64,000 bases of DNA, taken from the NCBI GenBank assembly GCA_965243205.1, contig CBDEUK010000002.1, forward strand, positions 320,001 to 384,000, given 5' to 3'. Origin of the DNA: Gammaproteobacteria bacterium. GTDB taxonomy: Bacteria; Pseudomonadota; Gammaproteobacteria; Eutrophobiales; Eutrophobiaceae. Both the position numbers and the translations under genes were made by a program. Positions 1 to 64,000 of the stretch are shown piece after piece; positions within the stretch are counted from its first letter, which is position 1; each line of letters starts with the position of its first letter. A model generated the notes under the pieces. The model was not told the origin of the DNA, ran no database searches, and saw only the letters and a list, made by a program, of their open reading frames with translations.

Positions 1-1420
1 TTACTTCGACATCGTGTTGCTTTTCAACATTCAAAATTGCTTCACGTTTTTCATTTAGAATTAACGAACTGGCGTCAACTGGAAGCTGAACAATAACCCG
101 AGAAGTCATATCCTTAATCGCTTCCTCCTCAATTAAGCGGACTAAAGATAAAGCTAGAGACTCTGTACTGCGAATGGTCCCGGTACCTTGACAACGAGGG
201 CACGTAATATGACTCGAATCGCCCAAGGATGGTCTAAGTCGTTGTCTAGACATTTCTAACAGACCGAAGCGAGAGATTCTACCAACTTGAACTCTTGCAC
301 GATCGACTTTTAGATGTTCCTTGATAGCATTTTCGACTTCACGTTGATTACGATTATTCATCATATCGATGAAATCAATCACGATTAAGCCACCTAAATC
401 GCGAAGACGTAATTGTCTGGCAATTTCAGCCGCAGCCTCTACATTAGTATTTAATGCAGTTTCTTCAATGTCGCTACCAGCCGTAGAACGAGCTGAATTA
501 ATATCGATACTGATTAAGGCTTCAGTGTGATCAATAACTAGCGCGCCACCTGATGGTAGTCGAACTTCTCTGGAAAATGCCGATTCAATTTGGTTTTCAA
601 TTTGATAACGTGTAAATAATGGATCGCTTTCTTTGTAGAGTTTTAATTTGGATAAATTATGTGGCATGACCATTTCCATAAAGTCACGTGCACGTTGGTA
701 TGTTTTTTCGTCGTCAATCCAGATTTCATTAATATCAGTACGTAAATAATCACGAATAGCACGAATGATCACTTCACTTTCTTGATAAATAAGGAAGGGA
801 GCTTCTTTTGCCGCAGCAGTTTGTTTGATCGAATCCCAAACTTGTAATAAATAATCTAAATCCCACTGTAGTTCTTCGATTGATTTACCAACACCAGCGG
901 TTCTTAAAATCAATCCTACGCCTTTGGGGATATTTAATTGATTCAAAGCTTCTCGGGCTTCAGTTCGATCACTGCCTTCAATTTGTCTTGAAACACCTCC
1001 AGCTCTTGGGTTATTTGGCATCAATACCAAATAACGTCCGGCTAGACTGATAGAGGTGGTTAGCGCTGCGCCTTTATTACCACGTTCCTCTTTCTCAATC
1101 TGGATGATGAATTCCATACCTTCTTTGAGATGTTCTTTGACATTGATACGACCAGAGGATTTTTCATCGTCGACCATTTGTTCTCGAAGAACATTATGGG
1201 AAATTTCTTTGAAGGGTAGGAAGCCGTGTCGTTCGGAGCCATAACTCACAAAGGCAGCTTCTAGGCTGGGTTCAAGTCGAACAATTTTACCTTTGTATAT
1301 ATTGGATTTTTTTTGTTCGCGCACGGTCGCTTCGATATCCAGATCGTATAATCGTTGCCCGTCGACCAAGGCAACTCGCAACTCTTCCGGCTGAGTCGCG
1401 TTAATAAGCATTCTTTTCAT
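1..1420 (-). CDS. rne: Ribonuclease E, N-terminal catalytic part (3' end outside window)
   Basis: Minus-strand ATG at 1420 reads [30 protein letters not shown]; contains IDINSAR and the CPRCQG Zn-link; divergent from rluC. Missing from ORF track because it runs off the window edge. Confidence 0.97.
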
Positions 1421-1849
1421 TGTTTTTATCCTGTTACAACACGTCTCAACCGACTATTAGGTTGCTTAGACAGGAACCATGCTGGCTCGACTGTATTATG
1501 TTATATAGCACCCGAGGGAGACGTTTTTTGTATGTGTTTATGGAAGACTTTTCTTAGTAATCGTCTTCTTTTCATAGGCCTACTTATTTCTTAAGAAAGG
1601 CGAATGTAAATAATTAATTAAAAATTCTTTTGCCCAGTTAGCCTGATTTAAAATCGCTTACAGCTATATTTCGTATTTCTACTGATAAGCCAGACTGGAT
1701 ACAAATATGTTTCGCTACGCTTTTATGCTTTCTAAGCCTTAGTAGCTTGTAATCTGAGATATGTTATTCTCAAGTTTGTTCCACGACTCCTTAATATAGC
1801 AATCTTAGGGCAAAGCAGCAATGCTCTAGAGCCGAATAGTAATCAATTA

Positions 1850-2791
1850 ATGATGCAAAAAACCACAGGTGTTCAATATGTTAGCGTCGATTTTTCGCAA
1901 GCAGGGCGGAGAATCGATAATTTTTTACAATTACAGCTTAAAGGAGTGCCCAAAACTCGGATTTATCAGATGATTCGAAAAGGTGAGGTCAGAGTAAATG
2001 GTTCTCGCGTGAAGCAAAACCATCGGGTCGATGAAGAAGATGTTGTGAGGATTCCTCCTGTAAAATTACCAGAATCTAGTCAAGAAGCGATATATTTCTC
2101 AAATAAAATCATTACATTAATTGAAGCTTCACTATTATATGAGGATGATGCGTTATTAGTCATTAATAAACCCAGTGGACTGGTTGTTCATTCTGGTTCA
2201 GGTCAGAAAGCGGGCGTGATTGAGTATTTACGTCACATGAGGCCTGAGCTTAAATTTCTAGAATTGGCGCACCGTTTGGATAGAGATACTTCAGGATGTT
2301 TAATATTGGTTAAACAACCCAATGTTTTAAAACAAGTTCAGAATGTTTTAAAAGATCATACGATTGAAAAACATTACCTTGCTTTCGTAAAAGGGCACTT
2401 AAGGGAATCGAATTTTGAAGTATCACAACCACTCAGAAAAAATACTTTAAGTAGTGGGGAGCGTATTGTCAGAGTGGATGCAAATGGGAAGCATGCGGTT
2501 AGCCGTTTTAATAGATTGCATCAATTCAATTTGGGTAGTTTGGTAGAAGTTGAACTAATCACGGGTAGGACTCATCAAATTCGTGTGCATTCTCATTATA
2601 TGGGGCATCCAATAGCAATGGATTCTAAATACGGTGATAAAGAATTTAACAAACGAGTTAAAAAATTTGGTTTGAAGCGTATGTTCCTTCATGCACATAC
2701 TATGCTATTACCATTACCAAACTATACAGAACCTTTGCATTTAGAAGCACCGTTAAATCATGATTTAGAACAATTTTTAGAACGTATATAA
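1850..2791 (+). CDS. rluC: 23S rRNA pseudouridine synthase RluC
   Basis: S4 domain, NKPSGL and HRLDRDTSG, TGRTHQIRVH motifs; divergent from rne. Confidence 0.93.
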   Translation: MMQKTTGVQYVSVDFSQAGRRIDNFLQLQLKGVPKTRIYQMIRKGEVRVNGSRVKQNHRVDEEDVVRIPPVKLPESSQEAIYFSNKIITLIEASLLYEDDALLVINKPSGLVVHSGSGQKAGVIEYLRHMRPELKFLELAHRLDRDTSGCLILVKQPNVLKQVQNVLKDHTIEKHYLAFVKGHLRESNFEVSQPLRKNTLSSGERIVRVDANGKHAVSRFNRLHQFNLGSLVEVELITGRTHQIRVHSHYMGHPIAMDSKYGDKEFNKRVKKFGLKRMFLHAHTMLLPLPNYTEPLHLEAPLNHDLEQFLERI

Positions 2792-2836
2792 AAATTCATT
2801 TTTAAATTTATCATCTTGAAAAAATAGGAATCAAAT

Positions 2837-3766
2837 ATGTCGGACAATATTGACGATAAAATGGTAAAACAAATTGCCCATGAAGCAGTAGCCGAATTAC
2901 GGGCAGCAAGACGTTGGCGAATTTTTTTCTACAGCTTATTTGCCTTGTATTTTCTGGGTTTTATTTTAATTTTGTGGTCAAAAAATAACGATACGTTTAG
3001 TAGCGGTTATGGAAAACATACTGCTTTAATTAATATTAAAGGAATTATATCTGATCAAGCAGAAGCGAATGCAGATAGAGTCGTGACTGGACTACGTAAT
3101 GCGTTTGAGGATGAAAATACAAAAGGTGTTATTTTACGGATAAATAGTCCAGGAGGTAGCCCAGTTCAGGCTGGTTATATTAATGACGAGATTTATCGTT
3201 TGCGTGAATTACACCCTGAGATACCTGTCTACGCGGTGATCAGTGATCTATGTGCTTCGGGTGGATATTACATCGCTGCTGCGGCTGATCGAATCTATGC
3301 AGATAAAGCAAGTTTGATTGGTTCGATTGGTGTCATTATGTCAGGATTTGGTTTTGTGGATTCAATCGAAAAACTTGGGGTTGAACGCCGTTTATTAACG
3401 GCAGGGGAAAACAAAGGTTTTCTTGATCCTTTCTCACCATTAAAACATGATGAAGTAGAACATGTTAGGGGTTTGCTGGATGATATTCATCAACAGTTTA
3501 TCGATGTCGTAAAAAAAGGCCGTGGTTCTCGTATTAATGATAATGATGCATTATTTTCAGGCTTGATCTGGACGGGTGAGCAAGCGGTGGATTTAGGTTT
3601 GGCTGATGCTTTAGGTAGTTCAAGTTATGTCGCACGAGAAATTGTACAAGCTGAAGATATCATCGATTTTACGCCGAAAGAAAATTATTTAGATCGTTTT
3701 GCTGAAAGTATTGGAGCTTCTATAGCAAATACCTTGGCACCTAAACTAGAGCTATTACTGAAATAA
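2837..3766 (+). CDS. S49 family signal peptide peptidase (SppA-like, short form)
   Basis: N-terminal TM helix, INSPGGS, CASGGYY, GSIGV motifs. Confidence 0.9.
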   Translation: MSDNIDDKMVKQIAHEAVAELRAARRWRIFFYSLFALYFLGFILILWSKNNDTFSSGYGKHTALINIKGIISDQAEANADRVVTGLRNAFEDENTKGVILRINSPGGSPVQAGYINDEIYRLRELHPEIPVYAVISDLCASGGYYIAAAADRIYADKASLIGSIGVIMSGFGFVDSIEKLGVERRLLTAGENKGFLDPFSPLKHDEVEHVRGLLDDIHQQFIDVVKKGRGSRINDNDALFSGLIWTGEQAVDLGLADALGSSSYVAREIVQAEDIIDFTPKENYLDRFAESIGASIANTLAPKLELLLK

Positions 3767-3769
3767 AAT

Positions 3770-4354
3770 TTAAGGTAGTTGGACTCCTTCATTACGTAAC
3801 ATTGCAGTTAATTTAATGAGTGGAAGCCCAATTAGAGCATTCGGGTCATCACATTGGATACTATCAACTAATGTGATCCCGAGTGATTCGGATCTAAAAC
3901 TTCCTGCACAATCATAAGGTTCATCCAATTTTAGATAACGTTCTATCTCAGCATCAGATAATGCTTTAAAACTGACCTGAATTTTTTCGGCATCCAGTTG
4001 AATATGTTTGGATTCGACATTAAATAGGCAAATTGAGGTATAAAAAGTGACTGTTTTTCCTTCTACTATCTTTAACTGTTTGAATGCATTTTCATAATTG
4101 CCAGGTTTGCCTAAGAATTGATTATTACATTCTAAAACTTGATCAGAAGCGATAATCAGGCCTGTAGATAGCTCATTCGCGATTTTTTCAGCTTTTTCTT
4201 GAGCTAATCTGAAACACAGTTTTTCGGGTGTTTCACCAGTGTTAGGTGTTTCATCAATATTTGGAGCGGCAACATCAAATGGTAACCGTAAGCGTTGCAA
4301 TAAAGTCTTACGATAGGGTGAAGTTGAAGCTAGAATTATTTTTGCAGTAGAAAT
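3770..4354 (-). CDS. Maf-family nucleoside triphosphate pyrophosphatase (YceF-like); probable ATT start
   Basis: Frame extends upstream of the ORF-track start to include the conserved ILASTSPYR motif; also SDQV, CAGSF, NALIGLPL; divergent from yceD. Confidence 0.88.
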   Translation of the reverse strand: MSTAKIILASTSPYRKTLLQRLRLPFDVAAPNIDETPNTGETPEKLCFRLAQEKAEKIANELSTGLIIASDQVLECNNQFLGKPGNYENAFKQLKIVEGKTVTFYTSICLFNVESKHIQLDAEKIQVSFKALSDAEIERYLKLDEPYDCAGSFRSESLGITLVDSIQCDDPNALIGLPLIKLTAMLRNEGVQLP

Positions 4355-4436
4355 AGCAATATCCTCAAATTTTAGTCATAAATTAGCTTAAAAATTATTA
4401 TATATATCAATAATATATGTACTTTAATAGGTTTTT

Positions 4437-4465
4437 TTGACACGTACGCATGCACTGGCTACACT
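4437..4465 (+). promoter_or_regulatory. sigma70 promoter of the yceD-rpmF-plsX-fab operon
   Basis: TTGACA (4437-4442), 17 bp, TACACT (4460-4465); implies the real yceD start is ATG 4476 with a very short leader. Confidence 0.7.
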
Positions 4466-4475
4466 TGCGCGCCTA

Positions 4476-4976
4476 ATGTCACCTGAGCCGGCAGATATAT
4501 TACACCCAATTCGCTTGATAAAATCGGAAGCGGTATTGGAAGGCGAACTTCCCCTCAAAGAGATGGAACGGCTAAGAAGCGTGTTGTTACATACAGAAGA
4601 CAGTGTAACGTACCGTTTGAAGTTTGCTACAGATGAATTTGGTCGAAACTACATTCAAGAACGAATTTCGACAACTATAAGTCTACAGTGCCAACGTTGT
4701 TTGGGTGAAGTCAGAGTTGATATTAATTCTGAAAACCGATTGGCCATAGTAGCCAATAATGAAGTAGCTCAAGAACTGCCGACAGAGTATGAACCTCTTG
4801 TCATTACAGAAGATGAGCTGAGTTTAAGTGCGTTAATTGAAGATGAATTATTATTGGCGTTACCAATATCGCCAACTCATGGTGTTGATGAATGCCCAGT
4901 TAAACTGGAGCGGCCCATGAAAAGTGAGAAGCAGAATCCTTTTGCAGTGATTAAACAACTGCAAAAATCAAAATAG
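4476..4976 (+). CDS. yceD: YceD/DUF177 23S rRNA accumulation protein
   Basis: CQRCL and EDELLLALP...H, C-terminal NPFAV; directly upstream of rpmF. Confidence 0.9.
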   Translation: MSPEPADILHPIRLIKSEAVLEGELPLKEMERLRSVLLHTEDSVTYRLKFATDEFGRNYIQERISTTISLQCQRCLGEVRVDINSENRLAIVANNEVAQELPTEYEPLVITEDELSLSALIEDELLLALPISPTHGVDECPVKLERPMKSEKQNPFAVIKQLQKSK

Positions 4977-4987
4977 GAGCATAAACC

Positions 4988-5179
4988 ATGGCTGTACAAC
5001 AAAATAAGAAATCGAGTTCACGTCGCGATATGCGTCGTTCACATGATTCATTAAAGGCTACTACATTATCAATTGAGCCAGAATCTGGTGAAACCCATCG
5101 TCGTCATCATATCAGTGCAGATGGTTATTATCGTGGTCGTCAAGTTATTCAAACTCAGGTTGATGACGACGAAGAATAA
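4988..5179 (+). CDS. rpmF: 50S ribosomal protein L32
   Basis: [20 protein letters not shown]...HRRHH...YRGR; Cys-less (C-) form. Confidence 0.97.
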
Positions 5180-5269
5180 TTAAATAATTATCTTAGTCTG
5201 TAATGACCTCTACACTAGCGGGTACGTTTATCCCTGCTGGTTTAAAAATATAATAATTAAGAGAAATCT

Positions 5270-6292
5270 TTGAATATAAAAATTGCACTCGATGCTATGG
5301 GAGGCGACCATGGTCCTTCCGAGATTATTCCAGCCGCAATTAGCGCCTTAGCCAAATTTCCAGAATTAGAGTTGGTTTTAGTTGGTCAAGAAGACAAACT
5401 CGTCGACGAATTATCAAAACAAAAACAATACGATTCTGCTCGTATAGAAATTCATCATGCCTCTGAAATTGTCGAGATGGATGAGTTGCCATCTACTGTA
5501 CTTCGCAATAAAAAAGATTCATCTATGCGTGTAGCCATTGATTTGGTTAAGCAAGAACGTGTAGATGCCTGTGTTAGTGCTGGTAATACTGGAGCCTTGA
5601 TGGCGACAGCTCGATTTGTATTAAAGATGTTACCTGGTATTGATCGACCAGCTATTTGTGGAATCATGCCTAGGATAGAAGGTTATACTCGAATGCTTGA
5701 CCTAGGTGCTAATGTAGATTCAAGTTCTGAGCAACTATTTCAATTTGCCGTGATGGGTTCTGAACTTACCAGCGCACTTGAAGAAAAATCGAACCCAACA
5801 GTTGGTTTATTAAATGTTGGTGCTGAAGAAATCAAAGGTAATGACTGTGTAAAACAAGCAGCAGCTTTATTATCGGATAGTCATTTGAATTATGTTGGTT
5901 TTGTTGAAGGCAATGATATTTTTACTGGCGAAGTCGATGTTATTGTCTGTGATGGTTTTGCCGGTAATATCGCATTAAAGGCGAGTGAAGGCGTGGCACA
6001 ATTCTTAGGACATCATGCTAAAGCATCATTTAAAAAATCTTTATACGGAAAGTTTGCTGCTACATTAGCAATGCCTGTTTTAAAATCGCTCAGAAAAAAA
6101 ATTGATCCAAGACGTTATAACGGCGCAAGTTTATTAGGACTAAAAGGTATTGTTATCAAAAGCCATGGTGGTGCTGATCGTTTGTCTTTCGTTCATGCAA
6201 TTGAAGAAGCGATCATGGAAGTTGGTCATAATGTTCCTGATCGAATAGGCCACTTGCTTGAAGATTTGTTAATCGAAAGGGAGGCCGTTTAA
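5270..6292 (+). CDS. plsX: Phosphate acyltransferase PlsX
   Basis: [29 protein letters not shown] motifs. Confidence 0.97.
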
Positions 6293-7257
6293 TGTTCAGT
6301 CGAATCATCGGTACAGGGAGTTATTTGCCTGAAAAAGTATTAGCAAATGCTGAACTTGAAAGCATGGTTGATACAACGGACGAATGGATTCAAAGTCGTA
6401 CTGGAATTAAAAAACGTCATATTGCAGCTGATGATCAATCAACCTGTGACCTAGCTGAAGAAGCTGCTCTTAAAGCGATCAAAGCCGCTGGTATAACAGC
6501 ACAAGAGATTGACCTTATTATTGTCGCGACAACTACGCCTGATATGGTTTTTCCTAGTACAGCTTGTTTATTACAACAACGTTTGAATATTCATGGTTGT
6601 CCTGCATTCGATGTACAGGCGGTTTGTACAGGTTTTATTTATGCTTTAAACGTCGCCGATAAATATATCCGTACCAATAGCGCAAAAAATGTTTTGGTTG
6701 TTGGTGCTGAAATTTATTCACGGATTATTGATTGGACGGATCGTTCAACTTGTGTGTTATTTGGTGATGGGGCAGGTGCTGTCGTTCTGCAAGCGAATGA
6801 AGAAGCGGGTATTTTATCGTCACATATTCACGCTGATGGTGAATATCAAAACTTATTAAAAGTCCCGAATGGTCCTGGTGCAGCAAAATCAATTACAGAA
6901 ACCGATCCTTCAGTTGTTTATATGCAAGGTAATGAAGTATTTAAAATGGCGGTTAATACATTAGGACGTATTGTTGATGAAACCTTAGAAGCGAATAGCT
7001 TAGAGAAAGAAGATATTGATTGGCTAGTTCCCCATCAAGCAAATATTCGAATCATAACAGCAACAGCAAAAAAATTATCGATGCCTATGGATAGAGTTGT
7101 TGTAACAGTCGCTGATACGGGTAATACATCAGCTGCTTCAGTACCTATTGCTTTAGATGTCGCTGTAAAGGATGGCAGAATTACTCGCGGTGATAAAATA
7201 TTGTTAGAAGCCTTTGGTGGAGGATTTACCTGGGGTTCCGCCTTAGTTATTTATTAA
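6292..7257 (+). CDS. fabH: Beta-ketoacyl-ACP synthase III
   Basis: AVCTGF, PHQAN, GNTSAAS, GGGFTWG. Confidence 0.97.
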
Positions 7258-7282
7258 GTGTATAAACTATAAGATACAAATT

Positions 7283-8215
7283 ATGACAACAGCTTTTATA
7301 TTTCCAGGCCAAGGTTCTCAATCAGTTGGTATGCTGAGTGATTTTGCTGATTCTCCATTAGTTAAAGAAACCTTTGAAGAGGCTTCTTCAGTTTTGGGTT
7401 TTGACTTGTGGAACATGACACAACAAGGCCCTGATTCAGAGTTAAACTCAACCGATAATACTCAACCAGCTTTACTTACAGCGAGTATAGCTTTGTATCG
7501 ATTATGGATATCTCAGTCTGATGCGTTACCTCAAGTTATGGCAGGGCATAGTTTAGGTGAATACTCTGCATTAGTTGCTGCAGGCACCATTGAATTTAAA
7601 GATGCTGTTCAATTAGTACGTACTCGTGGCCAATTTATGCAAGCAGCGGTTCCAGAAGGTGTTGGAGCTATGGCGGCAATTCTAGGTTTAGAAGATCAAG
7701 TCTTAGTTGATTTATGTAAAAAAGTTTCTAATAACGATGAGTTCGTCAGTGCTGCAAATTTTAATTCATCTGGGCAAGTGGTTGTGGCTGGACATAAAGC
7801 AGCTGTTGAAGCAGTCGTAGCTGAAGCGAAAGAAGCTGGAGCTAAACGTTCTGTTATCTTACCTGTAAGCGTGCCATCGCACTGTGAATTAATGAAACCA
7901 GCTGCAGAAAAACTTAAAGATATTATTTCGGATATTACATTCAAAGAATCATCTATATCGGTGATTCAAAATGTTGATGCTAATGTTCATACTGACATAA
8001 ATGTTATTAAAGAATCTTTAATAGAACAATTATACAAACCAGTACAATGGACTAAATGCATTGGTAATTTATCAGAACAAAACATTGAAACCGTGATCGA
8101 GTGTGGTCCGGGTAAAGTATTGTCAGGATTGGTCAAACGTATCGATAGAAATCTAACATGTTTACCAATTTTAGATAAAGCTTCATTTGATAAAGCAATA
8201 GAAACATTAAATTAA
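7283..8215 (+). CDS. fabD: Malonyl-CoA:ACP transacylase
   Basis: FPGQGSQ, GHSLGEY, VPSH. Confidence 0.97.
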   Translation: MTTAFIFPGQGSQSVGMLSDFADSPLVKETFEEASSVLGFDLWNMTQQGPDSELNSTDNTQPALLTASIALYRLWISQSDALPQVMAGHSLGEYSALVAAGTIEFKDAVQLVRTRGQFMQAAVPEGVGAMAAILGLEDQVLVDLCKKVSNNDEFVSAANFNSSGQVVVAGHKAAVEAVVAEAKEAGAKRSVILPVSVPSHCELMKPAAEKLKDIISDITFKESSISVIQNVDANVHTDINVIKESLIEQLYKPVQWTKCIGNLSEQNIETVIECGPGKVLSGLVKRIDRNLTCLPILDKASFDKAIETLN

Positions 8216-8226
8216 ACTGAAAGAAA

Positions 8227-8970
8227 ATGAATTTAACTGAACAACAAGCGATAGTAACAGGTGCCAGTCGAGGTATTGGTAAAGCCATTGCTCTAGAATT
8301 AGCTTCTTTAGGTGTCAATGTTGTAGGAACTGCGACATCTCAAAAAGGAGCGGATGCTATTAAACAAGATTTTGCAGATAAAGGATTTAAAGGGCATGGG
8401 TTAGTACTCAATGTATCTGAGCAATCTTCTATTGAAGAATTTGCAAAAGCTCTTGAAGAAAATGATATTAACCCCCAAATATTGGTTAATAACGCAGGTA
8501 TCACTCGTGATAATTTAATGTTGCGCATGAAAGACGATGAGTGGACAGATGTGATAAATACGAATTTAAATTCAGTATACCATCTGACTAAAACCGTATT
8601 GCGTGGGATGATGAAGCAACGCTATGGTCGAATAATTAATATTACTTCTGTCGTTGGTTTATCAGGAAACGCTGGGCAGAGCAACTACGCTGCTACTAAA
8701 GCTGGAATGATCGGTTTTACTAAGTCTCTAGCAAGAGAAGTAGGATCAAGAGGTATAACGGTCAACTCAGTTGCTCCAGGTTTTATTCAAACTGACATGA
8801 CAGACGTCTTAACTGAAGAACAAAAATCCACCATGCTTGAACAAATTCCTTTAGCTAGATTAGGTCAGCCTGAAGAGATTGCGAAAGCAGTGACTTTTTT
8901 AGTCAGTGATGCAGGCGCATATATTACTGGCGAGACAATTAACGTAAATGGCGGTATGTACATGGCGTAA
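8227..8970 (+). CDS. fabG: 3-oxoacyl-ACP reductase
   Basis: TGASRGIG, NNAGITRD, YAATK, NGGM. Confidence 0.97.
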   Translation: MNLTEQQAIVTGASRGIGKAIALELASLGVNVVGTATSQKGADAIKQDFADKGFKGHGLVLNVSEQSSIEEFAKALEENDINPQILVNNAGITRDNLMLRMKDDEWTDVINTNLNSVYHLTKTVLRGMMKQRYGRIINITSVVGLSGNAGQSNYAATKAGMIGFTKSLAREVGSRGITVNSVAPGFIQTDMTDVLTEEQKSTMLEQIPLARLGQPEEIAKAVTFLVSDAGAYITGETINVNGGMYMA

Positions 8971-9123
8971 AAAATCTAGAATTAACTTTAAATTATAAAT
9001 ATAATTATTTGAATTTATTAATAAAAATATTTTGAAAAGACTCTAACTTGCAAGATATTTTGTTTTCACTAAACTTACACACGCATTTGGGCCAGTAGGC
9101 CTACAACGGAGGACATTTCCATC

Positions 9124-9360
9124 ATGAGCAGTGTAGAAGAACGAGTAAAAAAAATCGTAGTAGAACAATTAGGTGTTAAAGATGAAGAGGTTACTAATGA
9201 AGCATCATTCGTTGATGACCTTGGTGCTGATTCTTTGGATACTGTAGAGTTAGTAATGGCTCTAGAAGAAGAATTTAAAACTGAAATTCCAGACGAAGAA
9301 GCTGAAAAAATTACATCAGTACAACAAGCGATTGACTACGTTAACGCAAATCAAAGTTAA
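9124..9360 (+). CDS. acpP: Acyl carrier protein
   Basis: [20 protein letters not shown]. Confidence 0.98.
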
Positions 9361-9380
9361 TCTATAGTCCTACACAGCAC

Positions 9381-9417
9381 AAGGCCGCGTAGTTTCTGCG
9401 CGGCCTTTGCTTTATTT
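9381..9417 (+). terminator. Intrinsic terminator-like hairpin after acpP
   Basis: AAGGCCGCGTAG-ttt-CTGCGCGGCCTT stem followed by T-rich tract. Confidence 0.75.
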
Positions 9418-9446
9418 AACGAACTTTAAGTATCCGAGGTAACGAA

Positions 9447-10685
9447 TTGAGTAAACGACGAGTTGTTGTCACTGGATTGGGTATAGTTTCACCAGTAGGT
9501 AATACAATTAGTGAAAGCTGGGATAATATTCTAGCAGGCAAAAGTGGAATTGCGCCTATTGAGCACTTTGATGTGAGCGATTTTCCTGTGCGTTTTGGAG
9601 GCTCAATCAAAGACTTGGATATAGAGCAATATATTTCTAGAAAAGACCAGCGTAAAATGGATCCATTTATCCATTATGGAATGATTGCAGGCATTCAGGC
9701 GATTGAAGACTCTGGTCTTGAAGTCACCGATAATAATGCAACTCGTATTGGTGTTGCGATTGGTTCAGGTATTGGTGGTTTACCTGGAATAGAAAAGGGC
9801 ACTGAGCAAATTCTTAATGGCGGGCCACGAAAAATATCCCCTTTCTTTGTCCCTAGTAATATTATCAATATGATTTCAGGTAATCTTTCGATTCGTTATG
9901 GATTGAAAGGCCCTAACTTTTCTATCGTAACAGCGTGTACCACGGGTACTCACAATATTGGTGATGCATTTCGTATTATTCAATATGGTGATGCTGATGT
10001 AATGGTCGCTGGTGGTGCTGAAATGGCAACATCTCCTTGTGGATTAGCCGGTTTTGCAAATGCTAAGGCTCTTTCGACTCGAAACGATTCCCCAGAAACT
10101 GCTTCTCGTCCTTGGGATCAAGATCGTGATGGTTTTGTATTAAGCGATGGTGCGGGTGTTTTAGTACTAGAAGAATATGAGCATGCAAAACAACGCGGTG
10201 CAAAAATATACGCCGAGATGATTGGTTACGGTATGAGTGGTGACGCTTACCACATGACTGCACCATCAGAAAATGGTGAAGGTGCATCTCGTTGTATGAA
10301 TAACGCATTAAACGATGCAGGCATAAACCCAGAACAAGTGAATTATATTAATGCTCATGGAACCTCTACCCCTGCTGGTGATATAGCTGAAACCATGGCA
10401 GTTAAATCAACATTTGGTGAGCATGCGCAGAACTTGGTAATGAGCTCAACCAAATCAATGATTGGTCATTTATTAGGCGCCGCTGGTGGTGTAGAGGCTA
10501 TTTATTCAATTCTAGCCTTAAATGATCAAGTCGCTCCACCAACCATTAATTTAGATAACCCAAGTGATGGTTGTGATTTAGATTACGCTGCTAATGAAGC
10601 AAAACCAATTGAAATGAATGTTTGTCTTTCAAATTCATTTGGCTTTGGCGGCACCAATGGAACCGTTATATTTAAACGCGTGTAA
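9447..10685 (+). CDS. fabF: Beta-ketoacyl-ACP synthase II
   Basis: [30 protein letters not shown]. Confidence 0.97.
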
Positions 10686-10706
10686 TTCTTAAGAATACTA
10701 TACACT

Positions 10707-11561
10707 ATGGCCATGACTCGGCCAGATTCTCAAAATAATATCCTAATAAATGGTCAGCCTACAGACTCGATATCGATTCATGATAGAGGTCTGCAATATG
10801 GTGATGGGTTGTTTGAAACCATTGCTGTTGTTAATGGACAGCCTTTACTTCTAGAAAAGCATCTTTCTAGATTAACGAATAGTGCGGATCTTCTAAAATT
10901 TCCAAATCAAAACATTAATATCATTAAAAATGAATTATTTGAATTTTCTCAATCAATCGATCGAGGCATAATCAAAATAATTTTAACGAGGGGAGTTGGT
11001 GGAAGAGGTTATGGATTACCAACTGAACAATCCCCTAATCGAATTCTAGTAAAATACCCTTGGCCTGATTATCCTCAAGATATGATTGTAAATGGCGTGA
11101 AGTTGCGAATTTGTGACCTACGACTATCCAAACAAGCAATTTTTTTTGGTAGTAAACATCTCAATCGATTAGAACAAGTAATGGCACGTAGTGAATGGAG
11201 TGATAAGGCTATTTTTGAAGGATTATTATTGGATGAAAATGATAAAATCATTGAATGTACAATGAGTAATGTATTTTTTATTAAAGATAAAACATTATTC
11301 ACACCTGAGCTTAATAAATCTGGTGTAAAAGGTATATTACGTGAAGTGGTATTAGAACATGCAGAAAAACTTGGTTTTAAAACCACCGAATCGTCTATGG
11401 TTATTTCGGATTTAAATCAAATGGAAGAATGTTTTATTACAAATTCGATTATAGGTATCTGTCCAGTAAATCAATTAAGTAATATTCGATTTAATAATTT
11501 GATTCAATCTAAATCCATTAGAGAACATTTAATTCAACATAATATGATTGCAAATATATAA
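10707..11561 (+). CDS. pabC: Aminodeoxychorismate lyase
   Basis: DRGLQYGDGLFET, KHLNRLEQV; canonical position after fabF. Confidence 0.93.
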   Translation: MAMTRPDSQNNILINGQPTDSISIHDRGLQYGDGLFETIAVVNGQPLLLEKHLSRLTNSADLLKFPNQNINIIKNELFEFSQSIDRGIIKIILTRGVGGRGYGLPTEQSPNRILVKYPWPDYPQDMIVNGVKLRICDLRLSKQAIFFGSKHLNRLEQVMARSEWSDKAIFEGLLLDENDKIIECTMSNVFFIKDKTLFTPELNKSGVKGILREVVLEHAEKLGFKTTESSMVISDLNQMEECFITNSIIGICPVNQLSNIRFNNLIQSKSIREHLIQHNMIANI

Positions 11562-11569
11562 TTAACGAC

Positions 11570-12574
11570 ATGAAAAAGATTTTTGGCTATGTTTTTTTAA
11601 TTTTTATTATTGCTGCAATCATTGGTGCGTATTATCTATGGCAAGATAAACAACAATATCTTGCATCTCCTATAAACTTATCCGAAAAAATCAATTTTGA
11701 AATTGAATCTGGTAGTAATTTAAAAGATGTATTAAATGAATTAGCCGAAAAAAATATTATATCAAAACCTGAGTACATTCTATTTGAAGCTAAAAGAAGT
11801 AATCAAGCAAACTTAATTAAAGCGGGTGAATATCAATTATTACCTGGCACCACGCCAACACAACTAATTCAACAATTTATCGATGGTAAAGTTGTTCAAT
11901 ATAGAATTACTTTGATTGATGGCTGGAATTATCGCCAAGTATTTGAAGCGGTAAAAAATCATAAACGATTGAAACAAACAATCGATGAATTATCAGTTAA
12001 AGAAATAATGGAAAAACTTGAGCTAGAAGGTGTGCATCCTGAAGGTCAATTCTATCCAGATACATATAGTTTTCCGAACGGCACAAGTGATATCGATTTT
12101 TTAAAACGAGCTAACAAACGTTTGCATAAAGTGCTCGAAGAAGAGTGGCAACAAAAAGCAGAAAATTTGCCTTATCAATCAGCTTACGAAGCGTTGATAA
12201 TGGCTTCTATCATTGAAAAAGAAACGGCTGCTTCTGAAGAACGTCCTGAGATAGCAGGAGTGTTTGTGCGGCGTTTATTAAAAGATATGAAATTACAAAC
12301 TGATCCTACTGTTATTTATGCGATAGGAGAAAGTTTCGATGGCGATATACGTAAAAAAGATCTTTCTATTGATTCACCTTACAATACTTATGTGTATAAA
12401 GGTTTGCCGCCAACACCGATCTCAATTGCAGGCCGTGCTGCAATTAATGCAGCATTACATCCAAATGATGGAAAAACATTGTTTTTTGTTTCTATGGGAA
12501 ATGGCAAACATTATTTTTCTGAAACCTTGAAAGAGCATAACCAAGCAGTACGAAAATATATCTTAAAGAAATAA
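11570..12574 (+). CDS. mltG: Endolytic transglycosylase MltG
   Basis: ASIIEKET, LQTDPTVIY, SPYNTY...GLPPTPI. Confidence 0.95.
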   Translation: MKKIFGYVFLIFIIAAIIGAYYLWQDKQQYLASPINLSEKINFEIESGSNLKDVLNELAEKNIISKPEYILFEAKRSNQANLIKAGEYQLLPGTTPTQLIQQFIDGKVVQYRITLIDGWNYRQVFEAVKNHKRLKQTIDELSVKEIMEKLELEGVHPEGQFYPDTYSFPNGTSDIDFLKRANKRLHKVLEEEWQQKAENLPYQSAYEALIMASIIEKETAASEERPEIAGVFVRRLLKDMKLQTDPTVIYAIGESFDGDIRKKDLSIDSPYNTYVYKGLPPTPISIAGRAAINAALHPNDGKTLFFVSMGNGKHYFSETLKEHNQAVRKYILKK

Positions 12575-12589
12575 TCTAACTTTAATAAT

Positions 12590-13219
12590 ATGAATAATAA
12601 TTCTTGGTTTATTACATTAGAAGGAATTGAAGGTGCAGGTAAATCAACGCACATAGATTTTATAAAAGATTTCTTTATCAGAAACTCGTTTGAAGTTATT
12701 CATACGCGTGAGCCTGGCGGTACTAAATTAGGTGAGGCTATACGTGATACTTTATTATCGACTGAATTCCAAAATGATATTTCAGATGATGCTGAATTAT
12801 TATTAATGTTTGCAGCAAGAGCTCAGCATATTAATGAAATTATTAAACCAGCATTAGAACAAGGTAAGGTTGTGTTATGTGATCGATTTACTGATTCTAG
12901 CTTTGCTTATCAAGGTGGTGGCCGCGGAATATTAGATGAAAAGATTCAACGCCTAAAAGATTGGGTTCATTCAGACATTAACCCTGACATTACTTTGTTA
13001 TTCGATTTGCCGGTTGAGGTAGGCCTTGAACGGGCAGGAAAACGAGGAGCGGCTGATCGTTTTGAAAGTGAAGAGATTCAATTCTTCGATAAAGTTCGTA
13101 ATAAATATTTAGAATTAGCACAGCAAGAGCCAGAACGGTTTCATATTATTGATTCAAACAGAACGATTAATGATATTCAATCTAGTTTACATCGTTTATT
13201 ACAAAACAGGTGTTTGTAA
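12590..13219 (+). CDS. tmk: Thymidylate kinase
   Basis: EGIEGAGKST, TREPGG, DRFTDSSFAYQG. Confidence 0.96.
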   Translation: MNNNSWFITLEGIEGAGKSTHIDFIKDFFIRNSFEVIHTREPGGTKLGEAIRDTLLSTEFQNDISDDAELLLMFAARAQHINEIIKPALEQGKVVLCDRFTDSSFAYQGGGRGILDEKIQRLKDWVHSDINPDITLLFDLPVEVGLERAGKRGAADRFESEEIQFFDKVRNKYLELAQQEPERFHIIDSNRTINDIQSSLHRLLQNRCL

Positions 13220-14206
13220 ATGAACGTATATCCTTGGCAAACTGAACAATGGTTACGAGCGAAAGCACTCTATGATGCTGATCGCTTACCGCATGCTATG
13301 TTGCTAACAGGTAAACAAGGCTTAGGTATTGAACAATTTGCTATTCAATTTGCGACTGCAATACTTACAGATAATTTTACTGATAACGGTGTAAATGAAA
13401 GCGATTCTAAAGATTGGCACTTATTACAATCCGGCAATCATCCTGATTATTCTTTGCTGCAGCCAGAAGAAGAGGGCAAGCAAATCAAAGTTGACCAAGT
13501 TAGAGAGCTGATAGAGTTTTTACAGTACACCAGTCAGTATGGTCGAAAAAAAATAGCGATTATTGAACCAGCTGAAGCAATGAACCGTAGCTCAGCCAAT
13601 GGTTTACTCAAAACATTAGAAGAACCACCTGCAGATTCTTTACTATTACTAGTTGCTTATAAACCTGAATTATTACCCATTACTATCCGAAGTCGTTGTC
13701 AGGAAATAACATTTAGCTATGACAATTCAAAAGACTCACAGGAATGGCTACAGCAGAATATTTCAGATAAATCTGAGCTTGAATTAGCCATGATGATTAC
13801 CTCAGCACCGCTAGCAGCTAAATCATTGATCGAGTCAGAGCAGTTAGAAGAGAGGGATACTATTCTCAAAGAATTGAATTTATTACAAAAACAACAAATC
13901 GAGCCGATAAGTATAGCCGAGCGCTGGAACAGTATCGGTGCTTCAGAAATTGTAAATACATTACAAAGCTTTTTCCTGGATATGGCTAAACTTAAACTAC
14001 TTTCTGATAAAGCAAGAGTAAGTAATAGAGATATGGTAAAAAATTTGCTACATTTAGTGGCTAAGTTAGATATGTTTTCGTTATTAACATGCTGTCGATT
14101 GTTAAATGAATTGAAACAACAACTGCAGAGTACGACTAGTTTTAACACTCAAGGCTTACTAGAAGAATTCATTTTACATTGGCAATCGTTAACATTGAGC
14201 AAATGA
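13220..14206 (+). CDS. holB: DNA polymerase III delta' subunit
   Basis: YPWQ, HPD, LLKTLEEPP, TIRSRC; after tmk. Lacks the usual Cys Zn cluster. Confidence 0.92.
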   Translation: MNVYPWQTEQWLRAKALYDADRLPHAMLLTGKQGLGIEQFAIQFATAILTDNFTDNGVNESDSKDWHLLQSGNHPDYSLLQPEEEGKQIKVDQVRELIEFLQYTSQYGRKKIAIIEPAEAMNRSSANGLLKTLEEPPADSLLLLVAYKPELLPITIRSRCQEITFSYDNSKDSQEWLQQNISDKSELELAMMITSAPLAAKSLIESEQLEERDTILKELNLLQKQQIEPISIAERWNSIGASEIVNTLQSFFLDMAKLKLLSDKARVSNRDMVKNLLHLVAKLDMFSLLTCCRLLNELKQQLQSTTSFNTQGLLEEFILHWQSLTLSK

Positions 14207-14232
14207 ACGTATAGATGCGGAGGTAGCAAATA

Positions 14233-14592
14233 GTGAGTGCACCAGGTGGTCGTGATCCAAGACAAGGTATTTTGTCCTTAAGTATTCGTGATAAGAGTGC
14301 TCTATATGCCTCATATATGCCGTTTATCAAGAATGGTGCTTTATTCATCCCTACAGCAAAGGCATATAAATTAGGTGATGAAGTCTTTATGCTATTAACA
14401 TTGATGGATAGCAAAGAAAAATTACCAGTCGCAGGTAAAGTTGTATGGATTACACCGAAAGGGGCTCAAGGTAATAAGACTGCTGGTATTGGTGTACAGT
14501 TCAGTGAACTGGATAAAGGCGCAACTCGTAAACGCATAGAAACAGAACTTGCAGGTGCATTACAGTCTGACCGCTCTACACATACTCTTTAA
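14233..14592 (+). CDS. pilZ: Type IV pilus assembly protein PilZ
   Basis: LYASYMPFIKNGALFIPT, WITP, GIGVQF; between holB and tatD. Confidence 0.93.
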   Translation: MSAPGGRDPRQGILSLSIRDKSALYASYMPFIKNGALFIPTAKAYKLGDEVFMLLTLMDSKEKLPVAGKVVWITPKGAQGNKTAGIGVQFSELDKGATRKRIETELAGALQSDRSTHTL

Positions 14593-14643
14593 TTAAATTT
14601 ACTACGTCACCGTTGTTTAATATTCGGTGACCATAATGTTGTT

Positions 14644-15408
14644 ATGGTTCAATTAGTCGATTCTCACTGTCATATCCCTATGCTTGAAGATATTGCCTTT
14701 GCGGAGGTAATGGAAAATGCAGAGCAAGCAGATGTTGCTAAAATGCTTTGTGTTTCAGTAGATTTACCAACGTTTCCAGATGTTTTAGCGACGGCAGAAC
14801 GTGATGACCGTATTTATGCTTCAGTAGGAATTCATCCAAATACAGAAATGTCGCCTGAAGTCACTCTAGAAAACCTCGAAGATTTAGCCAATCATCCTAA
14901 AGTCGTTGCTATTGGTGAGACAGGCCTGGATTATTTTCGTAGTGAAGGCGATTTAGAATGGCAAAGAGAGCGATTTAGAACTCATATTGCAGCAGCAAAA
15001 TCTACTCAAAAGCCACTGATTATCCATACACGAGATGCTAAGGAAGATACGATAAAAGTTCTGCAAGAAGAGGGCGCTGATAGCATAGGTGGAGTGATGC
15101 ATTGTTTTGTTGAAGATTGGGCAACAGCACAAAAAGCCATGGAGATGAATTTCTATATTTCTTTTTCAGGTATTGTCACATTTAAAAATGCTACAGATTT
15201 ACAAGATGTGGCGAAAAAAGTGCCATTGGAAAAAATGTTAGTCGAAACGGATTCTCCTTATTTAGCACCTGTACCTAAGCGTGGTAAACAAAATCAGCCT
15301 GCATTTGTACGGTATGTAGCTGAGTTCTTAGCTGAATTAAAAGGAGTGAGCCTAGAACAATTAGCTGAGCAAACGACATTCAATTTCCAACAACTCTTTA
15401 AGGTATAA
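14644..15408 (+). CDS. TatD-family DNase (YcfH-like)
   Basis: DSHCH, GETGLDY, HTR, HCF, ETDSPYL. Confidence 0.93.
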   Translation: MVQLVDSHCHIPMLEDIAFAEVMENAEQADVAKMLCVSVDLPTFPDVLATAERDDRIYASVGIHPNTEMSPEVTLENLEDLANHPKVVAIGETGLDYFRSEGDLEWQRERFRTHIAAAKSTQKPLIIHTRDAKEDTIKVLQEEGADSIGGVMHCFVEDWATAQKAMEMNFYISFSGIVTFKNATDLQDVAKKVPLEKMLVETDSPYLAPVPKRGKQNQPAFVRYVAEFLAELKGVSLEQLAEQTTFNFQQLFKV

Positions 15409-15420
15409 AATACTTAAAAA

Positions 15421-16551
15421 TCATATATTTAAATTAATTATTTCAAGTGATTTCTTGATTATATTCATAGGCGTATAAAAATGTGGGGATAAACGGACTC
15501 CACCTCCTCGATAAGCACAGATAACATTTTGAGCCATAAGTCTTTTGTATAAGGATTCCATGTCTACACCTTCAATCTTAAATGTCACAATCCCAGAACG
15601 ATGTTGATGATTTTCAGGAGTGATGATTTTAAAACCTGAAGATTTTAATGAATCGATGAGATAATCAGTTTTTTCTAATATTGCAGAGCGGATATTCGAT
15701 ATTCCTACCTCCTCGATTAATGAAAGGCTGGCAGAAAGTGCATGTATACCGAGCATATTTGGGCTGCCGCATTCGAAACGTTTTGCATTATTTGCAGGTA
15801 ACCAGTTTTTTTCATCATAGTTACCTGCATTTTCAATCATATGCCAACCAAATTGACGTAATTCCAAGGGGTTTTGTTGATTCATCCTGCAATAAAATAA
15901 TGCGATTCCCTCTGGTCCCATTAGCCATTTATGAGCATCAGCCATCATGAAATCAATATGATTTTTTTCAACATCAATTTCATGTGCGCCGAGGCTTTGT
16001 ATAGCATCCACACAAAATAAGATGTTATTTGAATGACAAAAATCACCTAATTGTTGTAAATTAATTTTTAATCCAATTCCATACTGAACTGAGCTTATTG
16101 ATATTAAACGTGTTTTTTCATCACAAGCGTTTATTAGAGCTTGTTCAGCTGATTCACAATTTATGATATCGATTTCTCTAAATTCAACACCATGTTTATT
16201 TTGCGCTAACCACGGGATGCGATTCGAAGGAAATTCCTGATTCGAGCTAACAACATTATCGCCTTGTTTCCACGATATGCCCTCAGCTACAACCGATAAG
16301 GCTTCGGAGGTATTTTTTAATAAAGCAATTTCATCCTCAGATTGAGCATGAATCAAGTTTTTTAATTGAGACCTTAGTTGAGATTCTTTCTCTATCCACG
16401 TTAGGTAATTCTGCGCGCCAGAAATTGTATTTTCATTAGCAAAATCTTTTACTGCATTAGAGGTTCTCGTTGGCCAAGGAGAGACAGCAGCATGATTTAA
16501 GTAAAATAAATTTTGTTTTAAAGGAAATTCTTCGTTGAGTTTTATGTCCAT
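15421..16551 (-). CDS. Class V PLP-dependent aminotransferase / cysteine desulfurase-like
   Basis: YLNHAA, DAIQS, HKWLMGPEG, RLSPHFY. Confidence 0.85.
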   Translation of the reverse strand: MDIKLNEEFPLKQNLFYLNHAAVSPWPTRTSNAVKDFANENTISGAQNYLTWIEKESQLRSQLKNLIHAQSEDEIALLKNTSEALSVVAEGISWKQGDNVVSSNQEFPSNRIPWLAQNKHGVEFREIDIINCESAEQALINACDEKTRLISISSVQYGIGLKINLQQLGDFCHSNNILFCVDAIQSLGAHEIDVEKNHIDFMMADAHKWLMGPEGIALFYCRMNQQNPLELRQFGWHMIENAGNYDEKNWLPANNAKRFECGSPNMLGIHALSASLSLIEEVGISNIRSAILEKTDYLIDSLKSSGFKIITPENHQHRSGIVTFKIEGVDMESLYKRLMAQNVICAYRGGGVRLSPHFYTPMNIIKKSLEIINLNI

Positions 16552-16631
16552 AACAAGAAATCAGCTTGGTTAATGATAATAATTATCAATTAGTGTATCG
16601 TAATAAGATTAAAATATTTAAGAGGTCGTAA

Positions 16632-17219
16632 ATGTCTGTAGTTAATAAATTGAATATAGGTGCCATTGTTATCTCATTATCATTTCCTTTCCAGGTTTTT
16701 TCGAGTGGAACAATGACGGAGGATGAGGTATCAAGTGTTCAAAGAACCCAACTTAAAACCGATTCAGAAAAACATCAGATACAAACAGCAGCAGGATTAC
16801 TAGCGAAATATGAAATAGAAGCGAATAAATTAATTGATAGTTTAGAAGAGGGCGCAAGTAGCCAAGATTTATCTTCTCAAGCATCCAATTTAATTAACTT
16901 ATCGGAGACCGTTATAGAGAGTGCCCGATTTAGATTACCGCAATGCGATGAATACCTTTCTAAAACGATCGCTATTAAAGATGAAATTGAAGTTATCTCA
17001 CACGATAGATTAGAAAAAGGTTATCACTTAGATGGCGAATTACCAAAAGCAGGGGAGGAGTGTTATCACACCAAGGATTTATTCATTCACCCAGCTACAG
17101 TTGTTGTGTTAACCCGTGATGATCCTGAACTGAATAAAAATACTAAAGATAGTATCAAAGCTGAAATAGCTGAAGTATTGGCGCACACTGAACTTGTTAG
17201 GCAGTTAGTGATTTATTAA
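16632..17219 (+). CDS. Secreted hypothetical protein
   Basis: Signal-peptide-like N-terminus, GAGG RBS, CYHTKDLFIHP motif; function not recognised. Confidence 0.65.
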   Translation: MSVVNKLNIGAIVISLSFPFQVFSSGTMTEDEVSSVQRTQLKTDSEKHQIQTAAGLLAKYEIEANKLIDSLEEGASSQDLSSQASNLINLSETVIESARFRLPQCDEYLSKTIAIKDEIEVISHDRLEKGYHLDGELPKAGEECYHTKDLFIHPATVVVLTRDDPELNKNTKDSIKAEIAEVLAHTELVRQLVIY

Positions 17220-19003
17220 ATATTAAATACGTGAGCATTTTGTTTGTCAGTGGGTAGCTCAACCGTATTATTAAAGTCATTGAAGCCAATCTGTGGTTTG
17301 ATCTGTAGAATTTTTTTCAAGTTAACTAAGTTAGCAGGTCTAAAGAAATAGAAGCCTTGATAAGCATCGCAATCGTATCGTACTAATACTTGTAACTCTT
17401 CTGTGGTTTCTAGACCTTCAGCAATGACTTTGAGTTTTAATTTTTTTGCAATCTCACAAACTGATTTAATAATCGTAGCTTTAACATCATCTAGATGAAC
17501 ATCTTGAATGAACGCACGATCAAGTTTCACAATATCAATAGGTAATTTCATTAGATAACTTAAAGAAGAATAACCACTGCCAAAATCATCTAAGGCGATT
17601 TTAACACCTAATTTTTTGATATCATTAATTTTATCAATCGCAGTTTCTATATCGCCTACAAATATATTCTCAGTAATTTCTATCAATAAATGTTTAGGAT
17701 CAATTTTTTTACTGAGAATATTTTCTTTAAGGTGTGTTTCAAAATTGGTGTGCCAAAATTGATTGGGGCTTACATTTACTGATAAATATTGAATTCGATC
17801 ATCACAGATAACATTTTCTTGCTGCCATATAGACAATTGTTCGCAAGCTTTTTCAATTACATATTCGCCTAACTGTTGTAATAAACCTGTGCTTTCAGCG
17901 ATAGGAATGAATTCGGTAGGAGGGATATTACCTTTTGTTAAATGCTCCCATCTTAATAATGATTCAAAAGCAATAATGTTTCTATCTTTATTAACAATAG
18001 GTTGAAAATGCAAATCTAATTCTTTGTTGTTAAGTGCATAAATCAAATCTTTTTCTAAGTTTAACCAATGCTTATTTTTTTTGCGCATTTGTTCATCAAA
18101 ACTTTGAATATTATTTTGACCACTGCTTTTTGAATGTGTAAGTGCAATGTCAGCAAAATTTAATATTTTTTGTGCTTTGAAATCTTGTTCAGGTAATAAG
18201 CAAATACCTGAGCTAGAACTTATTTTAATCACCATCTCATCTATATTGTATGGTGCTCCAATAATATCTCTTATTTTAGTAGCAATTTTTTTTGCGTTTT
18301 TTAATGCGGCTTCTTTATCTTGATTAAGTCCAGAAATAATACAAACAAATTCATCGGCACTTATCCTGGCAAGATAATCTTCTTTGCGAACAACTTTTTT
18401 TAAACGATTAGCTACAAGCTCTAATAATTTGTCACCTGTTTCAAAACTGTATTGATTATTTATAAATTTGAAACGATCAATATTAACGATAATCAAGCAA
18501 CTGTAACTTTTATTACGTTTAGAATTAATAATATGTTTGTTTACTATTTCTTCTAAATTTTTACGATTTGGTATTTGAGTTAATGTATCGATTAGAGCTT
18601 GTTGAGAAAGCTCATTGATCGTATCTTGGTTATCCGTAATTGATTCTATACGACTATGAAAGGCAATAATATTTTCTGAATCATCAAACTCTGGCGTAAT
18701 TGTATCTTTGACTAATAATTCATCACCATTTTTTTGTTTTAGACGATATTCAATTTCAAGAAATTGTATTTGTTTCGAACTTAATTCCAACAATCTATCT
18801 TGAAATTCAATTAAATCATCAATACTGATTAAATCGATATAACTTTTATTTTCAGCAATTAATTCGTCACTAACATATCCTAATAATTCATTAATATTTG
18901 GCGACACAAAACTTATCGGTAATCCTGATTGATTTAATCTGGATACCAATAATATATTTCCGTTTTTAAAAAATCGGTCAGAAATCTCTTCAAGATTAGT
19001 CAA
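17216..19003 (-). CDS. PAS-GGDEF-EAL c-di-GMP signalling protein
   Basis: PAS, degenerate SADEF, ESLLRW, DDFGSGYSS, KLDRAF, AEG, QGF. Confidence 0.9.
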   Translation of the reverse strand: MTNLEEISDRFFKNGNILLVSRLNQSGLPISFVSPNINELLGYVSDELIAENKSYIDLISIDDLIEFQDRLLELSSKQIQFLEIEYRLKQKNGDELLVKDTITPEFDDSENIIAFHSRIESITDNQDTINELSQQALIDTLTQIPNRKNLEEIVNKHIINSKRNKSYSCLIIVNIDRFKFINNQYSFETGDKLLELVANRLKKVVRKEDYLARISADEFVCIISGLNQDKEAALKNAKKIATKIRDIIGAPYNIDEMVIKISSSSGICLLPEQDFKAQKILNFADIALTHSKSSGQNNIQSFDEQMRKKNKHWLNLEKDLIYALNNKELDLHFQPIVNKDRNIIAFESLLRWEHLTKGNIPPTEFIPIAESTGLLQQLGEYVIEKACEQLSIWQQENVICDDRIQYLSVNVSPNQFWHTNFETHLKENILSKKIDPKHLLIEITENIFVGDIETAIDKINDIKKLGVKIALDDFGSGYSSLSYLMKLPIDIVKLDRAFIQDVHLDDVKATIIKSVCEIAKKLKLKVIAEGLETTEELQVLVRYDCDAYQGFYFFRPANLVNLKKILQIKPQIGFNDFNNTVELPTDKQNAHVFNI

Positions 19004-19096
19004 TTTGTAGCTCAGAAGTTATTACTAAAAATATTTTTTCTCTAAAGTTTATCGGCAAAAAATCTCAATAATTAAGCTAATAATGCCATATTATTA

Positions 19097-19124
19097 TTAT
19101 CGCATAATGTATATTATGTTAAAT
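19097..19124 (+). other. dif: dif site (XerC/XerD), now attL of the prophage
   Basis: TTATCGCATAA-TGTATA-TTATGTTAAAT; 24/28 identical to E. coli dif GGTGCGCATAATGTATATTATGTTAAAT. Confidence 0.92.
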
Positions 19125-19235
19125 TAATTATGTCATTGATTTTTATGTACTACTTATGGGTAATTGTAAAAACAACCCCTTTTCCGTCTAATTGTTTAGT
19201 ACGCCTGCGATAATTACAAAAAGAAGGAATTACTA

Positions 19236-19604
19236 ATGACCAGCATTATTGAGGACGCGGCATGGTACGCAGACGACAAATATTTTTATTGGGATAGCAA
19301 TTATAACCTTGAAACCATCCCCGAATTGGTGGCAAAACACCCCAAAACGATAAAACGATGGCATGAAAACAACGCTTGGCCTCTCTGGGCGAAGCGATTG
19401 ATTGCATCATACAGTGGTTATTATTTGCACCCCGGCTGGCATGGATGGCGGCTCAATCCAAGAGATTTCAAACTGTACCCGCCCGGGTTACGACATGGGT
19501 TCACAGCGCCAGAAATTGAAGGACTGGATTTTATCCGGCAAAACTTGGGGAATATTCGGCACTCTGAAATGAAGCCGAAGCAATACGAATTATTGTTTAC
19601 TTAG
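19236..19604 (+). CDS. DUF3653-like phage HTH protein
   Basis: HTH-like KTIKRW then W-x-G-W...L-x-P-P-G pattern as in filamentous-phage DUF3653 proteins; AAGGA RBS; follows the repressor in the circular form. Confidence 0.6.
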   Translation: MTSIIEDAAWYADDKYFYWDSNYNLETIPELVAKHPKTIKRWHENNAWPLWAKRLIASYSGYYLHPGWHGWRLNPRDFKLYPPGLRHGFTAPEIEGLDFIRQNLGNIRHSEMKPKQYELLFT

Positions 19605-20001
19605 GTTTAGTATTTACAACGTCGTTCTTTTTTATATGTAGATAAACTCTGTCACCAAACAAAAAGAAAAACGCGCTAGAGCCTATATTTAAAGTACTTT
19701 GAGCGTGTGGTGAGTTCATAACAACAAGTACAAACGCCATCAGTAAAATTAAAAATGTGGCGATGTAACGAGACGACTCGCGTAAATCAGTGACCCATTG
19801 CGATGCCTTGCCCGACGGTTTGTCGATGTCGGCTAAGGCTTTTAATCGCTCGGTTTCCGCATTCATTAACTGAATCGTTTCTTCAACGTTTTGCGGACGA
19901 CCACCGGCTGAGCCTGTGACCTTAGCAACTACACCTCTTATAGTATCGACAACAGCAGGAACTAAACTTGGTAAAACAGTTGTTGCTAATATTTCAATCA
20001 T
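19597..20001 (-). CDS. Putative holin (3TM-holin-like)
   Basis: Last gene of late operon; W..LR.SSR followed by two hydrophobic segments ending FFLFGDR and a basic tail. Confidence 0.55.
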   Translation of the reverse strand: MIEILATTVLPSLVPAVVDTIRGVVAKVTGSAGGRPQNVEETIQLMNAETERLKALADIDKPSGKASQWVTDLRESSRYIATFLILLMAFVLVVMNSPHAQSTLNIGSSAFFFLFGDRVYLHIKKNDVVNTKPK

Positions 20002-20194
20002 GATTTGAGCCTGTATTTATAGGGTTTTCTTGCGTTAGTTCACTTTCTAAATTAATCACACGTTTGGTTAACTTACTGACTTTATCTGCTACGTCATTGA
20101 TGCGTTGTTCATTGCGATAGATAAGATAAATAATCAACGCCGATGAAAAGTCACCACCAGCCGATAACAGTTTCAATAATTCATCTAAGGGCAT
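19994..20194 (-). CDS. Small TM plus coiled-coil protein (lysis accessory?)
   Basis: 66 aa, overlaps both neighbours, one hydrophobic segment then heptad pattern. Confidence 0.55.
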   Translation of the reverse strand: MPLDELLKLLSAGGDFSSALIIYLIYRNEQRINDVADKVSKLTKRVINLESELTQENPINTGSNHD

Positions 20195-20535
20195 GTTGTA
20201 CAGCGAACCGAACCATCAAGACCGAACAACGGGTCATCAGGACAACGACAGCCTCGGTCAATCACAATTTCAAAGCTACCCGGCGCACCGCCGCCATCTT
20301 TACCGCCAACACTCGCAATGCCAAAATCTTTAAAAAAATCATCGAATACACTGCCACTAGTAAAACCATCACCATCAGCCCCGACGAACGTACTACTTGC
20401 ATCACTCGGTGAAACACTGCCGAAAGATCCCAAATTTAGCCCAGATAAGGACTTCCCGGACTTCCACCACCACAACAGGCCGCCAATCACGATGCCTGAC
20501 AAGATCATTTTTTTCGTATTAGAATCGTTTTTCAT
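20185..20535 (-). CDS. Virion membrane protein with Cys-rich C-terminus
   Basis: N-terminal TM (ILSGIVIGGLLWWW), Gly/Ser-rich middle, CRC...CTTC; ATGA overlap with upstream gene. Confidence 0.6.
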   Translation of the reverse strand: MKNDSNTKKMILSGIVIGGLLWWWKSGKSLSGLNLGSFGSVSPSDASSTFVGADGDGFTSGSVFDDFFKDFGIASVGGKDGGGAPGSFEIVIDRGCRCPDDPLFGLDGSVRCTTCP

Positions 20536-21251
20536 GCCCTACCCGCTACTTGGTCTATAAAACCCCAATCAATGGCCGCATAAAACTGACCGCCGCCCGG
20601 TTGATTACGTCCCATCCAGTTCGCAACACGACCGCCCTTTCGTGGCCGTCCATCAATGTGCATACCGGGGCGCGGTTTCCAGTCGGGATACACACCGATA
20701 CCACCAATCGCCGACACTTCAACGGCTGCGTTGTACGCTTCGCGCAAACTACTCTCAGGAAATATATCAATCGCATCGGACAAACGACCGACCGCATAAT
20801 GACGTGAATTTTTCGAACCGGTTAATCGAAACAATGCACCGGGCGCGGGTGAAATTCGAATCGGTTTACCTAAGCGATGCCGCATATCATCCAACGCATG
20901 AATGATGCGCGGGTCAATGTGTTTTAGATTTTCATTACCGCCAAATTCAGCCGGCGTGAAATATCGAATCTTGTCCCAATCAACGGATTGAGTTTGGTCA
21001 ACGATGGGGAATTCATTTACAGTTTCCAATTCAGCCTCCCGATTGCCTGCGGTATTCGATACAGTGGGAAAAGTAAAAACGGTGTCACTGTCGAACGAAC
21101 CAAGTTTGAAAAAATCCAAAAAATCATCGTCCAGAAATCCACCATCAAGAAGACCATCCGCGAGTGGATTAGATTTGCCTTGAGCCTGTCGAGCATAAAG
21201 AACACCTCCGACAATCGTCGCGGCCGCTAAAAGTTTACCCGCCCGACTCAT
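20532..21251 (-). CDS. Membrane-anchored peptidase M15 (peptidoglycan hydrolase), at the PM2 P5 position
   Basis: N-terminal TM; YFTPAEF, SRH...DAIDI, MHIDGR Zn-peptidase motifs. Confidence 0.8.
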   Translation of the reverse strand: MSRAGKLLAAATIVGGVLYARQAQGKSNPLADGLLDGGFLDDDFLDFFKLGSFDSDTVFTFPTVSNTAGNREAELETVNEFPIVDQTQSVDWDKIRYFTPAEFGGNENLKHIDPRIIHALDDMRHRLGKPIRISPAPGALFRLTGSKNSRHYAVGRLSDAIDIFPESSLREAYNAAVEVSAIGGIGVYPDWKPRPGMHIDGRPRKGGRVANWMGRNQPGGGQFYAAIDWGFIDQVAGRA

Positions 21252-21600
21252 TGTTCAATGATGCTATGTAATCGTTTAACTGCTGATGAAATTGAGCCTC
21301 GGTAATTTCTTTGTTACCGAGTTTTTTATTCAAGTCATCCGATTTAATCCGTATCTTTTCAGCATTCGCCAGTCGCAACGTTTCTTGTTCTTGCTTCTGT
21401 TGAGCTGTCATAAAAATTAAATCATCGTCGGTCACGTTATCGTTTAAGAACGTGCAACAGGTTTTAAAATCGGCTAATACATCGTTCATTGCCTGCTCAA
21501 AATTCTTTCCACCTGTCGCTAGCATTTGCAGATAAACCAAACCTTGAAGCTTGCGCGCACGCGACGATGTATTACTCGGATTAGTTCCAAACTGTTTCAT
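21235..21600 (-). CDS. Hypothetical phage protein
   Basis: Likely start MKQFGTN at 21600 after GAGG; overlaps downstream peptidase start. Confidence 0.55.
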   Translation of the reverse strand: MKQFGTNPSNTSSRARKLQGLVYLQMLATGGKNFEQAMNDVLADFKTCCTFLNDNVTDDDLIFMTAQQKQEQETLRLANAEKIRIKSDDLNKKLGNKEITEAQFHQQLNDYIASLNNESGG

Positions 21601-21602
21601 GA

Positions 21603-22277
21603 TTAAAGTACCTCGTAGATGAGTGAATAACGTCCCCAACTGGTATTCGTTTGGTTGTAATAAATCCCGTTTCCTGCAGGAACAATGAACATCGGCTCCT
21701 TGTGGTCATGACGACCGGCCGAGACCATCAACAACGTGCAGGCATTACCATCATCGAATCCCGCTGGCGTGGTGGCTTTGTACATAATTCGCATTAATGG
21801 CGAAATGGAGACCATATCGATAGAGTAAACTTTTATACCGTTGACATTCGTAGCTGGCGGCACGATGGTAAACATGCTGGTATTGTTGAGTGCGTTATGC
21901 GCCGAAAGGGTATTCGATAAATCAATATCGCTGCTAATTTTCAGTGGAAAATCTTCGTTCTGTTCCATTAACACCGCATCATCTCTAATGCGTGACTCGC
22001 CATTCACAGACCAAAACTCAATGGTTAATGTTTTACCTGGCTGCGCTTCATTGGCTAGCCATAGCTTGGTGGTCGGCCACTTCTCAAACCGACGACCGTT
22101 AAAAATATCAACCGGCACATTTTCAGTTGAATTAAATCGTAACGTTGCCTTAGCACCGGGCGATGATGAACGGATTCGTAACTCGTTACACTGAACGTTT
22201 AATTCAAACAGTGAACGCGCAACCGATAAATCAATATCGATTTTACGAATCGGTAATAAGTCGAATTTATTACTCAT
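21603..22277 (-). CDS. Penton/spike-like protein, paralog 2
   Basis: Beta-rich; clearly homologous to 22277-22999; PM2 P1 position. Confidence 0.6.
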   Translation of the reverse strand: MSNKFDLLPIRKIDIDLSVARSLFELNVQCNELRIRSSSPGAKATLRFNSTENVPVDIFNGRRFEKWPTTKLWLANEAQPGKTLTIEFWSVNGESRIRDDAVLMEQNEDFPLKISSDIDLSNTLSAHNALNNTSMFTIVPPATNVNGIKVYSIDMVSISPLMRIMYKATTPAGFDDGNACTLLMVSAGRHDHKEPMFIVPAGNGIYYNQTNTSWGRYSLIYEVL

Positions 22278-22999
22278 TAGAGCACCTCATATTCCAACGC
22301 CACCCACGAGTTGGCATTGGCATTTTGTTGAACGTAAATACCCAAACCGGCAGGAATAATAATCACCCTTTCTAAATTTCCTGTTGTTCCACCCACGACC
22401 ATCATCAACGTGTGCGCCGCTGTATCGGTGTACGAACTCGGAGCAGAACTTTTCGCCATAAATCGCATCGATGCACTACTGGCCGCACTGGCTAACAAGA
22501 CCTTAATGCCATTCACATTTGTTGCTGGTGGCACGATGGTTTGTAAGTTGTTGTTAACAAGTTCGAAAAAATATTGACTCACCATCGTCGGCGGTGTTGG
22601 TGGGTCAGTAATACCTTGAATTTGCGGGTCTACGGGAAACTCTATATTTACAGGGTCAGCGTCATCGATTTTCACTAAGCCAACAATCTGAGCGACCAAC
22701 GCATCGTCTTCGATTTGCGTATCACCGACAGCCGTCCAGTATTCAATCGTTAATTCCGCGCCTGCTTGAGCATCGTTATCAATAAAAATTTTTCTAGTGG
22801 GCCAATTGGTAAACCGTCGCCCGTTAAAAATATCAATCGGTTTGTTTTGTGTTTGATTGAATCGAATTTTCGCTAAGGCATTCGCGCTGTTGGACGACAC
22901 ACGTATTTGATTACAGCTAAAAGTCAGCTCTTCTAAATTACGAGCGACTGATAAATCGAGTGATATTTTACGAACGGGCAACCCGTCAAAGTTGCTCAT
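22277..22999 (-). CDS. Penton/spike-like protein, paralog 1
   Basis: Beta-rich N domain, Pro-rich linker (DPPTPPT), beta-rich C domain; PM2 P1 position. Confidence 0.6.
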   Translation of the reverse strand: MSNFDGLPVRKISLDLSVARNLEELTFSCNQIRVSSNSANALAKIRFNQTQNKPIDIFNGRRFTNWPTRKIFIDNDAQAGAELTIEYWTAVGDTQIEDDALVAQIVGLVKIDDADPVNIEFPVDPQIQGITDPPTPPTMVSQYFFELVNNNLQTIVPPATNVNGIKVLLASAASSASMRFMAKSSAPSSYTDTAAHTLMMVVGGTTGNLERVIIIPAGLGIYVQQNANANSWVALEYEVL

Positions 23000-23454
23000 T
23001 TCTTACGGCCCTTTTTACGGTTAAACCAAAAGTACGCCATCGCACCGAGACCCAGTTGAACTTCGGGCTTTGATAAATTATCAGCGAGTTTTCGGAACGT
23101 CTCTTGACCTGACTCAACGATTTCACCGACCGTTGTTGTGAGTGCAGCAGTAGCCCCACTCGTTCGAGCAAAGTCCTGTGATACCTGTTCAAGTGCATCG
23201 CCGGCCGGCTCTAGAATTTGTTGTATATCCTCGCCCTGTAACCCTTGATTGGTAATTTCAAACGTTAAATCCGAATCGGGTGAGCCTGAGACTTTAATCG
23301 CGGTCGCGCTCGGTTTGTCGGCAACGACTGACCCTTCCGAGGTGTCATTAATCGTTCGTGTGTTCGTGGTGCTGTTACTGGACGACGAGGATTTCGAACC
23401 GCCACCGCGATACCCTGCAAACGGTAATAGTTTATTTTGAATTCGAGTAATCAT
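22996..23454 (-). CDS. PM2 P10-like virion membrane protein
   Basis: GGGSKSSSSSNSTTNT near N-terminus, C-terminal TM plus basic tail; position before spike. Confidence 0.6.
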   Translation of the reverse strand: MITRIQNKLLPFAGYRGGGSKSSSSSNSTTNTRTINDTSEGSVVADKPSATAIKVSGSPDSDLTFEITNQGLQGEDIQQILEPAGDALEQVSQDFARTSGATAALTTTVGEIVESGQETFRKLADNLSKPEVQLGLGAMAYFWFNRKKGRKK

Positions 23455-23891
23455 CGTTTATCTATCTGTTTAAGCATCACCAATTCACCCGGGACAAATC
23501 CATTTTCCAAATAGGTTTTAATCAGGCCCGGTCGCTTCACATGAGCGCGAACTCTGCTACACCCTTTTATCTGCCCGATTTCTTCAAGCAACGGTAAAAA
23601 CTCCATCATGAAACGCAACTCGCCAAAGTTACCGCCTACGGCGACAACAACACATTCCAGTCCGTCATATCTCAGTACGCAGCAACCGAAATCCGTCTCG
23701 CCATCCGTTGCGTGGTATAACTCACAATGACCGTTCATGACATCTCGCGCGCAATCTTCAATGCCGTAAATTTCATCCCACTCAACCGGCTCACACCATT
23801 GTCGAGCGGTGTAATTCCATTGGGTTTTTACGAGCTTGAGCGCCTTTTTTTCAGTAGTGTTTTCGCTATCATGTACCCGCCTATCAGCCAT
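23451..23891 (-). CDS. GNAT-like phage protein
   Basis: VLRYDGLECVVVAVGG...GCSRVRAHVKRPGL...GF pattern typical of degenerate GNAT folds. Confidence 0.55.
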   Translation of the reverse strand: MADRRVHDSENTTEKKALKLVKTQWNYTARQWCEPVEWDEIYGIEDCARDVMNGHCELYHATDGETDFGCCVLRYDGLECVVVAVGGNFGELRFMMEFLPLLEEIGQIKGCSRVRAHVKRPGLIKTYLENGFVPGELVMLKQIDKR

Positions 23892-24094
23892 AGTGCCTGC
23901 TCCGTAAATCGTTCTTTAAATGGCTCTCTTGTAGCCCCAATCGTCACATTGACCGAGGACGTATTCCCTTCAGATAACGCGGTCGATGGCGCAGCATCAC
24001 CGCCCAAAATACCTTCGAATGGACTTTTTCCATCGCCAACAAACGGCACGCCCGAGCCACCTGACACCCCGGACAACGCACTAAAAAAACCCAT
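23828..24094 (-). CDS. PM2 P8-like virion membrane protein
   Basis: Gly/Ser-rich, C-terminal TM and KKRR tail; syntenic with P8. Confidence 0.6.
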   Translation of the reverse strand: MGFFSALSGVSGGSGVPFVGDGKSPFEGILGGDAAPSTALSEGNTSSVNVTIGATREPFKERFTEQALWLIGGYMIAKTLLKKRRSSS

Positions 24095-24252
24095 TAATCA
24101 AATACCTCGTTCACCAACATGCCGGCCGCAAAACCGACAGCGGCTAATAAATACGGCTGGTCAGTAACGGCGGCTTTGGCTTTTTCAACCGTTCCGCGTG
24201 ACTGAAAACCGGTGTAAAGACTGGCTGCGCCGACAATTAGTAACAGCGGCAT
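24094..24252 (-). CDS. 52-aa membrane protein at the PM2 P4 position (not in ORF track)
   Basis: MPLLLIVGAASLYTGFQSRGTVEKAKAAVTDQPYLLAAVGFAAGMLVNEVFD; TGATG and TAATG couplings at both ends. Confidence 0.7.
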   Translation of the reverse strand: MPLLLIVGAASLYTGFQSRGTVEKAKAAVTDQPYLLAAVGFAAGMLVNEVFD

Positions 24253-24530
24253 CAATCGTCATCCATCACCATCAAAAACAAGAACGCGACCGCTCCATAG
24301 AGCAATGCATCGTTGTTTGAATTGGTGGTTTGTTGTGGGGCTGACTGAGTGACAAAAACCGTTTCCGGCCCCGGTGCGTGCAACGTGTCAAACGGTTGCG
24401 GCGCGCCGAGTTTTTCACGGATTTTAAACCCTAAGCCCTCGGTTACTGCTGGCTTGATACCTTCCAGTACATCACCAAACCAGCCCGAGACTCCCGGGCC
24501 AGTTGGTACGAATGAATCGAACGCGTTCAT
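24252..24530 (-). CDS. PM2 P3-like virion membrane protein
   Basis: Directly after MCP, GAGG RBS, C-terminal TM (LLYGAVAFLFLMV). Confidence 0.65.
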   Translation of the reverse strand: MNAFDSFVPTGPGVSGWFGDVLEGIKPAVTEGLGFKIREKLGAPQPFDTLHAPGPETVFVTQSAPQQTTNSNNDALLYGAVAFLFLMVMDDD

Positions 24531-24566
24531 AACATTACCTCGCTAATTAACGTATTTTGGTAATGA

Positions 24567-25544
24567 TTAAATACGGTCTGAAGAACCGCCGATAATCTCT
24601 TGTACGATAATCTCCGCTTGGTGATTCGCGCCGCCGTTCACATCCATGAACAGGTCGTATGCTGCGACCTCGGATAACTCGTGACCATGACCCGGCATCG
24701 AGCGCGGTGCTAAATCGATGAAGTACACACCCGTCCGAGGCGTTGCGATTTCATGGTTCATTGAATAACGAGCCTGATTCATTGCGCCCGTTTCCTTGAA
24801 TCGGACTTCTGAATCGGTCTCAACAATCAAGCTGTTGATGATGTCGTTCGCACGAACACCGTTGTCACGAGCAATGACCATTGCCGACATCACCATGCGA
24901 TTTTCGCCTGACAATAAGTCGACTTTTAATCGGTCATTGGTGTTGTTGATGTTGACTAAAATGGTACGTTCACGATGCAACGCGTAGTTGTTTTGTAAAC
25001 TGTTATTACGCACTAAGTCATGACTCATGACTTCAATGGTCGGCTCGACAGTCCAACTTAAAACAGTTGTTCCCGCTGGCGTTACTAAGTCGCTCGCATC
25101 GCCCCAATCCACGTTTAGAGTAAAACTGGTTACTCCGCCCTCGCGTGTCGCATCAAGCAATGTTGCATCTTGAGCGGCTCCGGCTTCAGGCATCCACAAC
25201 GGGATAGAGAAATACGCCTCAAATGGACGGTCACCTGTCGCAGTTCCCGGCGCGACGTTGTACGGCACAACACGGCCGCGACGAATATTTAATTCTTTGA
25301 GCGCCTTACCCGATAACGTTTTGACTGGTACGTTACCGTTGACCATGATTTCTAAATTTTTAATCAAGCTGAACGGCGCGTCTTCCAATACTGCGGTTGC
25401 CGCCGCCGTACCGATATTTAACGTACCTGATAATCGACAGTGAATTTCACGATACACGCGACCTTCATGCAGATTGATAAAACCCTGTGCATTTTGAGCG
25501 TAATTCAAAATGTCTTGAGAACGACGATAAGCAGTAATACCCAT
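24567..25544 (-). CDS. Major capsid protein, predicted double jelly-roll
   Basis: 325 aa of alternating beta strands in two halves (IKNLEIMVNG...; INSLIVETD...VYFIDL); between ATPase/P7-like and P3-like genes; GAGGG RBS. Confidence 0.78.
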   Translation of the reverse strand: MGITAYRRSQDILNYAQNAQGFINLHEGRVYREIHCRLSGTLNIGTAAATAVLEDAPFSLIKNLEIMVNGNVPVKTLSGKALKELNIRRGRVVPYNVAPGTATGDRPFEAYFSIPLWMPEAGAAQDATLLDATREGGVTSFTLNVDWGDASDLVTPAGTTVLSWTVEPTIEVMSHDLVRNNSLQNNYALHRERTILVNINNTNDRLKVDLLSGENRMVMSAMVIARDNGVRANDIINSLIVETDSEVRFKETGAMNQARYSMNHEIATPRTGVYFIDLAPRSMPGHGHELSEVAAYDLFMDVNGGANHQAEIIVQEIIGGSSDRI

Positions 25545-25569
25545 GATAAACCCTCTAAAAGTTAATAAT

Positions 25570-25593
25570 AAAAAACCGGGTAGGAACCCGGTT
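25570..25593 (-). terminator. Terminator-like hairpin between P7-like gene and MCP
   Basis: Minus strand AACCGGGT-tcct-ACCCGGTT followed by TTTT and ATTATT. Confidence 0.55.
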
Positions 25594-25599
25594 CATTCA

Positions 25600-25719
25600 C
25601 TAGCCGTTAACAATGCGGCGCAGTGGTGGCACTCGATTGATGATTGCTAATGTGATGGCAGTCATTACAACGCCGTTAACGATTTGATTAGCAGTCGGCA
25701 ATTTCACACTTGTAGCCAT
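25600..25719 (-). CDS. PM2 P7-like 39-aa membrane protein (not in ORF track)
   Basis: MATSVKLPTANQIVNGVVMTAITLAIINRVPPLRRIVNG; GGGAG RBS; pattern hydrophobic-N(R/K)V..LR as in PM2 P7; between ATPase and MCP. Confidence 0.75.
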   Translation of the reverse strand: MATSVKLPTANQIVNGVVMTAITLAIINRVPPLRRIVNG

Positions 25720-25815
25720 GAGTCGGTCTCCCGTTCGTTAAAAAAAATTACACGGCAATCATGGTCGTTACATAACCTCATTCAAGTGCTATTACGTATA
25801 CGTAAAAAGAAATTT

Positions 25816-26454
25816 TTACGGGCCTTTTAATTCGGCTTTTTGCATGCCATCGCCAAAGAAAAAGTACTGGTACGGCTGTAGTTCAACCAACTCTTTTGCC
25901 GTAACACCGGGCAAGGTTTTCGCGATGCGATTGGCATCCTCTTCGTACGTAAGACCGAATGACGTTATGTGCGATGCGTTCGATAAAAAGGTTTTATCAA
26001 CACCCGTCGGACGCTGTGATGTCCCCATGATAATCAAGCCATGTTGACGGCCAGTTGATACTAACTTTTCCCATTCAGGAATGGCGTAACCCGGCTCACT
26101 TACCATCTGAATTTCTTCAACGACACACATCAATGGGCCGCCATGTTTAGCGACTTCGTACGCGGTATCGCAAAAGACACCGAATTGCATTAAACGATGT
26201 TTTTGGCTGGCTTGGTTCGGGCGAAAGGCTTTACTGAACGGCTTGTCATACACGCTCGTTAAGTGACTGACCAATTTATCGCAACTGTCCGTCGAATCTA
26301 AATCGAACTCATGTTTGAAATCCCACACCATCAACCGAGTCGGCTTTAGTTCAGCGATGTCGTTTAATAGTTTGGTGGTTTTACCCATGCCGGTGCGACC
26401 GAAGTACGCCCGGACATTGGCTTTATGGATGTTATTATTTACGTTTACTTGCAT
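25816..26454 (-). CDS. FtsK/HerA-type (PM2 P9/A32-like) genome packaging ATPase
   Basis: Walker A GRTGMGKT, WD, Walker B VVEE, GRQHG, SQRP; likely start MQVNVNNN at 26454 after GGAG. Confidence 0.88.
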   Translation of the reverse strand: MQVNVNNNIHKANVRAYFGRTGMGKTTKLLNDIAELKPTRLMVWDFKHEFDLDSTDSCDKLVSHLTSVYDKPFSKAFRPNQASQKHRLMQFGVFCDTAYEVAKHGGPLMCVVEEIQMVSEPGYAIPEWEKLVSTGRQHGLIIMGTSQRPTGVDKTFLSNASHITSFGLTYEEDANRIAKTLPGVTAKELVELQPYQYFFFGDGMQKAELKGP

Positions 26455-27091
26455 GTGTACTTTTCTCCGCTTCCGCCCATGATGGTGCGTTAATCTCCGC
26501 CTCTTTGAATGCGGCTGGTTTTTCAGATTGTTGACTGGAATTGCTCTCGACTGGCTGACCATCTTCAGGCCATAGCACGGTTACTGTTGCTAGTAACAGT
26601 GGCCCAAAAAATAACGCGGCCGACATTTCATCGGATACTTTGCTGAGTGATTGAGCACTGTTACCGAATAAGGCTTTGAAATACGGCTTTTCCATGATGG
26701 GCGCTAATTTACTCGCACCCTCTTGGATGATGTCCGGCGTATAGATAGCCGCCATTTGTGGGTACTGCATCGACAGCGCAGCCACGACCGTTTCTATCAA
26801 TACCTTTGCGGCTTTACGGTTTTCTTCGAGTGCATCCTCTGGCGTGATGACCGTACCTTCAAGACCCGGTACACCACCGCCCTCTTGATTCGATTCAACC
26901 TGTGCCGCTCTCGCTTTTAAGTTTGCGAACGGGTCAGCGGTTCCACCATGTCCCGGTTCGGTCGAGCTCTGACTCGTCGTTTGGTTCTGGCTCTGGTTCT
27001 GGGTCTGACTCTGGCTCTGTTGGCTCGACCGGGTCGAGGTTTTCTTCTTCGATTTCTTCTTCGTGACTTTCGTCTGGGTCTGGTTTTCCAT
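26435..27091 (-). CDS. Phage membrane protein upstream of ATPase
   Basis: 218 aa with hydrophobic C-terminal segment (AALFFGPLLLATVTVLW); long 5' overlap with upstream gene, start uncertain. Confidence 0.6.
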   Translation of the reverse strand: MENQTQTKVTKKKSKKKTSTRSSQQSQSQTQNQSQNQTTSQSSTEPGHGGTADPFANLKARAAQVESNQEGGGVPGLEGTVITPEDALEENRKAAKVLIETVVAALSMQYPQMAAIYTPDIIQEGASKLAPIMEKPYFKALFGNSAQSLSKVSDEMSAALFFGPLLLATVTVLWPEDGQPVESNSSQQSEKPAAFKEAEINAPSWAEAEKSTHASKRK

Positions 27092-27275
27092 CGTCTATAG
27101 GTCTCATACGTTGTCGGATTAATTGGTCGGATTTATTGGAACGGGCGAAGTGCTGAGAGCCACACGCGCCGCATGTATACGTGGCCCACTTACGTTTTGA
27201 CGATTGCTTTACGATGCATTCCGCGCCACAGTTAGGGCAATCGATTCGCCCGATGACATTCGTCGGCTCAGTCAT
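26934..27275 (-). CDS. Zinc-ribbon transcription factor, PM2 P14-like
   Basis: CPNC...CGAC, acidic Pro-rich tail; GAGG RBS; follows rep and P13-position gene. Confidence 0.7.
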   Translation of the reverse strand: MTEPTNVIGRIDCPNCGAECIVKQSSKRKWATYTCGACGSQHFARSNKSDQLIRQRMRPIDDGKPDPDESHEEEIEEENLDPVEPTEPESDPEPEPEPNDESELDRTGTWWNR

Positions 27276-27426
27276 TTTTAAGCACCTCTCTGAGTAGTAT
27301 TACCAGCTCCAACATCAACGGAATCGCACGTTGTTGAGCAAACAACATGCGGGAACCTACCGATTCATTGGCTTTGGTTAATTCGGCTTGAATAGCCTGT
27401 AATTGTTGGTCGATATCAGGGTTCAA
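27268..27426 (-). CDS. 52-aa protein at the PM2 P13 position (not in ORF track)
   Basis: GGAGG RBS, TTG start overlapping rep stop; [52 protein letters not shown]. Confidence 0.65.
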
Positions 27427-29027
27427 AGTGTTACCTCCGGCGGGGGTTGTGATAATTCGTGAAAATTTACGGGGGTAGCGGGTAATTCCCGCGTACAGTT
27501 ATTGACAGGACTCCAAGGGGCGTTTTGTTTTGAATCTCGTACAACACGCCACTCATGGAGTCTGGTTAAGATCACGTCAATGTTATCGGTCACGCCGTAA
27601 ACGATGTCACCTATCGGCTCACCATAACGACCCGGTTCGTCCGACCATGATTTACATACGTGAATTTTCAGATTTTTACGTTGTGTAACAGGGCCACCTT
27701 GTGCACGTACGTAATCAGCCCAGTTACCCACATCAGCGGCATAGCGTACGCGTTCAATCGATTCGGAATCGACTTCGTTACGTAAACGACGAAGTTCACG
27801 CCACACCCCAACAGGTGGGCCGCCGATTTGCTGGAACTGTCGTATACCCCACGCACTCGCCCACGCTCGGACGAGTGCAGCGGCTTTTATGTCAGCATCT
27901 TCGAGGCCTTCCCCGTCGATGTTCTTTGAAATGTACTTTGCAATGTAGGCGGTCGCCGACCCTTTGGACGGGTCGATTTCCTCAATTTTTAATCGGTGCT
28001 CTTTGGCCCCGGGTTCGTTTGGGGTGTCCTTAATGGCATGATGGAATAGAACGTCTTGAACGTCGGCACGTTGTTCATTAGGCATGAATAGCAACATATG
28101 CCAGTGGGGGCAGCCATCGTGATGCGGCTCAGCGATTCTAAATCCGAAAACTGGTAAGCCTTGACGATGTAACTTTGCTCGGACTCGCGACCACACACCG
28201 CACAGATATTGCTGTGAGTCTCGTGGTGTTGCGCCGTTGTAGTTCGGGTTTTCATTTCCTGTTTTCGATAGCCTTGCATGAAACCGTGACGGACACGTTA
28301 ACGTATAAAAATCGGCAACGTATCCCATGTCATTCGCTATTGTTTCAAACCCAGATAATCGACACATCAATTCGTTACGTCTTAGTGCCGGGTTCGATAC
28401 TGATAGCTCCTGCAACTCTGACAACGTGTATTCCTGACCGCTGTCATTGATTGCTATCATAGACTCTAAAAACGCTTTATTCCTTTGTATCGCTAATTGA
28501 ACTCGCTCAACTGTGCCATGACTCACATACTTGCTAGCCTTACAATGCACCATGCCGTTATCAATCGCGGCCGACTCTTGCCGTCTGGTTAAATCTTTTC
28601 GTAACTTACGTGTCCACCAATCAATGCATCGAAGCCGCGCCAATCTCGCATCCATTGGCAGGGTATCGCGAGGCGGTTGAATACCTGAACGCAACGCCAC
28701 CTGTTCACAGCTGCTAATATCATTACCGTACAACTTCACGCGCCCCACTCTATCGACAGCGAACGCACGCACGTCATCGTCCTTTGAATCAAGCCCTAAA
28801 CGGTCGCTTGCATAATTCGTTTCAATGTCTAAGAGGTAATGATTCGCTTTTTGTGACGAGACACTTTCATGTATTTTTTTATACGTTCCAGCGATAACAT
28901 CGCGTAAATCATCGGCTAATTTTGTGAAGATACGTCGACGAAATAACTTGTTGTCACGACCGACCCTATCATCTGGAAAACCCGCAAATATTAGCGGGTC
29001 ATCGATTAACAGCTCGGCTCTAGCCAT
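27423..29027 (-). CDS. Rolling-circle replication initiator, phage P2 GpA family (HUH endonuclease)
   Basis: [59 protein letters not shown]. Confidence 0.92.
27495..27521 (-). other. P2-type replication origin (nick site) inside rep 3' end
   Basis: Minus strand GCCCCTTGGAGTCCTGTCAATAACTGT closely matches the P2 ori GCGCCTCG^GAGTCCTGTCAATAACTGT. Confidence 0.75.
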
Positions 29028-29176
29028 ACGACTTCATCGCCTTCAACTTCGGTAATTTCCAATTCATCGGCATTCACATCACAAAGAAAATGCTCAACGA
29101 TTAACGGTGAATCGAGCCGCTCAGGACACAAGTCAATGACTCGGTCGAGGGCCGACCTAAACTCACGCAACGTCAT
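29006..29176 (-). CDS. 56-aa acidic hypothetical early protein (not in ORF track)
   Basis: [56 protein letters not shown]; overlaps both neighbours. Confidence 0.5.
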
Positions 29177-29357
29177 CCATCACCTCGAACACCTCGTCCA
29201 CTCGCTCAACTGTCATGCGATGGTAGTTACCTTGGATACCGAATAAAGTGGGTTGAAATACGACTATGGAAATGGGTTTGATATGGTCTCGGATACCGAC
29301 AATCATCGCCGTCATTAACGGCTCTGTTCGGCCCTTCAATCGTGTGCCTACGTGCAT
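29163..29357 (-). CDS. Hypothetical first early protein
   Basis: 64 aa, GAGGA RBS, first gene of the leftward operon. Confidence 0.55.
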   Translation of the reverse strand: MHVGTRLKGRTEPLMTAMIVGIRDHIKPISIVVFQPTLFGIQGNYHRMTVERVDEVFEVMDDVA

Positions 29358-29511
29358 CGAAATTTCCTCATATTGATTAATTTTTTATCGGAACTCGAAA
29401 CAAGGAGGAGGCCCGAGAGCTAATCGGGCCAAAAATTTCGATGTTCCAGCAATACCAGATAAGCGGAGATTTTGGGGAATCAGCACAACATCTAGTGGTT
29501 GCTGGAAAAAC

Positions 29512-29540
29512 AGAATAGCTAAGTCACGCTTAACTAGCAA
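29512..29540 (-). promoter_or_regulatory. Predicted sigma70 promoter of the phage early (rep) operon
   Basis: Minus strand TTGCTA, 17 bp, TATTCT; overlapped by two palindromic operator-like boxes. Confidence 0.55.
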
Positions 29541-29615
29541 GTCTGACTTGAACTTCAATTGCTTACAAACATCAATTACACTTGACTATAACAACAATTA
29601 AGGGGAATCAGCACA

Positions 29616-29993
29616 ATGAACACAATTGAAACATTGGACGCCATAAGTCGTTGTAATAACAACTGTACTGACTACAGAATTGCAAAAATGATGGGTGTTT
29701 CCACCTCTAGGGTCTCTAACTGGCGAAATGGCAAGAATTCTATGGATGATGAAGCCCGAATCGCCGCCGCAAAGTTACTAAACCAAGACCCAGAAACACA
29801 ACTAGTTTATGGACAGATGGAACGGACAAAATGTCCAGAGGTGAAGTCCGCATGGATGAATTTAATCGAACGTTCAAAGGTCGCCGGTTTCATTCTAGCC
29901 CTATTTTTAACCTTTGGAATGACATTCACTAATTTTGAAGGTGCAACGGTTGCAGCAGCAGAAAGCGCGAACGGTGTATATTATGTTAAATAA
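29616..29993 (+). CDS. HTH repressor, DUF3693-like, with TM segment; 3' end overlaps attR
   Basis: TDYRIAKMMGVSTSRVSNWRNGK HTH; hydrophobic VAGFILALFLTFGMTF; divergent from early operon; last codons GVYYVK are the att core. Confidence 0.8.
   Translation: MNTIETLDAISRCNNNCTDYRIAKMMGVSTSRVSNWRNGKNSMDDEARIAAAKLLNQDPETQLVYGQMERTKCPEVKSAWMNLIERSKVAGFILALFLTFGMTFTNFEGATVAAAESANGVYYVK
29964..29991 (+). other. attR: dif-like site with degenerate XerC arm
   Basis: AGCGCGAACGG-TGTATA-TTATGTTAAAT. Confidence 0.85.
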
Positions 29994-30040
29994 CGTTATT
30001 ATATTCTCATCTATTAATGCTTTTAACGTATCTATTTATT

Positions 30041-31384
30041 TTATATGAGGTATTTTTTACGCTTACGCCAGAGCGTTGTTCTACTCATTCCTAAAATTTC
30101 GGCTGCTAATTCCAGATTTCCATCTGAATCCAACAAAGCTTGTTGGATCTTTTTCTTTTCTGTTTTTAAGCCTGAGTATGTATTTAATGATTGTTCGGCG
30201 TGTCCAGTATTAAGAAATTCAGGTGGCAAGCACTGTAAATTCATAACATCTGATTGACTTACTGCATTGGCATATTCAACAACATTACGTAATTCACGTA
30301 TGTTTCCTGGCCACGGATAATTGAGTAATACACGCATTGCTTCCGGTGCAATATCGTTAATTTTTGCCTCTCCTCTTAGTTTCAGGTCACTTATAAAGTG
30401 ATGAAGTAATAAAGAAATATCCATTGTTCTTTCTCGAAGTGGCGGTATAAATAATGGGACGACACGTAAACGATACATTAAATCTTCACGAAATTTACCT
30501 TCCTTAACACGCTTACGTAATGATTGATGAGTTGCAGCAAGTATTCGTATATCTACTTTTTTTACAGTTTCACCTCCAACAGGAATCAATTCTCGTTCTT
30601 GAATAACACGTAATAATTTAGCTTGCAGATCCATTGGTATTTCAGCGACTTCATCTAGGAACAATGTGCCTCCATCGGCCCTTTCAATAATCCCTGTGTG
30701 ATTACGTATTGCATCAGTAAATGCGCCTTTAACATGACCGAATAACTCACTTTCTAATACTGAGGAGCTAAGCGAGGCACAATTAATTGCCATAAACGGT
30801 TTACCTGAACGTAAACTTTCTGCATGCAGAGCTTTAGCGACTAATTCTTTGCCGGTTCCTGATTCTCCACGTATCAATACACTTACATCAGTTTTTGCAA
30901 TATTAGATATCAGTTTAAAGCTCTCTTGCATCGTTGCATCGACTGAGAGTAATCCATGAAAGGTTTTTTGTCCGGCCAGATTCTTTTCTACTTTTTGCTC
31001 AATTTCAGAGTTATCTGGAATAAGAACTTCTAAGCCTCCATCAAATTCACCATGAGTATTTCGATAAGCAATGGCATATTTTCTAACAGGAACAATATGC
31101 CCATCAGAATGATATAGTTTGATTGCATAACCATTGATTTGACCGTGTTGATCGATACCACAACCTGCGACGCATTGCTGGCATCGATTACCTGCCAGAC
31201 AGCTTTGCCCTATTAGGTCAGATGATTTATAACCCAATACTTTTTCAGCGCCTTCACTCCAGTATGTGATATGGCGATTTTTATCTACTGAGAACACGGC
31301 CGCAGTAGGAAAAAGCATCGCAAGTTGTTCTAAAGCTGTTTTATCCAATGATTTACTCTTTCTATTTGTTTCATTATGTTTCAA
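30041..31384 (-). CDS. PAS-AAA+-Fis sigma54 enhancer-binding protein (FisR-like)
   Basis: GESGTGKE, ESELFGHVKGAFTDA, WPGNIREL, Fis HTH; Cys cluster CLAGNRCQQCVAGC; divergent from sqr. Confidence 0.9.
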   Translation of the reverse strand: MKHNETNRKSKSLDKTALEQLAMLFPTAAVFSVDKNRHITYWSEGAEKVLGYKSSDLIGQSCLAGNRCQQCVAGCGIDQHGQINGYAIKLYHSDGHIVPVRKYAIAYRNTHGEFDGGLEVLIPDNSEIEQKVEKNLAGQKTFHGLLSVDATMQESFKLISNIAKTDVSVLIRGESGTGKELVAKALHAESLRSGKPFMAINCASLSSSVLESELFGHVKGAFTDAIRNHTGIIERADGGTLFLDEVAEIPMDLQAKLLRVIQERELIPVGGETVKKVDIRILAATHQSLRKRVKEGKFREDLMYRLRVVPLFIPPLRERTMDISLLLHHFISDLKLRGEAKINDIAPEAMRVLLNYPWPGNIRELRNVVEYANAVSQSDVMNLQCLPPEFLNTGHAEQSLNTYSGLKTEKKKIQQALLDSDGNLELAAEILGMSRTTLWRKRKKYLI

Positions 31385-31440
31385 TTAAAAATAATTGAAA
31401 CATAATGAAACAAATATTGAAACAAATATTGAAACAAATA
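31363..31440. repeat. 25-bp perfect inverted repeat plus tandem TTGAAACAAATA copies (candidate enhancer/UAS)
   Basis: 31363-31387 is the reverse complement of 31392-31416; 12-mers at 31417 and 31429. Confidence 0.75.
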
Positions 31441-31506
31441 ATAATAATATATTTTAAGGTGTTTTATAACCTCATGTTTTTATTAAAAATTTTATTAAAT
31501 AAATAG

Positions 31507-31523
31507 TTGGTATTTGAAATGCT
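31507..31523 (+). promoter_or_regulatory. sigma54 -24/-12 promoter of the sqr operon
   Basis: TTGGTATTTGAAATGCT (TGG-N9-TGC) opposite an EBP gene. Confidence 0.65.
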
Positions 31524-31585
31524 ATAGGTTTAGGAAAATTATGACTAAAACCATAAAAAGCCTGATTATTTTTGGAGTGAGATAA

Positions 31586-33259
31586 ATGAATATAAAGAAG
31601 ATTGATTCACAGTTTTATGTGAGCGAACAAATTGATAGTGGTGACTTGCAGGATATTAGTAATGCTGGAATTAAAACGATCATTTGTAATCGCCCAGATG
31701 GTGAAGCAAGTGATCAAATGTCTCATCAGGAACTTCAAAGAGAATTAGAAAAATATGGAATACAATTAATTTATTTACCTGTCAGTAAAGGAATGATTCA
31801 GGATGAGCAGGTTCTCGATTTTAAGAAAGCTTATCAAGAATCAACACGCCCTATTCTTGCTTACTGTAGAAGTGGCATGCGATCTTCAAGTCTTTGGGCA
31901 CTTGCCAATGCAGGTACATTATCACTCAGTGATATTCTGCAAAAAAGCGCACAAGCAGGTTATGACCTAAATGCATTAGCTAAAAGAATATTGAATGGTG
32001 GTAAAGTTCCTACAGACCATCCCTCACAACAGCATGATGTCGTTATTGTTGGTGGAGGCGCTGCTGGCATAGCAGTCGCTTCAAGCTTATTAAAACGTCG
32101 CCCATCTTTGGATATCGTATTGATCGATCCTTCTGATATACATTATTACCAACCGGGTTTTACTATGGTTGGAGGAGGAATATTTAAGCCACAAGATACT
32201 GTGAAGACAATGGCGCATTTGATTCCTAAAGGTGTTAAATGGATAAAAGCTGCAGTGGCAGCATTTGAACCAGAATCAAATGTTGTGATATTAGAAGGCT
32301 GTCGTGTCATTGCATATCGTAATCTTGTTGTTTGCCCAGGTTTGAAATTGAATTGGAGTGCCATTGAAGGATTAGAAGAAACATTAGGACAAAATGGAGT
32401 AACTTCTAATTACCGTTTTGATCTTGCTCCGTATACTTGGAAATTGGTTCAAGAGCTTAAGTCAGGTACGGCATTATTTACTCAACCTCCAATGCCAATT
32501 AAATGTGCTGGAGCACCACAAAAAGCAATGTATCTATCCAGTGATCATTGGCATCGCAATAATCGTTTAAACAATATAGACATTAAGTTTCTTAATGCGG
32601 GCCCTGTTTTATTTGGCGTAAAAGAATACGTGCCTGCATTAATGGAATATATTAATAAATATAATGCTGAGCTGATGTTTAGTCATAACCTTATTAAGAT
32701 CAATGGTAATGAAAAGAAAGCTTGGTTTAAAACAAAAAATAGTAATGATGAATCAGAAATTATTGAACAACAGTTCGATATGATTCATGTATGCCCTCCC
32801 CAACAAGCCCCCGATTTTATTCGTAGTAGTAATTTAGTTGATGAAAACGGATGGGTAGATGTTGATAAAGAAACGTTGCGTCATAGTGTTTATGAAAATA
32901 TTTATGCGCTTGGAGATGTAACCAATGCGCCAAATGCTAAAACAGCTGCAGCTGCTAGAAAACAAGCACCAATAGTTGCTCATAATCTATTAAGCTTTAT
33001 GGATGCTCGAAACCAACCTGCACTTTACGATGGTTACGGTTCCTGTCCTCTTACAGTTGAACGAGGAAAAATTGTATTGGCTGAATTTGGTTATGATGGA
33101 AAATTATTACCTAGTTTTCCTAAATGGTTATTGAATGGTAGTAAACCTACTTGGCGAGCATGGTTTTTAAAAGAAAAACTGCTACCGCCTATTTACTGGG
33201 TAGCAATGCTAAAAGGTCGTGAATGGTTAGCGAAACCTCAAATTAGTAAAACACAATAA
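31586..33259 (+). CDS. sqr: DUF442 sulfurtransferase-like domain fused to type II sulfide:quinone oxidoreductase
   Basis: CNRPDGE, AYCRSGMRS; GGGAAG, KCAGAPQK, YGSCPL, AEF. Confidence 0.9.
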   Translation: MNIKKIDSQFYVSEQIDSGDLQDISNAGIKTIICNRPDGEASDQMSHQELQRELEKYGIQLIYLPVSKGMIQDEQVLDFKKAYQESTRPILAYCRSGMRSSSLWALANAGTLSLSDILQKSAQAGYDLNALAKRILNGGKVPTDHPSQQHDVVIVGGGAAGIAVASSLLKRRPSLDIVLIDPSDIHYYQPGFTMVGGGIFKPQDTVKTMAHLIPKGVKWIKAAVAAFEPESNVVILEGCRVIAYRNLVVCPGLKLNWSAIEGLEETLGQNGVTSNYRFDLAPYTWKLVQELKSGTALFTQPPMPIKCAGAPQKAMYLSSDHWHRNNRLNNIDIKFLNAGPVLFGVKEYVPALMEYINKYNAELMFSHNLIKINGNEKKAWFKTKNSNDESEIIEQQFDMIHVCPPQQAPDFIRSSNLVDENGWVDVDKETLRHSVYENIYALGDVTNAPNAKTAAAARKQAPIVAHNLLSFMDARNQPALYDGYGSCPLTVERGKIVLAEFGYDGKLLPSFPKWLLNGSKPTWRAWFLKEKLLPPIYWVAMLKGREWLAKPQISKTQ

Positions 33260-33270
33260 AAAATCATTAG

Positions 33271-35025
33271 ATGATAAATTTAATTAAAACCATTCCATTA
33301 ACTAAAACACTAAAACATTATTCATTGGGTAATGTGAAAGACGATTTTATGGCATCAATTTTAGTCGCTATCATGTTGATACCTCAGTCTTTAGCTTATG
33401 CAATGTTGGCAGGTTTGCCACCAGAGATAGGTTTATATTCAAGTATTCTTCCGCTAGTTATGTATGGAATTTTTGGTAGTAGCGGAAGTCTTGCAGTAGG
33501 ACCTGTTGCAATCATTGCATTAATGACAGGGGCTACTATTTCATCTGTTAGCCAATTAACAGATCATTCAGTCATTGAAATTTCTATTAATTTAGCTTTG
33601 CTTTCAGGTTTAACTCTTGTCTTGTTAGGATGGTTGAGGTTTGGTTTTATAGTAAATTTTATAAGTCGTTCAGTTACTGAAGGTTTTATTTTGGCTTCAA
33701 TTATTTTAATTATCCTGAGTCAAATAAAACATTTGTTAGGTATTGAATTGATGGGACATGGTTTGCCCGACTTAGTCATAGGTTTATGGAATAAATTATA
33801 TCAATTCCACATGCCAACTTTCTTATATAGTGTTGTTGCTCTTTCTTGTCTTTTTACAATGCCGCATTTATTAAAATATTATTTTAAAAAAAATGGATTT
33901 AGTAATAAATGGCTAGAATTTATAGGAAAAATAATTCCTGCTTGTTTAGTTATTATTTCAATAATGTTAATAAACTATACAGCTATAGGAAATATGGAAA
34001 TCAAAACCATTGGTGAAATTCCTTCCGCTTTACCTGCCATTAATATTATTAATATCGATTTTAAATTAATGAAATTACTTTTTTTACCAGCGTTATTAAT
34101 TTCGATTATTGGATATATAGAATCTATCTCGGTTGTTACTAAGTTTGCCTTAAAGACAAGAACCTCTATCAATCCTAATACAGAATTAAATGCATTAGGA
34201 GTTGCCAATATAAGCAGTGCTTTTTCTGGTGGCATGCCGGTAACTGGAGGTTTTTCACGTTCTGTTGTAAATCACACTGCTGGAGCAAAAACACCTGTTT
34301 CCGGAATAATGACAGCTATTTTAATGGCGGTAATGATAGTGAGCTTTGCAGAGTATTTACAGTTTCTTCCTAAAGCATTATTAGCAGCTACGATTATTGT
34401 CGCCGTTTTTAGTTTATTTGATTTTAAAAAACTTATTGATACATATCGTTTTTCGAAACAGGATTTTTTTCTTCTATCTGTAACATGTTTAATGACATTA
34501 ATATTCAGCGTAGAAACAGGTATAGGAGTTGGTATCGTCGCATCAATACTACTCCATCTTCATCACTCAAGCAGACCGCATATTGCGATCATTGGACAAG
34601 TTCCAGGAACCGAACATTTTAGGAATGTTTGCCGTTATGAAGTCAAAACAATTCCGCAAATTCTTGGGCTTAGAATTGATGAGCGTTTGTATTTTGCTAA
34701 CGCGGCATTTTTACAAAAACAAGTTTTAGAGATTTTGAATAAATCTAAATTGATTGAACACTGTGTGCTTCAATTCTCTAGTGTAAGTGATCTTGATAAA
34801 AGCGCTTTAGAAAGCTTAGAAGAACTCAATCAGCAGCTAAAAGAAATGAATGTTGAATTGCATCTATCCGAAGTTAAGGGACCAGTGATGGACAAATTGC
34901 AAAACACATTTTTTATTAATGAAATAAAAGATCGAATTCACCTTTCACATTATCAAGCGATTATGACATTAAGTAAAAAATATTCTGAGCATTGTGAAAA
35001 ATCAGATGTATATCAAATGAATTAA
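33271..35025 (+). CDS. SulP family anion transporter with STAS domain
   Basis: IPQSLAYA, GLYSS, GGFSRS, LYFAN STAS. Confidence 0.92.
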   Translation: MINLIKTIPLTKTLKHYSLGNVKDDFMASILVAIMLIPQSLAYAMLAGLPPEIGLYSSILPLVMYGIFGSSGSLAVGPVAIIALMTGATISSVSQLTDHSVIEISINLALLSGLTLVLLGWLRFGFIVNFISRSVTEGFILASIILIILSQIKHLLGIELMGHGLPDLVIGLWNKLYQFHMPTFLYSVVALSCLFTMPHLLKYYFKKNGFSNKWLEFIGKIIPACLVIISIMLINYTAIGNMEIKTIGEIPSALPAINIINIDFKLMKLLFLPALLISIIGYIESISVVTKFALKTRTSINPNTELNALGVANISSAFSGGMPVTGGFSRSVVNHTAGAKTPVSGIMTAILMAVMIVSFAEYLQFLPKALLAATIIVAVFSLFDFKKLIDTYRFSKQDFFLLSVTCLMTLIFSVETGIGVGIVASILLHLHHSSRPHIAIIGQVPGTEHFRNVCRYEVKTIPQILGLRIDERLYFANAAFLQKQVLEILNKSKLIEHCVLQFSSVSDLDKSALESLEELNQQLKEMNVELHLSEVKGPVMDKLQNTFFINEIKDRIHLSHYQAIMTLSKKYSEHCEKSDVYQMN

Positions 35026-35046
35026 ATTGATGTAGAGGAAAAACAT

Positions 35047-36126
35047 ATGTTGATATTTAGACAGTTATTTGATCAAAAATCATCTACCTATACGTATTTG
35101 TTAGGTGATAGTGATTCTTCAGAAGCTATCATGATAGATACTGTGTTTGAACAAAAATTACGCGATTTAGCTTTATTAAAAGAATTAAATTTAACATTGA
35201 AATATGTGGTCGATACGCATTGCCATGCTGATCATGTTACAGCTGCATGGTTATTGAAAAAACAAACTGGAGCTGAGATTGTAATTTCAAAATATGCGGA
35301 TGTTACTAATTGTGATCTTGAAGTTGAAGAAAATCAAAAATTATATTTCGGTGAACGTTATATTACAGTAAAGGAAACACCAGGGCATACTAAAGGATGT
35401 GTGACATATGTGTTAGATGATGAAAGTATGGCATTTACTGGTGATGCATTATTAATACGTGGATGTGGCAGAACGGATTTTCAACAAGGATCTTCTAATA
35501 GTCTTTATGAAAGTATTCATTCTAAAATTTTTTCATTGCCCGACGAAACATTACTTTATCCAGGTCATGATTATCGTGGTTTGTTAGTAACAAGTGTTGC
35601 TGAGGAAAAAAAATATAATCCAAGACTGGGTGGTAACTTGAGTGAAAGTGATTTTAATGGGTTTATGAATAATTTGAATCTTGCCCATCCAAAACAAATT
35701 GATATAGCATTACCTGCAAATCTGAAATCGGGGAAACCTGATAATTTAGAAATGCATGAACATAGTCAATGGGCGCAAGTTCAATATTCTTTTGCAGGTA
35801 TTCCAGAGATTGAACCTCAGAACTTAGAAGAAGTGATCGATAAAATTCAATTGATTGATGTGCGTGAGAAATATGAATTCAATGATGAAATGGGACATAT
35901 TCAAAATGCTAAACATATTCCTCTTGGAGAGCTCAATGATCGAATCAATGAAATTGATATAGACCTACCTATTGTAACAGTGTGTCGTGCTGGTGGGCGT
36001 TCTGCTCAAGCGACCAATATATTAAAAAATATAGGCTTCCCCAGATTTGCTAGTCTTTCGGGTGGCATGCTTCGATGGTGTTCAGAATCTTATCCAACGG
36101 TAAAAGAAACGCATTATAATAAATAG
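35047..36126 (+). CDS. Persulfide dioxygenase (ETHE1-like) fused to rhodanese
   Basis: FRQLFD, THCHADH, TPGHT, GCGRTDFQ, PGHDY; C-terminal VCRAGGRS. Confidence 0.9.
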   Translation: MLIFRQLFDQKSSTYTYLLGDSDSSEAIMIDTVFEQKLRDLALLKELNLTLKYVVDTHCHADHVTAAWLLKKQTGAEIVISKYADVTNCDLEVEENQKLYFGERYITVKETPGHTKGCVTYVLDDESMAFTGDALLIRGCGRTDFQQGSSNSLYESIHSKIFSLPDETLLYPGHDYRGLLVTSVAEEKKYNPRLGGNLSESDFNGFMNNLNLAHPKQIDIALPANLKSGKPDNLEMHEHSQWAQVQYSFAGIPEIEPQNLEEVIDKIQLIDVREKYEFNDEMGHIQNAKHIPLGELNDRINEIDIDLPIVTVCRAGGRSAQATNILKNIGFPRFASLSGGMLRWCSESYPTVKETHYNK

Positions 36127-36139
36127 GTTTTGTATGTAA

Positions 36140-36964
36140 TTAATAATTTGGTAAGAGATTTACTTCATTATTTTTTTTAACCCAGTTATTTTGTTTTTGT
36201 AATTCTAATAGTCTATCAATACGATCTTGGGTCAAAGGGTGAGTTTGTAAGAACTTAATGTTGAAGGATTCTTCGTTTAGGATATCTTCAAAAAAATCGG
36301 TTGCACCAGTAACATGCCCATAATGATTTTGTAGTGTTTGAAGTGCAGCTTCATCAGCTTGCGATTCCATGGAACGACTAAAATGTAATGAAGTCAGCAC
36401 TCCACTACTTCCTACCAATGACATCCCTGTATCACTGGCACCAAACACAATAGTACTTAATAAAGATAGAGCAACACCAGCGCCTAAACCTTTTAAAGGA
36501 TCGCGATGATTCACATGGGCAATTTCATGAGCGATGACCATGGCTAAAGCATTTTCACTAGGCATTGCATCCCAAAGTCCTTTGGTAATAAATATATGTC
36601 CGCCTAACCCAGCAAAAGCATTTACCATATCATCGTCCATCCAATGCACAGTAATTGTAATATCTTTGTTTAATCCTTGAGCCTTAGCTAAATCATTTGC
36701 TAGATTTTGAAGATACTGGACGCGTTCTTTTAAGTTTGGAACATCTGATTCATCCATTGCTTCAGTAATATTAATGTTTGAAACCAGTTTTTGTTCAAAT
36801 GAAAAAGGTATATAAGGTGCGATCCATTGCATAGAAGCATAAAAGATAATAGTTAATGATACGACAATAAGTATCGCACCTCCTCCAAGCCATAAAAAAT
36901 CGGCTAAAGGACTGGTTTTAGATACGTTAACGTTATCTTCGAATAATGGGTTCTTTTGATTCAA
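36140..36964 (-). CDS. M48 family metallopeptidase
   Basis: N-terminal TM, NAFA, HEIAH, ESQAD, THP. Confidence 0.88.
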   Translation of the reverse strand: MNQKNPLFEDNVNVSKTSPLADFLWLGGGAILIVVSLTIIFYASMQWIAPYIPFSFEQKLVSNINITEAMDESDVPNLKERVQYLQNLANDLAKAQGLNKDITITVHWMDDDMVNAFAGLGGHIFITKGLWDAMPSENALAMVIAHEIAHVNHRDPLKGLGAGVALSLLSTIVFGASDTGMSLVGSSGVLTSLHFSRSMESQADEAALQTLQNHYGHVTGATDFFEDILNEESFNIKFLQTHPLTQDRIDRLLELQKQNNWVKKNNEVNLLPNY

Positions 36965-37419
36965 TTTGATTTTGTCATAATCGGAACCATTGCAGTTCCA
37001 TAAGCCAATACTTCGATAGAACCAATACCGCCTCTGGCATTTTGCGAAATCGATGCTGTTTCGTAACGTACATTTTTAATACTGACAGCCCCGAGCTCAG
37101 CACTTTGTTCTTGTAAACGTAACATGGCTTCTCTTCTACCGCGGTCGAGTAAAGATTCATAGGCACTGACTTGACCACCAAATATATTACGTAAACCCGC
37201 TACCAAACGTTTGAAGTAATCAACAGAAACAACTACGTTGCCAGTTACTAGATGGCCACGTAATGCGGTATTAGTGACACGTTTATTTGTGTTATGTAAA
37301 AATAATTCTCGATATTTTTGTTCACGTTCTTTAATGGTTTTATAGTGTTTACGTTCATTCATAGAACCAAACACGTAACCAAGAATTAGCAAAATAAAAA
37401 CAATAATAATATCTATCAT
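36961..37419 (-). CDS. YbjQ/DUF74 family protein with N-terminal TM
   Basis: LRNIFGG...YESLLDRGRREA...YGTA. Confidence 0.85.
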   Translation of the reverse strand: MIDIIIVFILLILGYVFGSMNERKHYKTIKEREQKYRELFLHNTNKRVTNTALRGHLVTGNVVVSVDYFKRLVAGLRNIFGGQVSAYESLLDRGRREAMLRLQEQSAELGAVSIKNVRYETASISQNARGGIGSIEVLAYGTAMVPIMTKSN

Positions 37420-37425
37420 TTTAAT

Positions 37426-37740
37426 TTACTCGATGATGACAGCGGTTCCATAAACAAATAATTCTGCTGCACCAGCTGCAATAGAGGATGTAGAGAATCG
37501 TACATTGATAATTGCGTTAGCACCTAATTGTTCAGCTTGATCGATCATTCGATCAATTGATTCATGACGAGATTCGTTGAGTAAATCGGTATAGGAAGAA
37601 AGTTCTCCGCCGAATATATTTTTAATACCTGCAAAAATATCCTTACCGACATGCTTTGCTCTAACAGTACTGCCTTGAACCAAGCCTAGATGTTGTGTGA
37701 TTCGATGACCTGGAATGGTCTCGAGGTTATTTATGATCAT
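37426..37740 (-). CDS. YbjQ/DUF74 family protein
   Basis: KNIFGGEL, GANAIINVRF, YGTAV. Confidence 0.9.
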   Translation of the reverse strand: MIINNLETIPGHRITQHLGLVQGSTVRAKHVGKDIFAGIKNIFGGELSSYTDLLNESRHESIDRMIDQAEQLGANAIINVRFSTSSIAAGAAELFVYGTAVIIE

Positions 37741-37770
37741 GAATACTCCTTATCTTATTATTCAAGTTAA

Positions 37771-38655
37771 TTATGACGCATTGATCGGCCTTAAACTAGC
37801 AATAACCAAACCAAAAACAACAACTAGCGCACCAATTATAAACATAATTGATAGTTTTTCATTTAGTAACCAACTCCCTAACACCATTGCCACCAACGGA
37901 TTTAATGGGACGAACATTGTTGCAAAGGTTGCTGATGCACGTTTGATTACCCAGTTAAACAAATAAAATGCTAAGCCACCTGTAAAACAACCAAATGCGA
38001 CAATAATAATCATTAGTTCGAGGTTAAATAATTTTATATCAGTCAATATACCTTCTTGAATTGCAAAAGGAGTAAGCACTAAAAAACCTGTAATCATGCC
38101 AATTAATGTGTGAGTGCTTGTAGGAATCTGTTTAAATGTTCCACGAGCTAAGAAACTGTATATTGCACCTATAATGGCGGCAGCAATCATGATTAATTCT
38201 CCAATTAAACTGGAAAAACTGAATTCTGAATGCATTAATTTGTCAGATAAAGCAACAGCTAAACCGATAAAGGTTAGGCATATTGCAATCAATGAATGTA
38301 AGTTGATTTTTTCTTTGCCAGTAAATTGACCAATTAACATTGACCATATAGGCATACTAGCGATTAATAGAGCGCCCTCTGCAGCACTGATGCGTTCGAA
38401 TGATGCAGCAAACAGATAAGGGAATAATGCAAAAAATAAAATGCCCAATAAAAAACTATTTAGCCAATAAGCTTTGACTGGTTTAGCTGGACGTTCTATT
38501 AAAAAAATACATAAAACGAGTATAGCACCAAATAAATAGCGTAAACATGCAACTTCTGTTGCATCTAAGAAATGCACTAAATATCGATTGGCTACAGAAG
38601 CAACACCTGTTAGTACGTGGGCAATGGTGATGGCGATAATTACATTACTAGGCAT
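37771..38655 (-). CDS. EamA/DMT family transporter
   Basis: About 10 TM helices in two repeats, E(K) motifs. Confidence 0.85.
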   Translation of the reverse strand: MPSNVIIAITIAHVLTGVASVANRYLVHFLDATEVACLRYLFGAILVLCIFLIERPAKPVKAYWLNSFLLGILFFALFPYLFAASFERISAAEGALLIASMPIWSMLIGQFTGKEKINLHSLIAICLTFIGLAVALSDKLMHSEFSFSSLIGELIMIAAAIIGAIYSFLARGTFKQIPTSTHTLIGMITGFLVLTPFAIQEGILTDIKLFNLELMIIIVAFGCFTGGLAFYLFNWVIKRASATFATMFVPLNPLVAMVLGSWLLNEKLSIMFIIGALVVVFGLVIASLRPINAS

Positions 38656-38761
38656 AGATTTGCATACATATTGTCATAATTAGGTAAATTAACCCTGCTT
38701 TCATAGGGAATACAACGTTATACTATTTATATCTTTTGTAAATTAATTAGGTGAAGGAAAT

Positions 38762-41026
38762 ATGTTTAAAGTACTTAAATATTTGATCATTCTTGCTGTC
38801 TTAGCCGTCGTGGTTATTTTTGGCCTTATTATGACCACGGACGTAAATCAATATAAGCCACAAATCATTGAGTTAGTGAAAAACTCTACCAAGCGTGATT
38901 TTAATATTGAAGGTGATTTGAAATTAGCTCCTTCGTTAATTCCAACGATTAAGGTGTCAGGTGTGACATTTGGCAATGCTTCTTGGGGCGAGAAAAAACC
39001 GATGGTGAGCGTGGGTGATTTTGAAGCCCAAGTTGCTTTGATGCCTTTATTATCAAAAAATGTTCAGATCAAAAAACTCATCCTTAAAAAACCTGAAATT
39101 CTTCTAGAGACGAATGCAAAAGGTAAAGGTAACTGGGAGTTAGATTTAGGTAGTGGTTCCGAAACTTCATCATCTTCTTCAAGTTCTACTGCGTTGGGTT
39201 TAAATATTAATAAAGTACAAATTGATGACGCTAATTTAACCTATAAAGATGGTAAAACCGGTAAAGTTACAGAGCTCAATGTAGAAGAAATAAGTCTTAA
39301 ATCATCGAGTAAATCATCACCGTTAGATTTATTAGTCAAAGCAAGTTTAAATGGTGCGCCGTTAAGTGTTGATGGTTCTTTAGGTTCTATTGATAGTTTA
39401 ATGTCTGATAAAGAGTCCCCTGTTGATTTAAATATCCAGTTGGATAAAGCAAATGTAAGCGCTAATGGTAAAATTGCTAAGCCTAAATCCATGCAAGGCG
39501 TTGATATGAATTTTTCGGTTGATATTGATCGTTTAGCAGACTTATCAACATTTGCAGGTTCAGATTTGCCTGATGCTGGCCCGATTAAATTAAATGGAAC
39601 CATAACTGAAGCTAAAGGAATCTACAGTGTTAAAGCTGATGGGAACGTGATTGATGCAACGATTGGCGCTGACGGTAAATTAGGCACAACTTCCCTTAAA
39701 GGCTTGGATATGAATATCGATTTTGCGGTCGAAAATGTTTCCAGTCTTTCTCCTTTATCAGGCTCAGAACTACCAGATGCTGGCCCAATAAAAGTATCTG
39801 GAAGATTAAAAGAAGCCAGTGGCGGTTATGCCATCAATGGCATGATCGCAAAAATATTAGAATACGATGTTAAAGGCGATGTAGCAGTATCACTTAAAGG
39901 CGAACGACCATCAGTCACTGCGTCGTTAGCAACGGATACTCTAGACCTGTCTAAATTTTCTGGTGAAGCTTCTGATAAAAAAGCTGCAAAGAAAGACAAA
40001 GTCTTTTCTTCGGATCCATTACCACTTGAAGGTTTGAAATCGGCCGATGTCGTTTTAAATTTCAAAGCGAACAAGCTAATAACCAGTTCAGCTATTCTAG
40101 ATAATATGAATCTCGCTATGACTCTAAAAAATGGCAAACTTAACGTTGCACCATTTTCAGGAAATATTGCTGGAGGAAAAATCACCGCTAAAGTAAGTCT
40201 AGATGGAAGCAATGGTAAAACGGCAACTTTAACTAAAGATGTTTCTATTAAACAAGTAGAGTTAGGCCAATTACCTCAATTTAAAGGCAAAGATACCATT
40301 ATTGGTGGTAAAACTGATTTAACGATGTCGATATCAGGTTCTGGAGTAAGTGTTGCTGAGATAATGGCAGGTTCTAATGGAAAACTTGAAATTATTACTG
40401 GCACAGGAAAGCTTTATAACAAAACCATTGATATTGCGGGTGCGGATATTGTGTTTTCTGCAGTGAATATGATCAATCCTTTATCCGAACAAGAAGAATA
40501 CACTTCGCTTGAATGCGGTGTCGTAAAGTTCGATATCAAAGATGGTATAGCTAGTACTGATAAAGGTATTGCCTTACAGACAGGCAAGCTAAATGCAGTT
40601 GGTAGTGGTGCGATTAACTTCAAGACCGAAGAACTGGATCTTGCTGTCAAACCTCAAGCACGTGAGGGATTAGGAATCGGTTTAGGTAAGTTGGTTGATG
40701 CAGTAAGTATCGGTGGAACCTTAGCTAATCCTTCACCAAAAGTAGATACTGCTGCTGCTCTGAAAACAGGACTAACTGCGGGTGCTGCTGTGGCCACAGG
40801 TGGCCTTTCCTTATTGGCTGAAGGGTTATTTGATAAAGCAACAGCAGATAGCAATCCTTGCGATACTGCATTAGGTAAAACACCTGCGCCTAAAGCTCAG
40901 CCTGAAAAAACAGAAGCCGCTAAAGACCCAGTAGAAAATACCAAAGCTTCAGCGGAAGAAAAAATCGAACAAAAGAAAGAAAAAGTCGAAGATAAAGTGA
41001 AGGACGCTTTAAAAGGCCTATTTTAG
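38762..41026 (+). CDS. AsmA family protein
   Basis: N-terminal anchor, DVNQYKP...GKGNW, beta-rich with internal repeat, C-terminal GTLANP. Confidence 0.85.
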   Translation: MFKVLKYLIILAVLAVVVIFGLIMTTDVNQYKPQIIELVKNSTKRDFNIEGDLKLAPSLIPTIKVSGVTFGNASWGEKKPMVSVGDFEAQVALMPLLSKNVQIKKLILKKPEILLETNAKGKGNWELDLGSGSETSSSSSSSTALGLNINKVQIDDANLTYKDGKTGKVTELNVEEISLKSSSKSSPLDLLVKASLNGAPLSVDGSLGSIDSLMSDKESPVDLNIQLDKANVSANGKIAKPKSMQGVDMNFSVDIDRLADLSTFAGSDLPDAGPIKLNGTITEAKGIYSVKADGNVIDATIGADGKLGTTSLKGLDMNIDFAVENVSSLSPLSGSELPDAGPIKVSGRLKEASGGYAINGMIAKILEYDVKGDVAVSLKGERPSVTASLATDTLDLSKFSGEASDKKAAKKDKVFSSDPLPLEGLKSADVVLNFKANKLITSSAILDNMNLAMTLKNGKLNVAPFSGNIAGGKITAKVSLDGSNGKTATLTKDVSIKQVELGQLPQFKGKDTIIGGKTDLTMSISGSGVSVAEIMAGSNGKLEIITGTGKLYNKTIDIAGADIVFSAVNMINPLSEQEEYTSLECGVVKFDIKDGIASTDKGIALQTGKLNAVGSGAINFKTEELDLAVKPQAREGLGIGLGKLVDAVSIGGTLANPSPKVDTAAALKTGLTAGAAVATGGLSLLAEGLFDKATADSNPCDTALGKTPAPKAQPEKTEAAKDPVENTKASAEEKIEQKKEKVEDKVKDALKGLF

Positions 41027-41778
41027 TTTTCTAATAATCCTCCAGTGGCCTGGATTGGCGTTTGGTCATTGGAGGAACTTATCCAAGCTACTAAGCCGTA
41101 TTTTTCGGCTTTTAAATGTGTCCTAGGAAGTTGAAATTGCCCAGAATAATTTCCGTTTTTTTGTCGTTCAATCAAATTGATTGTATGGTCTAGTACCACA
41201 AAATCATGATTTAGAGTTTTGCCACTGTTCTCCCCTCGATTAATCTCAGAAGAAATCCCAAACCCCACTAGCGCTAAATTCATTATCAGAGCTTTATTGG
41301 AATATTGTTGCGTTTGAAAATCGGCTTTGATTTGTGTGCGATTACGTTCAATGATTAATTTTCCAGGCAACTTACCAGATTCATAGAATGAGAGGCTTCT
41401 AGAACCGAACCATTTGCGCCATTCTTTGCCGTTAAAAATAAAGCCTGGGGTGTAAACAGTGGTTAGAGATTGTTGCCTTGCATAACGTCTTTGTCGATCA
41501 GAATTATTTTTGTTCGCATACTGGTCTTTCCAACCTATGTAATCCCAATAATCGACATGAAAGGCCAAGGGAATAAATTCATTCCATAATCCAGGATCTT
41601 TTTTTAATGAATTCAACCACTTATCGGCTGGCGGGCAACTGCTGCAACCTTCTGAGGTATAGAGTTCAATTAATGATACTTGCTGTTCTTCACTACTAAA
41701 AACTTGGTTTTCTGCATAGGCATTTAAACATAACAATGCTGAAGTAACTGTAAATGCGTATTTAAGGCTCAATTTCAT
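41023..41778 (-). CDS. DUF1223 secreted thioredoxin-like protein
   Basis: ELYTSEGCSSCPPAD, FHVDYWDYIGWKD, VYTP, RGENSG. Confidence 0.9.
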   Translation of the reverse strand: MKLSLKYAFTVTSALLCLNAYAENQVFSSEEQQVSLIELYTSEGCSSCPPADKWLNSLKKDPGLWNEFIPLAFHVDYWDYIGWKDQYANKNNSDRQRRYARQQSLTTVYTPGFIFNGKEWRKWFGSRSLSFYESGKLPGKLIIERNRTQIKADFQTQQYSNKALIMNLALVGFGISSEINRGENSGKTLNHDFVVLDHTINLIERQKNGNYSGQFQLPRTHLKAEKYGLVAWISSSNDQTPIQATGGLLEN

Positions 41779-42162
41779 GGTTAATTTCTCAATTTTTATT
41801 AATTACTAATATTACAAATTATTCAATAAAACAATGTAAAACCTATATAAATCATAATTTTATAAAATAAACTTGATTTAAAATTTTAAATGTACTATCT
41901 TAAGAACCAGTCATTCATGACTGATATTTAACGAGTATGTGAAGTTTTTCCTCCAAGACTATAAAGACTTCATCAGCAAAACCTTAGGACATGGACGTCC
42001 AATTTTTTATAAAACTATAACGACCTCCTCTATCGACTCGTATCTAGGATTTCAATTCCAGTTAGAATCATTAAATTTCAGTAACTTTGTGTGCGATAGC
42101 AGCAATATTTTGTACAATCCGCGATTAACTCTTCGGATAAAAATTAATAATTTGGAATATTT

Positions 42163-43605
42163 ATGTTTCCTATAAAGTCTTCGTTAACCACTATTTTCTT
42201 CTTACTTATTTCTACGCCCGCGTTAGCAGCTGAGCCTGGTTATGACTTAACCACGCATTGGGTGGGATATTTTGCTATTGCGATTTTTGCCATAGCGTAT
42301 GTATTAGTGATGTGTGAAGAAGTAATTCATTTACCTAAATCTAAACCCGTCCTGATAGCCGCAGGTTTGATTTGGGGTGCGGTTGCTTGGGTCTATGCTG
42401 GGATGGGTAATGAACATGCAGCAGAGGAAGCCGCCAGACATAATATTTTAGAATTTGCTGAGTTAATGTTATTTCTGTTAGTGGCTATGACGTACATCAA
42501 TGCTATGGAAGAAAGAGGATTATTTGATCGACTTAGAGTAACGTTAGTCCGATCGGGTTTAAGTTTACGCTCATTGTTTTGGGTGACTGGCGCCCTAGCC
42601 TTTGTTATTTCACCAATAGCCGATAACTTAACGACAGCTTTATTAATGTGTGCTGTCGTCATGGCTGTAGGTGGTGAAATACCACGTTTTATTGGTCCTG
42701 CCTGTATTAATATTGTTGTTGCTGCGAATGCTGGTGGAGCGTTTAGTCCTTTTGGCGATATCACGACCTTAATGGTATGGCAAAAAGGCTTAATTGAATT
42801 TTCGGATTTCTTAACTTTATTTTTTCCTAGTTTGGTTAATTGGTTGGTACCTGCAGCCATCATGTCATTTGCTATTCCGCAAGAGCGCCCTACCGCAACT
42901 AGTGATTCTGTAGAAATGAAACGGGGTGCTAAACGTATTGTTTTATTATTTTTAGTGACGATTGCCTTGGCAGTAAGTTTTCATAACTTTGTTCATTTGC
43001 CGCCAGTAATGGGTATGTTGTTGGGTTTGGGATTGTTAAAAATGTTCAGTTATTACTTAGCGATGACTTTACCTGCCTCTTTGGAAAAGAAACGTCAGAA
43101 ATACATCGAGGAAGGTAATACAGAAGCCTTGCAACGTTTAGGTGATATTGTTGCGTTTGATGTTTTTCAAAGAATCGCACGTGCCGAATGGGATACCCTA
43201 TTTTTTTTCTATGGTGTGGTGTTATGCGTGGGCGGATTGGGATTCATTGGTTATTTAGAACTCGTAAGTGCGTTTATGTATGAGGATTTAGGTGCAACGA
43301 ATGCCAATATATTAGTCGGTATTCTTTCCGCGATCGTCGATAATATTCCTGTGATGTTTGCGGTATTAAGCATGTTGCCTGAAATGTCACAAGGTCAATG
43401 GTTACTCGTAACATTAACTGCCGGTGTTGGTGGTTCATTATTATCGATAGGTTCCGCTGCTGGTGTGGCTTTGATGGGCCAAGCGCGAGGCAAATATACT
43501 TTTTTTGGACATTTAAAATGGACTTGGGCTATTGCTTTAGGTTACGCCGCATCCATTGCTACACATCTATGGCTGAATGCCCCATTATTTGATGTACCAA
43601 TCTAA
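42163..43605 (+). CDS. nhaD: Na+/H+ antiporter NhaD
   Basis: KSKPV, ADNLTTAL, NAGGAFSPFGDITT, DNIPV, GSAAGVALMG. Confidence 0.9.
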   Translation: MFPIKSSLTTIFFLLISTPALAAEPGYDLTTHWVGYFAIAIFAIAYVLVMCEEVIHLPKSKPVLIAAGLIWGAVAWVYAGMGNEHAAEEAARHNILEFAELMLFLLVAMTYINAMEERGLFDRLRVTLVRSGLSLRSLFWVTGALAFVISPIADNLTTALLMCAVVMAVGGEIPRFIGPACINIVVAANAGGAFSPFGDITTLMVWQKGLIEFSDFLTLFFPSLVNWLVPAAIMSFAIPQERPTATSDSVEMKRGAKRIVLLFLVTIALAVSFHNFVHLPPVMGMLLGLGLLKMFSYYLAMTLPASLEKKRQKYIEEGNTEALQRLGDIVAFDVFQRIARAEWDTLFFFYGVVLCVGGLGFIGYLELVSAFMYEDLGATNANILVGILSAIVDNIPVMFAVLSMLPEMSQGQWLLVTLTAGVGGSLLSIGSAAGVALMGQARGKYTFFGHLKWTWAIALGYAASIATHLWLNAPLFDVPI

Positions 43606-43624
43606 TCTATACTATCAAAAAACC

Positions 43625-44761
43625 TTATAGGTTCACTGCTGGTAATACTTTTTCCATGTTGGTATTAGTATTTTGGGTGAATTGATTATTAAAATTATTA
43701 ATCGATTTTGTGAAATGGTTTACTACTTCAGGATCGTAACGAGAACCTTCCTTTTCTATAATGAAATCCATTGCTTCTTTAGGAGTATGTTTCTTTTCAA
43801 AGTACAAACCTTTTTGTAATTCTATGTAGTCTATTGCTGGAACTAAAATTCGAGAATGTAAAGGTATATCATTACCAGATAAACCGTCAGGATAACCCTT
43901 ACCATCGTAACGTTCATACAGATGTCGAATGGTTTGTGAAACGGTTCCGAATGTAGGTATTGCTTGTAAAATGCTTTGTCCTTTAACAACTAAACTATCA
44001 AACTCTTGCTGTTGTTCAGTTGTTAAATGATTGTATGTCTTGCCTATAATTTCATCAGGCAATGCGATCATTCCAATATTATGAAGCATACCTGCAATAT
44101 AAATTTGTTTATGCTCTTCATCGTCTAATGTAAAGTTTTCAGCAATCTTGGATGCAATTTTAGCGGGTAGTATCGCTTCATCCAGAGGTTGTTTTAAACG
44201 CAGGCTTATCAATGCTGATAATAATGGCACCATCTCTTGTTTAGCTGACTCTGCTTGTTTTAAGTTGAATTCAAGCATACGAGTGATTTGCTCTAATTCA
44301 GAATGTTGTTGAGCAAATTTATTCTTAGTAGCTTCCAATTCATTTTGTAAATTAATGACTTGTCTTGAATCGTTATTACTACCAGGAAGATTTGTTAAAC
44401 CTTCATTTGAAATATTCATTAACTTTTTTACAGCATCTGATAAATCACTAGATTCACATGGCATGGTAATTAATTTATCAATGTTTAATGAATTCAATTT
44501 ATCGAAAAGATTCATGAAGTTTTCTTTGCTAATTAATCCAATCGAAGGAAACTTATCTTTGTGGTTTTCTATAAATTCAGTTGAAAAATTATTAGTAATG
44601 TCAAAAATAACTAGAAGCTCGGCAACACTATTATTCACAATAGCTTCAGCATCAGAACTATCTGAAAAAAACAATAGATCACCCAACCCTGAAACCTTTT
44701 CAGAGATTTCAGCAATAAGCTGATGATCTTTTGTGATAGAAATAATTTGCCTGAATGCCAT
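43625..44761 (-). CDS. Receiver-like plus HD-GYP domain protein (HD motif reads HN)
   Basis: GMLHNIG, HLYERYDGKGYPDGL, SRIL, YDP. Confidence 0.8.
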   Translation of the reverse strand: MAFRQIISITKDHQLIAEISEKVSGLGDLLFFSDSSDAEAIVNNSVAELLVIFDITNNFSTEFIENHKDKFPSIGLISKENFMNLFDKLNSLNIDKLITMPCESSDLSDAVKKLMNISNEGLTNLPGSNNDSRQVINLQNELEATKNKFAQQHSELEQITRMLEFNLKQAESAKQEMVPLLSALISLRLKQPLDEAILPAKIASKIAENFTLDDEEHKQIYIAGMLHNIGMIALPDEIIGKTYNHLTTEQQQEFDSLVVKGQSILQAIPTFGTVSQTIRHLYERYDGKGYPDGLSGNDIPLHSRILVPAIDYIELQKGLYFEKKHTPKEAMDFIIEKEGSRYDPEVVNHFTKSINNFNNQFTQNTNTNMEKVLPAVNL

Positions 44762-45029
44762 AAGTTCTCCTGATATAGCATTTTTATCGGCTGGTTCATG
44801 TATTACTTGATATTTTCATGTATTAATAATGTGTGCGATTAAAAAAATATATTTTATTTCAATGAGTTATTAAGTTATATTGAATTAATAGAAAACAATA
44901 CATATACAAAGAACACCAAGAAATCATCTTGCGCAACAGCGAAAGTTTTATTGCTATTAAGGTATATGCAAATATTGCCGATTTAATTTTCTCTACTATC
45001 TCATTTATCTCATTCAGGATGAGACACCA

Positions 45030-45782
45030 TTGAACTCAATTAGATTATTCTTAACGTCTACACTAATATTTTTCTCAATTAACAGCTATGCGAAAATGTA
45101 TAAATGTATGGCTGAAGATGGTTCCATTACTTATTCTCAAACCGCTTGCAAAAATAATCAATCGACTGAAAAAGTTATGGGCGGAGGACAAAGTAATAAA
45201 CAAAAGCAAGAAGACTGCAAATATTCAGGACAGTTTGCACAATCAGTTGCTCAGCATATGCGTTCTGGTTCTGGCTCAGAACAAACGTTTAATCAATATG
45301 GTGGACTTGATGCACTTTCGAAAAGTAGCTTAGCGATCATTAATTATGTTTATAGTTATAAAAACAATCCTGATGTACCCATTAACCGTATCAGTTCTTT
45401 AACTATTGCAAAGTGCAATGCAAATTCATTTGGCTCGGTGCGTTGCGAAGATTTTCCGCAACAGTTTCAAAATAGTATTTTCAGTTGCGATGAAGAGCAA
45501 CAAAAGAATATGCAGCAAGAAATAATGCTTCGTGAGCAAATGAAAGAACAAGCACCATCCAACTACCCTGCTCAATTACCTGATGATACTAGTAAATCAT
45601 CTGATAAAAAAACGACTAAACAAAATGAAAAACAACGTATTGCTGATTGTAAAAAAGAATACGATGAAAAAATTGAAAGAATCGATGACAAATTGAGGCA
45701 ATCATATACAGCTGATGAAGGCGAACAATTAAGAGCACAAAGAAGAAATTTAAATGCTCAGCGGTATTCGGAATGCCGTTAA
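45030..45782 (+). CDS. DUF4124 domain secreted protein
   Basis: Signal peptide then MYKC..DG.ITYSQTAC. Confidence 0.75.
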   Translation: MNSIRLFLTSTLIFFSINSYAKMYKCMAEDGSITYSQTACKNNQSTEKVMGGGQSNKQKQEDCKYSGQFAQSVAQHMRSGSGSEQTFNQYGGLDALSKSSLAIINYVYSYKNNPDVPINRISSLTIAKCNANSFGSVRCEDFPQQFQNSIFSCDEEQQKNMQQEIMLREQMKEQAPSNYPAQLPDDTSKSSDKKTTKQNEKQRIADCKKEYDEKIERIDDKLRQSYTADEGEQLRAQRRNLNAQRYSECR

Positions 45783-45844
45783 TGATTTAGGAAATATGAG
45801 AACTATCATGTATTTCATAAATCTGTAACAATAAAGGTTTATTT

Positions 45845-46891
45845 TTGTATATGTTAAAGGGAATAAAGGAATTAATAATGAATATGATTAGATATACAGC
45901 AACAATATTTTGCTGTTCTTTAGTTTTTTTACCAACTATGTGTTTGGCAAACTGGGGAGAAGATTGGGGGCAATTCCAATGGTTTGGTTCTACAACTTCG
46001 ACAACAATTGTTCCAACTATCAGTTTTGTTGGGTTAATAATGTTGTTTCTATTGATAATTCGATTTAATAATTCGATTCAAAAAAAATCTAAAGTTATTG
46101 CTAGCTTTGCAGTATGTTTAATACTAATTCCTATGGTTGCCGTCAGTGTTACCTTACCTCATGTTTTTGTAAATGGTGAGACTGCAGATGCAAATGAGGT
46201 AAATGATAATTTTAACACCCTATCAACAGCAATTGATAATATCCCAGCTGGTCCAGAAGGACCACAAGGACCTGCCGGTGCTCAAGGCCCTATTGGACCA
46301 ATGGGTTTGGTTGGTCCTCAAGGTGCCCAAGGGCCTCAAGGAGTCCCTGGTGAACAAGGTTTGCAAGGTCCACAAGGAATTCCAGGTTCTCAAGGACCTC
46401 AAGGTTTCCAAGGACCTCCTGGGTCTGGCCTAGGTGTAGGTGAAATATGTCCATATGGAGACGTTACTTTTTCTGAACCCATTACAGGTGAAATACCATT
46501 AGATACAATTGATTTATCTATAGCACCTACTTCATTTTGTCAGATAGGTATTAGTTCAAGTACAAATACCTGTATAGAAACACGATTTATAGGAACAGAT
46601 AGTAATGGTGTTGGTTTATGTTCGTGGGGACAAGTACCTGTTCCAGGTACTTATAAATCTTTTACTGCATATTCTTCTAAATCGTTTGAACTAAGTTATA
46701 GTAATAGTTTTGGAACAGGAACTGTAATGATTGGTGTTTTCAGGACATTTCCTGGAACATATGGGTTTACATTTTATGGGGCTTCATATGGCTATACATC
46801 ATCTATATTATCTCCTGTCATAGTTAATAGTGATGATGCTACTTTATATGCATCTGAAAAAATAGAAAAAATATTAGGCAAACATTTGTAA
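45845..46891 (+). CDS. Collagen-like surface protein with internal IPTL-CTERM-like segment
   Basis: About 20 Gly-X-Y triplets; [17 protein letters not shown]; [10 protein letters not shown]; start may be 45878-45884. Confidence 0.8.
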
Positions 46892-46907
46892 ATTATTAAT
46901 TATCAGA

Positions 46908-48845
46908 TTGAATAGAAAAATATTTCCTCATTTATTTGATCTGGTAATTCTCTTAGCCTGTGTTATATCTTTACTGGCTATAATATCTGCTTCATTTATG
47001 CCCCATTATGGTTTATGGGTGCAAAGTGAAATTGTTTTATTAATCTTTCATACAGCATCAGCGATTTGTGCAATCGGCTTAATTGGTTGTGTTTATAGTT
47101 TAGAGCACAACAGTAACAATATTAAATTAACTCTACCGGCAGTATTTGCATTAAGTATATTTATACTAAGTTTATTAAGCTTACCATTTAGAGAATTTCC
47201 AATATTACACTTATGGGGTTTGCCTGAACATGGAGAAGGTGCTCTTTTATATTTATCTGTTTTTATAATAATTATTGGTTTTTTTTATTCGAACCAAAAA
47301 GAATGGATGAGGATGTTTTTAGAAATTACGCTTACAGTATTAATCTTCTTCTTAGCATTTGTTACAACGTTTAATAATATTTCAATAGAAAAATTTGATA
47401 CTATATTATTCCCCCCATATTTTTTTAGAGACTACTTAGCTTTTTTTTCATTATTTGGAATATATGTTTCGTTAAATAACTTTAAAGAAAATAAAATTTT
47501 ATTTTACATGTTATTTTCTGCATCAATATATTTGTTAGTTATTAGTGAAAATTTAAGTGCACAGATAACAATTCCTATTGTAGCAATCATTTGTTTTTTA
47601 ACAAAAAAAAGCTTGAATTATGCAGCGCTTAGGCCACCTTTGCTCTATGGATTAGGTTTTTTTTTAATAATTTCTATTTTTTTATTTTCGTTTGTTTTTT
47701 CGAACGCTATTTCTGTAACCTCCAGTTTTGGATCAAGAATCCATTTGCATTTGATATGGTATGAAGCAATAACGAATAATATATTAAATTTTTTAGGTGG
47801 CTATGGTTTTGGAAATTATGAAGAATTATTAATCCTATATTCAAATCAAACCGGCATTGCAACATATTCATCAGGAGAATTACCTTTTTGGGATACATAT
47901 AGGCGTGTGGATTTTAGTTCGCATAATGCTTTTTTGGATATTTTTGGTTCGACAGGCATATTTGGTTTTTTTCTATACAGTATGTTCTTTATGAGCACGT
48001 TTCTTTTAAGACCAATCAAAGCAATCAATGTTTTTATGTGTGTTTCTGTAATTATTTTATCTTCAATGTGGTTTTTAATGCCCGGAGTAATGGCAGTATT
48101 TGCATATTGCCTAACGTTAAGAAATGACACAAATTATAATGTAATCAATTTATCTAAAAAAAGCCTTCTTTATCTATTTTTAAGTTCAGCAATTTGCATA
48201 GTTTCAGTTATATATTTATCAGTAAAGCCCGCTATAGAGATAAAAAACTATCAACAGAATAAAATATCAGACTTAAAAAAATGTCACTCAATATTTAAAG
48301 ATGAAAAATTTGGAGGTTATTACACAGCTAAATTATTAAGAAGTGCATTTAACCTCGAAGGAACGAATGTTGTTAAAAATTATGAGCAATATCAAGCTGA
48401 TAATTTTTATTGTTTATTTTTATCTTCTGAGACTCAGTTAAATCACTCGCCATCTTTAATGCTTTTAGTATCTAATCTTTCAGTTAGATCTGATCTGTTA
48501 ATTCATTCAGAAAATTACCCTGGTTGGAAAACATTGCAAAACAAAATCGCAACAAACTGGGATAAACGAATTATTCAATTAGTAGATATAGCTCCACAGA
48601 GGCATGATTTATTAATTCCATATTTAACATGGAAAATTTCTAAAAAAGATTTTAAGGAATCAATGAATGTTATTGAATATTCTTTAAAGAAAAGCCCTGA
48701 TAATGCTATAGGCCTATGGTTTAAAGGAGTCATTGGATTAGAAACAGGTTCGAATAAAAAAGAATCAATTAAATATCTTAAAAAAGCTCTTATTAATGGC
48801 GTAGAAAGATTTTTGCACATATCTAATGAACTAAAATTAAAATAA
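46908..48845 (+). CDS. O-antigen ligase/Wzy_C-like polytopic membrane protein with C-terminal TPR
   Basis: About 12 TM, GSRIHL..W, GYGFGNY, SHNAFLD..G..G. Confidence 0.7.
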   Translation: MNRKIFPHLFDLVILLACVISLLAIISASFMPHYGLWVQSEIVLLIFHTASAICAIGLIGCVYSLEHNSNNIKLTLPAVFALSIFILSLLSLPFREFPILHLWGLPEHGEGALLYLSVFIIIIGFFYSNQKEWMRMFLEITLTVLIFFLAFVTTFNNISIEKFDTILFPPYFFRDYLAFFSLFGIYVSLNNFKENKILFYMLFSASIYLLVISENLSAQITIPIVAIICFLTKKSLNYAALRPPLLYGLGFFLIISIFLFSFVFSNAISVTSSFGSRIHLHLIWYEAITNNILNFLGGYGFGNYEELLILYSNQTGIATYSSGELPFWDTYRRVDFSSHNAFLDIFGSTGIFGFFLYSMFFMSTFLLRPIKAINVFMCVSVIILSSMWFLMPGVMAVFAYCLTLRNDTNYNVINLSKKSLLYLFLSSAICIVSVIYLSVKPAIEIKNYQQNKISDLKKCHSIFKDEKFGGYYTAKLLRSAFNLEGTNVVKNYEQYQADNFYCLFLSSETQLNHSPSLMLLVSNLSVRSDLLIHSENYPGWKTLQNKIATNWDKRIIQLVDIAPQRHDLLIPYLTWKISKKDFKESMNVIEYSLKKSPDNAIGLWFKGVIGLETGSNKKESIKYLKKALINGVERFLHISNELKLK

Positions 48846-48865
48846 ATTCATCTCAATGAATAATA

Positions 48866-48882
48866 AATGGTGCTGGGCTGTA
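48866..48882. repeat. tRNA-3'-end-like att remnant, copy 1
   Basis: AATGGTGCTGGGCTGTA; 14/17 identical to 50582-50598. Confidence 0.4.
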
Positions 48883-49135
48883 CTAAAATACATATTATAT
48901 AATATAATCTATTAATATTATTGACATATTTAAATTTCAATAATAATTAATACGCCCAATTGAGTTAGTGTATTACATGTTAGTATTTTTAGCAGATCTA
49001 TGACTAAAAATGTGTCTTTTTTGAGTTTTCTTTTCAAGTATTCGAATAAAACTTGTCTGTCTACCGCTAATGCGGTCGACAGAATTCAAACGTTAAGTTT
49101 GTTGTAAATTAGAATATAAGCTGTAAATTTAAAGC

Positions 49136-49330
49136 ATGATTATCGAAAGGATAGTAGCAATTATATTTAGCTCAATTGGGATTTATCATCTGTTAAAAGA
49201 TCCCTCTGATGGGCTTTGGTGGCTCTGGACAATAGTGTGTTTTTTTAGCTTCTTATTTCCAAGTAACAATAATTCTAAGTCTCCTAATTTTGGGGTAGAA
49301 TTTAGTGATGATTCTGATGGTGGCGATTAA
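49136..49330 (+). CDS. Small membrane protein
   Basis: Two hydrophobic segments, acidic DDSDGGD tail. Confidence 0.5.
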   Translation: MIIERIVAIIFSSIGIYHLLKDPSDGLWWLWTIVCFFSFLFPSNNNSKSPNFGVEFSDDSDGGD

Positions 49331-49355
49331 ATCTTTTTCTTATGAATAAACCAAT

Positions 49356-49694
49356 ATGAACAAATTCATTGCTATCCTTTTTGCATGCTCTTGTTTTCTT
49401 ACATCTTATATGTCTGCCAACATTTTGGGCATAGGCATGTGGTTTTGGATCATTATTATTACAGGTGTCTTTGTAGCAGCAAGCCAGTTTCATAAATCAC
49501 TTATTACCCTTGGTTCAATTGCCGCAATTTTGCTTGGTGTAATATCTATACTAGCAATATTATTAGGTTTATTGGCTGCAACAATTGGAGGTTCATTCAG
49601 GCTTAATAACCAAGAGGCAATATTATTATTTTCGTTTTTTCTAATTGCTGTATTTGGTTTTACTTTAATTATAGCAAACAGGAATCAACGTTGA
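49356..49694 (+). CDS. Small 4-TM membrane protein
   Basis: 112 aa, almost entirely hydrophobic. Confidence 0.55.
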   Translation: MNKFIAILFACSCFLTSYMSANILGIGMWFWIIIITGVFVAASQFHKSLITLGSIAAILLGVISILAILLGLLAATIGGSFRLNNQEAILLFSFFLIAVFGFTLIIANRNQR

Positions 49695-49806
49695 ATATTA
49701 TCTTTAAAGATAATATCTCTACGCATAAGAAGTCATTTCTAACGGCCTCTAAAAGTAGAGATGGAATAAATAGTACCAAACTAAAAATAATGATGATGAT
49801 TAATCT

Positions 49807-50130
49807 ATGAAACCTAATACCTGGTTTTGGATGCCTATTGTTGTTGTAATATGTTCCATAATTATATTATCTATTAATAAGTCCCCTGGTTTAGATGGGG
49901 CTGCTATGTCATTAGTATTAGTTTTCTGGTTTTTACCAACCATTATTTTTCTAATTTTTAAGATTGTTTCAAATCTAAAAGAAATAAGCTTTTCAAAAAC
50001 ACAAAAAATATTAATATTTACTATTTGGATAGTGCCTTCGATACCATTAAGTATTATGTCTTTAATGGGGATAATGATTCTTTCGGAAGTAAGCTTTGGT
50101 CTATTGGTTCGAAGTCTAGGATTTCATTAA
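49807..50130 (+). CDS. Small 3-TM membrane protein
   Basis: 107 aa hydrophobic ORF. Confidence 0.5.
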   Translation: MKPNTWFWMPIVVVICSIIILSINKSPGLDGAAMSLVLVFWFLPTIIFLIFKIVSNLKEISFSKTQKILIFTIWIVPSIPLSIMSLMGIMILSEVSFGLLVRSLGFH

Positions 50131-50581
50131 ACAATAATAATCAAAGGCCACTGTTTGAATTTTTTCTGGCGGAGGCACTTTAATTACATATAATCTCACT
50201 CCATCAACCCATTCTCTACAACCCCAAGAGTATTCCTTAATCTCTCCTGTAGAATTATCTAGAATAGGCAAAGCAGTGCCAGTCGTATTCCAACGAGTTT
50301 CAGTACCTTTTAATTTAATGGCTACACATATACTGAAAAGTATATACAAAAAGTCGAGAATTAACTGGGCTACGTTTGGAACTATGAGAGAAACCTTAGT
50401 GTTTTCTTCTGAAACCTAAGAGACCAAAAACCGTCTTTTCCTTCTATTAGGGATGATGATAGTTGCTAGTAGATAGCTATATATAACAGTATTTAGAAAT
50501 CCCTATTTTTATAGCTTAAAATTAAGAAAAATAGATAATTCTGGGGTTTAGTAAAAACGTAAAGAGTTTAGAGATTAAAGT

Positions 50582-50679
50582 AATGGTGCCGGGCCGCATC
50601 CAGAATTTTAGATTAAATCATTGATATTAAATATTTTTAGGTATATTTATGTTAAGTAATACCCCAAATCATACCCCAT
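50582..50679. repeat. tRNA-3'-end-like att remnant, copy 2, with arm-type repeats
   Basis: AATGGTGCCGGGCCGCA (reverse complement ends CCCGGCACCA); ATACCCCA twice at 50659 and 50671. Confidence 0.45.
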
Positions 50680-50717
50680 TTAAATTTATGTGTTTCAGTA
50701 ACTACTATAAAGCTTAA

Positions 50718-51029
50718 TTACGATTTTATTTCATATCCTAAAGGAAACCAAACCCCTCTTTTCGTGACATCACCCATATTATTCAGTACGTGGTTATTGT
50801 CTAAAGTGGACACATCTATATCTTCTATAATATATGCTATATGTGGTATGCAGGTATCCTCAAAAACGATCTCATTAATTAGATTAATAGCATCCGCATA
50901 ACTATAAGCACTTATACCACAGCCATGCTGCGTACCTATTGGCATACTATTAGATTCTAAATTTTTAAAATCAAACCAGTATCTTTTTAGATGAGGAGGT
51001 GGCTTTGTATTAAATACAGAGTTCAGCAT
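50718..51029 (-). CDS. Conserved hypothetical, candidate second/orphan immunity protein
   Basis: RYWF...GCGISAY...EDIDVSTLD..HV..NMG...RGVWFP; overlaps end of DUF4265 gene. Confidence 0.6.
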   Translation of the reverse strand: MLNSVFNTKPPPHLKRYWFDFKNLESNSMPIGTQHGCGISAYSYADAINLINEIVFEDTCIPHIAYIIEDIDVSTLDNNHVLNNMGDVTKRGVWFPLGYEIKS

Positions 51030-51450
51030 AACTTATTTTGCCTAATGATTCTTCTGCATCTAAATAAGCTGTAATTTCATTATATTCATTGCTACTATCA
51101 ACTGAAACAGCCAGCATATTAAAACCATCAAACTCGCCATATTCACAATAACAATCTTTTTCTTTTAAATATTCATAAATTTTATTTTTACATTCATCAT
51201 GAATAAATATAATTGAAATAGATTTATTGCCACTTGGAGTGATTACATTTTCAAAAATATAATTATGATCATGTTCATCCTTGCTACAGGAAATAATATC
51301 TCCAACCGCAACACACTCAGCAAAAAAAGGTGTATTGTCTAATTCAATTTTACCATCATCTCGTAAACGGGCATTTAATGTCTCGATAGCTATAGGAGGA
51401 AAACCATCTTCTATAATTTCTAGCTCAAAATTTACTTTAATGTTACCCAT
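51010..51450 (-). CDS. DUF4265-like acidic protein, putative cognate immunity
   Basis: ETLNA...LDNTPFFA..VAVGDII...SGN; directly downstream of the HNH toxin. Confidence 0.7.
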   Translation of the reverse strand: MGNIKVNFELEIIEDGFPPIAIETLNARLRDDGKIELDNTPFFAECVAVGDIISCSKDEHDHNYIFENVITPSGNKSISIIFIHDECKNKIYEYLKEKDCYCEYGEFDGFNMLAVSVDSSNEYNEITAYLDAEESLGKISYAELCI

Positions 51451-51468
51451 TAACTATAATCTCTTAGC

Positions 51469-52389
51469 TTAGTTATTACTTTTTTTGTTATTACAACTAG
51501 CACATTTAATATCAATATTTCTTTGATCTTTTACAGTCGCGCCATCACCATTTTTTGAACGCGCGATTTTATGATCGCCTTGACCTTCACGAGGATCTAC
51601 TTTACTACCTTTAGTACGCCTTGTGGTAGGTGTAGTTTTAACACCACAAGTTTCACATAATACATCGCCATTATTTTTTGCCGCATTTCTTTTTTTAGCT
51701 TCTTTTATAGCTCCTCTAGTATGTTTTTTACCTGCTCTTGGCCCATTCGCAGCACCTTTAATTGCTTTTTTTATAATTGCTGTAGTTGCACCTTTACCAG
51801 GATTAATATTACTTACAGTATCAATTCCTTCAGCAATTCTGACTCCAGATTCAATAAAAACTCTATTTCCAAAATTACCTATTTCTATAGCTTGTTCTAT
51901 AGACATACCTCTTCGATTCATATGAATCGAAGTGCCAAGAGCTCCATCAGGGTCAATGAATTTATAAGGGTTGTTATATGCATACGCATAACGATTAAAT
52001 AATTGAATATTTATATCAATCCCATCAAGAGCACTGATAGGATCCATGCTCATGAAGCGCCCTATTTCAGGGTTATAGTAACGCGCTCCGTAGTAACTGA
52101 GCTCCAGATCATCATCGTATGGTTTGCCGGTATAGTATAAATCGTTATCTTCTGTGGCGGCCGCGGTGTTTTCTTTACGAGAACCGTATGGTCGATAACT
52201 TTCTGTCCACACTAAATTTCCATCGTTATCTGATGCGCCAATAACTGAACCTAATGCATCCGTGTGATAATACGTAATCGTTACATCAGCTTGTGCTGTT
52301 ACTACAAAGAACGATAAGAAACCTATTAAGGCTTTACTGAGGTATCGCTTGGTCATTGTGTTAATGGAATTAAGTAAACTCTTCATCAT
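51469..52389 (-). CDS. Signal-peptide Rhs-associated core domain plus C-terminal HNH nuclease toxin
   Basis: AAGGAAG RBS before ATG 52389; AQA cleavage then YYHTDALGS, YRPYG, YYGARYYNPEIGRFMSMDP, YAYAYNNPYKFIDPDG; CETC...DHKIARSKNG...CASCNNKKS. Confidence 0.88.
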   Translation of the reverse strand: MMKSLLNSINTMTKRYLSKALIGFLSFFVVTAQADVTITYYHTDALGSVIGASDNDGNLVWTESYRPYGSRKENTAAATEDNDLYYTGKPYDDDLELSYYGARYYNPEIGRFMSMDPISALDGIDINIQLFNRYAYAYNNPYKFIDPDGALGTSIHMNRRGMSIEQAIEIGNFGNRVFIESGVRIAEGIDTVSNINPGKGATTAIIKKAIKGAANGPRAGKKHTRGAIKEAKKRNAAKNNGDVLCETCGVKTTPTTRRTKGSKVDPREGQGDHKIARSKNGDGATVKDQRNIDIKCASCNNKKSNN

Positions 52390-52412
52390 TTGGCTTCCTT
52401 TAGTCATAAGGC

Positions 52413-55400
52413 TCATGGCACCATCCCCTCAAACGTTGTCTGGTTCCACACGGTCCCATCATTAAACTCTATCCTATCTATCGCGTGCGGCTTATCGCTG
52501 CCATCGAAACTGTAATAGTATTCAATTTTTATCGAATCGCCGTTGGTGTGATGTAAGTACATATGGTCGATGTCACGAGTGAAACTGATATCACTTGGAT
52601 TGATGCCGACACCAAAGCGGAAGATATCCACAGTGTGGTATTGCCATTCTGTATTGCTCACAACGTCTGAGCCCCAACCCACATCAAAGTGATAAATGTC
52701 ATTACCATCACCACCACTTAATGTATCGTTCCCAGTGTTACCTATCACGACATCATCGCCGTTGTAAGCATAGATGGTGTCATTGCCGGCAAGGCCATCC
52801 AAGGTATCGGCGTGGGATGAGCCGGCTATCATCGCATCATCACCGGTTGTCGTAACGGCCATGAAGCCTTCGAACGTCGCTTTATCCCACACCGTGCTAT
52901 CAGCAAACTCAATGCGGTCAATGGCGTGCGGTTCATCCGTTCCATCCAAATTAAAATGGTAGCGAACTTCGATTGAATCACCGTTGGTATGCGCGATATA
53001 TAAATGCTCTTCATCACGTGTAAAGGTGATGTCGCTTGGATTAATACCGGTACCAAAGCGTATGATGTCGGTTGTGTGATATTGCCACTCGGTATTTTGG
53101 ATAATGTCCGTGCCCCAACCGGTATCAAAGTGATAAGTATCATTGCCATCACCACCGGCTAAGGTATCGTTACCATCACCGCCGATGAGTGTGTCATCAC
53201 CATTGTAAGCTTCAATCGTGTCATTGCCGGCAAGGCCATTCAAGGTATCGGCGTGAGAGGTTCCGGCGATCATCGTATCATCACCCGTTGTGGCAACAGC
53301 CATAAAGTCTTCAAACGTCGCTTTATCCCAGACCGTACCATCGTCAAACTCAATGACATCAATGGCGTGTGGCTCATCCGTTCCATCCAAATTAAAATGA
53401 TACTGAACTTCAATCGAATCACCGTTGGTGTGAGTGATGTGTAAATGCTCTTCATCACGTGTGATGGTAATGTCATTTGGATTAATGCCCGTACTAAAAC
53501 GGATGGTGTCCACAGTATCGTAGTGCCACTCGGTATTCTGAATAATGTCCGTGCCCCAACCGCTATCAAACACGTACAAATCATTGCCATAACTTCCTAT
53601 CAAGGTGTCATCACCCGGACCACCGTTTAAGAGATCATCACCATCATAGCCATTGAGTACATCGTTACCGGCCAAACCATTTAAGGTATCAGAGTGTGAC
53701 CCGCCTTCTAAGGTATCATGACCAATCGTTGCAATAGCCAACATGCCTTCAAACGTACTCTTATCCCATACCGTGCCATCGTCAAACTCTATGATATGGA
53801 TCGCATACGGTTCATCCCCCGTATCAACAATAAAATGATAAGACACCCGAATGCTATCGCCATTACTGTGCGTCAGGTATAGATGCTCATCATCACGGCT
53901 CACCGTAATGTCGCTTGGACTAATGCCACTGCCAAATCGAATGGTCTCCACATTGTTAACGCTCCACTCTTCATTGTTCACAATGTCAGACCCCCAACCG
54001 ATTTCAAACAAGTACACATCATTCCCAGCACCTGCGTTCAACGTATCATTGCCCGCACCGCCGTTCACCACATCATCACCCGCTGTACCGTCCAAAGTAT
54101 CATTGCCACTGGTACCTACCACGGTGCCAGAGCCGGTGCTTGCATTTGTAACCGTCACCGTAATTGTTGCATCGCTGCTTAAACCACCACTGTCCGTCGC
54201 ACTCGCCGTAATGGTATGCGTACCAATACTCAACACCGTATTGTTAAAGTTACCCGTACCTATCGCACCATCGATACTGGAAGTCCAATTAAGCGATGGG
54301 CCAAGATTGCCATCCTCAACATCGTTGGCAGTGCCAATGAAGATCATACTCGAACCTTGAACCACACTGGCCCCGGAGCTTGGGATAGTGATGTTCACTG
54401 TGGGTGCTGTATTCGTTACATCATTTACATCGGTGACGATAACCCGGACCAATTGCGAGGTTAATTCAACCCCATCGCTTGCTTCTAACAATACATTATA
54501 TTCGTTGTCCCCTTCCGTATCCGTTGGCGTTTCAAAGTCAGGGGCTGTGGCAAAACTTAAATTGCCACTCGCATCGATGCTAAAAGCATCATGGTCAGTA
54601 GAGAATTCTTCATGCACTGTAGAATCACTGATACGAAAACTCACTGCAGCCGATTCTGGATCCGTGGCCGCCAATGCCATCACGCTCATGGTGTTCTCTG
54701 GAATGCTGACGGCACTTGCACTGCTGATCACCGGCCCATCGTTCACACCATGAATGGTGATGGTAACTGATGAGTTGGAAGTTAACCCTTCGTCATCCGA
54801 CATCGTGTAACCAACCACCACTTCGGCGGTTTGTCCGGCAAGTAAGGCATCAAAATCAGTGCCTGGATCGAATTTTAGATAGCGACCACCCTCGATGGAA
54901 ACCGTGCCCTGACCATTACCATTCACATGAGTGTGGGCATCCAACGAGAACGTCTCCACCGTATCCTCTGCATTGGGATCTGTATCATTGGCCAACACAT
55001 CAATGTACAACGGCACTTCCTCTCCAGGACGGTAGATGCGCATGGCAACGCCGGAACGATCATCATCCCCTGTCGCAGGATCCCAACTGTCCCATAGGAA
55101 TGCAACGTCACCGTTTTCAAGTTGTTTCATATACGGTCGTTCTTGATAACTTGTACCATGTATATTGATTTTCTCTATCTCGCCAATCAAGTCACCATTA
55201 TTATCGTATCTGACAGCCGATATCTCAGAACCCGCAGCGGCCGCCATGAATCCTCCACTGGATAAAGCAAGCAGTGCAGGATCACGACCGTTACTTATGA
55301 CAAAAGGGGTATCAATATTATTGTAGGTTGACCCATCAAGGAGTTGTGCTTCAATTCTTCCGAATTGTTCGCCATGTGCAGGATCTAGATTTATATGATT

Positions 55401-58400
55401 CCAGACTACGATATAGTTATCGTTCGATAACTTTTGAATCTTAGGCTTTGGACTAGTTCGAAGCGCATGATGGTTGCTTGTGATAACGTGTCTGCCGGTT
55501 AAAATCGGCGTACCATCAGCCTCATAACGTTTTAATATTATTTCGGTATCACTGCCGATGCTATAAACATTGGTATGCGCTGGGTAAAGGACACCAAAGC
55601 CTCCTTCAGGAAGAGCAATCAGTTCAGGAGCATAATGATCAGCATTAGGATCTTCACTGACGAGAAAAGCATCCGTTAAAGCATTGCCGCTCTGATCAAA
55701 CACCCTGGCCATCACATTGAATACGGCAAATTCACCACTTGGAACGGCTCTAAACACACTCCAAGCTGCAACGATGTTGCCATTGTTTAATTGAGTGTAT
55801 TTAATAGATAGTAAGATGAGACCATAAAGATCTTGCGGTTGAAGTTGATAAACCGAGATATCGTTGATTTCATCTTTAGCCTCATTATATACCTTGGCTC
55901 TGCGATCATTACCCAAAGTATACGAAGAGATGTAACCTCCATTTGCTAATTTTTGAAGTCGATCATCGGTGTACTCAAGACCATCTTTTGTACCATCAAG
56001 ATTAAAGTTTTGAGCAAAGGCCGTAGAGCCATCCTCATTAAGCCATCTCACCTTAAACTGTTGGTTCGGCAAATCGTGAATAGAATTACTCCATTGAATG
56101 CCTGCCGTTGTGGTATTGACCAGTTGCTCAGTTGGAAGACGCGCATTGATGGTATCTGCTACCGCTACTGGATTTAGATTAGCTAAGTTAACTGTTAGAT
56201 TAATAGAGTCATTTCGTATAATACCTAGGCTGTCCGTTACTGAAGCAGTAATTTCATGTTCACCAACAGTTAATGTGTTTATATTAATCGTCGTGCCAGA
56301 ACCTATTGGACCATCAATATTTGATTGCCATTGAATATTAGTAATTGGTGATTGGGTATATGTATCAAATGACGTTGCTGTGAAAGTAATTACGTTGTCA
56401 CTAGTAAATGTCGCGTTATTCACAGGACTGGTGATAGATACCGTTGTAGGTGAACTCGGAGGTCCTCCTCTTCTTATAAAATTATAATTACTGCCAATCA
56501 TGACAGAGTTCAGTTGACTCTCATAAAACCGAAAGGCCGCCACTTCACCTTCAAAATTGGTAACATTTGCTGAACCGATATTGATATCGCCATTAACTTG
56601 TCCAAGACCAGTATCATTGCTATCGGCCCAGTCGTTTAGTGAAGTTGAGAAATCAGAAGTAATAAATTGGCCATTAATATACAAAGCTATGAAACCTCCC
56701 CCGCTACCCTCATCTCCTACATTTTTTGTATATGTTCCTACTACTTGAATAAATTCGTTTGTTACCTCAGCAGAGCTACCCAATATAGAGGATAAGTCCC
56801 CAGTTAAAGCGAGTGTTGTACTACTGTTTTTTACAATGAATTGTATATCATCGTGTTCTCCATCATTATCTTCATCTGTCATAATAATTGCGGTACCATC
56901 ATTTGTAGATCCTGTTTCAAAAATAACATCCGTGTCTAAGATGTCACTAGGCTTGAACCAAACCTCAAATGTGGCACTTTCGTCTGTCGGATCACCCTGA
57001 ATACCTTGAAAATCAATCGTTGTTGCTCCATTCGAGCCATTAAACTCCAAGGATTTAGTAATACCGATAAGAGATGTAATAGGTGAGGAATTAATTAAAC
57101 CTCCATTAATAAAATCATACCCTGTCAAGTTTGTTAAATTATTCCATATCCCATCTGAAGGTTCTGGTTCAACAGAGCTTTCATAATTCAAGGTAAAGGA
57201 AGCATCTAATGAACCTAAGTCAACTTCTTTTATAGTAATGGCTTTTGCAGCTGTTCGTTGTATACCTAAACTATCAACAACCGATGCAGTAATAAGATGG
57301 TTATTGACCGACAATGAATTTGTATTTATCGAGGGACCAGTACCAATCACACCATCAAAATTAGATGACCACTCAATTAACGAACTGATGTTTCCATCAT
57401 AGTAATCAATCGCACTTGCTGCAAAGTTAATGTTTGTACCAAATTCTTCTGAAATGAAGCCAATGGTAGCAGGCTCAGTAATATCAATTATTGATTTACA
57501 TCGAGTATTAGTGATAGTGACATTTGGAATTAATGTTTTTAAAATTTCAACATGTTGACAGACATACTCGTTAGATACGTTTGTACTATGTGTACTTAGC
57601 CATAAATTTGATAAATTTGTTGGGATGCGCTGATGAAGGCTAACTACATCTGCTAGTGGATTACCTCCAACTATTAGAGACACCAAATTATTTAAATTTG
57701 AAACATTAATATCAGTAAGTAAATTATTTTGAATCCATATAATTCCTAAATTATTTAGCCCGGAAAAATCTACGATGGCTAATTCATTATTATCAAGATT
57801 TAAACTACTGAGAGAAGGCAAATTACTAAACGATACACTGGATATTCGATTATTATTAGCATTTAATATCGAGAGTGATTGAATATTACTGATACTTAAT
57901 GTGGATAGATTATTAAAGTCTAAATATAGTCTTTCTAATGAGTTCAATGATTGTAATGTTATTGGATTTATACTTTCCAAACTATTAGCTCTAATATTTA
58001 AAATCTTTAAATTAGTTAAATTTGAAAGGCCAATAATATCGTCGATTGAAACAAATGAATTATAACTTAAATTCAATACATTCAAGTTAGGAAGCCCAGA
58101 TAAATTTATTGTAGAAAGAGGATTTTGACGAAAAGAAAAATCTGGAGTCAATATTAGTTCTTTTAAATTTGGCAAATCATTAATTGTTACTTGATTAAGA
58201 TTTTTTGAGTCTATACTTATTATCTCCAAGGCTTTTAAAGCTTCTAAACCAATTAAATTTGTAACATTAATATTCCCTCGACAGGTTAAGTATTTTACAT
58301 CTGATATATATTCAAATGAATTATTTGTTCTAATTGTGGAATCAAAACATTCTGACAAACCTGAGTTTGTAGGGAGTTGGAAATCAGTTATTAGTGTATC

Positions 58401-61400
58401 AGGAAAGATTTCAGTAATATTAACATTCGCAGTTAATTCATATATACCGTCAGAAATTGTATAACTAAATGAGTCCGAAGATATATTGCCAGGATCAGTA
58501 TAAGAAACAGAATTATCAGTGAATGTTATAGAACCACCATTAACACCTTGAGTGACTGATATTATCTTTAGTCCTCGTCCGTCGACATCCGTGTCATTTG
58601 ATAGCACATCAATTAGGTTAGATTTTCCTTCAAAAGCTATAACACTATCATCTTGTACTATAGGTGATGATAAATCACATTCGATTGGAGTAATGTCATC
58701 ACGTTTAGCCAACAGCAATGAACCAATATGAATATAATTTGTATTTTTACAGTTAGTCTCATCACGTTCATATCTTAATTGGCCGAATTTACTATAGATA
58801 TAATGTTTAGTGTAATTTTCTCGAAATGATGAAGTTTCACTTTCAACGGTTCGTTGATTATTTCCATCGTATATAAATAATTTATTGTATAAGATTTGAT
58901 TAAAACTATTAGTATTAGTAGCAGCTGTTAAATTTGAACCATCATCATAAATATATTCTTTTCTAGATTGTTCCGTCCTAAATCCATCTAGTTCAGTTTT
59001 TAACCAATCATCTTTTGAATCTTTTATAATATTTCCATAATTATCATATGAATAGATTGAACGAATTACTGATGAGTTTCCATTCCATCGATAAAATTCA
59101 TCAAGTTTGCCAGAAGTATCATAAACATAATCCGTATTTTGATGTTGAAAACCATTGCTATGGTTATTGGTTCTTGCTGTAATATCTCCTTTGTAATTAT
59201 AATGGAGTTTATTATTATCATAAGTTGCACAATTAACATTAAAAGTAGGTTGCGCTATAACAAGCCTATCCATGCCGTCATAACACATGCTTCCCATATG
59301 AATATTAGTGCTACCCAAATCGGTTATGTTTTCAACATTGCCACTCTCGTCATAACTATAACCAATATTAATTAAGTTCCCTGATAAATTATCAACATTA
59401 ATTGAACCTGTGAATAATCTAGGCGTAAGTGTGGTCGTTGTGATTTGTCCATTAACTGATTCATATCGATGGATATTACCATTGGCATGATAGGTGATGT
59501 TTTCAGCATAAATCTCAGAAGGAGTGGTATCGTTAATGGCTTGAGAAGGACGGCCTAAATTATCAGGTAAATAATTTATATCAACACCATTAGGATAAAT
59601 GATGTGTGATAATGTATCTAACGAATCGTATTGATAAGTCAATCGATAGGTTTCAAGTCCACTATCGGTTGTTAGTCTTAACTCTTCATAATTTAAATTA
59701 TCATTTTTATCGTAATCGTATTCCCAATAAGTTGTACCTTTGGTTATGGATTTGACGTTGCTATTTTTGTCATAAACATAATCTAAATCAGTTGTGCTGT
59801 TTGGATAATTGATAAAGTCTAATCGATTTAAATCATCGTAAACGTAAATGGTTTGAGGAGAACTGCCAACAGTTGAAGAAGTAACGTTGCCAACTAAATC
59901 ATGTCCATAAATTGTAGTTCCAGTTTCAGGGTTTATTTCATTATTTAAAAAATATTTACTATTATATTGATAAGTTCTTTCAACTATATTCGTAAATGAT
60001 GTGCATTGATCTTCTCCTTCGGCTGATGCATCTACTGCTTGCCTAATCTTAGTGATTTGATTAAGTACATTGTACTGAATTTCAGTACAGATATTTTCAG
60101 GAGAAGCTATATAACGAGGCACTCTGTCTTTATTAGGATGTCCAAAAGAACGATAGAATGTAACAGTTTCAAACCCTCTTTCATTCGTTTCGATAACTTC
60201 TTTTCCAGCTTTATAATCATATGTTCTAAAACTGGCATCAGGATGAGTAATTTTTGTGGTTCTGTTGATTGTATCGTATTCGTAAGTAGTACCATCAGTC
60301 GTTGAATTTGGATAGGACTCAAAGACTTTTCTACCATATTCATCGTAATCAATAATGGTTTCGATGACATTAACATTAGAAGCATTAATTGGGCTCAAGT
60401 CTTCTCTGGTCTTTTTAATTTCTCGCCCAAACCCATCAAACAAAACGGTTTCTTTATAATTACCTCGAGTTAAAATTTTACTGGTGCTAGTCCAATTAAT
60501 TGAAACAGCTGCACTACCGACTTTTGGAAAAGTAATTCCAGTTAAACGATTACGGCCATCATACGAAAAATCCTTCTGATGTCCCTCAGCATAACCTCTT
60601 CCATCTCGTATCCAATCGACGGTTCCTTTTGTATTGACACTTCTTTGTATCGTGACTGATTCAGGATGAATTTCAAGTTGTGCAATTCCTCTTGAATAAT
60701 TACTTTTAGTAGTTGTATGTGAGTTTGCATCTTTAATCGTATGAACATTACCACTCGTATCATAAGTGTAGCTTGTCTTAACGCCGTTAACAGTTTCAGA
60801 TTGAAGACGGCCTGTATTAAAAAAATCTCTATCGATTGTTGATGTTTCACCACTCAATGTGGTTGTTTCATCTTTAGCTAAACCAATGATCCAATGATTA
60901 TCAGGATCAGTAAAATATGAAATCGTCGTTACTTTGTCATCAGTACTATCAAGTCCATCTGTTTCTATAATTTCTGTTGGATTACCAAACTCATCATGTC
61001 CATTGTAGTAGGTAAAATGAGCGCCAGTATTTCCATCATAGGTAATGTCTGTATCCAATAATACAGGCGCATAACTATTCGTATCGACCTCACCTTCATT
61101 ACCATGGAAATAATTTTCACGTGAAATAATTCGCTTGCCCCATCTATTGGCTCTTCGTTCTAATAAATCATTATTTGAGGAATATATTTTTTTAGTAATC
61201 AGTAAACCATTCGCCCAGACATTATTTAGTCCAGTCAAATTTGCACCTTGATGAACAAACTCTTCACGAGAACCGTCAGGATGATTTATGACAGTTTTAT
61301 CGGCATCTTGCACTACGCCTGTATCTCCTAGGGTTGGTACTGAGGCTGGTTGAAAATCGTATGTCCATGTTGCAGTATCTATTTGACGACCAGAAATCTT

Positions 61401-62510
61401 TTTTGTTAGAACCGATGTTGTTAAATTGTTACTTGGATTAGAGTTTTGTGCGCCAACATCAAATGCAACATGTTGGTATGTGTAATCGACTACACCACCA
61501 TAGGGATATGTAATTTTACTTAATGAATATTTTCCTGCTAGTGGATGTGTCGGTGGATAATATTGATATTGCCATGATTGACCTTCTGGTAACTGTACAC
61601 TGTCCAAATTAAAACGACATAATCTAATTTCAGTTTCATCACCTGTATCCTCATCAGTAAAGACATCATTTGCAACAGACAAGCCATAACTATAATTCCA
61701 TGAACGTCCACCTGACGTAATACTCTGTAAGACATTACAACCACTGCCTGGAGCAGGCGCGTAATTAAAAATGACTTGTCTGCCACCGCTGGCATCAATT
61801 CGTTTCATATATTGATAACCTAGAGTAGGATGTTGTTCATAGGTAATATCAATAGAGTTGCCGTATACATCTTCTATTCTAGATGTATACCATGAATGTT
61901 CTTGTTGATCAGGAGTAACTGATACTGAAGACAAAACATTCATCCAATATCGTGTGCCATTAGGAGACGTAACGATCATTCCTTGCCCAGCATTACAACT
62001 CGCTTTCCAATTACTTTTAGTGATTAATACCTCTGCTCCAGTGCCTGTATCGATTTCATTAACATTTTCTAAAAATAATAATTCTCTTGCACCATCAGGA
62101 TGTTCTAAGGAAGGGTTATCTTTTGTCGTTACACTCCATAGAGATTGATTACACATCCTATCGACAAACTGACTTGGCACAACAATCCGCCCATAATGCA
62201 TAGACCAACCAACACCGTATATTTGGTTATAGCCAGGTTTGCGACCATTATCGTCTTGATGGCTGGTATAAAATCGATTGATAGTAATATCCATACCACC
62301 ATTACCGGGAATTACTAAATCTTGATGCCTTATTTGCAATGTTCCTGAAAACGGATCGATTGTTTCGTTTAAATCAGAACTTAGTTCTTTAAAAGGATGT
62401 AATCCTGGTTCTGAATAATAATCTCTAATTTCTTCAGCATGGCTAGATAGATTAAAAACTAATAGCGAATAAATGATCGTAATAAATAAAGACTTAATCG
62501 ATTTCATCAT
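52413..62510 (-). CDS. Giant (3365 aa) signal-peptide Rhs/YD-repeat protein fused to Ig-like, LRR, PKD-like, LamG-like, cadherin-like and RTX Ca-binding domains
   Basis: Signal peptide, ETIDPFSG, GVGWS, many YD repeats to about 58700, LxxLxLxxN repeats, three W(S/Q/T)S..DG.IG.G PKD-like units, APDFE cadherin, GGxGxDxL repeats. Confidence 0.88.
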   Translation of the reverse strand: MMKSIKSLFITIIYSLLVFNLSSHAEEIRDYYSEPGLHPFKELSSDLNETIDPFSGTLQIRHQDLVIPGNGGMDITINRFYTSHQDDNGRKPGYNQIYGVGWSMHYGRIVVPSQFVDRMCNQSLWSVTTKDNPSLEHPDGARELLFLENVNEIDTGTGAEVLITKSNWKASCNAGQGMIVTSPNGTRYWMNVLSSVSVTPDQQEHSWYTSRIEDVYGNSIDITYEQHPTLGYQYMKRIDASGGRQVIFNYAPAPGSGCNVLQSITSGGRSWNYSYGLSVANDVFTDEDTGDETEIRLCRFNLDSVQLPEGQSWQYQYYPPTHPLAGKYSLSKITYPYGGVVDYTYQHVAFDVGAQNSNPSNNLTTSVLTKKISGRQIDTATWTYDFQPASVPTLGDTGVVQDADKTVINHPDGSREEFVHQGANLTGLNNVWANGLLITKKIYSSNNDLLERRANRWGKRIISRENYFHGNEGEVDTNSYAPVLLDTDITYDGNTGAHFTYYNGHDEFGNPTEIIETDGLDSTDDKVTTISYFTDPDNHWIIGLAKDETTTLSGETSTIDRDFFNTGRLQSETVNGVKTSYTYDTSGNVHTIKDANSHTTTKSNYSRGIAQLEIHPESVTIQRSVNTKGTVDWIRDGRGYAEGHQKDFSYDGRNRLTGITFPKVGSAAVSINWTSTSKILTRGNYKETVLFDGFGREIKKTREDLSPINASNVNVIETIIDYDEYGRKVFESYPNSTTDGTTYEYDTINRTTKITHPDASFRTYDYKAGKEVIETNERGFETVTFYRSFGHPNKDRVPRYIASPENICTEIQYNVLNQITKIRQAVDASAEGEDQCTSFTNIVERTYQYNSKYFLNNEINPETGTTIYGHDLVGNVTSSTVGSSPQTIYVYDDLNRLDFINYPNSTTDLDYVYDKNSNVKSITKGTTYWEYDYDKNDNLNYEELRLTTDSGLETYRLTYQYDSLDTLSHIIYPNGVDINYLPDNLGRPSQAINDTTPSEIYAENITYHANGNIHRYESVNGQITTTTLTPRLFTGSINVDNLSGNLINIGYSYDESGNVENITDLGSTNIHMGSMCYDGMDRLVIAQPTFNVNCATYDNNKLHYNYKGDITARTNNHSNGFQHQNTDYVYDTSGKLDEFYRWNGNSSVIRSIYSYDNYGNIIKDSKDDWLKTELDGFRTEQSRKEYIYDDGSNLTAATNTNSFNQILYNKLFIYDGNNQRTVESETSSFRENYTKHYIYSKFGQLRYERDETNCKNTNYIHIGSLLLAKRDDITPIECDLSSPIVQDDSVIAFEGKSNLIDVLSNDTDVDGRGLKIISVTQGVNGGSITFTDNSVSYTDPGNISSDSFSYTISDGIYELTANVNITEIFPDTLITDFQLPTNSGLSECFDSTIRTNNSFEYISDVKYLTCRGNINVTNLIGLEALKALEIISIDSKNLNQVTINDLPNLKELILTPDFSFRQNPLSTINLSGLPNLNVLNLSYNSFVSIDDIIGLSNLTNLKILNIRANSLESINPITLQSLNSLERLYLDFNNLSTLSISNIQSLSILNANNNRISSVSFSNLPSLSSLNLDNNELAIVDFSGLNNLGIIWIQNNLLTDINVSNLNNLVSLIVGGNPLADVVSLHQRIPTNLSNLWLSTHSTNVSNEYVCQHVEILKTLIPNVTITNTRCKSIIDITEPATIGFISEEFGTNINFAASAIDYYDGNISSLIEWSSNFDGVIGTGPSINTNSLSVNNHLITASVVDSLGIQRTAAKAITIKEVDLGSLDASFTLNYESSVEPEPSDGIWNNLTNLTGYDFINGGLINSSPITSLIGITKSLEFNGSNGATTIDFQGIQGDPTDESATFEVWFKPSDILDTDVIFETGSTNDGTAIIMTDEDNDGEHDDIQFIVKNSSTTLALTGDLSSILGSSAEVTNEFIQVVGTYTKNVGDEGSGGGFIALYINGQFITSDFSTSLNDWADSNDTGLGQVNGDINIGSANVTNFEGEVAAFRFYESQLNSVMIGSNYNFIRRGGPPSSPTTVSITSPVNNATFTSDNVITFTATSFDTYTQSPITNIQWQSNIDGPIGSGTTININTLTVGEHEITASVTDSLGIIRNDSINLTVNLANLNPVAVADTINARLPTEQLVNTTTAGIQWSNSIHDLPNQQFKVRWLNEDGSTAFAQNFNLDGTKDGLEYTDDRLQKLANGGYISSYTLGNDRRAKVYNEAKDEINDISVYQLQPQDLYGLILLSIKYTQLNNGNIVAAWSVFRAVPSGEFAVFNVMARVFDQSGNALTDAFLVSEDPNADHYAPELIALPEGGFGVLYPAHTNVYSIGSDTEIILKRYEADGTPILTGRHVITSNHHALRTSPKPKIQKLSNDNYIVVWNHINLDPAHGEQFGRIEAQLLDGSTYNNIDTPFVISNGRDPALLALSSGGFMAAAAGSEISAVRYDNNGDLIGEIEKINIHGTSYQERPYMKQLENGDVAFLWDSWDPATGDDDRSGVAMRIYRPGEEVPLYIDVLANDTDPNAEDTVETFSLDAHTHVNGNGQGTVSIEGGRYLKFDPGTDFDALLAGQTAEVVVGYTMSDDEGLTSNSSVTITIHGVNDGPVISSASAVSIPENTMSVMALAATDPESAAVSFRISDSTVHEEFSTDHDAFSIDASGNLSFATAPDFETPTDTEGDNEYNVLLEASDGVELTSQLVRVIVTDVNDVTNTAPTVNITIPSSGASVVQGSSMIFIGTANDVEDGNLGPSLNWTSSIDGAIGTGNFNNTVLSIGTHTITASATDSGGLSSDATITVTVTNASTGSGTVVGTSGNDTLDGTAGDDVVNGGAGNDTLNAGAGNDVYLFEIGWGSDIVNNEEWSVNNVETIRFGSGISPSDITVSRDDEHLYLTHSNGDSIRVSYHFIVDTGDEPYAIHIIEFDDGTVWDKSTFEGMLAIATIGHDTLEGGSHSDTLNGLAGNDVLNGYDGDDLLNGGPGDDTLIGSYGNDLYVFDSGWGTDIIQNTEWHYDTVDTIRFSTGINPNDITITRDEEHLHITHTNGDSIEVQYHFNLDGTDEPHAIDVIEFDDGTVWDKATFEDFMAVATTGDDTMIAGTSHADTLNGLAGNDTIEAYNGDDTLIGGDGNDTLAGGDGNDTYHFDTGWGTDIIQNTEWQYHTTDIIRFGTGINPSDITFTRDEEHLYIAHTNGDSIEVRYHFNLDGTDEPHAIDRIEFADSTVWDKATFEGFMAVTTTGDDAMIAGSSHADTLDGLAGNDTIYAYNGDDVVIGNTGNDTLSGGDGNDIYHFDVGWGSDVVSNTEWQYHTVDIFRFGVGINPSDISFTRDIDHMYLHHTNGDSIKIEYYYSFDGSDKPHAIDRIEFNDGTVWNQTTFEGMVP
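52420..54120 (-). repeat. Four tandem ~440-bp RTX/HCBP-related repeat units
   Basis: Equivalent positions at about 52560, 53001, 53442, 53880; each has GWGxD, IRFG.GI.PSD, IEF.DGTVW. Confidence 0.85.
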
Positions 62511-62783
62511 GAAATATTCCAGATAGTAATTTTTGGTAGACGTATAAAAAATTTGGATATGAATCGTTGTGGATTACGCACGATCCAAGATGAGAAGTTA
62601 ACAATCAAGCATTTACAAAAATGTAAAAAAGAATAATTAACTATTAAATAGATTTGGTAATACGACGAGAATACTAACCTTGTATAAACATAACCAGCAT
62701 ATCTCGTGTCTTTCCCCAAAGACATAAGAGTTTCCTAAAAAGCTATTTTCTTTTTAACAATATCAAAAAATTAAATTTAATTA

Positions 62784-62801
62784 ATCACCCATATGGGTGA
62801 T
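62784..62801. promoter_or_regulatory. 18-bp perfect palindrome upstream of the Rhs operon
   Basis: ATCACCCATATGGGTGAT in an otherwise very AT-rich spacer. Confidence 0.5.
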
Positions 62802-63064
62802 GTTTGATGAATTAATTATTTCTATAACTAATAATCTTTATTAGTAAAAAGATATATCTATTTGATTTTAAGAGGGAGCTTATGATCAATCTATACATCA
62901 ATTATCCTATCAAGGAAATTTTCCTTGATTTCAATCCAAACTTATCTTTGAAGAATATGGATTATATTGTCTTAAACCCATCCACTATCGCTAGTGAATA
63001 CAACAAAATCTAGAGATATGAGTTAGTATTGATTTTGATAATGTAGAACTGGAAAGTAAGATAG

Positions 63065-63094
63065 TCATACAGATAAAAGGTTTTATCTGTATGA
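63065..63094. terminator. Inverted repeat downstream of the DUF1353 gene (terminator or operator)
   Basis: TCATACAGATAAAA-gg-TTTTATCTGTATGA. Confidence 0.4.
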
Positions 63095-63188
63095 AGTATT
63101 CAATTTTTCGATGAACAAGTGTAATCGGCTATCATCCTAATGGAGAATAAACAAGTATGCCCTATCTCAAATAGCATCCTTTTTAATA

Positions 63189-63743
63189 TTACATAACTAT
63201 ATTGTTTCTACTTGAGAATGCCTCACAAGCTTTATCTATTTCTATAAGTGTTTTATTCTCTCCATCTTCAAGCCAAGGAACAATTTCTTTCTTAAATGCG
63301 TTTTCTGCTTGTCTAGTATCCGTTGAATACGCTTTAGTATCCCAATATTCTTTTCCAAAAATACGTACTGCAGCATACATGATTGCTGCTTTTAACCAAC
63401 TTGTCTCATCTGATCGCATCCCTTTGTAAAACACTATATCGACAGCTAATCTTGGATCATCTGAACCATTATCATGTTGATTAATGTATAACGAATCATG
63501 TAGCGCAGCTGATCTTCTATAATTTCCTACATAAGGACTACCTATTAATGTCCATGCTATTTTAGGGATGCTTGCACCATCAATTATATCATCTGGTATA
63601 GCCGGCCACTTATATTTATTAAGATCAATAAATTCAAAATGTTCTTTTAATCTCATTGATTGATCATCACCTTTATCAATCAACCATTCTGCAAAAACAT
63701 TTCTAGTAAATTTTCCATACTCAGACATAGATAGTTCCTTCAA
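63189..63743 (-). CDS. DUF1353 domain protein
   Basis: DGASIP...IGSP...YRRSAALHD.LY...MYAAVR.FG; real start probably MSEYGK after AAGGA. Confidence 0.8.
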   Translation of the reverse strand: MKELSMSEYGKFTRNVFAEWLIDKGDDQSMRLKEHFEFIDLNKYKWPAIPDDIIDGASIPKIAWTLIGSPYVGNYRRSAALHDSLYINQHDNGSDDPRLAVDIVFYKGMRSDETSWLKAAIMYAAVRIFGKEYWDTKAYSTDTRQAENAFKKEIVPWLEDGENKTLIEIDKACEAFSSRNNIVM

Positions 63744-64000
63744 ATATTTATTGAAAGTCGTTATAAAATTACAACTGTAAAGGAAATGATTTGTATTGAG
63801 AGGAAGTACTAGAATGTATAGTTACCTCCTTCTAACACTACATCACTATTCTAGTATAAAGAAAGAAATTAGAGTGTCTATTATTAACTCATCTTTTTTT
63901 ATTTATTTTATGTTTAATATATAATTTTTTCGAGCCATATATAACTATTTGGACTAATGATACTCATTATTAAATTTATTAGTAGTTAACAAACAATCCT

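Follow-up and report, generated by a model that had tools for sequence, protein, structure and literature searches.

A 10,867-bp element at positions 19125–29991 of the window (the whole 64,000-nucleotide stretch of DNA that was analysed) is probably an intact-looking tailless, PM2-like (Vinavirales) double-jelly-roll (DJR) prophage, which is located at the dif site of its host, carries no recombinase gene and would use the host XerC/XerD recombinases. Its size fits the 9–12 kb range of Vinavirales genomes, which are circular in corticoviruses; an internal lipid membrane is a further trait of these phages. A sequence-only reading had proposed a complete-looking, integrase-less DJR prophage at dif with the gene order of PM2, and the junctions, the open reading frames (ORFs) and the model of the capsid protein (MCP) support that proposal. 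The layout is already known from PM2-like prophages (2007) and from dif-type DJR prophages of Vibrio (2025); what is new is a strongly divergent MCP and a poorly sampled, non-Vibrio-like gammaproteobacterial host. The features of the element, with coordinates and strand, are:

19097..19124, +, left junction: full 28-bp dif-like site (XerC arm 19097–19107, central region 19108–19113, XerD arm 19114–19124)
19236..19604, +, 122-aa P15/XafT-like protein with divergent HTH, DUF3653-like (phrog_1668 at 4e-6)
19597..20001, −, 134-aa membrane protein, lysis/holin-like candidate by position (phrog_28107)
19994..20535, −, two small ORFs (66 aa; 116 aa, hydrophobic near its N-terminus)
20532..21251, −, 239-aa putative membrane-anchored muralytic peptidase (weak family matches, N-terminal hydrophobic segment)
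21235..21639, −, 134-aa protein without a significant Pfam family
21603..22999, −, pair of tandem paralogues of 224 and 240 aa at 44% identity, vertex/spike candidates
22996..23891, −, 152-aa and 146-aa proteins in the slot of Vinavirales P10 and GNAT, by position only
23828..24530, −, three small proteins (88, 53 and 92 aa), two with hydrophobic segments, at the positions of PM2 P8, P4 and P3
24567..25544, −, 325-aa protein, predicted DJR capsid protein (AF2, Foldseek and profile searches)
25600..25719, −, 39-aa hydrophobic protein in the PM2 P7 position, between ATPase and MCP
25816..26562, −, FtsK/HerA-type packaging ATPase (Walker A GRTGMGKT; phrog_2666 at 7e-22)
26435..27091, −, 218-aa protein in the ORF h slot of PM2, with a hydrophobic segment
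26934..27275, −, 113-aa zinc-ribbon protein, P14-like transcription factor (zinc-ribbon Pfam matches below cut-off; phrog_20333)
27268..27426, −, 52-aa ORF matched to PM2 P13 by position only
27423..29027, −, 534-aa rolling-circle initiator (Rep) of the GpA/P12/RstA family (Pfam Phage_GPA; identity to PM2 P12)
29006..29357, −, two small ORFs upstream of rep at the positions of PM2 d and e, by position only
29616..29993, +, 125-aa P16/RstR-like HTH regulator, the last codons of which cross the right dif repeat
29964..29991, +, right junction: degenerate XerC-side arm followed by 17 bp identical to the dif centre and XerD arm (29975–29991)

The ends of the element are marked by a 17-mer, TGTATATTATGTTAAAT, which corresponds to the dif central region and XerD arm and is present in exactly two copies in the window (19108–19124 and 29975–29991, spaced 10,867 bp); 0.09 matches are expected by chance, and at least two copies were found in 1 of 100 shuffles. 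The left copy forms the 3′ portion of the full dif at 19097–19124, which consists, in order, of TTATCGCATAA, TGTATA and TTATGTTAAAT. At the right end, the 28-mer 29964–29991 equals the left dif at 20 of 28 bases, but the XerC arm contributes only 3 matches over its 11 bases. The right boundary is placed by the repeat, the relatives having given no empty site that confirms it. GC content is 0.464 within 19125–29991 versus 0.357 for the remaining window, and is even over the element (0.41–0.53 per 500 bp); both the repeats and the GC contrast agree with the higher-GC element of 10,867 bp outlined before. Coding density is approximately 95%, with all 23 gene-sized frames open. None of the 24 element ORFs matches a tyrosine, serine or DDE recombinase family in a Pfam scan, and a six-frame search found no Phage_integrase in the element (the five matches in the genome all lie outside it); the earlier observation that no recombinase gene lies inside is upheld by both searches. 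PADLOC matched 0 of 18 element proteins, and a promoter/terminator scan gave fewer promoter-like sites than in shuffles.

From its sequence and setting, the left site (19097–19124) is likely to be the retained, functional dif of the host. The 23-mer dif core occurs once across the 2.79-Mb genome, near the terminus indicated by GC skew, although cumulative skew peaks approximately 30 kb away, and is present with 0–1 mismatch in all five relatives searched; in a same-genus genome, dif adjoins the orthologue of the left-flank GGDEF-EAL gene. XerD (TIGR02225, 404 bits) and XerC (TIGR02224, 365 bits) are encoded by the host outside the element. The element thus has the attributes of an IMEX: chromosomal insertion at dif, flanking dif and dif-like sites, and no recombinase of its own in a host that has both XerC and XerD; dependence of integration and excision on these two enzymes, a further trait of IMEXs, is predicted here. 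The host was described earlier as not Vibrio-looking, with which its single chromosome, 36.7% GC content and nearest XerD (74% identical, from metagenomes) accord.

The AF2 model of the 325-aa protein (pLDDT 95.1, pTM 0.91) predicts a DJR fold, and Foldseek matches it to STIV (2bbd; E = 6e-20, TM 0.78), PRD1 P3 (5e-19) and PM2 P2 (6e-17). Modelling of this protein as a DJR had been set beforehand as a refutation test, which the prediction withstood. The coat protein B345 of STIV (Turriviridae; 2bbd/3j31) is the best structural match, with a TM of 0.78 both ways, and the sole PDB sequence-profile match of the MCP family, profile searches reaching it at 5e-8 and 9e-17; STIV infects archaea, however, and differs in genome and ATPase, and sequence identity is 14%. 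The P2_C and P2_N families match 48 and 21, respectively, of 101 MCP family members.

The MCP has diverged beyond the reach of BLAST, PHROGs and Pfam: tblastn against 50,697 phage records returned nothing, and P0012 and P0035, two remoter members of the family, likewise lacked a tblastn match in the phage collection. Ten close homologues are present among 5.8 billion proteins, and the MCP was found neither in 60 relatives nor in 400 other genomes of the class. Neither IMG/VR nor two scans of JGI metagenome contigs yielded relatives with gene context, and contigs of GTDB genomes yielded one locus (L002, 30% identity). The closest MCPs sit on contigs of 11.5 and 10.5 kb.

The organisational parallel drawn by the sequence-only reading was PM2 (Corticoviridae), and matching slots run from the P16-type regulator to the P15-type protein. 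The regulator, small ORFs, GpA-family Rep, P13 slot, zinc-finger P14 and ORF h slot are followed by the ATPase, tiny P7-like protein, MCP, small membrane proteins, spike slot, lysis genes and P15-type protein. PM2 also shares a genome size of approximately 10 kb and a dif-like XerD arm between its P16-type (gp c) and P15-type (gp a) genes. The Rep scores 297 bits against Phage_GPA (PF05840; cut-off 31.4) and is approximately 37% identical to PM2 P12 (E = 2e-89), with the HUH (HWHMLLF) and Tyr (YIAKYISKN) motifs aligned. The zinc-ribbon protein has phrog_20333 in common with PM2 P14 (BLASTP 3e-4); the ATPase has phrog_2666 in common with PM2 P9, is approximately 26% identical to both P9 and the NO16 ATPase (tblastn 3e-9 for PM2, 2e-8 for NO16), and gave no PDB match to a viral packaging ATPase. 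PM2 differs in its MCP (269 versus 325 aa), which is undetectable by BLAST and matched by hhalign at E = 3e-4, in the low identity of its ATPase (26.6%), and in its P1, ORF h and P5, for which similarity is lacking; the 218-aa protein does not resemble ORF h, nor do the spike-candidate paralogues resemble P1 (E = 0.54), a spike with a penton domain being typical of Vinavirales. PM2 itself is known as a lytic phage.

The remaining virion and lysis genes are less clearly assigned. The N-termini of the two paralogues resemble two L002 proteins encoded downstream of the L002 MCP; the model of the 240-aa paralogue is of low confidence (pLDDT 53), and a PDB sequence search with it returned nothing. 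The 152-aa and 146-aa proteins have no Pfam or PHROG match. For the 239-aa protein, Peptidase_M15_3 (E = 0.031) falls below cut-off and the phrog_894 endolysin family matches at 3.9e-3, with no match in a PDB sequence search; the 134-aa protein at 19597..20001 matches phrog_28107 at 1.8e-16 and has a TM-like segment at residues 80–94. The genes named before as rep, zinc ribbon, ATPase, 39-aa hydrophobic protein, DJR capsid and small hydrophobic proteins therefore stand, whereas the 'spikes', 'muralytic enzyme' and 'holin', which are assigned by position and weak matches, are not proven and are treated here as candidates.

Each junction is accompanied by a regulator-like gene. The gene for the 122-aa protein starts 112 bp from dif, and its product has phrog_1668 in common with NO16 gp7 (BLASTP 5e-5; PM2 gp a 8e-4), with no homologue in a word-indexed search. 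Pfam DUF3653 (PF12375) has no match genome-wide, even at E ≤ 10, nor in hmmscan; by comparison, NO16 gp7 scores 57 bits and PM2 gp a 21.6 against a cut-off of 22.4. The 125-aa regulator matches phrog_638 (5e-19) and phrog_4441 (1.2e-17), both in common with PM2 gp c and NO16 gp6, and has a BLASTP match at 6e-6. Of the labels DUF3693 and DUF3653 given to these genes earlier, neither reaches the Pfam cut-off here. A XafT/DUF3653 protein is described as activating XerD (PMC6744903), and by analogy the 122-aa XafT-like protein is a candidate XerD activator. Prediction of its complex with host XerD scored 0.00 in two runs, in which the controls did not fold.

In the mechanism that we propose, the attachment site (attP) would be the 17-bp copy of the dif central region and XerD arm, positioned in the circular form between the P16-type HTH regulator gene and the P15/XafT-like gene, as in PM2. 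Host XerC/XerD would recombine attP with dif; the left end would then keep a complete dif, and the right end would carry a hybrid site whose XerC arm is degenerate. The 122-aa protein may activate XerD without FtsK, as XafT does for TLC-phi. The circular genome would undergo rolling-circle replication through the GpA/P12-family Rep. The FtsK/HerA ATPase would then insert the DNA into a DJR shell with a lining of small membrane proteins and probably an internal membrane, before the putative lysis cassette releases the particles. The TLC-phi/XafT IMEXs, as presented by Midonet 2019 (PMC6744903), similarly occupy dif without a recombinase and have a small HTH/DUF3653-like gene beside the junction, but are satellites of filamentous phages with an attP degenerate in its XerD arm. 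In the present element it is the XerC arm that is degenerate, such that the order of strand exchange is not a given, and the 122-aa protein misses Pfam DUF3653.

Whether the element is still capable of this cycle bears on a different reading of the same identity, that is, a domesticated or inactive remnant fixed at dif, without excision or particles. Four sequencing runs, from one sample and one study and with no RNA run among them, contain the element; assembled contigs from 4 of 10 listed runs have no excised or circular junction and show the integrated form alone, as in a 20.5-kb contig covering 17500–30874, and two runs of the same label gave no matching contig. These contigs, the hybrid right site with its poor XerC arm (3/11) and the great divergence of the XafT-like protein would suit a remnant. 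We nonetheless regard this as unlikely: the open frames and high coding density, the intact Rep HUH and Tyr motifs and ATPase Walker A, a GC content 11 points above that of the host, which suggests recent arrival, and the failure to find the element in 60 relatives all argue against it. The prophage may be active, as the sequence-only reading proposed.

It is improbable that the element is a recent chimera of a PM2-like virion module, a P2-like tailed-phage replicon and inovirus regulators. The top Rep matches in the phage collection are P2-like peduoviruses (41–44% identity versus 37.5% for PM2), and PMC12715192 argues that the P16/P15/attP module passed between CTX-I inoviruses and DJR phages in the distant past. 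P2 proper, however, is at 36%, no closer than PM2 or CTX-type RstA (39%), which does not sustain the 'P2 GpA replicon' named at the outset, and a 14-row Rep tree, one of the phylogenies that had been suggested as a check, is star-like: the window Rep joins no supported clade, and the Reps of corticoviruses fail to form a monophyletic group. The composition of PM2 speaks further against an origin in 'three viral lineages', since PM2 holds all three modules in the same order, including a GpA-family Rep, an HTH regulator of the same PHROG families, a DUF3653-type gp a and a dif-like XerD arm; the even GC content of the element also opposes such an origin. Least credible is an unrecognised element recombinase among the unannotated small ORFs, with the dif repeat reflecting target preference. 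Family assignments are lacking for about half of the ORFs, and some Vibrio tailless prophages at dif carry integrases, as described in PMC11630473, but the ORF and six-frame searches above were empty and the repeat coincides exactly with the Xer crossover region and XerD arm.

Within the viruses, a DJR MCP (pLDDT 95.1, Foldseek) and an FtsK/HerA ATPase just upstream of it, with a tiny P7-like gene between, place this prophage in Vinavirales, the core gene order of which is defined in Yutin 2022 (PMC9502842). Membership of the genus Corticovirus (PM2, Cr39582, GXT1010) entails a close MCP/genome relationship, which the element lacks: its MCP has no tblastn match among the phage records, and in genome comparison Rep (37%) and ATPase (26.6%) alone match PM2; PM2-like prophages are reported as linearised between genes XV and XVI (Krupovic & Bamford 2007, PMC1950889). 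NO16 ('Asemoviridae') and the Vibrio dif-type DJR prophages are described as integrase-less DJR prophages at dif (PMC9966536; PMC12715192), the latter, from 2025, with P16/RstR, P15/XafT and a 28- or 17-bp attP (PMC12715192). NO16 shares the P16/RstR-like regulator, the P15/XafT-like protein, the dif-like attP, which in this group may have one arm and 17 bp, and an ATPase of approximately 26% identity; its Rep is unrelated (E = 0.046), its MCP is BLAST-undetectable (hhalign 2.6e-5) and the host here is not Vibrio-like. By the Rep and MCP that define the NO16 type, the element lies outside it, the ATPase, regulator and tiny ORF alone matching. Clades D and E ('Neaeraviridae', 'Amphitheaviridae') are, in PMC9502842, prophages of Beta-/Gammaproteobacteria with the Vinavirales core set and no cultured member. 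An 'undescribed lineage' is plausible for the MCP but may coincide with one of the clades proposed by Yutin 2022, which were compared by description.

More speculatively, and with low confidence, the element could be the first genome-anchored, family-level Vinavirales lineage to combine a PM2-type chassis with a long STIV-like MCP in an under-sampled gammaproteobacterial host, with attP in the 3′ end of a repressor-like gene. Owing to this position of attP, integration would swap the C-terminus of the regulator (154 aa in the circle versus 125 aa in the prophage); if true, the version of the regulator that is present would reveal whether the genome is integrated or circular.

Integrase-less tailless prophages at dif are described so far, in PMC9966536, PMC11630473 and PMC12715192, from Vibrionaceae. 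The same P16/attP/P15 lysogeny module and PM2 chassis are now present in a distant, low-GC gammaproteobacterium, and standard prophage finders would probably miss the divergent MCP. At 10.9 kb it offers a compact model for XafT-like activation with an attP degenerate in the XerC arm, not the XerD arm, and it lends support to a wider distribution of Xer-exploiting tailless phages, beyond Vibrio.

The element coincides with a sharp-edged GC island: GC content along the window is 0.27–0.35 on either side and 0.41–0.53 within approximately 19.1–30.0 kb, the exact values being 0.464 for 19125–29991 and 0.357 for the remainder of the window. An exact 17-bp direct repeat, TGTATATTATGTTAAAT, flanks the island at 19108–19124 and 29975–29991 (spacing 10,867 bp; chance expectation 0.09 matches). 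The left copy is the 3′ portion of a canonical 28-bp dif site, and the corresponding 28-mer at the right end retains 3 of the 11 XerC-arm bases. Between the repeats lie 23 gene-sized frames, which occupy 95% of the length.

Features of the element and its left junction (window coordinates; the minus-strand genes run in order from two small ORFs and Rep to three terminal small proteins)
19097–19124: left junction, canonical 28-bp dif; XerC arm TTATCGCATAA, centre TGTATA, XerD arm TTATGTTAAAT
Minus strand: two small ORFs, first in order, before Rep
Minus strand: 534-aa Rep; Pfam Phage_GPA, 297 bits
Minus strand: 52-aa ORF, between Rep and zinc ribbon
Minus strand: 113-aa zinc ribbon; phrog_20333 in common with PM2 P14, BLASTP 3e-4
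Minus strand: 218-aa protein, after the zinc ribbon; one hydrophobic segment
Minus strand: 248-aa FtsK/HerA ATPase; phrog_2666 in common with PM2 P9, identity ~26% to PM2 P9 and the NO16 ATPase
Minus strand: 39-aa hydrophobic protein, between ATPase and major capsid protein (MCP)
Minus strand: 325-aa predicted MCP, between the 39-aa protein and three small proteins
Minus strand: three small proteins after the MCP, two of them hydrophobic
Minus strand: 146-aa and 152-aa proteins, without matches
21603–22999, minus strand: two tandem paralogues (224 and 240 aa; a tandem duplication), 44% identical to each other
Minus strand: 134-aa protein, between the paralogue pair and the 239-aa protein
Minus strand: 239-aa protein; weak M15-peptidase and endolysin matches, each below cut-off
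Minus strand: three small proteins, last in order; hydrophobic segments in two
19236–19604, plus strand: 122-aa protein, at one element end
29616–29993, plus strand: 125-aa helix-turn-helix (HTH) regulator; final codons cross the right repeat

None of the element's frames matches a recombinase; all five Phage_integrase matches in the genome lie outside it and include the host XerD (TIGR02225, 404 bits; contig C2, 171998–172894) and XerC (TIGR02224, 365 bits; contig C2, 1389581–1390480). Three details of the gene map may be recorded. The 218-aa frame and the zinc-ribbon gene overlap by 158 nt in different frames (26934–27091), and because the overlap is of low complexity in both (an acidic tail in one, a Ser/Gln/Lys-rich head in the other) it is uncertain where the 218-aa gene really begins. 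The paralogues are conserved in their N- and C-terminal parts and variable in the middle. Between the 39-aa and capsid genes, within the virion operon, the minus strand has a GC-rich hairpin of 9 bp with a T run after it (25573–25594), where a terminator would be unexpected.

The 325-aa protein itself has no match in Pfam, PHROGs or 50,697 phage records, and a search of 5.8 billion proteins found only ten close homologues (44–61% identity), of which two are encoded on contigs of 11,492 and 10,503 bp. Pfam P2_C was passed by two of four relatives scanned. A profile search reached 582 clusters at E≤1e-3; in a family alignment of 101 members, drawn from 150 listed, P2_C recognises 48 and P2_N 21. 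Profiles built from the 24 closest sequences and from all 101 match only one type of known structure, that of the STIV coat protein, over approximately 270 residues (5e-8 and 9e-17, respectively); the hhalign matches to PM2 P2 (3e-4) and the NO16 MCP (2.6e-5) are weaker. From the 101-sequence alignment AlphaFold2 predicts an all-beta, two-domain protein (mean pLDDT 95.1, pTM 0.91), for which Foldseek ranks STIV MCP first in the PDB (E=6e-20, TM 0.78/0.78), PRD1 P3 second (5e-19) and PM2 P2 next (6e-17, TM 0.68/0.80), followed by PBCV-1 and other double-jelly-roll (DJR) capsid proteins. The model and these matches thus identify the protein, at the level of predicted structure, as a DJR MCP, one of the points on which the sequence-only reading had staked its interpretation. 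Taken with the dif site and its one-armed copy and the lack of a recombinase match, this bears out that part of the reading: the element is genuine and looks complete, a PM2-like DJR prophage that sits at dif and has no integrase.

The accompanying proposal that it was built from three viral lineages does not survive comparison with PM2, whose annotated record shows the same layout. PM2 P12 is a GpA-family nickase with 37% identity to the element's Rep (E=2e-89), and the HUH and tyrosine motifs of the two line up. The 125-aa regulator has PHROGs in common with PM2 gp c and NO16 gp6 (BLASTP 6e-6), and the counterparts of the 122-aa protein are PM2 gp a (DUF3653, 21.6 bits; BLASTP 8e-4) and NO16 gp7 (DUF3653, 57 bits; BLASTP 5e-5, phrog_1668 in common). 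An exact XerD-arm match lies between gp c and gp a, and the PM2 order P16, site, P15 is that expected in the circularised element. The Rep matched 380 records in the phage collection, with identities of 41–44% to several P2-like genera, 39% to pre-CTX RstA, 37.5% to PM2, 36.5% to Vibrio tailless prophages and 36% to P2-type phages proper. Its maximum-likelihood tree (14 rows) is star-like, with 3 of 11 inner branches supported, and the window's Rep falls inside none of these three. Since the family is common to corticoviruses, peduoviruses and CTX-type inoviruses, no donor is nameable.

The host genome (2.79 Mb, 36.7% GC) contains a single dif core, at 339.1 kb of contig C2, on which cumulative GC skew peaks at about 370 kb. 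The other of the two contigs, C1 (460 kb), has monotone skew and a length that closes the gap left by the unequal replichores of C2, and the two therefore look like one circular chromosome. No homologue of the host XerD exceeds 74% identity; all three matches bearing an organism name are gammaproteobacterial MAGs. The dif core is present with 0–1 mismatch in all five relatives searched and, in the same-genus genome, adjoins the orthologue of the window's left-flank GGDEF-EAL gene; no empty dif site also bearing the right flank was found in the relatives. The MCP was found neither in the 60 relatives searched nor in a sample of 400 further genomes of the class. The only related locus retrieved (L002), an 11.7-kb contig from an Omnitrophota MAG, encodes an MCP of 30% identity; it has in common with the element the ATPase, the capsid protein and the N-terminal region of the paralogue pair, also carries two related paralogue genes and, unlike the element, lacks a GpA Rep.

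Other elements occur, or may once have occurred, at dif in relatives. One locus (L017, G007:C1, 28–5003) encodes a Phage_F capsid protein (610 bits), a Chlamy_scaf scaffold and a Rep, and a second contig of that genome likewise terminates in dif; microviruses therefore also use dif in this bacterial family. At L014 (G001:C10, 1–3476; the same-genus genome), dif and the GGDEF-EAL orthologue are separated by 1.4 kb of small ORFs, among them an HTH-like one of 81 aa with a loose alignment to the P15-like proteins; on its other side dif is flanked by a HipB/HipA pair. These genes may be remnants of another element at dif.

The element's ends comprise a full dif and a one-armed copy, with a regulator pair split one gene per end. 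In the mechanism we propose, host XerCD would carry out recombination between dif and the 17-bp attP; because the 6-bp centres are identical, full strand exchange would be possible, and the intact left dif would maintain chromosome dimer resolution. The 122-aa protein may act on XerD in the manner of XafT, an HTH and DUF3653 protein that activates XerD according to Midonet (2019; PMC6744903), who also describes DUF3653 proteins adjoining dif across gamma- and beta-proteobacteria. This is the weakest mechanistic step, because Pfam DUF3653 finds nothing at E≤10 and because the degenerate arm is XerC's, unlike that of TLC-phi (an XafT-encoding element at dif), which is XerD's. By homology to PM2, the genome would replicate as a rolling circle, be packaged by its ATPase into a DJR capsid lined with membrane, and be released by lysis. 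In the circular form (29616–29993 joined to 19125–19213) the frame of the HTH regulator would continue over the junction to 154 aa, as compared with 125 aa, and integration therefore alters the protein's C-terminus; the 29 additional residues are 66% hydrophobic, and the extended frame would stop 23 nt ahead of the P15-like gene.

Both the architecture and the lysogeny module are already described. Krupovic & Bamford (2007; PMC1950889) report 13 PM2-like prophages in 11 aquatic proteobacteria, with an XII-type Rep in 6 of 11; Kalatzis (2023; PMC9966536) describes dif-like sites at NO16-like Vibrio prophages and notes a presumptive dif in PM2; and Ma & Zhang (2025; PMC12715192) describe 140 dif-type DJR prophages in Vibrio, with a lysogeny module of P16/RstR, P15/XafT and a dif-like attP that is either 28 bp long or a one-armed site of 17 bp. 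The 12-gene Vinavirales core of Yutin (2022; PMC9502842) has the element's gene order, with replication genes often replaced, and families are proposed there for clades D and E, which consist of beta- and gammaproteobacterial prophages. Yutin (2018; PMC5894146) distinguishes a PM2 group from a STIV group, the latter with bacterial members. The element's MCP may belong to clade E or to the bacterial part of the STIV group. What is new here is the strongly divergent STIV-like MCP, together with the non-Vibrio host.

Follow-up and report, generated by a model that had tools for sequence, protein, structure and literature searches.

The regulator gene at 29616–29993 of the window, the 64,000-nucleotide stretch of gammaproteobacterial DNA analysed here, runs into the attR site of the 10.9-kb prophage of a tailless, PM2-like phage with a double jelly-roll (DJR) capsid located at dif. 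In our preferred reading, to which we assign a probability of roughly 0.55, the exchange of the regulator tail that accompanies integration at this locus is a tolerated by-product, and the firmer signal of the integration state is the splitting of the operon in which the regulator is followed by a P15/XafT-like gene.

Prophage structure and integration at dif

The prophage spans 19108–29991, with a unit of 10,867 bp, and is delimited by exact copies of a 17-nt core, TGTATATTATGTTAAAT, at 19108–19124 and 29975–29991. When up to one mismatch was allowed, the core gave only two matches in the genome of 2,793,537 bases, and the reversed control pattern gave none. Both att sites are located at the cumulative GC-skew maximum of their contig, and the DNA between them has a GC content of 0.45–0.50, compared to 0.33–0.37 in the flanks. 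The attL site (19097–19124, plus strand) is a full 28-bp dif-like site in which an XerC arm of host type (TTATCGCATAA) is followed by the central TGTATA and an XerD arm (TTATGTTAAAT), and its last 17 nt are the core that it has in common with attR. The attR site (29964–29991, plus strand) carries the same TGTATA and XerD arm, while the XerC-arm position is occupied by a phage-derived, non-dif 11-mer, AGCGCGAACGG, which makes up the regulator codons E-S-A-N-G.

No integrase or recombinase family was matched among the 20 element proteins scanned, a set that excludes some ORFs shorter than 100 aa. Six XerC/XerD-family matches were found genome-wide, all of them outside the 339–350 kb interval of the contig, with XerD of the host at 404 bits and its XerC at 364.5 bits, each above its cut-off. 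The element thus has two direct dif-like repeats at the chromosomal dif/terminus, with a full dif-like site as attL, and since it is placed at dif and lacks a recombinase of its own, it is by its sequence features an IMEX, predicted to depend on the XerC and XerD of the host for both integration and excision. This agrees with the XerCD-driven integration put forward in the preliminary description of the locus. In public contigs from two runs of the likely source sample, only the integrated form was present.

The remaining genes place the element with PM2. The major capsid protein (24567–25544, minus strand, 325 aa) is predicted to have a double jelly-roll fold: its AF2 model, built on a 70-row alignment (pLDDT 94.8, pTM 0.91), retrieved PRD1 P3 (E 3e-19, TM 0.77), the STIV MCP (TM 0.78) and PM2 P2 (E 1e-16) in Foldseek. 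Relatives of this protein were found in one of 401 class-level genomes, namely the source genome itself, and in none of the phage records or viral contigs. The packaging ATPase (25816–26562, minus strand, 248 aa) is of the PM2 P9 type, with a match to phrog_2666 (E 7e-22) and a tblastn match to PM2 positions 4687–5085 (26.6% identity, E 1e-13). Similarly, the rolling-circle replication (RCR) initiator, Rep (27423–29027, minus strand, 534 aa), is of the GPA/PM2 P12 type (PF05840, E 1.8e-88; phrog_91, E 8.9e-174), and is 37.5% identical to PM2 P12 (E 2e-79). Two assignments are weaker: a zinc-ribbon protein (26934–27275, minus strand, 113 aa) with weak Pfam matches (best E 2.6e-5), which occupies the position of PM2 P13/P14, and a putative lysis enzyme (20532–21251, minus strand, 239 aa) with weak matches to Peptidase_M15 (PF08291, E 0.031) and the endolysin family phrog_894 (E 0.0039).

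The gene order is that of PM2, including a co-oriented pair of terminal genes at the two prophage ends, one P16-like (BLASTP to PM2 P16, E 6e-6) and one P15-like (BLASTP to PM2 gp a/P15, E 8e-4, 27% over 83 aa), for which the similarity is weak and synteny weighs much. The element is therefore a PM2-like, dif-type DJR prophage (Vinavirales), which provides a clean, intact example from outside the catalogued Vibrio set of such prophages.

A divergent control region (29358–29615) separates the early/replication operon from the regulator and contains a 20-nt direct repeat (29469–29488 and 29597–29616, 18/20 identical) whose second copy adjoins the regulator ATG. At 29512–29540, where a promoter had been claimed, no sigma-70-like site was found; the promoter scans gave site counts no higher than in shuffles, and the promoters of the control region were not located by them.

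Prophage and circle forms of the regulator

The regulator (29616–29993, plus strand, 125 aa), the terminal gene on the right side of the prophage, is P16/RstR-like, with a putative N-terminal HTH, a helix with the conserved pattern ER..PE.K..W and, at residues 89–107, a hydrophobic segment. Residues 1–118 match phrog_638 (E 5e-19). In Pfam, neither HTH_3 (19.9 bits, cut-off 23) nor DUF3693 (14.2 bits, cut-off 21) reaches the required score. The relatives K04M1 and vB_Vipa4291, which align to the regulator along its full length, reach 72 bits with DUF3693, and the end of that model coincides with the residues encoded by the att site.

The 17-bp attP covers the last six codons of the gene. In the prophage, the reading frame passes through the attR core, giving the C-terminus NGVYYVK, and ends at a TAA (29991–29993) of which the T is the last base of the core and both A's are host DNA. 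When 29616–29991 was joined in silico to 19125 onward, as in the excised circle, the frame stayed open for 29 further codons, LIMSLIFMYYLWVIVKTTPFPSNCLVRLR, ending at a TAA at 19211–19213, 22 nt ahead of the next gene, for a product of 154 aa. Because the regulator gene contains the attP core, it encodes 125 aa in the prophage and 154 aa in the circle, and integration replaces the 29-residue tail of the regulator by an immediate stop. The preliminary description had made these same claims, that is, a stop codon completed by host bases, an extension to 19211–19213 and two product lengths, and each was confirmed from the sequence and the in silico join. For annotation, the locus is a reminder that in prophages of this kind host DNA determines where the terminal regulator ends.

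The tail is encoded by an AT-rich stretch just past attP (19125–19213, plus strand), which, read from the final core base at 19124 (the first base of the first tail codon), makes up the 29 codons and the TAA in the regulator frame, and which has a GC content of 0.31, compared to 0.42 for the regulator gene. Shuffles of the segment remained open for at least 29 codons in 7.5% of cases, or 10% when a slightly different segment was used, and the open frame thus exceeds chance only weakly (P about 0.08–0.10). The best 15-residue hydropathy window of the tail, 2.37, was equalled in 5.7% of the shuffles that stayed open and in 1.9% of a host-DNA set of 429 short open stretches. For an open and hydrophobic tail jointly, the shuffles give 0.075 x 0.057, or about 0.004, by a criterion that was set post hoc. 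Of the second TM-like segment described earlier, the hydrophobic run was recovered; at 15 residues, flanked by two lysines, the run is short for a membrane span.

Downstream of the tail, and terminal on the left side of the prophage, lies a P15/XafT-like gene (19236–19604, plus strand) encoding a 122-aa protein, a candidate Xer activation factor. Its ATG at 19236 is preceded by AGAAGGA at 19222–19228, which bears out the proposal that the extension ends just before a ribosome-binding site. The DUF3653 likeness claimed for the gene was not recovered in Pfam, where its product had no match, DUF3653 included, at E values up to 10; PM2 P15 itself carries DUF3653 as its RefSeq name and matches the Pfam model with E 2.5e-4, its 21.6 bits lying just below the cut-off of 22.4. 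The protein did match phrog_1668 (E 4e-6), whereas its similarity to the downstream ORF of K04M1 (E 0.014) is too weak for use; it had no match in the phage records, and a complex prediction with host XerD, at scores of 0.00 in two runs, gave no verdict. The place of the gene next to dif is in agreement with the accounts given in parts of PMC6744903 and PMC12715192.

Given this overlap of attP with the six final regulator codons, recombination carries whatever lies past the crossover to the opposite prophage end. On integration, the XafT-like gene is consequently separated from the transcription unit of the regulator, and its expression may change with it. Conversely, as the preliminary description anticipated, excision would rejoin the two genes as one co-oriented unit, which is the p16–p15 operon arrangement described for PM2 in passages of PMC12715192. 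The regulator, attP and the XafT/P15-like gene would then form a lysogeny module that is split by integration, and in our reading operon splitting is a more robust signal of the integration state than the tail swap.

Relatives and the meaning of the tail exchange

In all eight dif-type inovirus records examined (RSS30, RSS20, K04M1, Vf33, Vaf1, vB_Vipa4291, PQ189320 and PQ189335), taken from 62 phage records with a match, the regulator ORF contains a dif-like arm. Judged by these sequences, an attP in the 3' end is typical of a regulator family of dif-integrating phages that combines an HTH, a hydrophobic helix and att-encoded residues. Close relatives of the regulator were scarce: four of 18 candidates, the query included, reached E ≤ 1e-3 in a regulator protein search, and homologues occurred in three of 61 related genomes, the source genome among them. 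The closest homologue (P0002) has 130 aa and lies on a 10,044-bp contig; a viral-contig search with it and a genome-contig search with an alignment (A1) both returned nothing. The metagenome contigs L008 and L009, both short, carry a relative of the regulator and no recognisable dif.

The relatives differ in where the regulator stops. In PM2 P16 and the relatives L057 and L070, the stop lies 40–85 nt ahead of the att site, and in the V. cyclitrophicus inovirus prophages PQ189320 and PQ189335 a TAA falls within the XerD arm. By these stops, the refuting condition of the preliminary description (relatives with a stop within or right after the core in both states) is partly borne out. The open free-form tails, of 24–36 codons, have no sequence in common between groups. 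A second hydrophobic segment past the att-encoded residues is present in this element, L080, L104, Vf33 and Vaf1 (the regulator sequence of Vaf1 being identical to that of Vf33), and also in P0003, which may be a free or an integrated form; it is absent from RSS30, RSS20 and K04M1, and the RSS and K04M1 tails are hydrophilic. Between L080 and L104, 101 of 138 body residues (73%) are identical against 6 of 30 (20%) in the tail, body and tail being separated by a 33-nt island with 30/33 identical positions. The att site of this pair is inferred only from that conserved island, and scanning L074, L078 and L080 with a dif consensus gave no site. The expectation of a conserved open and hydrophobic extension is therefore not supported, as the free-form tails of relatives vary in length, sequence and hydrophobicity.

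As the tail past the core is not conserved, our reading is that the phage tolerates the tail swap as a by-product of attP placement, which is the most likely interpretation of these sequences, rather than as a switch. A switch would require that the tail swap act as a sensor of the integration state, the forms with two and with one hydrophobic segment differing in topology or stability, so that XerCD would set immunity in an analogue of the BPs system. We consider such a functional switch improbable, though it is the best placed of the alternatives. It draws on the position of attP inside the regulator gene, on the rarity of open and hydrophobic tails in shuffles, and on the second hydrophobic segments in the free forms of the window element, L080, L104, Vf33 and Vaf1; moreover, the charges of the tail (a lysine, the 15 hydrophobic residues and then KTTPFPSNCLVRLR) would fit a cytoplasmic C-terminus. 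A precedent exists in BPs (PMC4557955), and for RSS0 ORF13 the same idea has been proposed. Against this stand the stops ahead of attP in PM2, L057 and L070, which are of the same virus type, those within the XerD arm of two inovirus prophages, the hydrophilic tails of the RSS phages and K04M1, and the divergence of the tail relative to the body in L080 and L104. The run is, in addition, only 15 residues long, hydrophobic codons are favoured by T-rich DNA, and a C-terminus resembling a degradation tag is not evident.

The broader proposition that, in dif-integrating phages with the long regulator (HTH plus hydrophobic helix), the 3'-end attP is a selected device, in which the often hydrophobic free-form tail would alter membrane topology or turnover, or couple translation to the Xer activator, and XerCD recombination would yield a short, stable immunity form, appears equally improbable. 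If the tail swap were functional, phages that use XerCD would have a built-in sensing of integration, a question that was raised for RSS0 in 2013.

Slightly less probable still is an explanation in which translation of the tail itself matters, read-through in the circle coupling to the start of the XafT-like gene or preventing termination or polarity, so that the Xer activator would be co-produced with the regulator only before integration. The succession of the stop at 19211–19213, AGAAGGA at 19222–19228 and the ATG at 19236 would suit this, as would the finding that the regulator frame ends near the downstream gene start in all free forms examined, from an overlap in Vf33/Vaf1 to gaps of about 40 and 57 nt ahead of the XafT-like start in L080 and L104, respectively; tails that evolve fast and yet stay open would also be accounted for. 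However, across six free forms the open frame does not reach significance (Fisher's combined P, 0.058), PM2, L057 and L070 do without read-through, and in L080 a hairpin lies between stop and start. Translational coupling over 22–57 nt is weak, which counts further against this explanation.

Finally, that 19131–19213 is a separate gene for a 27-aa hydrophobic peptide, sharing the regulator frame by a one-in-three coincidence, is very unlikely: it has an in-frame ATG at 19131 and recalls the PM2 ORFs b and b*, annotated across attP between p16 and p15 (in both peptides PFP precedes a Cys and L/V residues, and CCTTTTCC is common to the two DNAs), but a purine-rich ribosome-binding stretch is absent ahead of that ATG, PM2 ORF b is only hypothetical, the similarity spans few residues, and no such ORF was found in L057 or L070.

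Comparison with known systems

The C-terminal exchange would not be a new kind of switch, as layout and hypothesis alike are already in print for ORF13 of the Ralstonia phage RSS0: passages of Yamada 2013 (PMC3816273) describe a regulator gene whose 3' end holds attP, a shortening from 156 to 130 aa on integration, and a possible functional difference between the two forms. The window regulator matches ORF13 of RSS20, RSS30 and RSS-TH1 with about 30% identity (E 1e-4). The two systems, as far as these passages describe RSS0, agree in having homologous regulators, an attP at the gene 3' end, a XerC-to-XerD reading direction, use of host XerCD at dif and a product that is shortened on integration, from 154 to 125 aa in the present case. 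They differ in that RSS0 is a filamentous ssDNA phage and the present element a dsDNA DJR phage, in that the RSS tail is basic and hydrophilic whereas the tail here is hydrophobic, and in the frame in which the core is read; the examined part of the RSS records contains no XafT-like gene after the regulator.

Integration-dependent immunity in mycobacteriophage BPs, as outlined in parts of PMC4557955, likewise involves an attP inside the repressor gene, which is also found here. In both cases, the C-terminus of the repressor differs between the prophage and the free phage, but BPs uses its own tyrosine integrase, whereas the present element encodes no recognised integrase and would rely on a host recombinase. 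In BPs, a degradation signal is reportedly present on the viral form of the repressor, and a difference between the two forms is said to have been demonstrated; a degradation tag is not evident here.

For the downstream gene, the closest known system is XafT of TLC-phi, described in sections of Midonet 2019 (PMC6744903) as a DUF3653 Xer activation factor. Those sections show two further likenesses, a small DUF3653-type gene adjoining dif in an IMEX and an attP with one poor arm. Unlike XafT, the 122-aa protein has neither a Pfam DUF3653 match nor an N-terminal HTH match, and it resembles PM2 P15 only.

With PM2 and the dif-type Vibrio prophages, the element shares the capsid fold, the gene order, the RCR Rep, the ATPase, the terminal gene pair and the lack of an integrase, and the PM2 attP is of the same 17-bp type, comprising the XerD arm and the central region. 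The P16/RstR–attP–P15/XafT module and the terminal gene pair of dif-type DJR prophages are described in parts of Ma & Zhang 2025 (PMC12715192), who curated 258 DJR and 515 inovirus prophages and in the main text of whose paper the strings 'truncat' and 'stop codon' are absent. Both components of the present locus, the module with its terminal gene pair (Ma & Zhang 2025) and the regulator shortened at attP (Yamada 2013), are thus already published, to judge from these portions of the two papers.

The regulator itself sets the element apart from PM2. Neither PM2 P16 (92 aa) nor the P16-like protein of V. cyclitrophicus (87 aa) has the hydrophobic helix, and both stop short of attP, whereas the regulator here is the long, inovirus-type form that overlaps attP. 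A DJR phage can therefore be served by the long inovirus-type regulator as well as by the short P16 type, and the presence of this long form in such a phage is further evidence that the regulator–attP–XafT module moves between two virus realms.

A PM2-like element without its own recombinase

The element (19108-29991; unit length 10,867 bp) carries only minus-strand genes between its two terminal plus-strand genes. A 534-aa protein matched GPA-type rolling-circle initiators (PF05840, E 1.8e-88; phrog_91, E 8.9e-174) and a 248-aa protein a packaging-ATPase PHROG (E 7e-22). A 325-aa protein matched no family, but 259 relatives were found for it in the representative library at E<=1e-3; its AlphaFold2 model (pLDDT 94.8, pTM 0.91; alignment of the query with 69 of the 150 relatives listed) resembled PRD1 P3 (E 3e-19, TM 0.77), the STIV MCP (TM 0.78) and PM2 P2 (E 1e-16) in Foldseek, which places the predicted fold among double jelly-roll capsid proteins. 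PM2 has the same gene order, with Rep 37.5% (E 2e-79) and the ATPase 26.6% (E 1e-13) identical. None of the 20 element proteins scanned matched a recombinase family, and all six XerC/XerD-family matches found genome-wide are outside the element, with host XerD at 404 bits and host XerC at 364.5 bits, both above curated cut-offs. The element is therefore a PM2-like, host-Xer-dependent prophage (an IMEX, a mobile element that integrates by exploiting Xer); the absence of an element-encoded recombinase and the kinship with PM2 and inovirus regulators are established, as are the layout of the att sites and both coding outcomes. Adjacent ORFs at 21603-22277 and 22277-22999 (-) encode paralogues of 224 and 240 aa with common motifs such as IVPPATNVNGIKV; no family matched except weakly phrog_31751 (E 9e-4), and, judging by position, they may be vertex or spike proteins.

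A full 28-bp dif-like site lies at attL (19097-19124: TTATCGCATAA, TGTATA, TTATGTTAAAT); at attR, the XerC-arm position is occupied by AGCGCGAACGG, within regulator coding sequence. On contig C2, the cumulative GC skew reaches its maximum at approximately 340-370 kb, which puts these dif sites at the terminus; the window spans C2:320,001-384,000. GC content is 0.45-0.50 between the att sites versus 0.33-0.37 outside, the flanking host genes encode a PAS-GGDEF-EAL protein and a sigma-54 activator, and public contigs showed the integrated form only, with neither a circle junction nor an empty site. Elsewhere in the window, a single 3365-aa ORF (52413-62510, -) matches RTX calcium-binding repeats, HCBP_related, bacterial Ig/cadherin, LRR and, weakly, RHS/DUF6531, which gives it the appearance of a giant adhesin or toxin-like protein that is secreted; its 3' end, encoding the C-terminal third (~52-56 kb), has a GC content of 0.45-0.46 versus ~0.30-0.35 around it.

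Two coding outcomes at the att core

The preliminary description held that the regulator gene reads through the att core and that the excised circle encodes a longer protein, and this observation is real. The regulator ORF (29616-29993, +) encodes 125 aa ending in NGVYYVK. The core, TGTATATTATGTTAAAT, is present in exact copies at 19108-19124 and 29975-29991, the only two in the 2,793,537-base genome at <=1 mismatch (reversed control pattern, 0). The first base of the stop codon TAA (29991-29993) is the last T of the right core, and the other two lie beyond the repeat. When 29616-29991 was joined in silico to 19125 onward, the frame stayed open for 29 codons to a TAA at 19211-19213, giving 154 aa and ending, as described, just before the ribosome-binding site of the next plus-strand gene (AGAAGGA, 19222-19228; ATG, 19236). 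A 14-nt inverted repeat (19091-19104 / 19206-19219, 86% complementary) is also found here, the host XerC-arm TTATCGCA reappearing inverted as TGCGATAA exactly at the tail-frame stop, which may be chance.

The regulator matched phrog_638 (transcriptional regulator) over residues 1-118 (E 5e-19), scored below the Pfam cut-offs for HTH_3 (19.9 bits, cut-off 23) and DUF3693 (14.2 bits, cut-off 21), and was similar to PM2 P16 over the HTH region (E 6e-6). The 122-aa protein encoded at the opposite end of the element (19236-19604, +) had no Pfam match and resembled PM2 gp a/P15 (E 8e-4, 27% over 83 aa), which RefSeq labels DUF3653 and which scores 21.6 bits against the DUF3653 model. This domain is that of the TLC-phi Xer activation factor XafT, which binds XerD, drives integration and excision, and has homologues clustering beside dif (PMC6744903). 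Ma & Zhang describe a module of P16/RstR repressor, dif-like attP and P15/XafT in PM2, in 'dif-type' Vibrio double jelly-roll prophages, where the two genes form the fixed ends, and in one class of Vibrio inoviruses (PMC12715192). In the divergent control region, a 20-nt direct repeat (29469-29488 / 29597-29616, 18/20 identical, core GGGGAATCAGCACAA) has its second copy ending at the regulator start codon, so it could serve as an operator. The same region has a perfect inverted repeat of 11 nt (29355-29365 / 29433-29443). Promoter scans of the element did not locate promoters.

The tail in relatives and against chance

A tblastn search with the regulator matched 62 of 50,697 phage records (Vibrio 28, Burkholderia 21, Ralstonia 11, Villovirus 2). 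Twelve of these were examined, and in all eight dif-type inoviruses among them a dif-like arm lies within the last part of the regulator ORF; the other four (two P2-like Burkholderia phages and two Vibrio double jelly-roll elements) had no dif-like arm in it. In PQ189320 and PQ189335, two prophage records ending at the regulator CDS, the stop TAA falls within the XerD arm. The free or contiguous forms of RSS30, RSS20, K04M1, Vf33 and Vaf1 stay open for 24-36 codons past the core; the ORF of vB_Vipa4291 stops a few codons past the central region. In K04M1 (323-805) and vB_Vipa4291 (1489-1857), the 60-position DUF3693 model ends at regulator residue 119, and the codons of its last residues, C-A-L-C, belong to the XerC arm of the dif-like attP, so that the family has its C-terminal boundary at the recombination site. 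No paper turned up in a full-text search for DUF3693. PQ189335, a V. cyclitrophicus filamentous prophage with a P2 GPA-type Rep, has its divergent regulator, small ORFs and Rep arranged like the right end of the window's element, and inoviruses and this phage may share a replication/regulation block beyond the lysogeny module alone.

Among viral contigs, 80 of 136 Rep matches were kept: 74 loci had Rep only, two Rep and ATPase, and four (L057, L070, L074, L080) also a regulator homologue. The regulator stops ~60 nt before a dif-like site in L057 and ~35 nt before an oppositely oriented one in L070, whose other site is followed by a DUF3653-like ORF. The L057 site is part of an exact direct repeat of 101 nt (1-101 / 12005-12105, spacing 12,004 nt), which points to a tandem array of IMEX truncated at the contig end. 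L080 is circular (149-nt terminal repeat, 10,242-nt spacing), its 168-aa regulator being followed directly by an XafT-like gene, and the related contig L104, from a betaproteobacterial MAG, has the same layout. Their regulators agree at 101/138 positions in the body and 6/30 in the tail past a 33-nt island, which is itself 30/33 identical versus 35/60 nt before and 19/60 after, a pattern that fits an att core with little-constrained sequence behind it. This island, unlike canonical dif and with flanks 32-58% identical between phages, recurs in the regulator ORFs of betaproteobacterial PM2-like genomes of ~10.2-10.8 kb (L080, ~5960-5992; L078; L104), for which it may represent the att core. Most differences between the L078 and L080 regulators fall in the HTH half, and from codon 122 onward the two are nucleotide-identical.

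A hydrophobic segment at approximately residues 88-108 occurs in most long-type regulators and is missing from short P16 proteins. Several forms have a second such segment past the att-encoded residues: the form reconstructed for the window, L080, L104, Vf33 and Vaf1 (identical to Vf33 in its regulator sequence), as well as the homologue P0003, either a free form or a prophage. RSS30, RSS20 and K04M1 lack it. Shuffles kept the window's tail frame open as long as observed in 7.5% or 10% of cases (two runs), and its best 15-residue hydropathy window was reached by 5.7% of open shuffles and 1.9% of 429 short open stretches of host DNA. Open-frame probabilities for six free forms were 0.10, 0.53, 0.036, 0.13, 0.35 and 0.41 (Fisher's combined P 0.058; 0.067 for the four less related). 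Evidence that the tail is under selection is therefore no more than suggestive, and the poor conservation of the tail and the low GC content of its DNA (0.31 versus 0.42 for the regulator gene) weigh against it.

A proposed state-dependent operon and its precedents

We favour, at a probability of roughly 55%, the reading that the position of attP entails a tail swap which is tolerated, and that the operon split is the meaningful state-dependent change. The regulator would, by analogy with P16/RstR, repress the divergent early operon. The attP, whose XerD arm is good and whose XerC arm is poor, and the P15/XafT-like gene together suggest integration by a XafT-type, XerD-first route. Integration would detach the XafT-like gene from the transcription unit of the regulator; a plus-strand scan upstream of the 122-aa gene found no sigma-70-like site, which is weak evidence for this. 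A true protein-level switch, in which the two C-termini differ in function, seems unlikely: some relatives share the second hydrophobic segment, but the comparison with relatives, judged from sequence, leans against a conserved switch. Slightly less probable still is that read-through is needed for coupling to the XafT-like gene; the 29-codon tail does lead up to that gene, but PM2 has no such read-through, its attP (of this same type, central region and XerD arm) being located 85 nt downstream of where P16 stops. A separate small gene comparable to ORF b of PM2 is very improbable. What the tail swap does is experimentally tractable.

Excision does reunite the two plus-strand genes, as had been proposed, since PM2 carries its 17-bp attP between p15 and p16, with p16-p15 as one operon (PMC12715192); this reunion is already known for the PM2-like virus group. 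The main text of that paper contains neither 'truncat' nor 'stop codon'. In the Ralstonia filamentous phage RSS0, attP (dif) occupies the 3' end of ORF13, a new stop arising on integration by XerCD cuts ORF13 from 156 to 130 aa, and the two forms were proposed to differ possibly in function (Yamada 2013, PMC3816273). An attP overlapping the regulator gene is a family trait already in print. Of the original interpretation, the coding change and the operon reunion stand, while the novelty claimed for an integration-dependent repressor C-terminus falls, because RSS0 has the same layout and hypothesis and the module has been described for PM2-like prophages.
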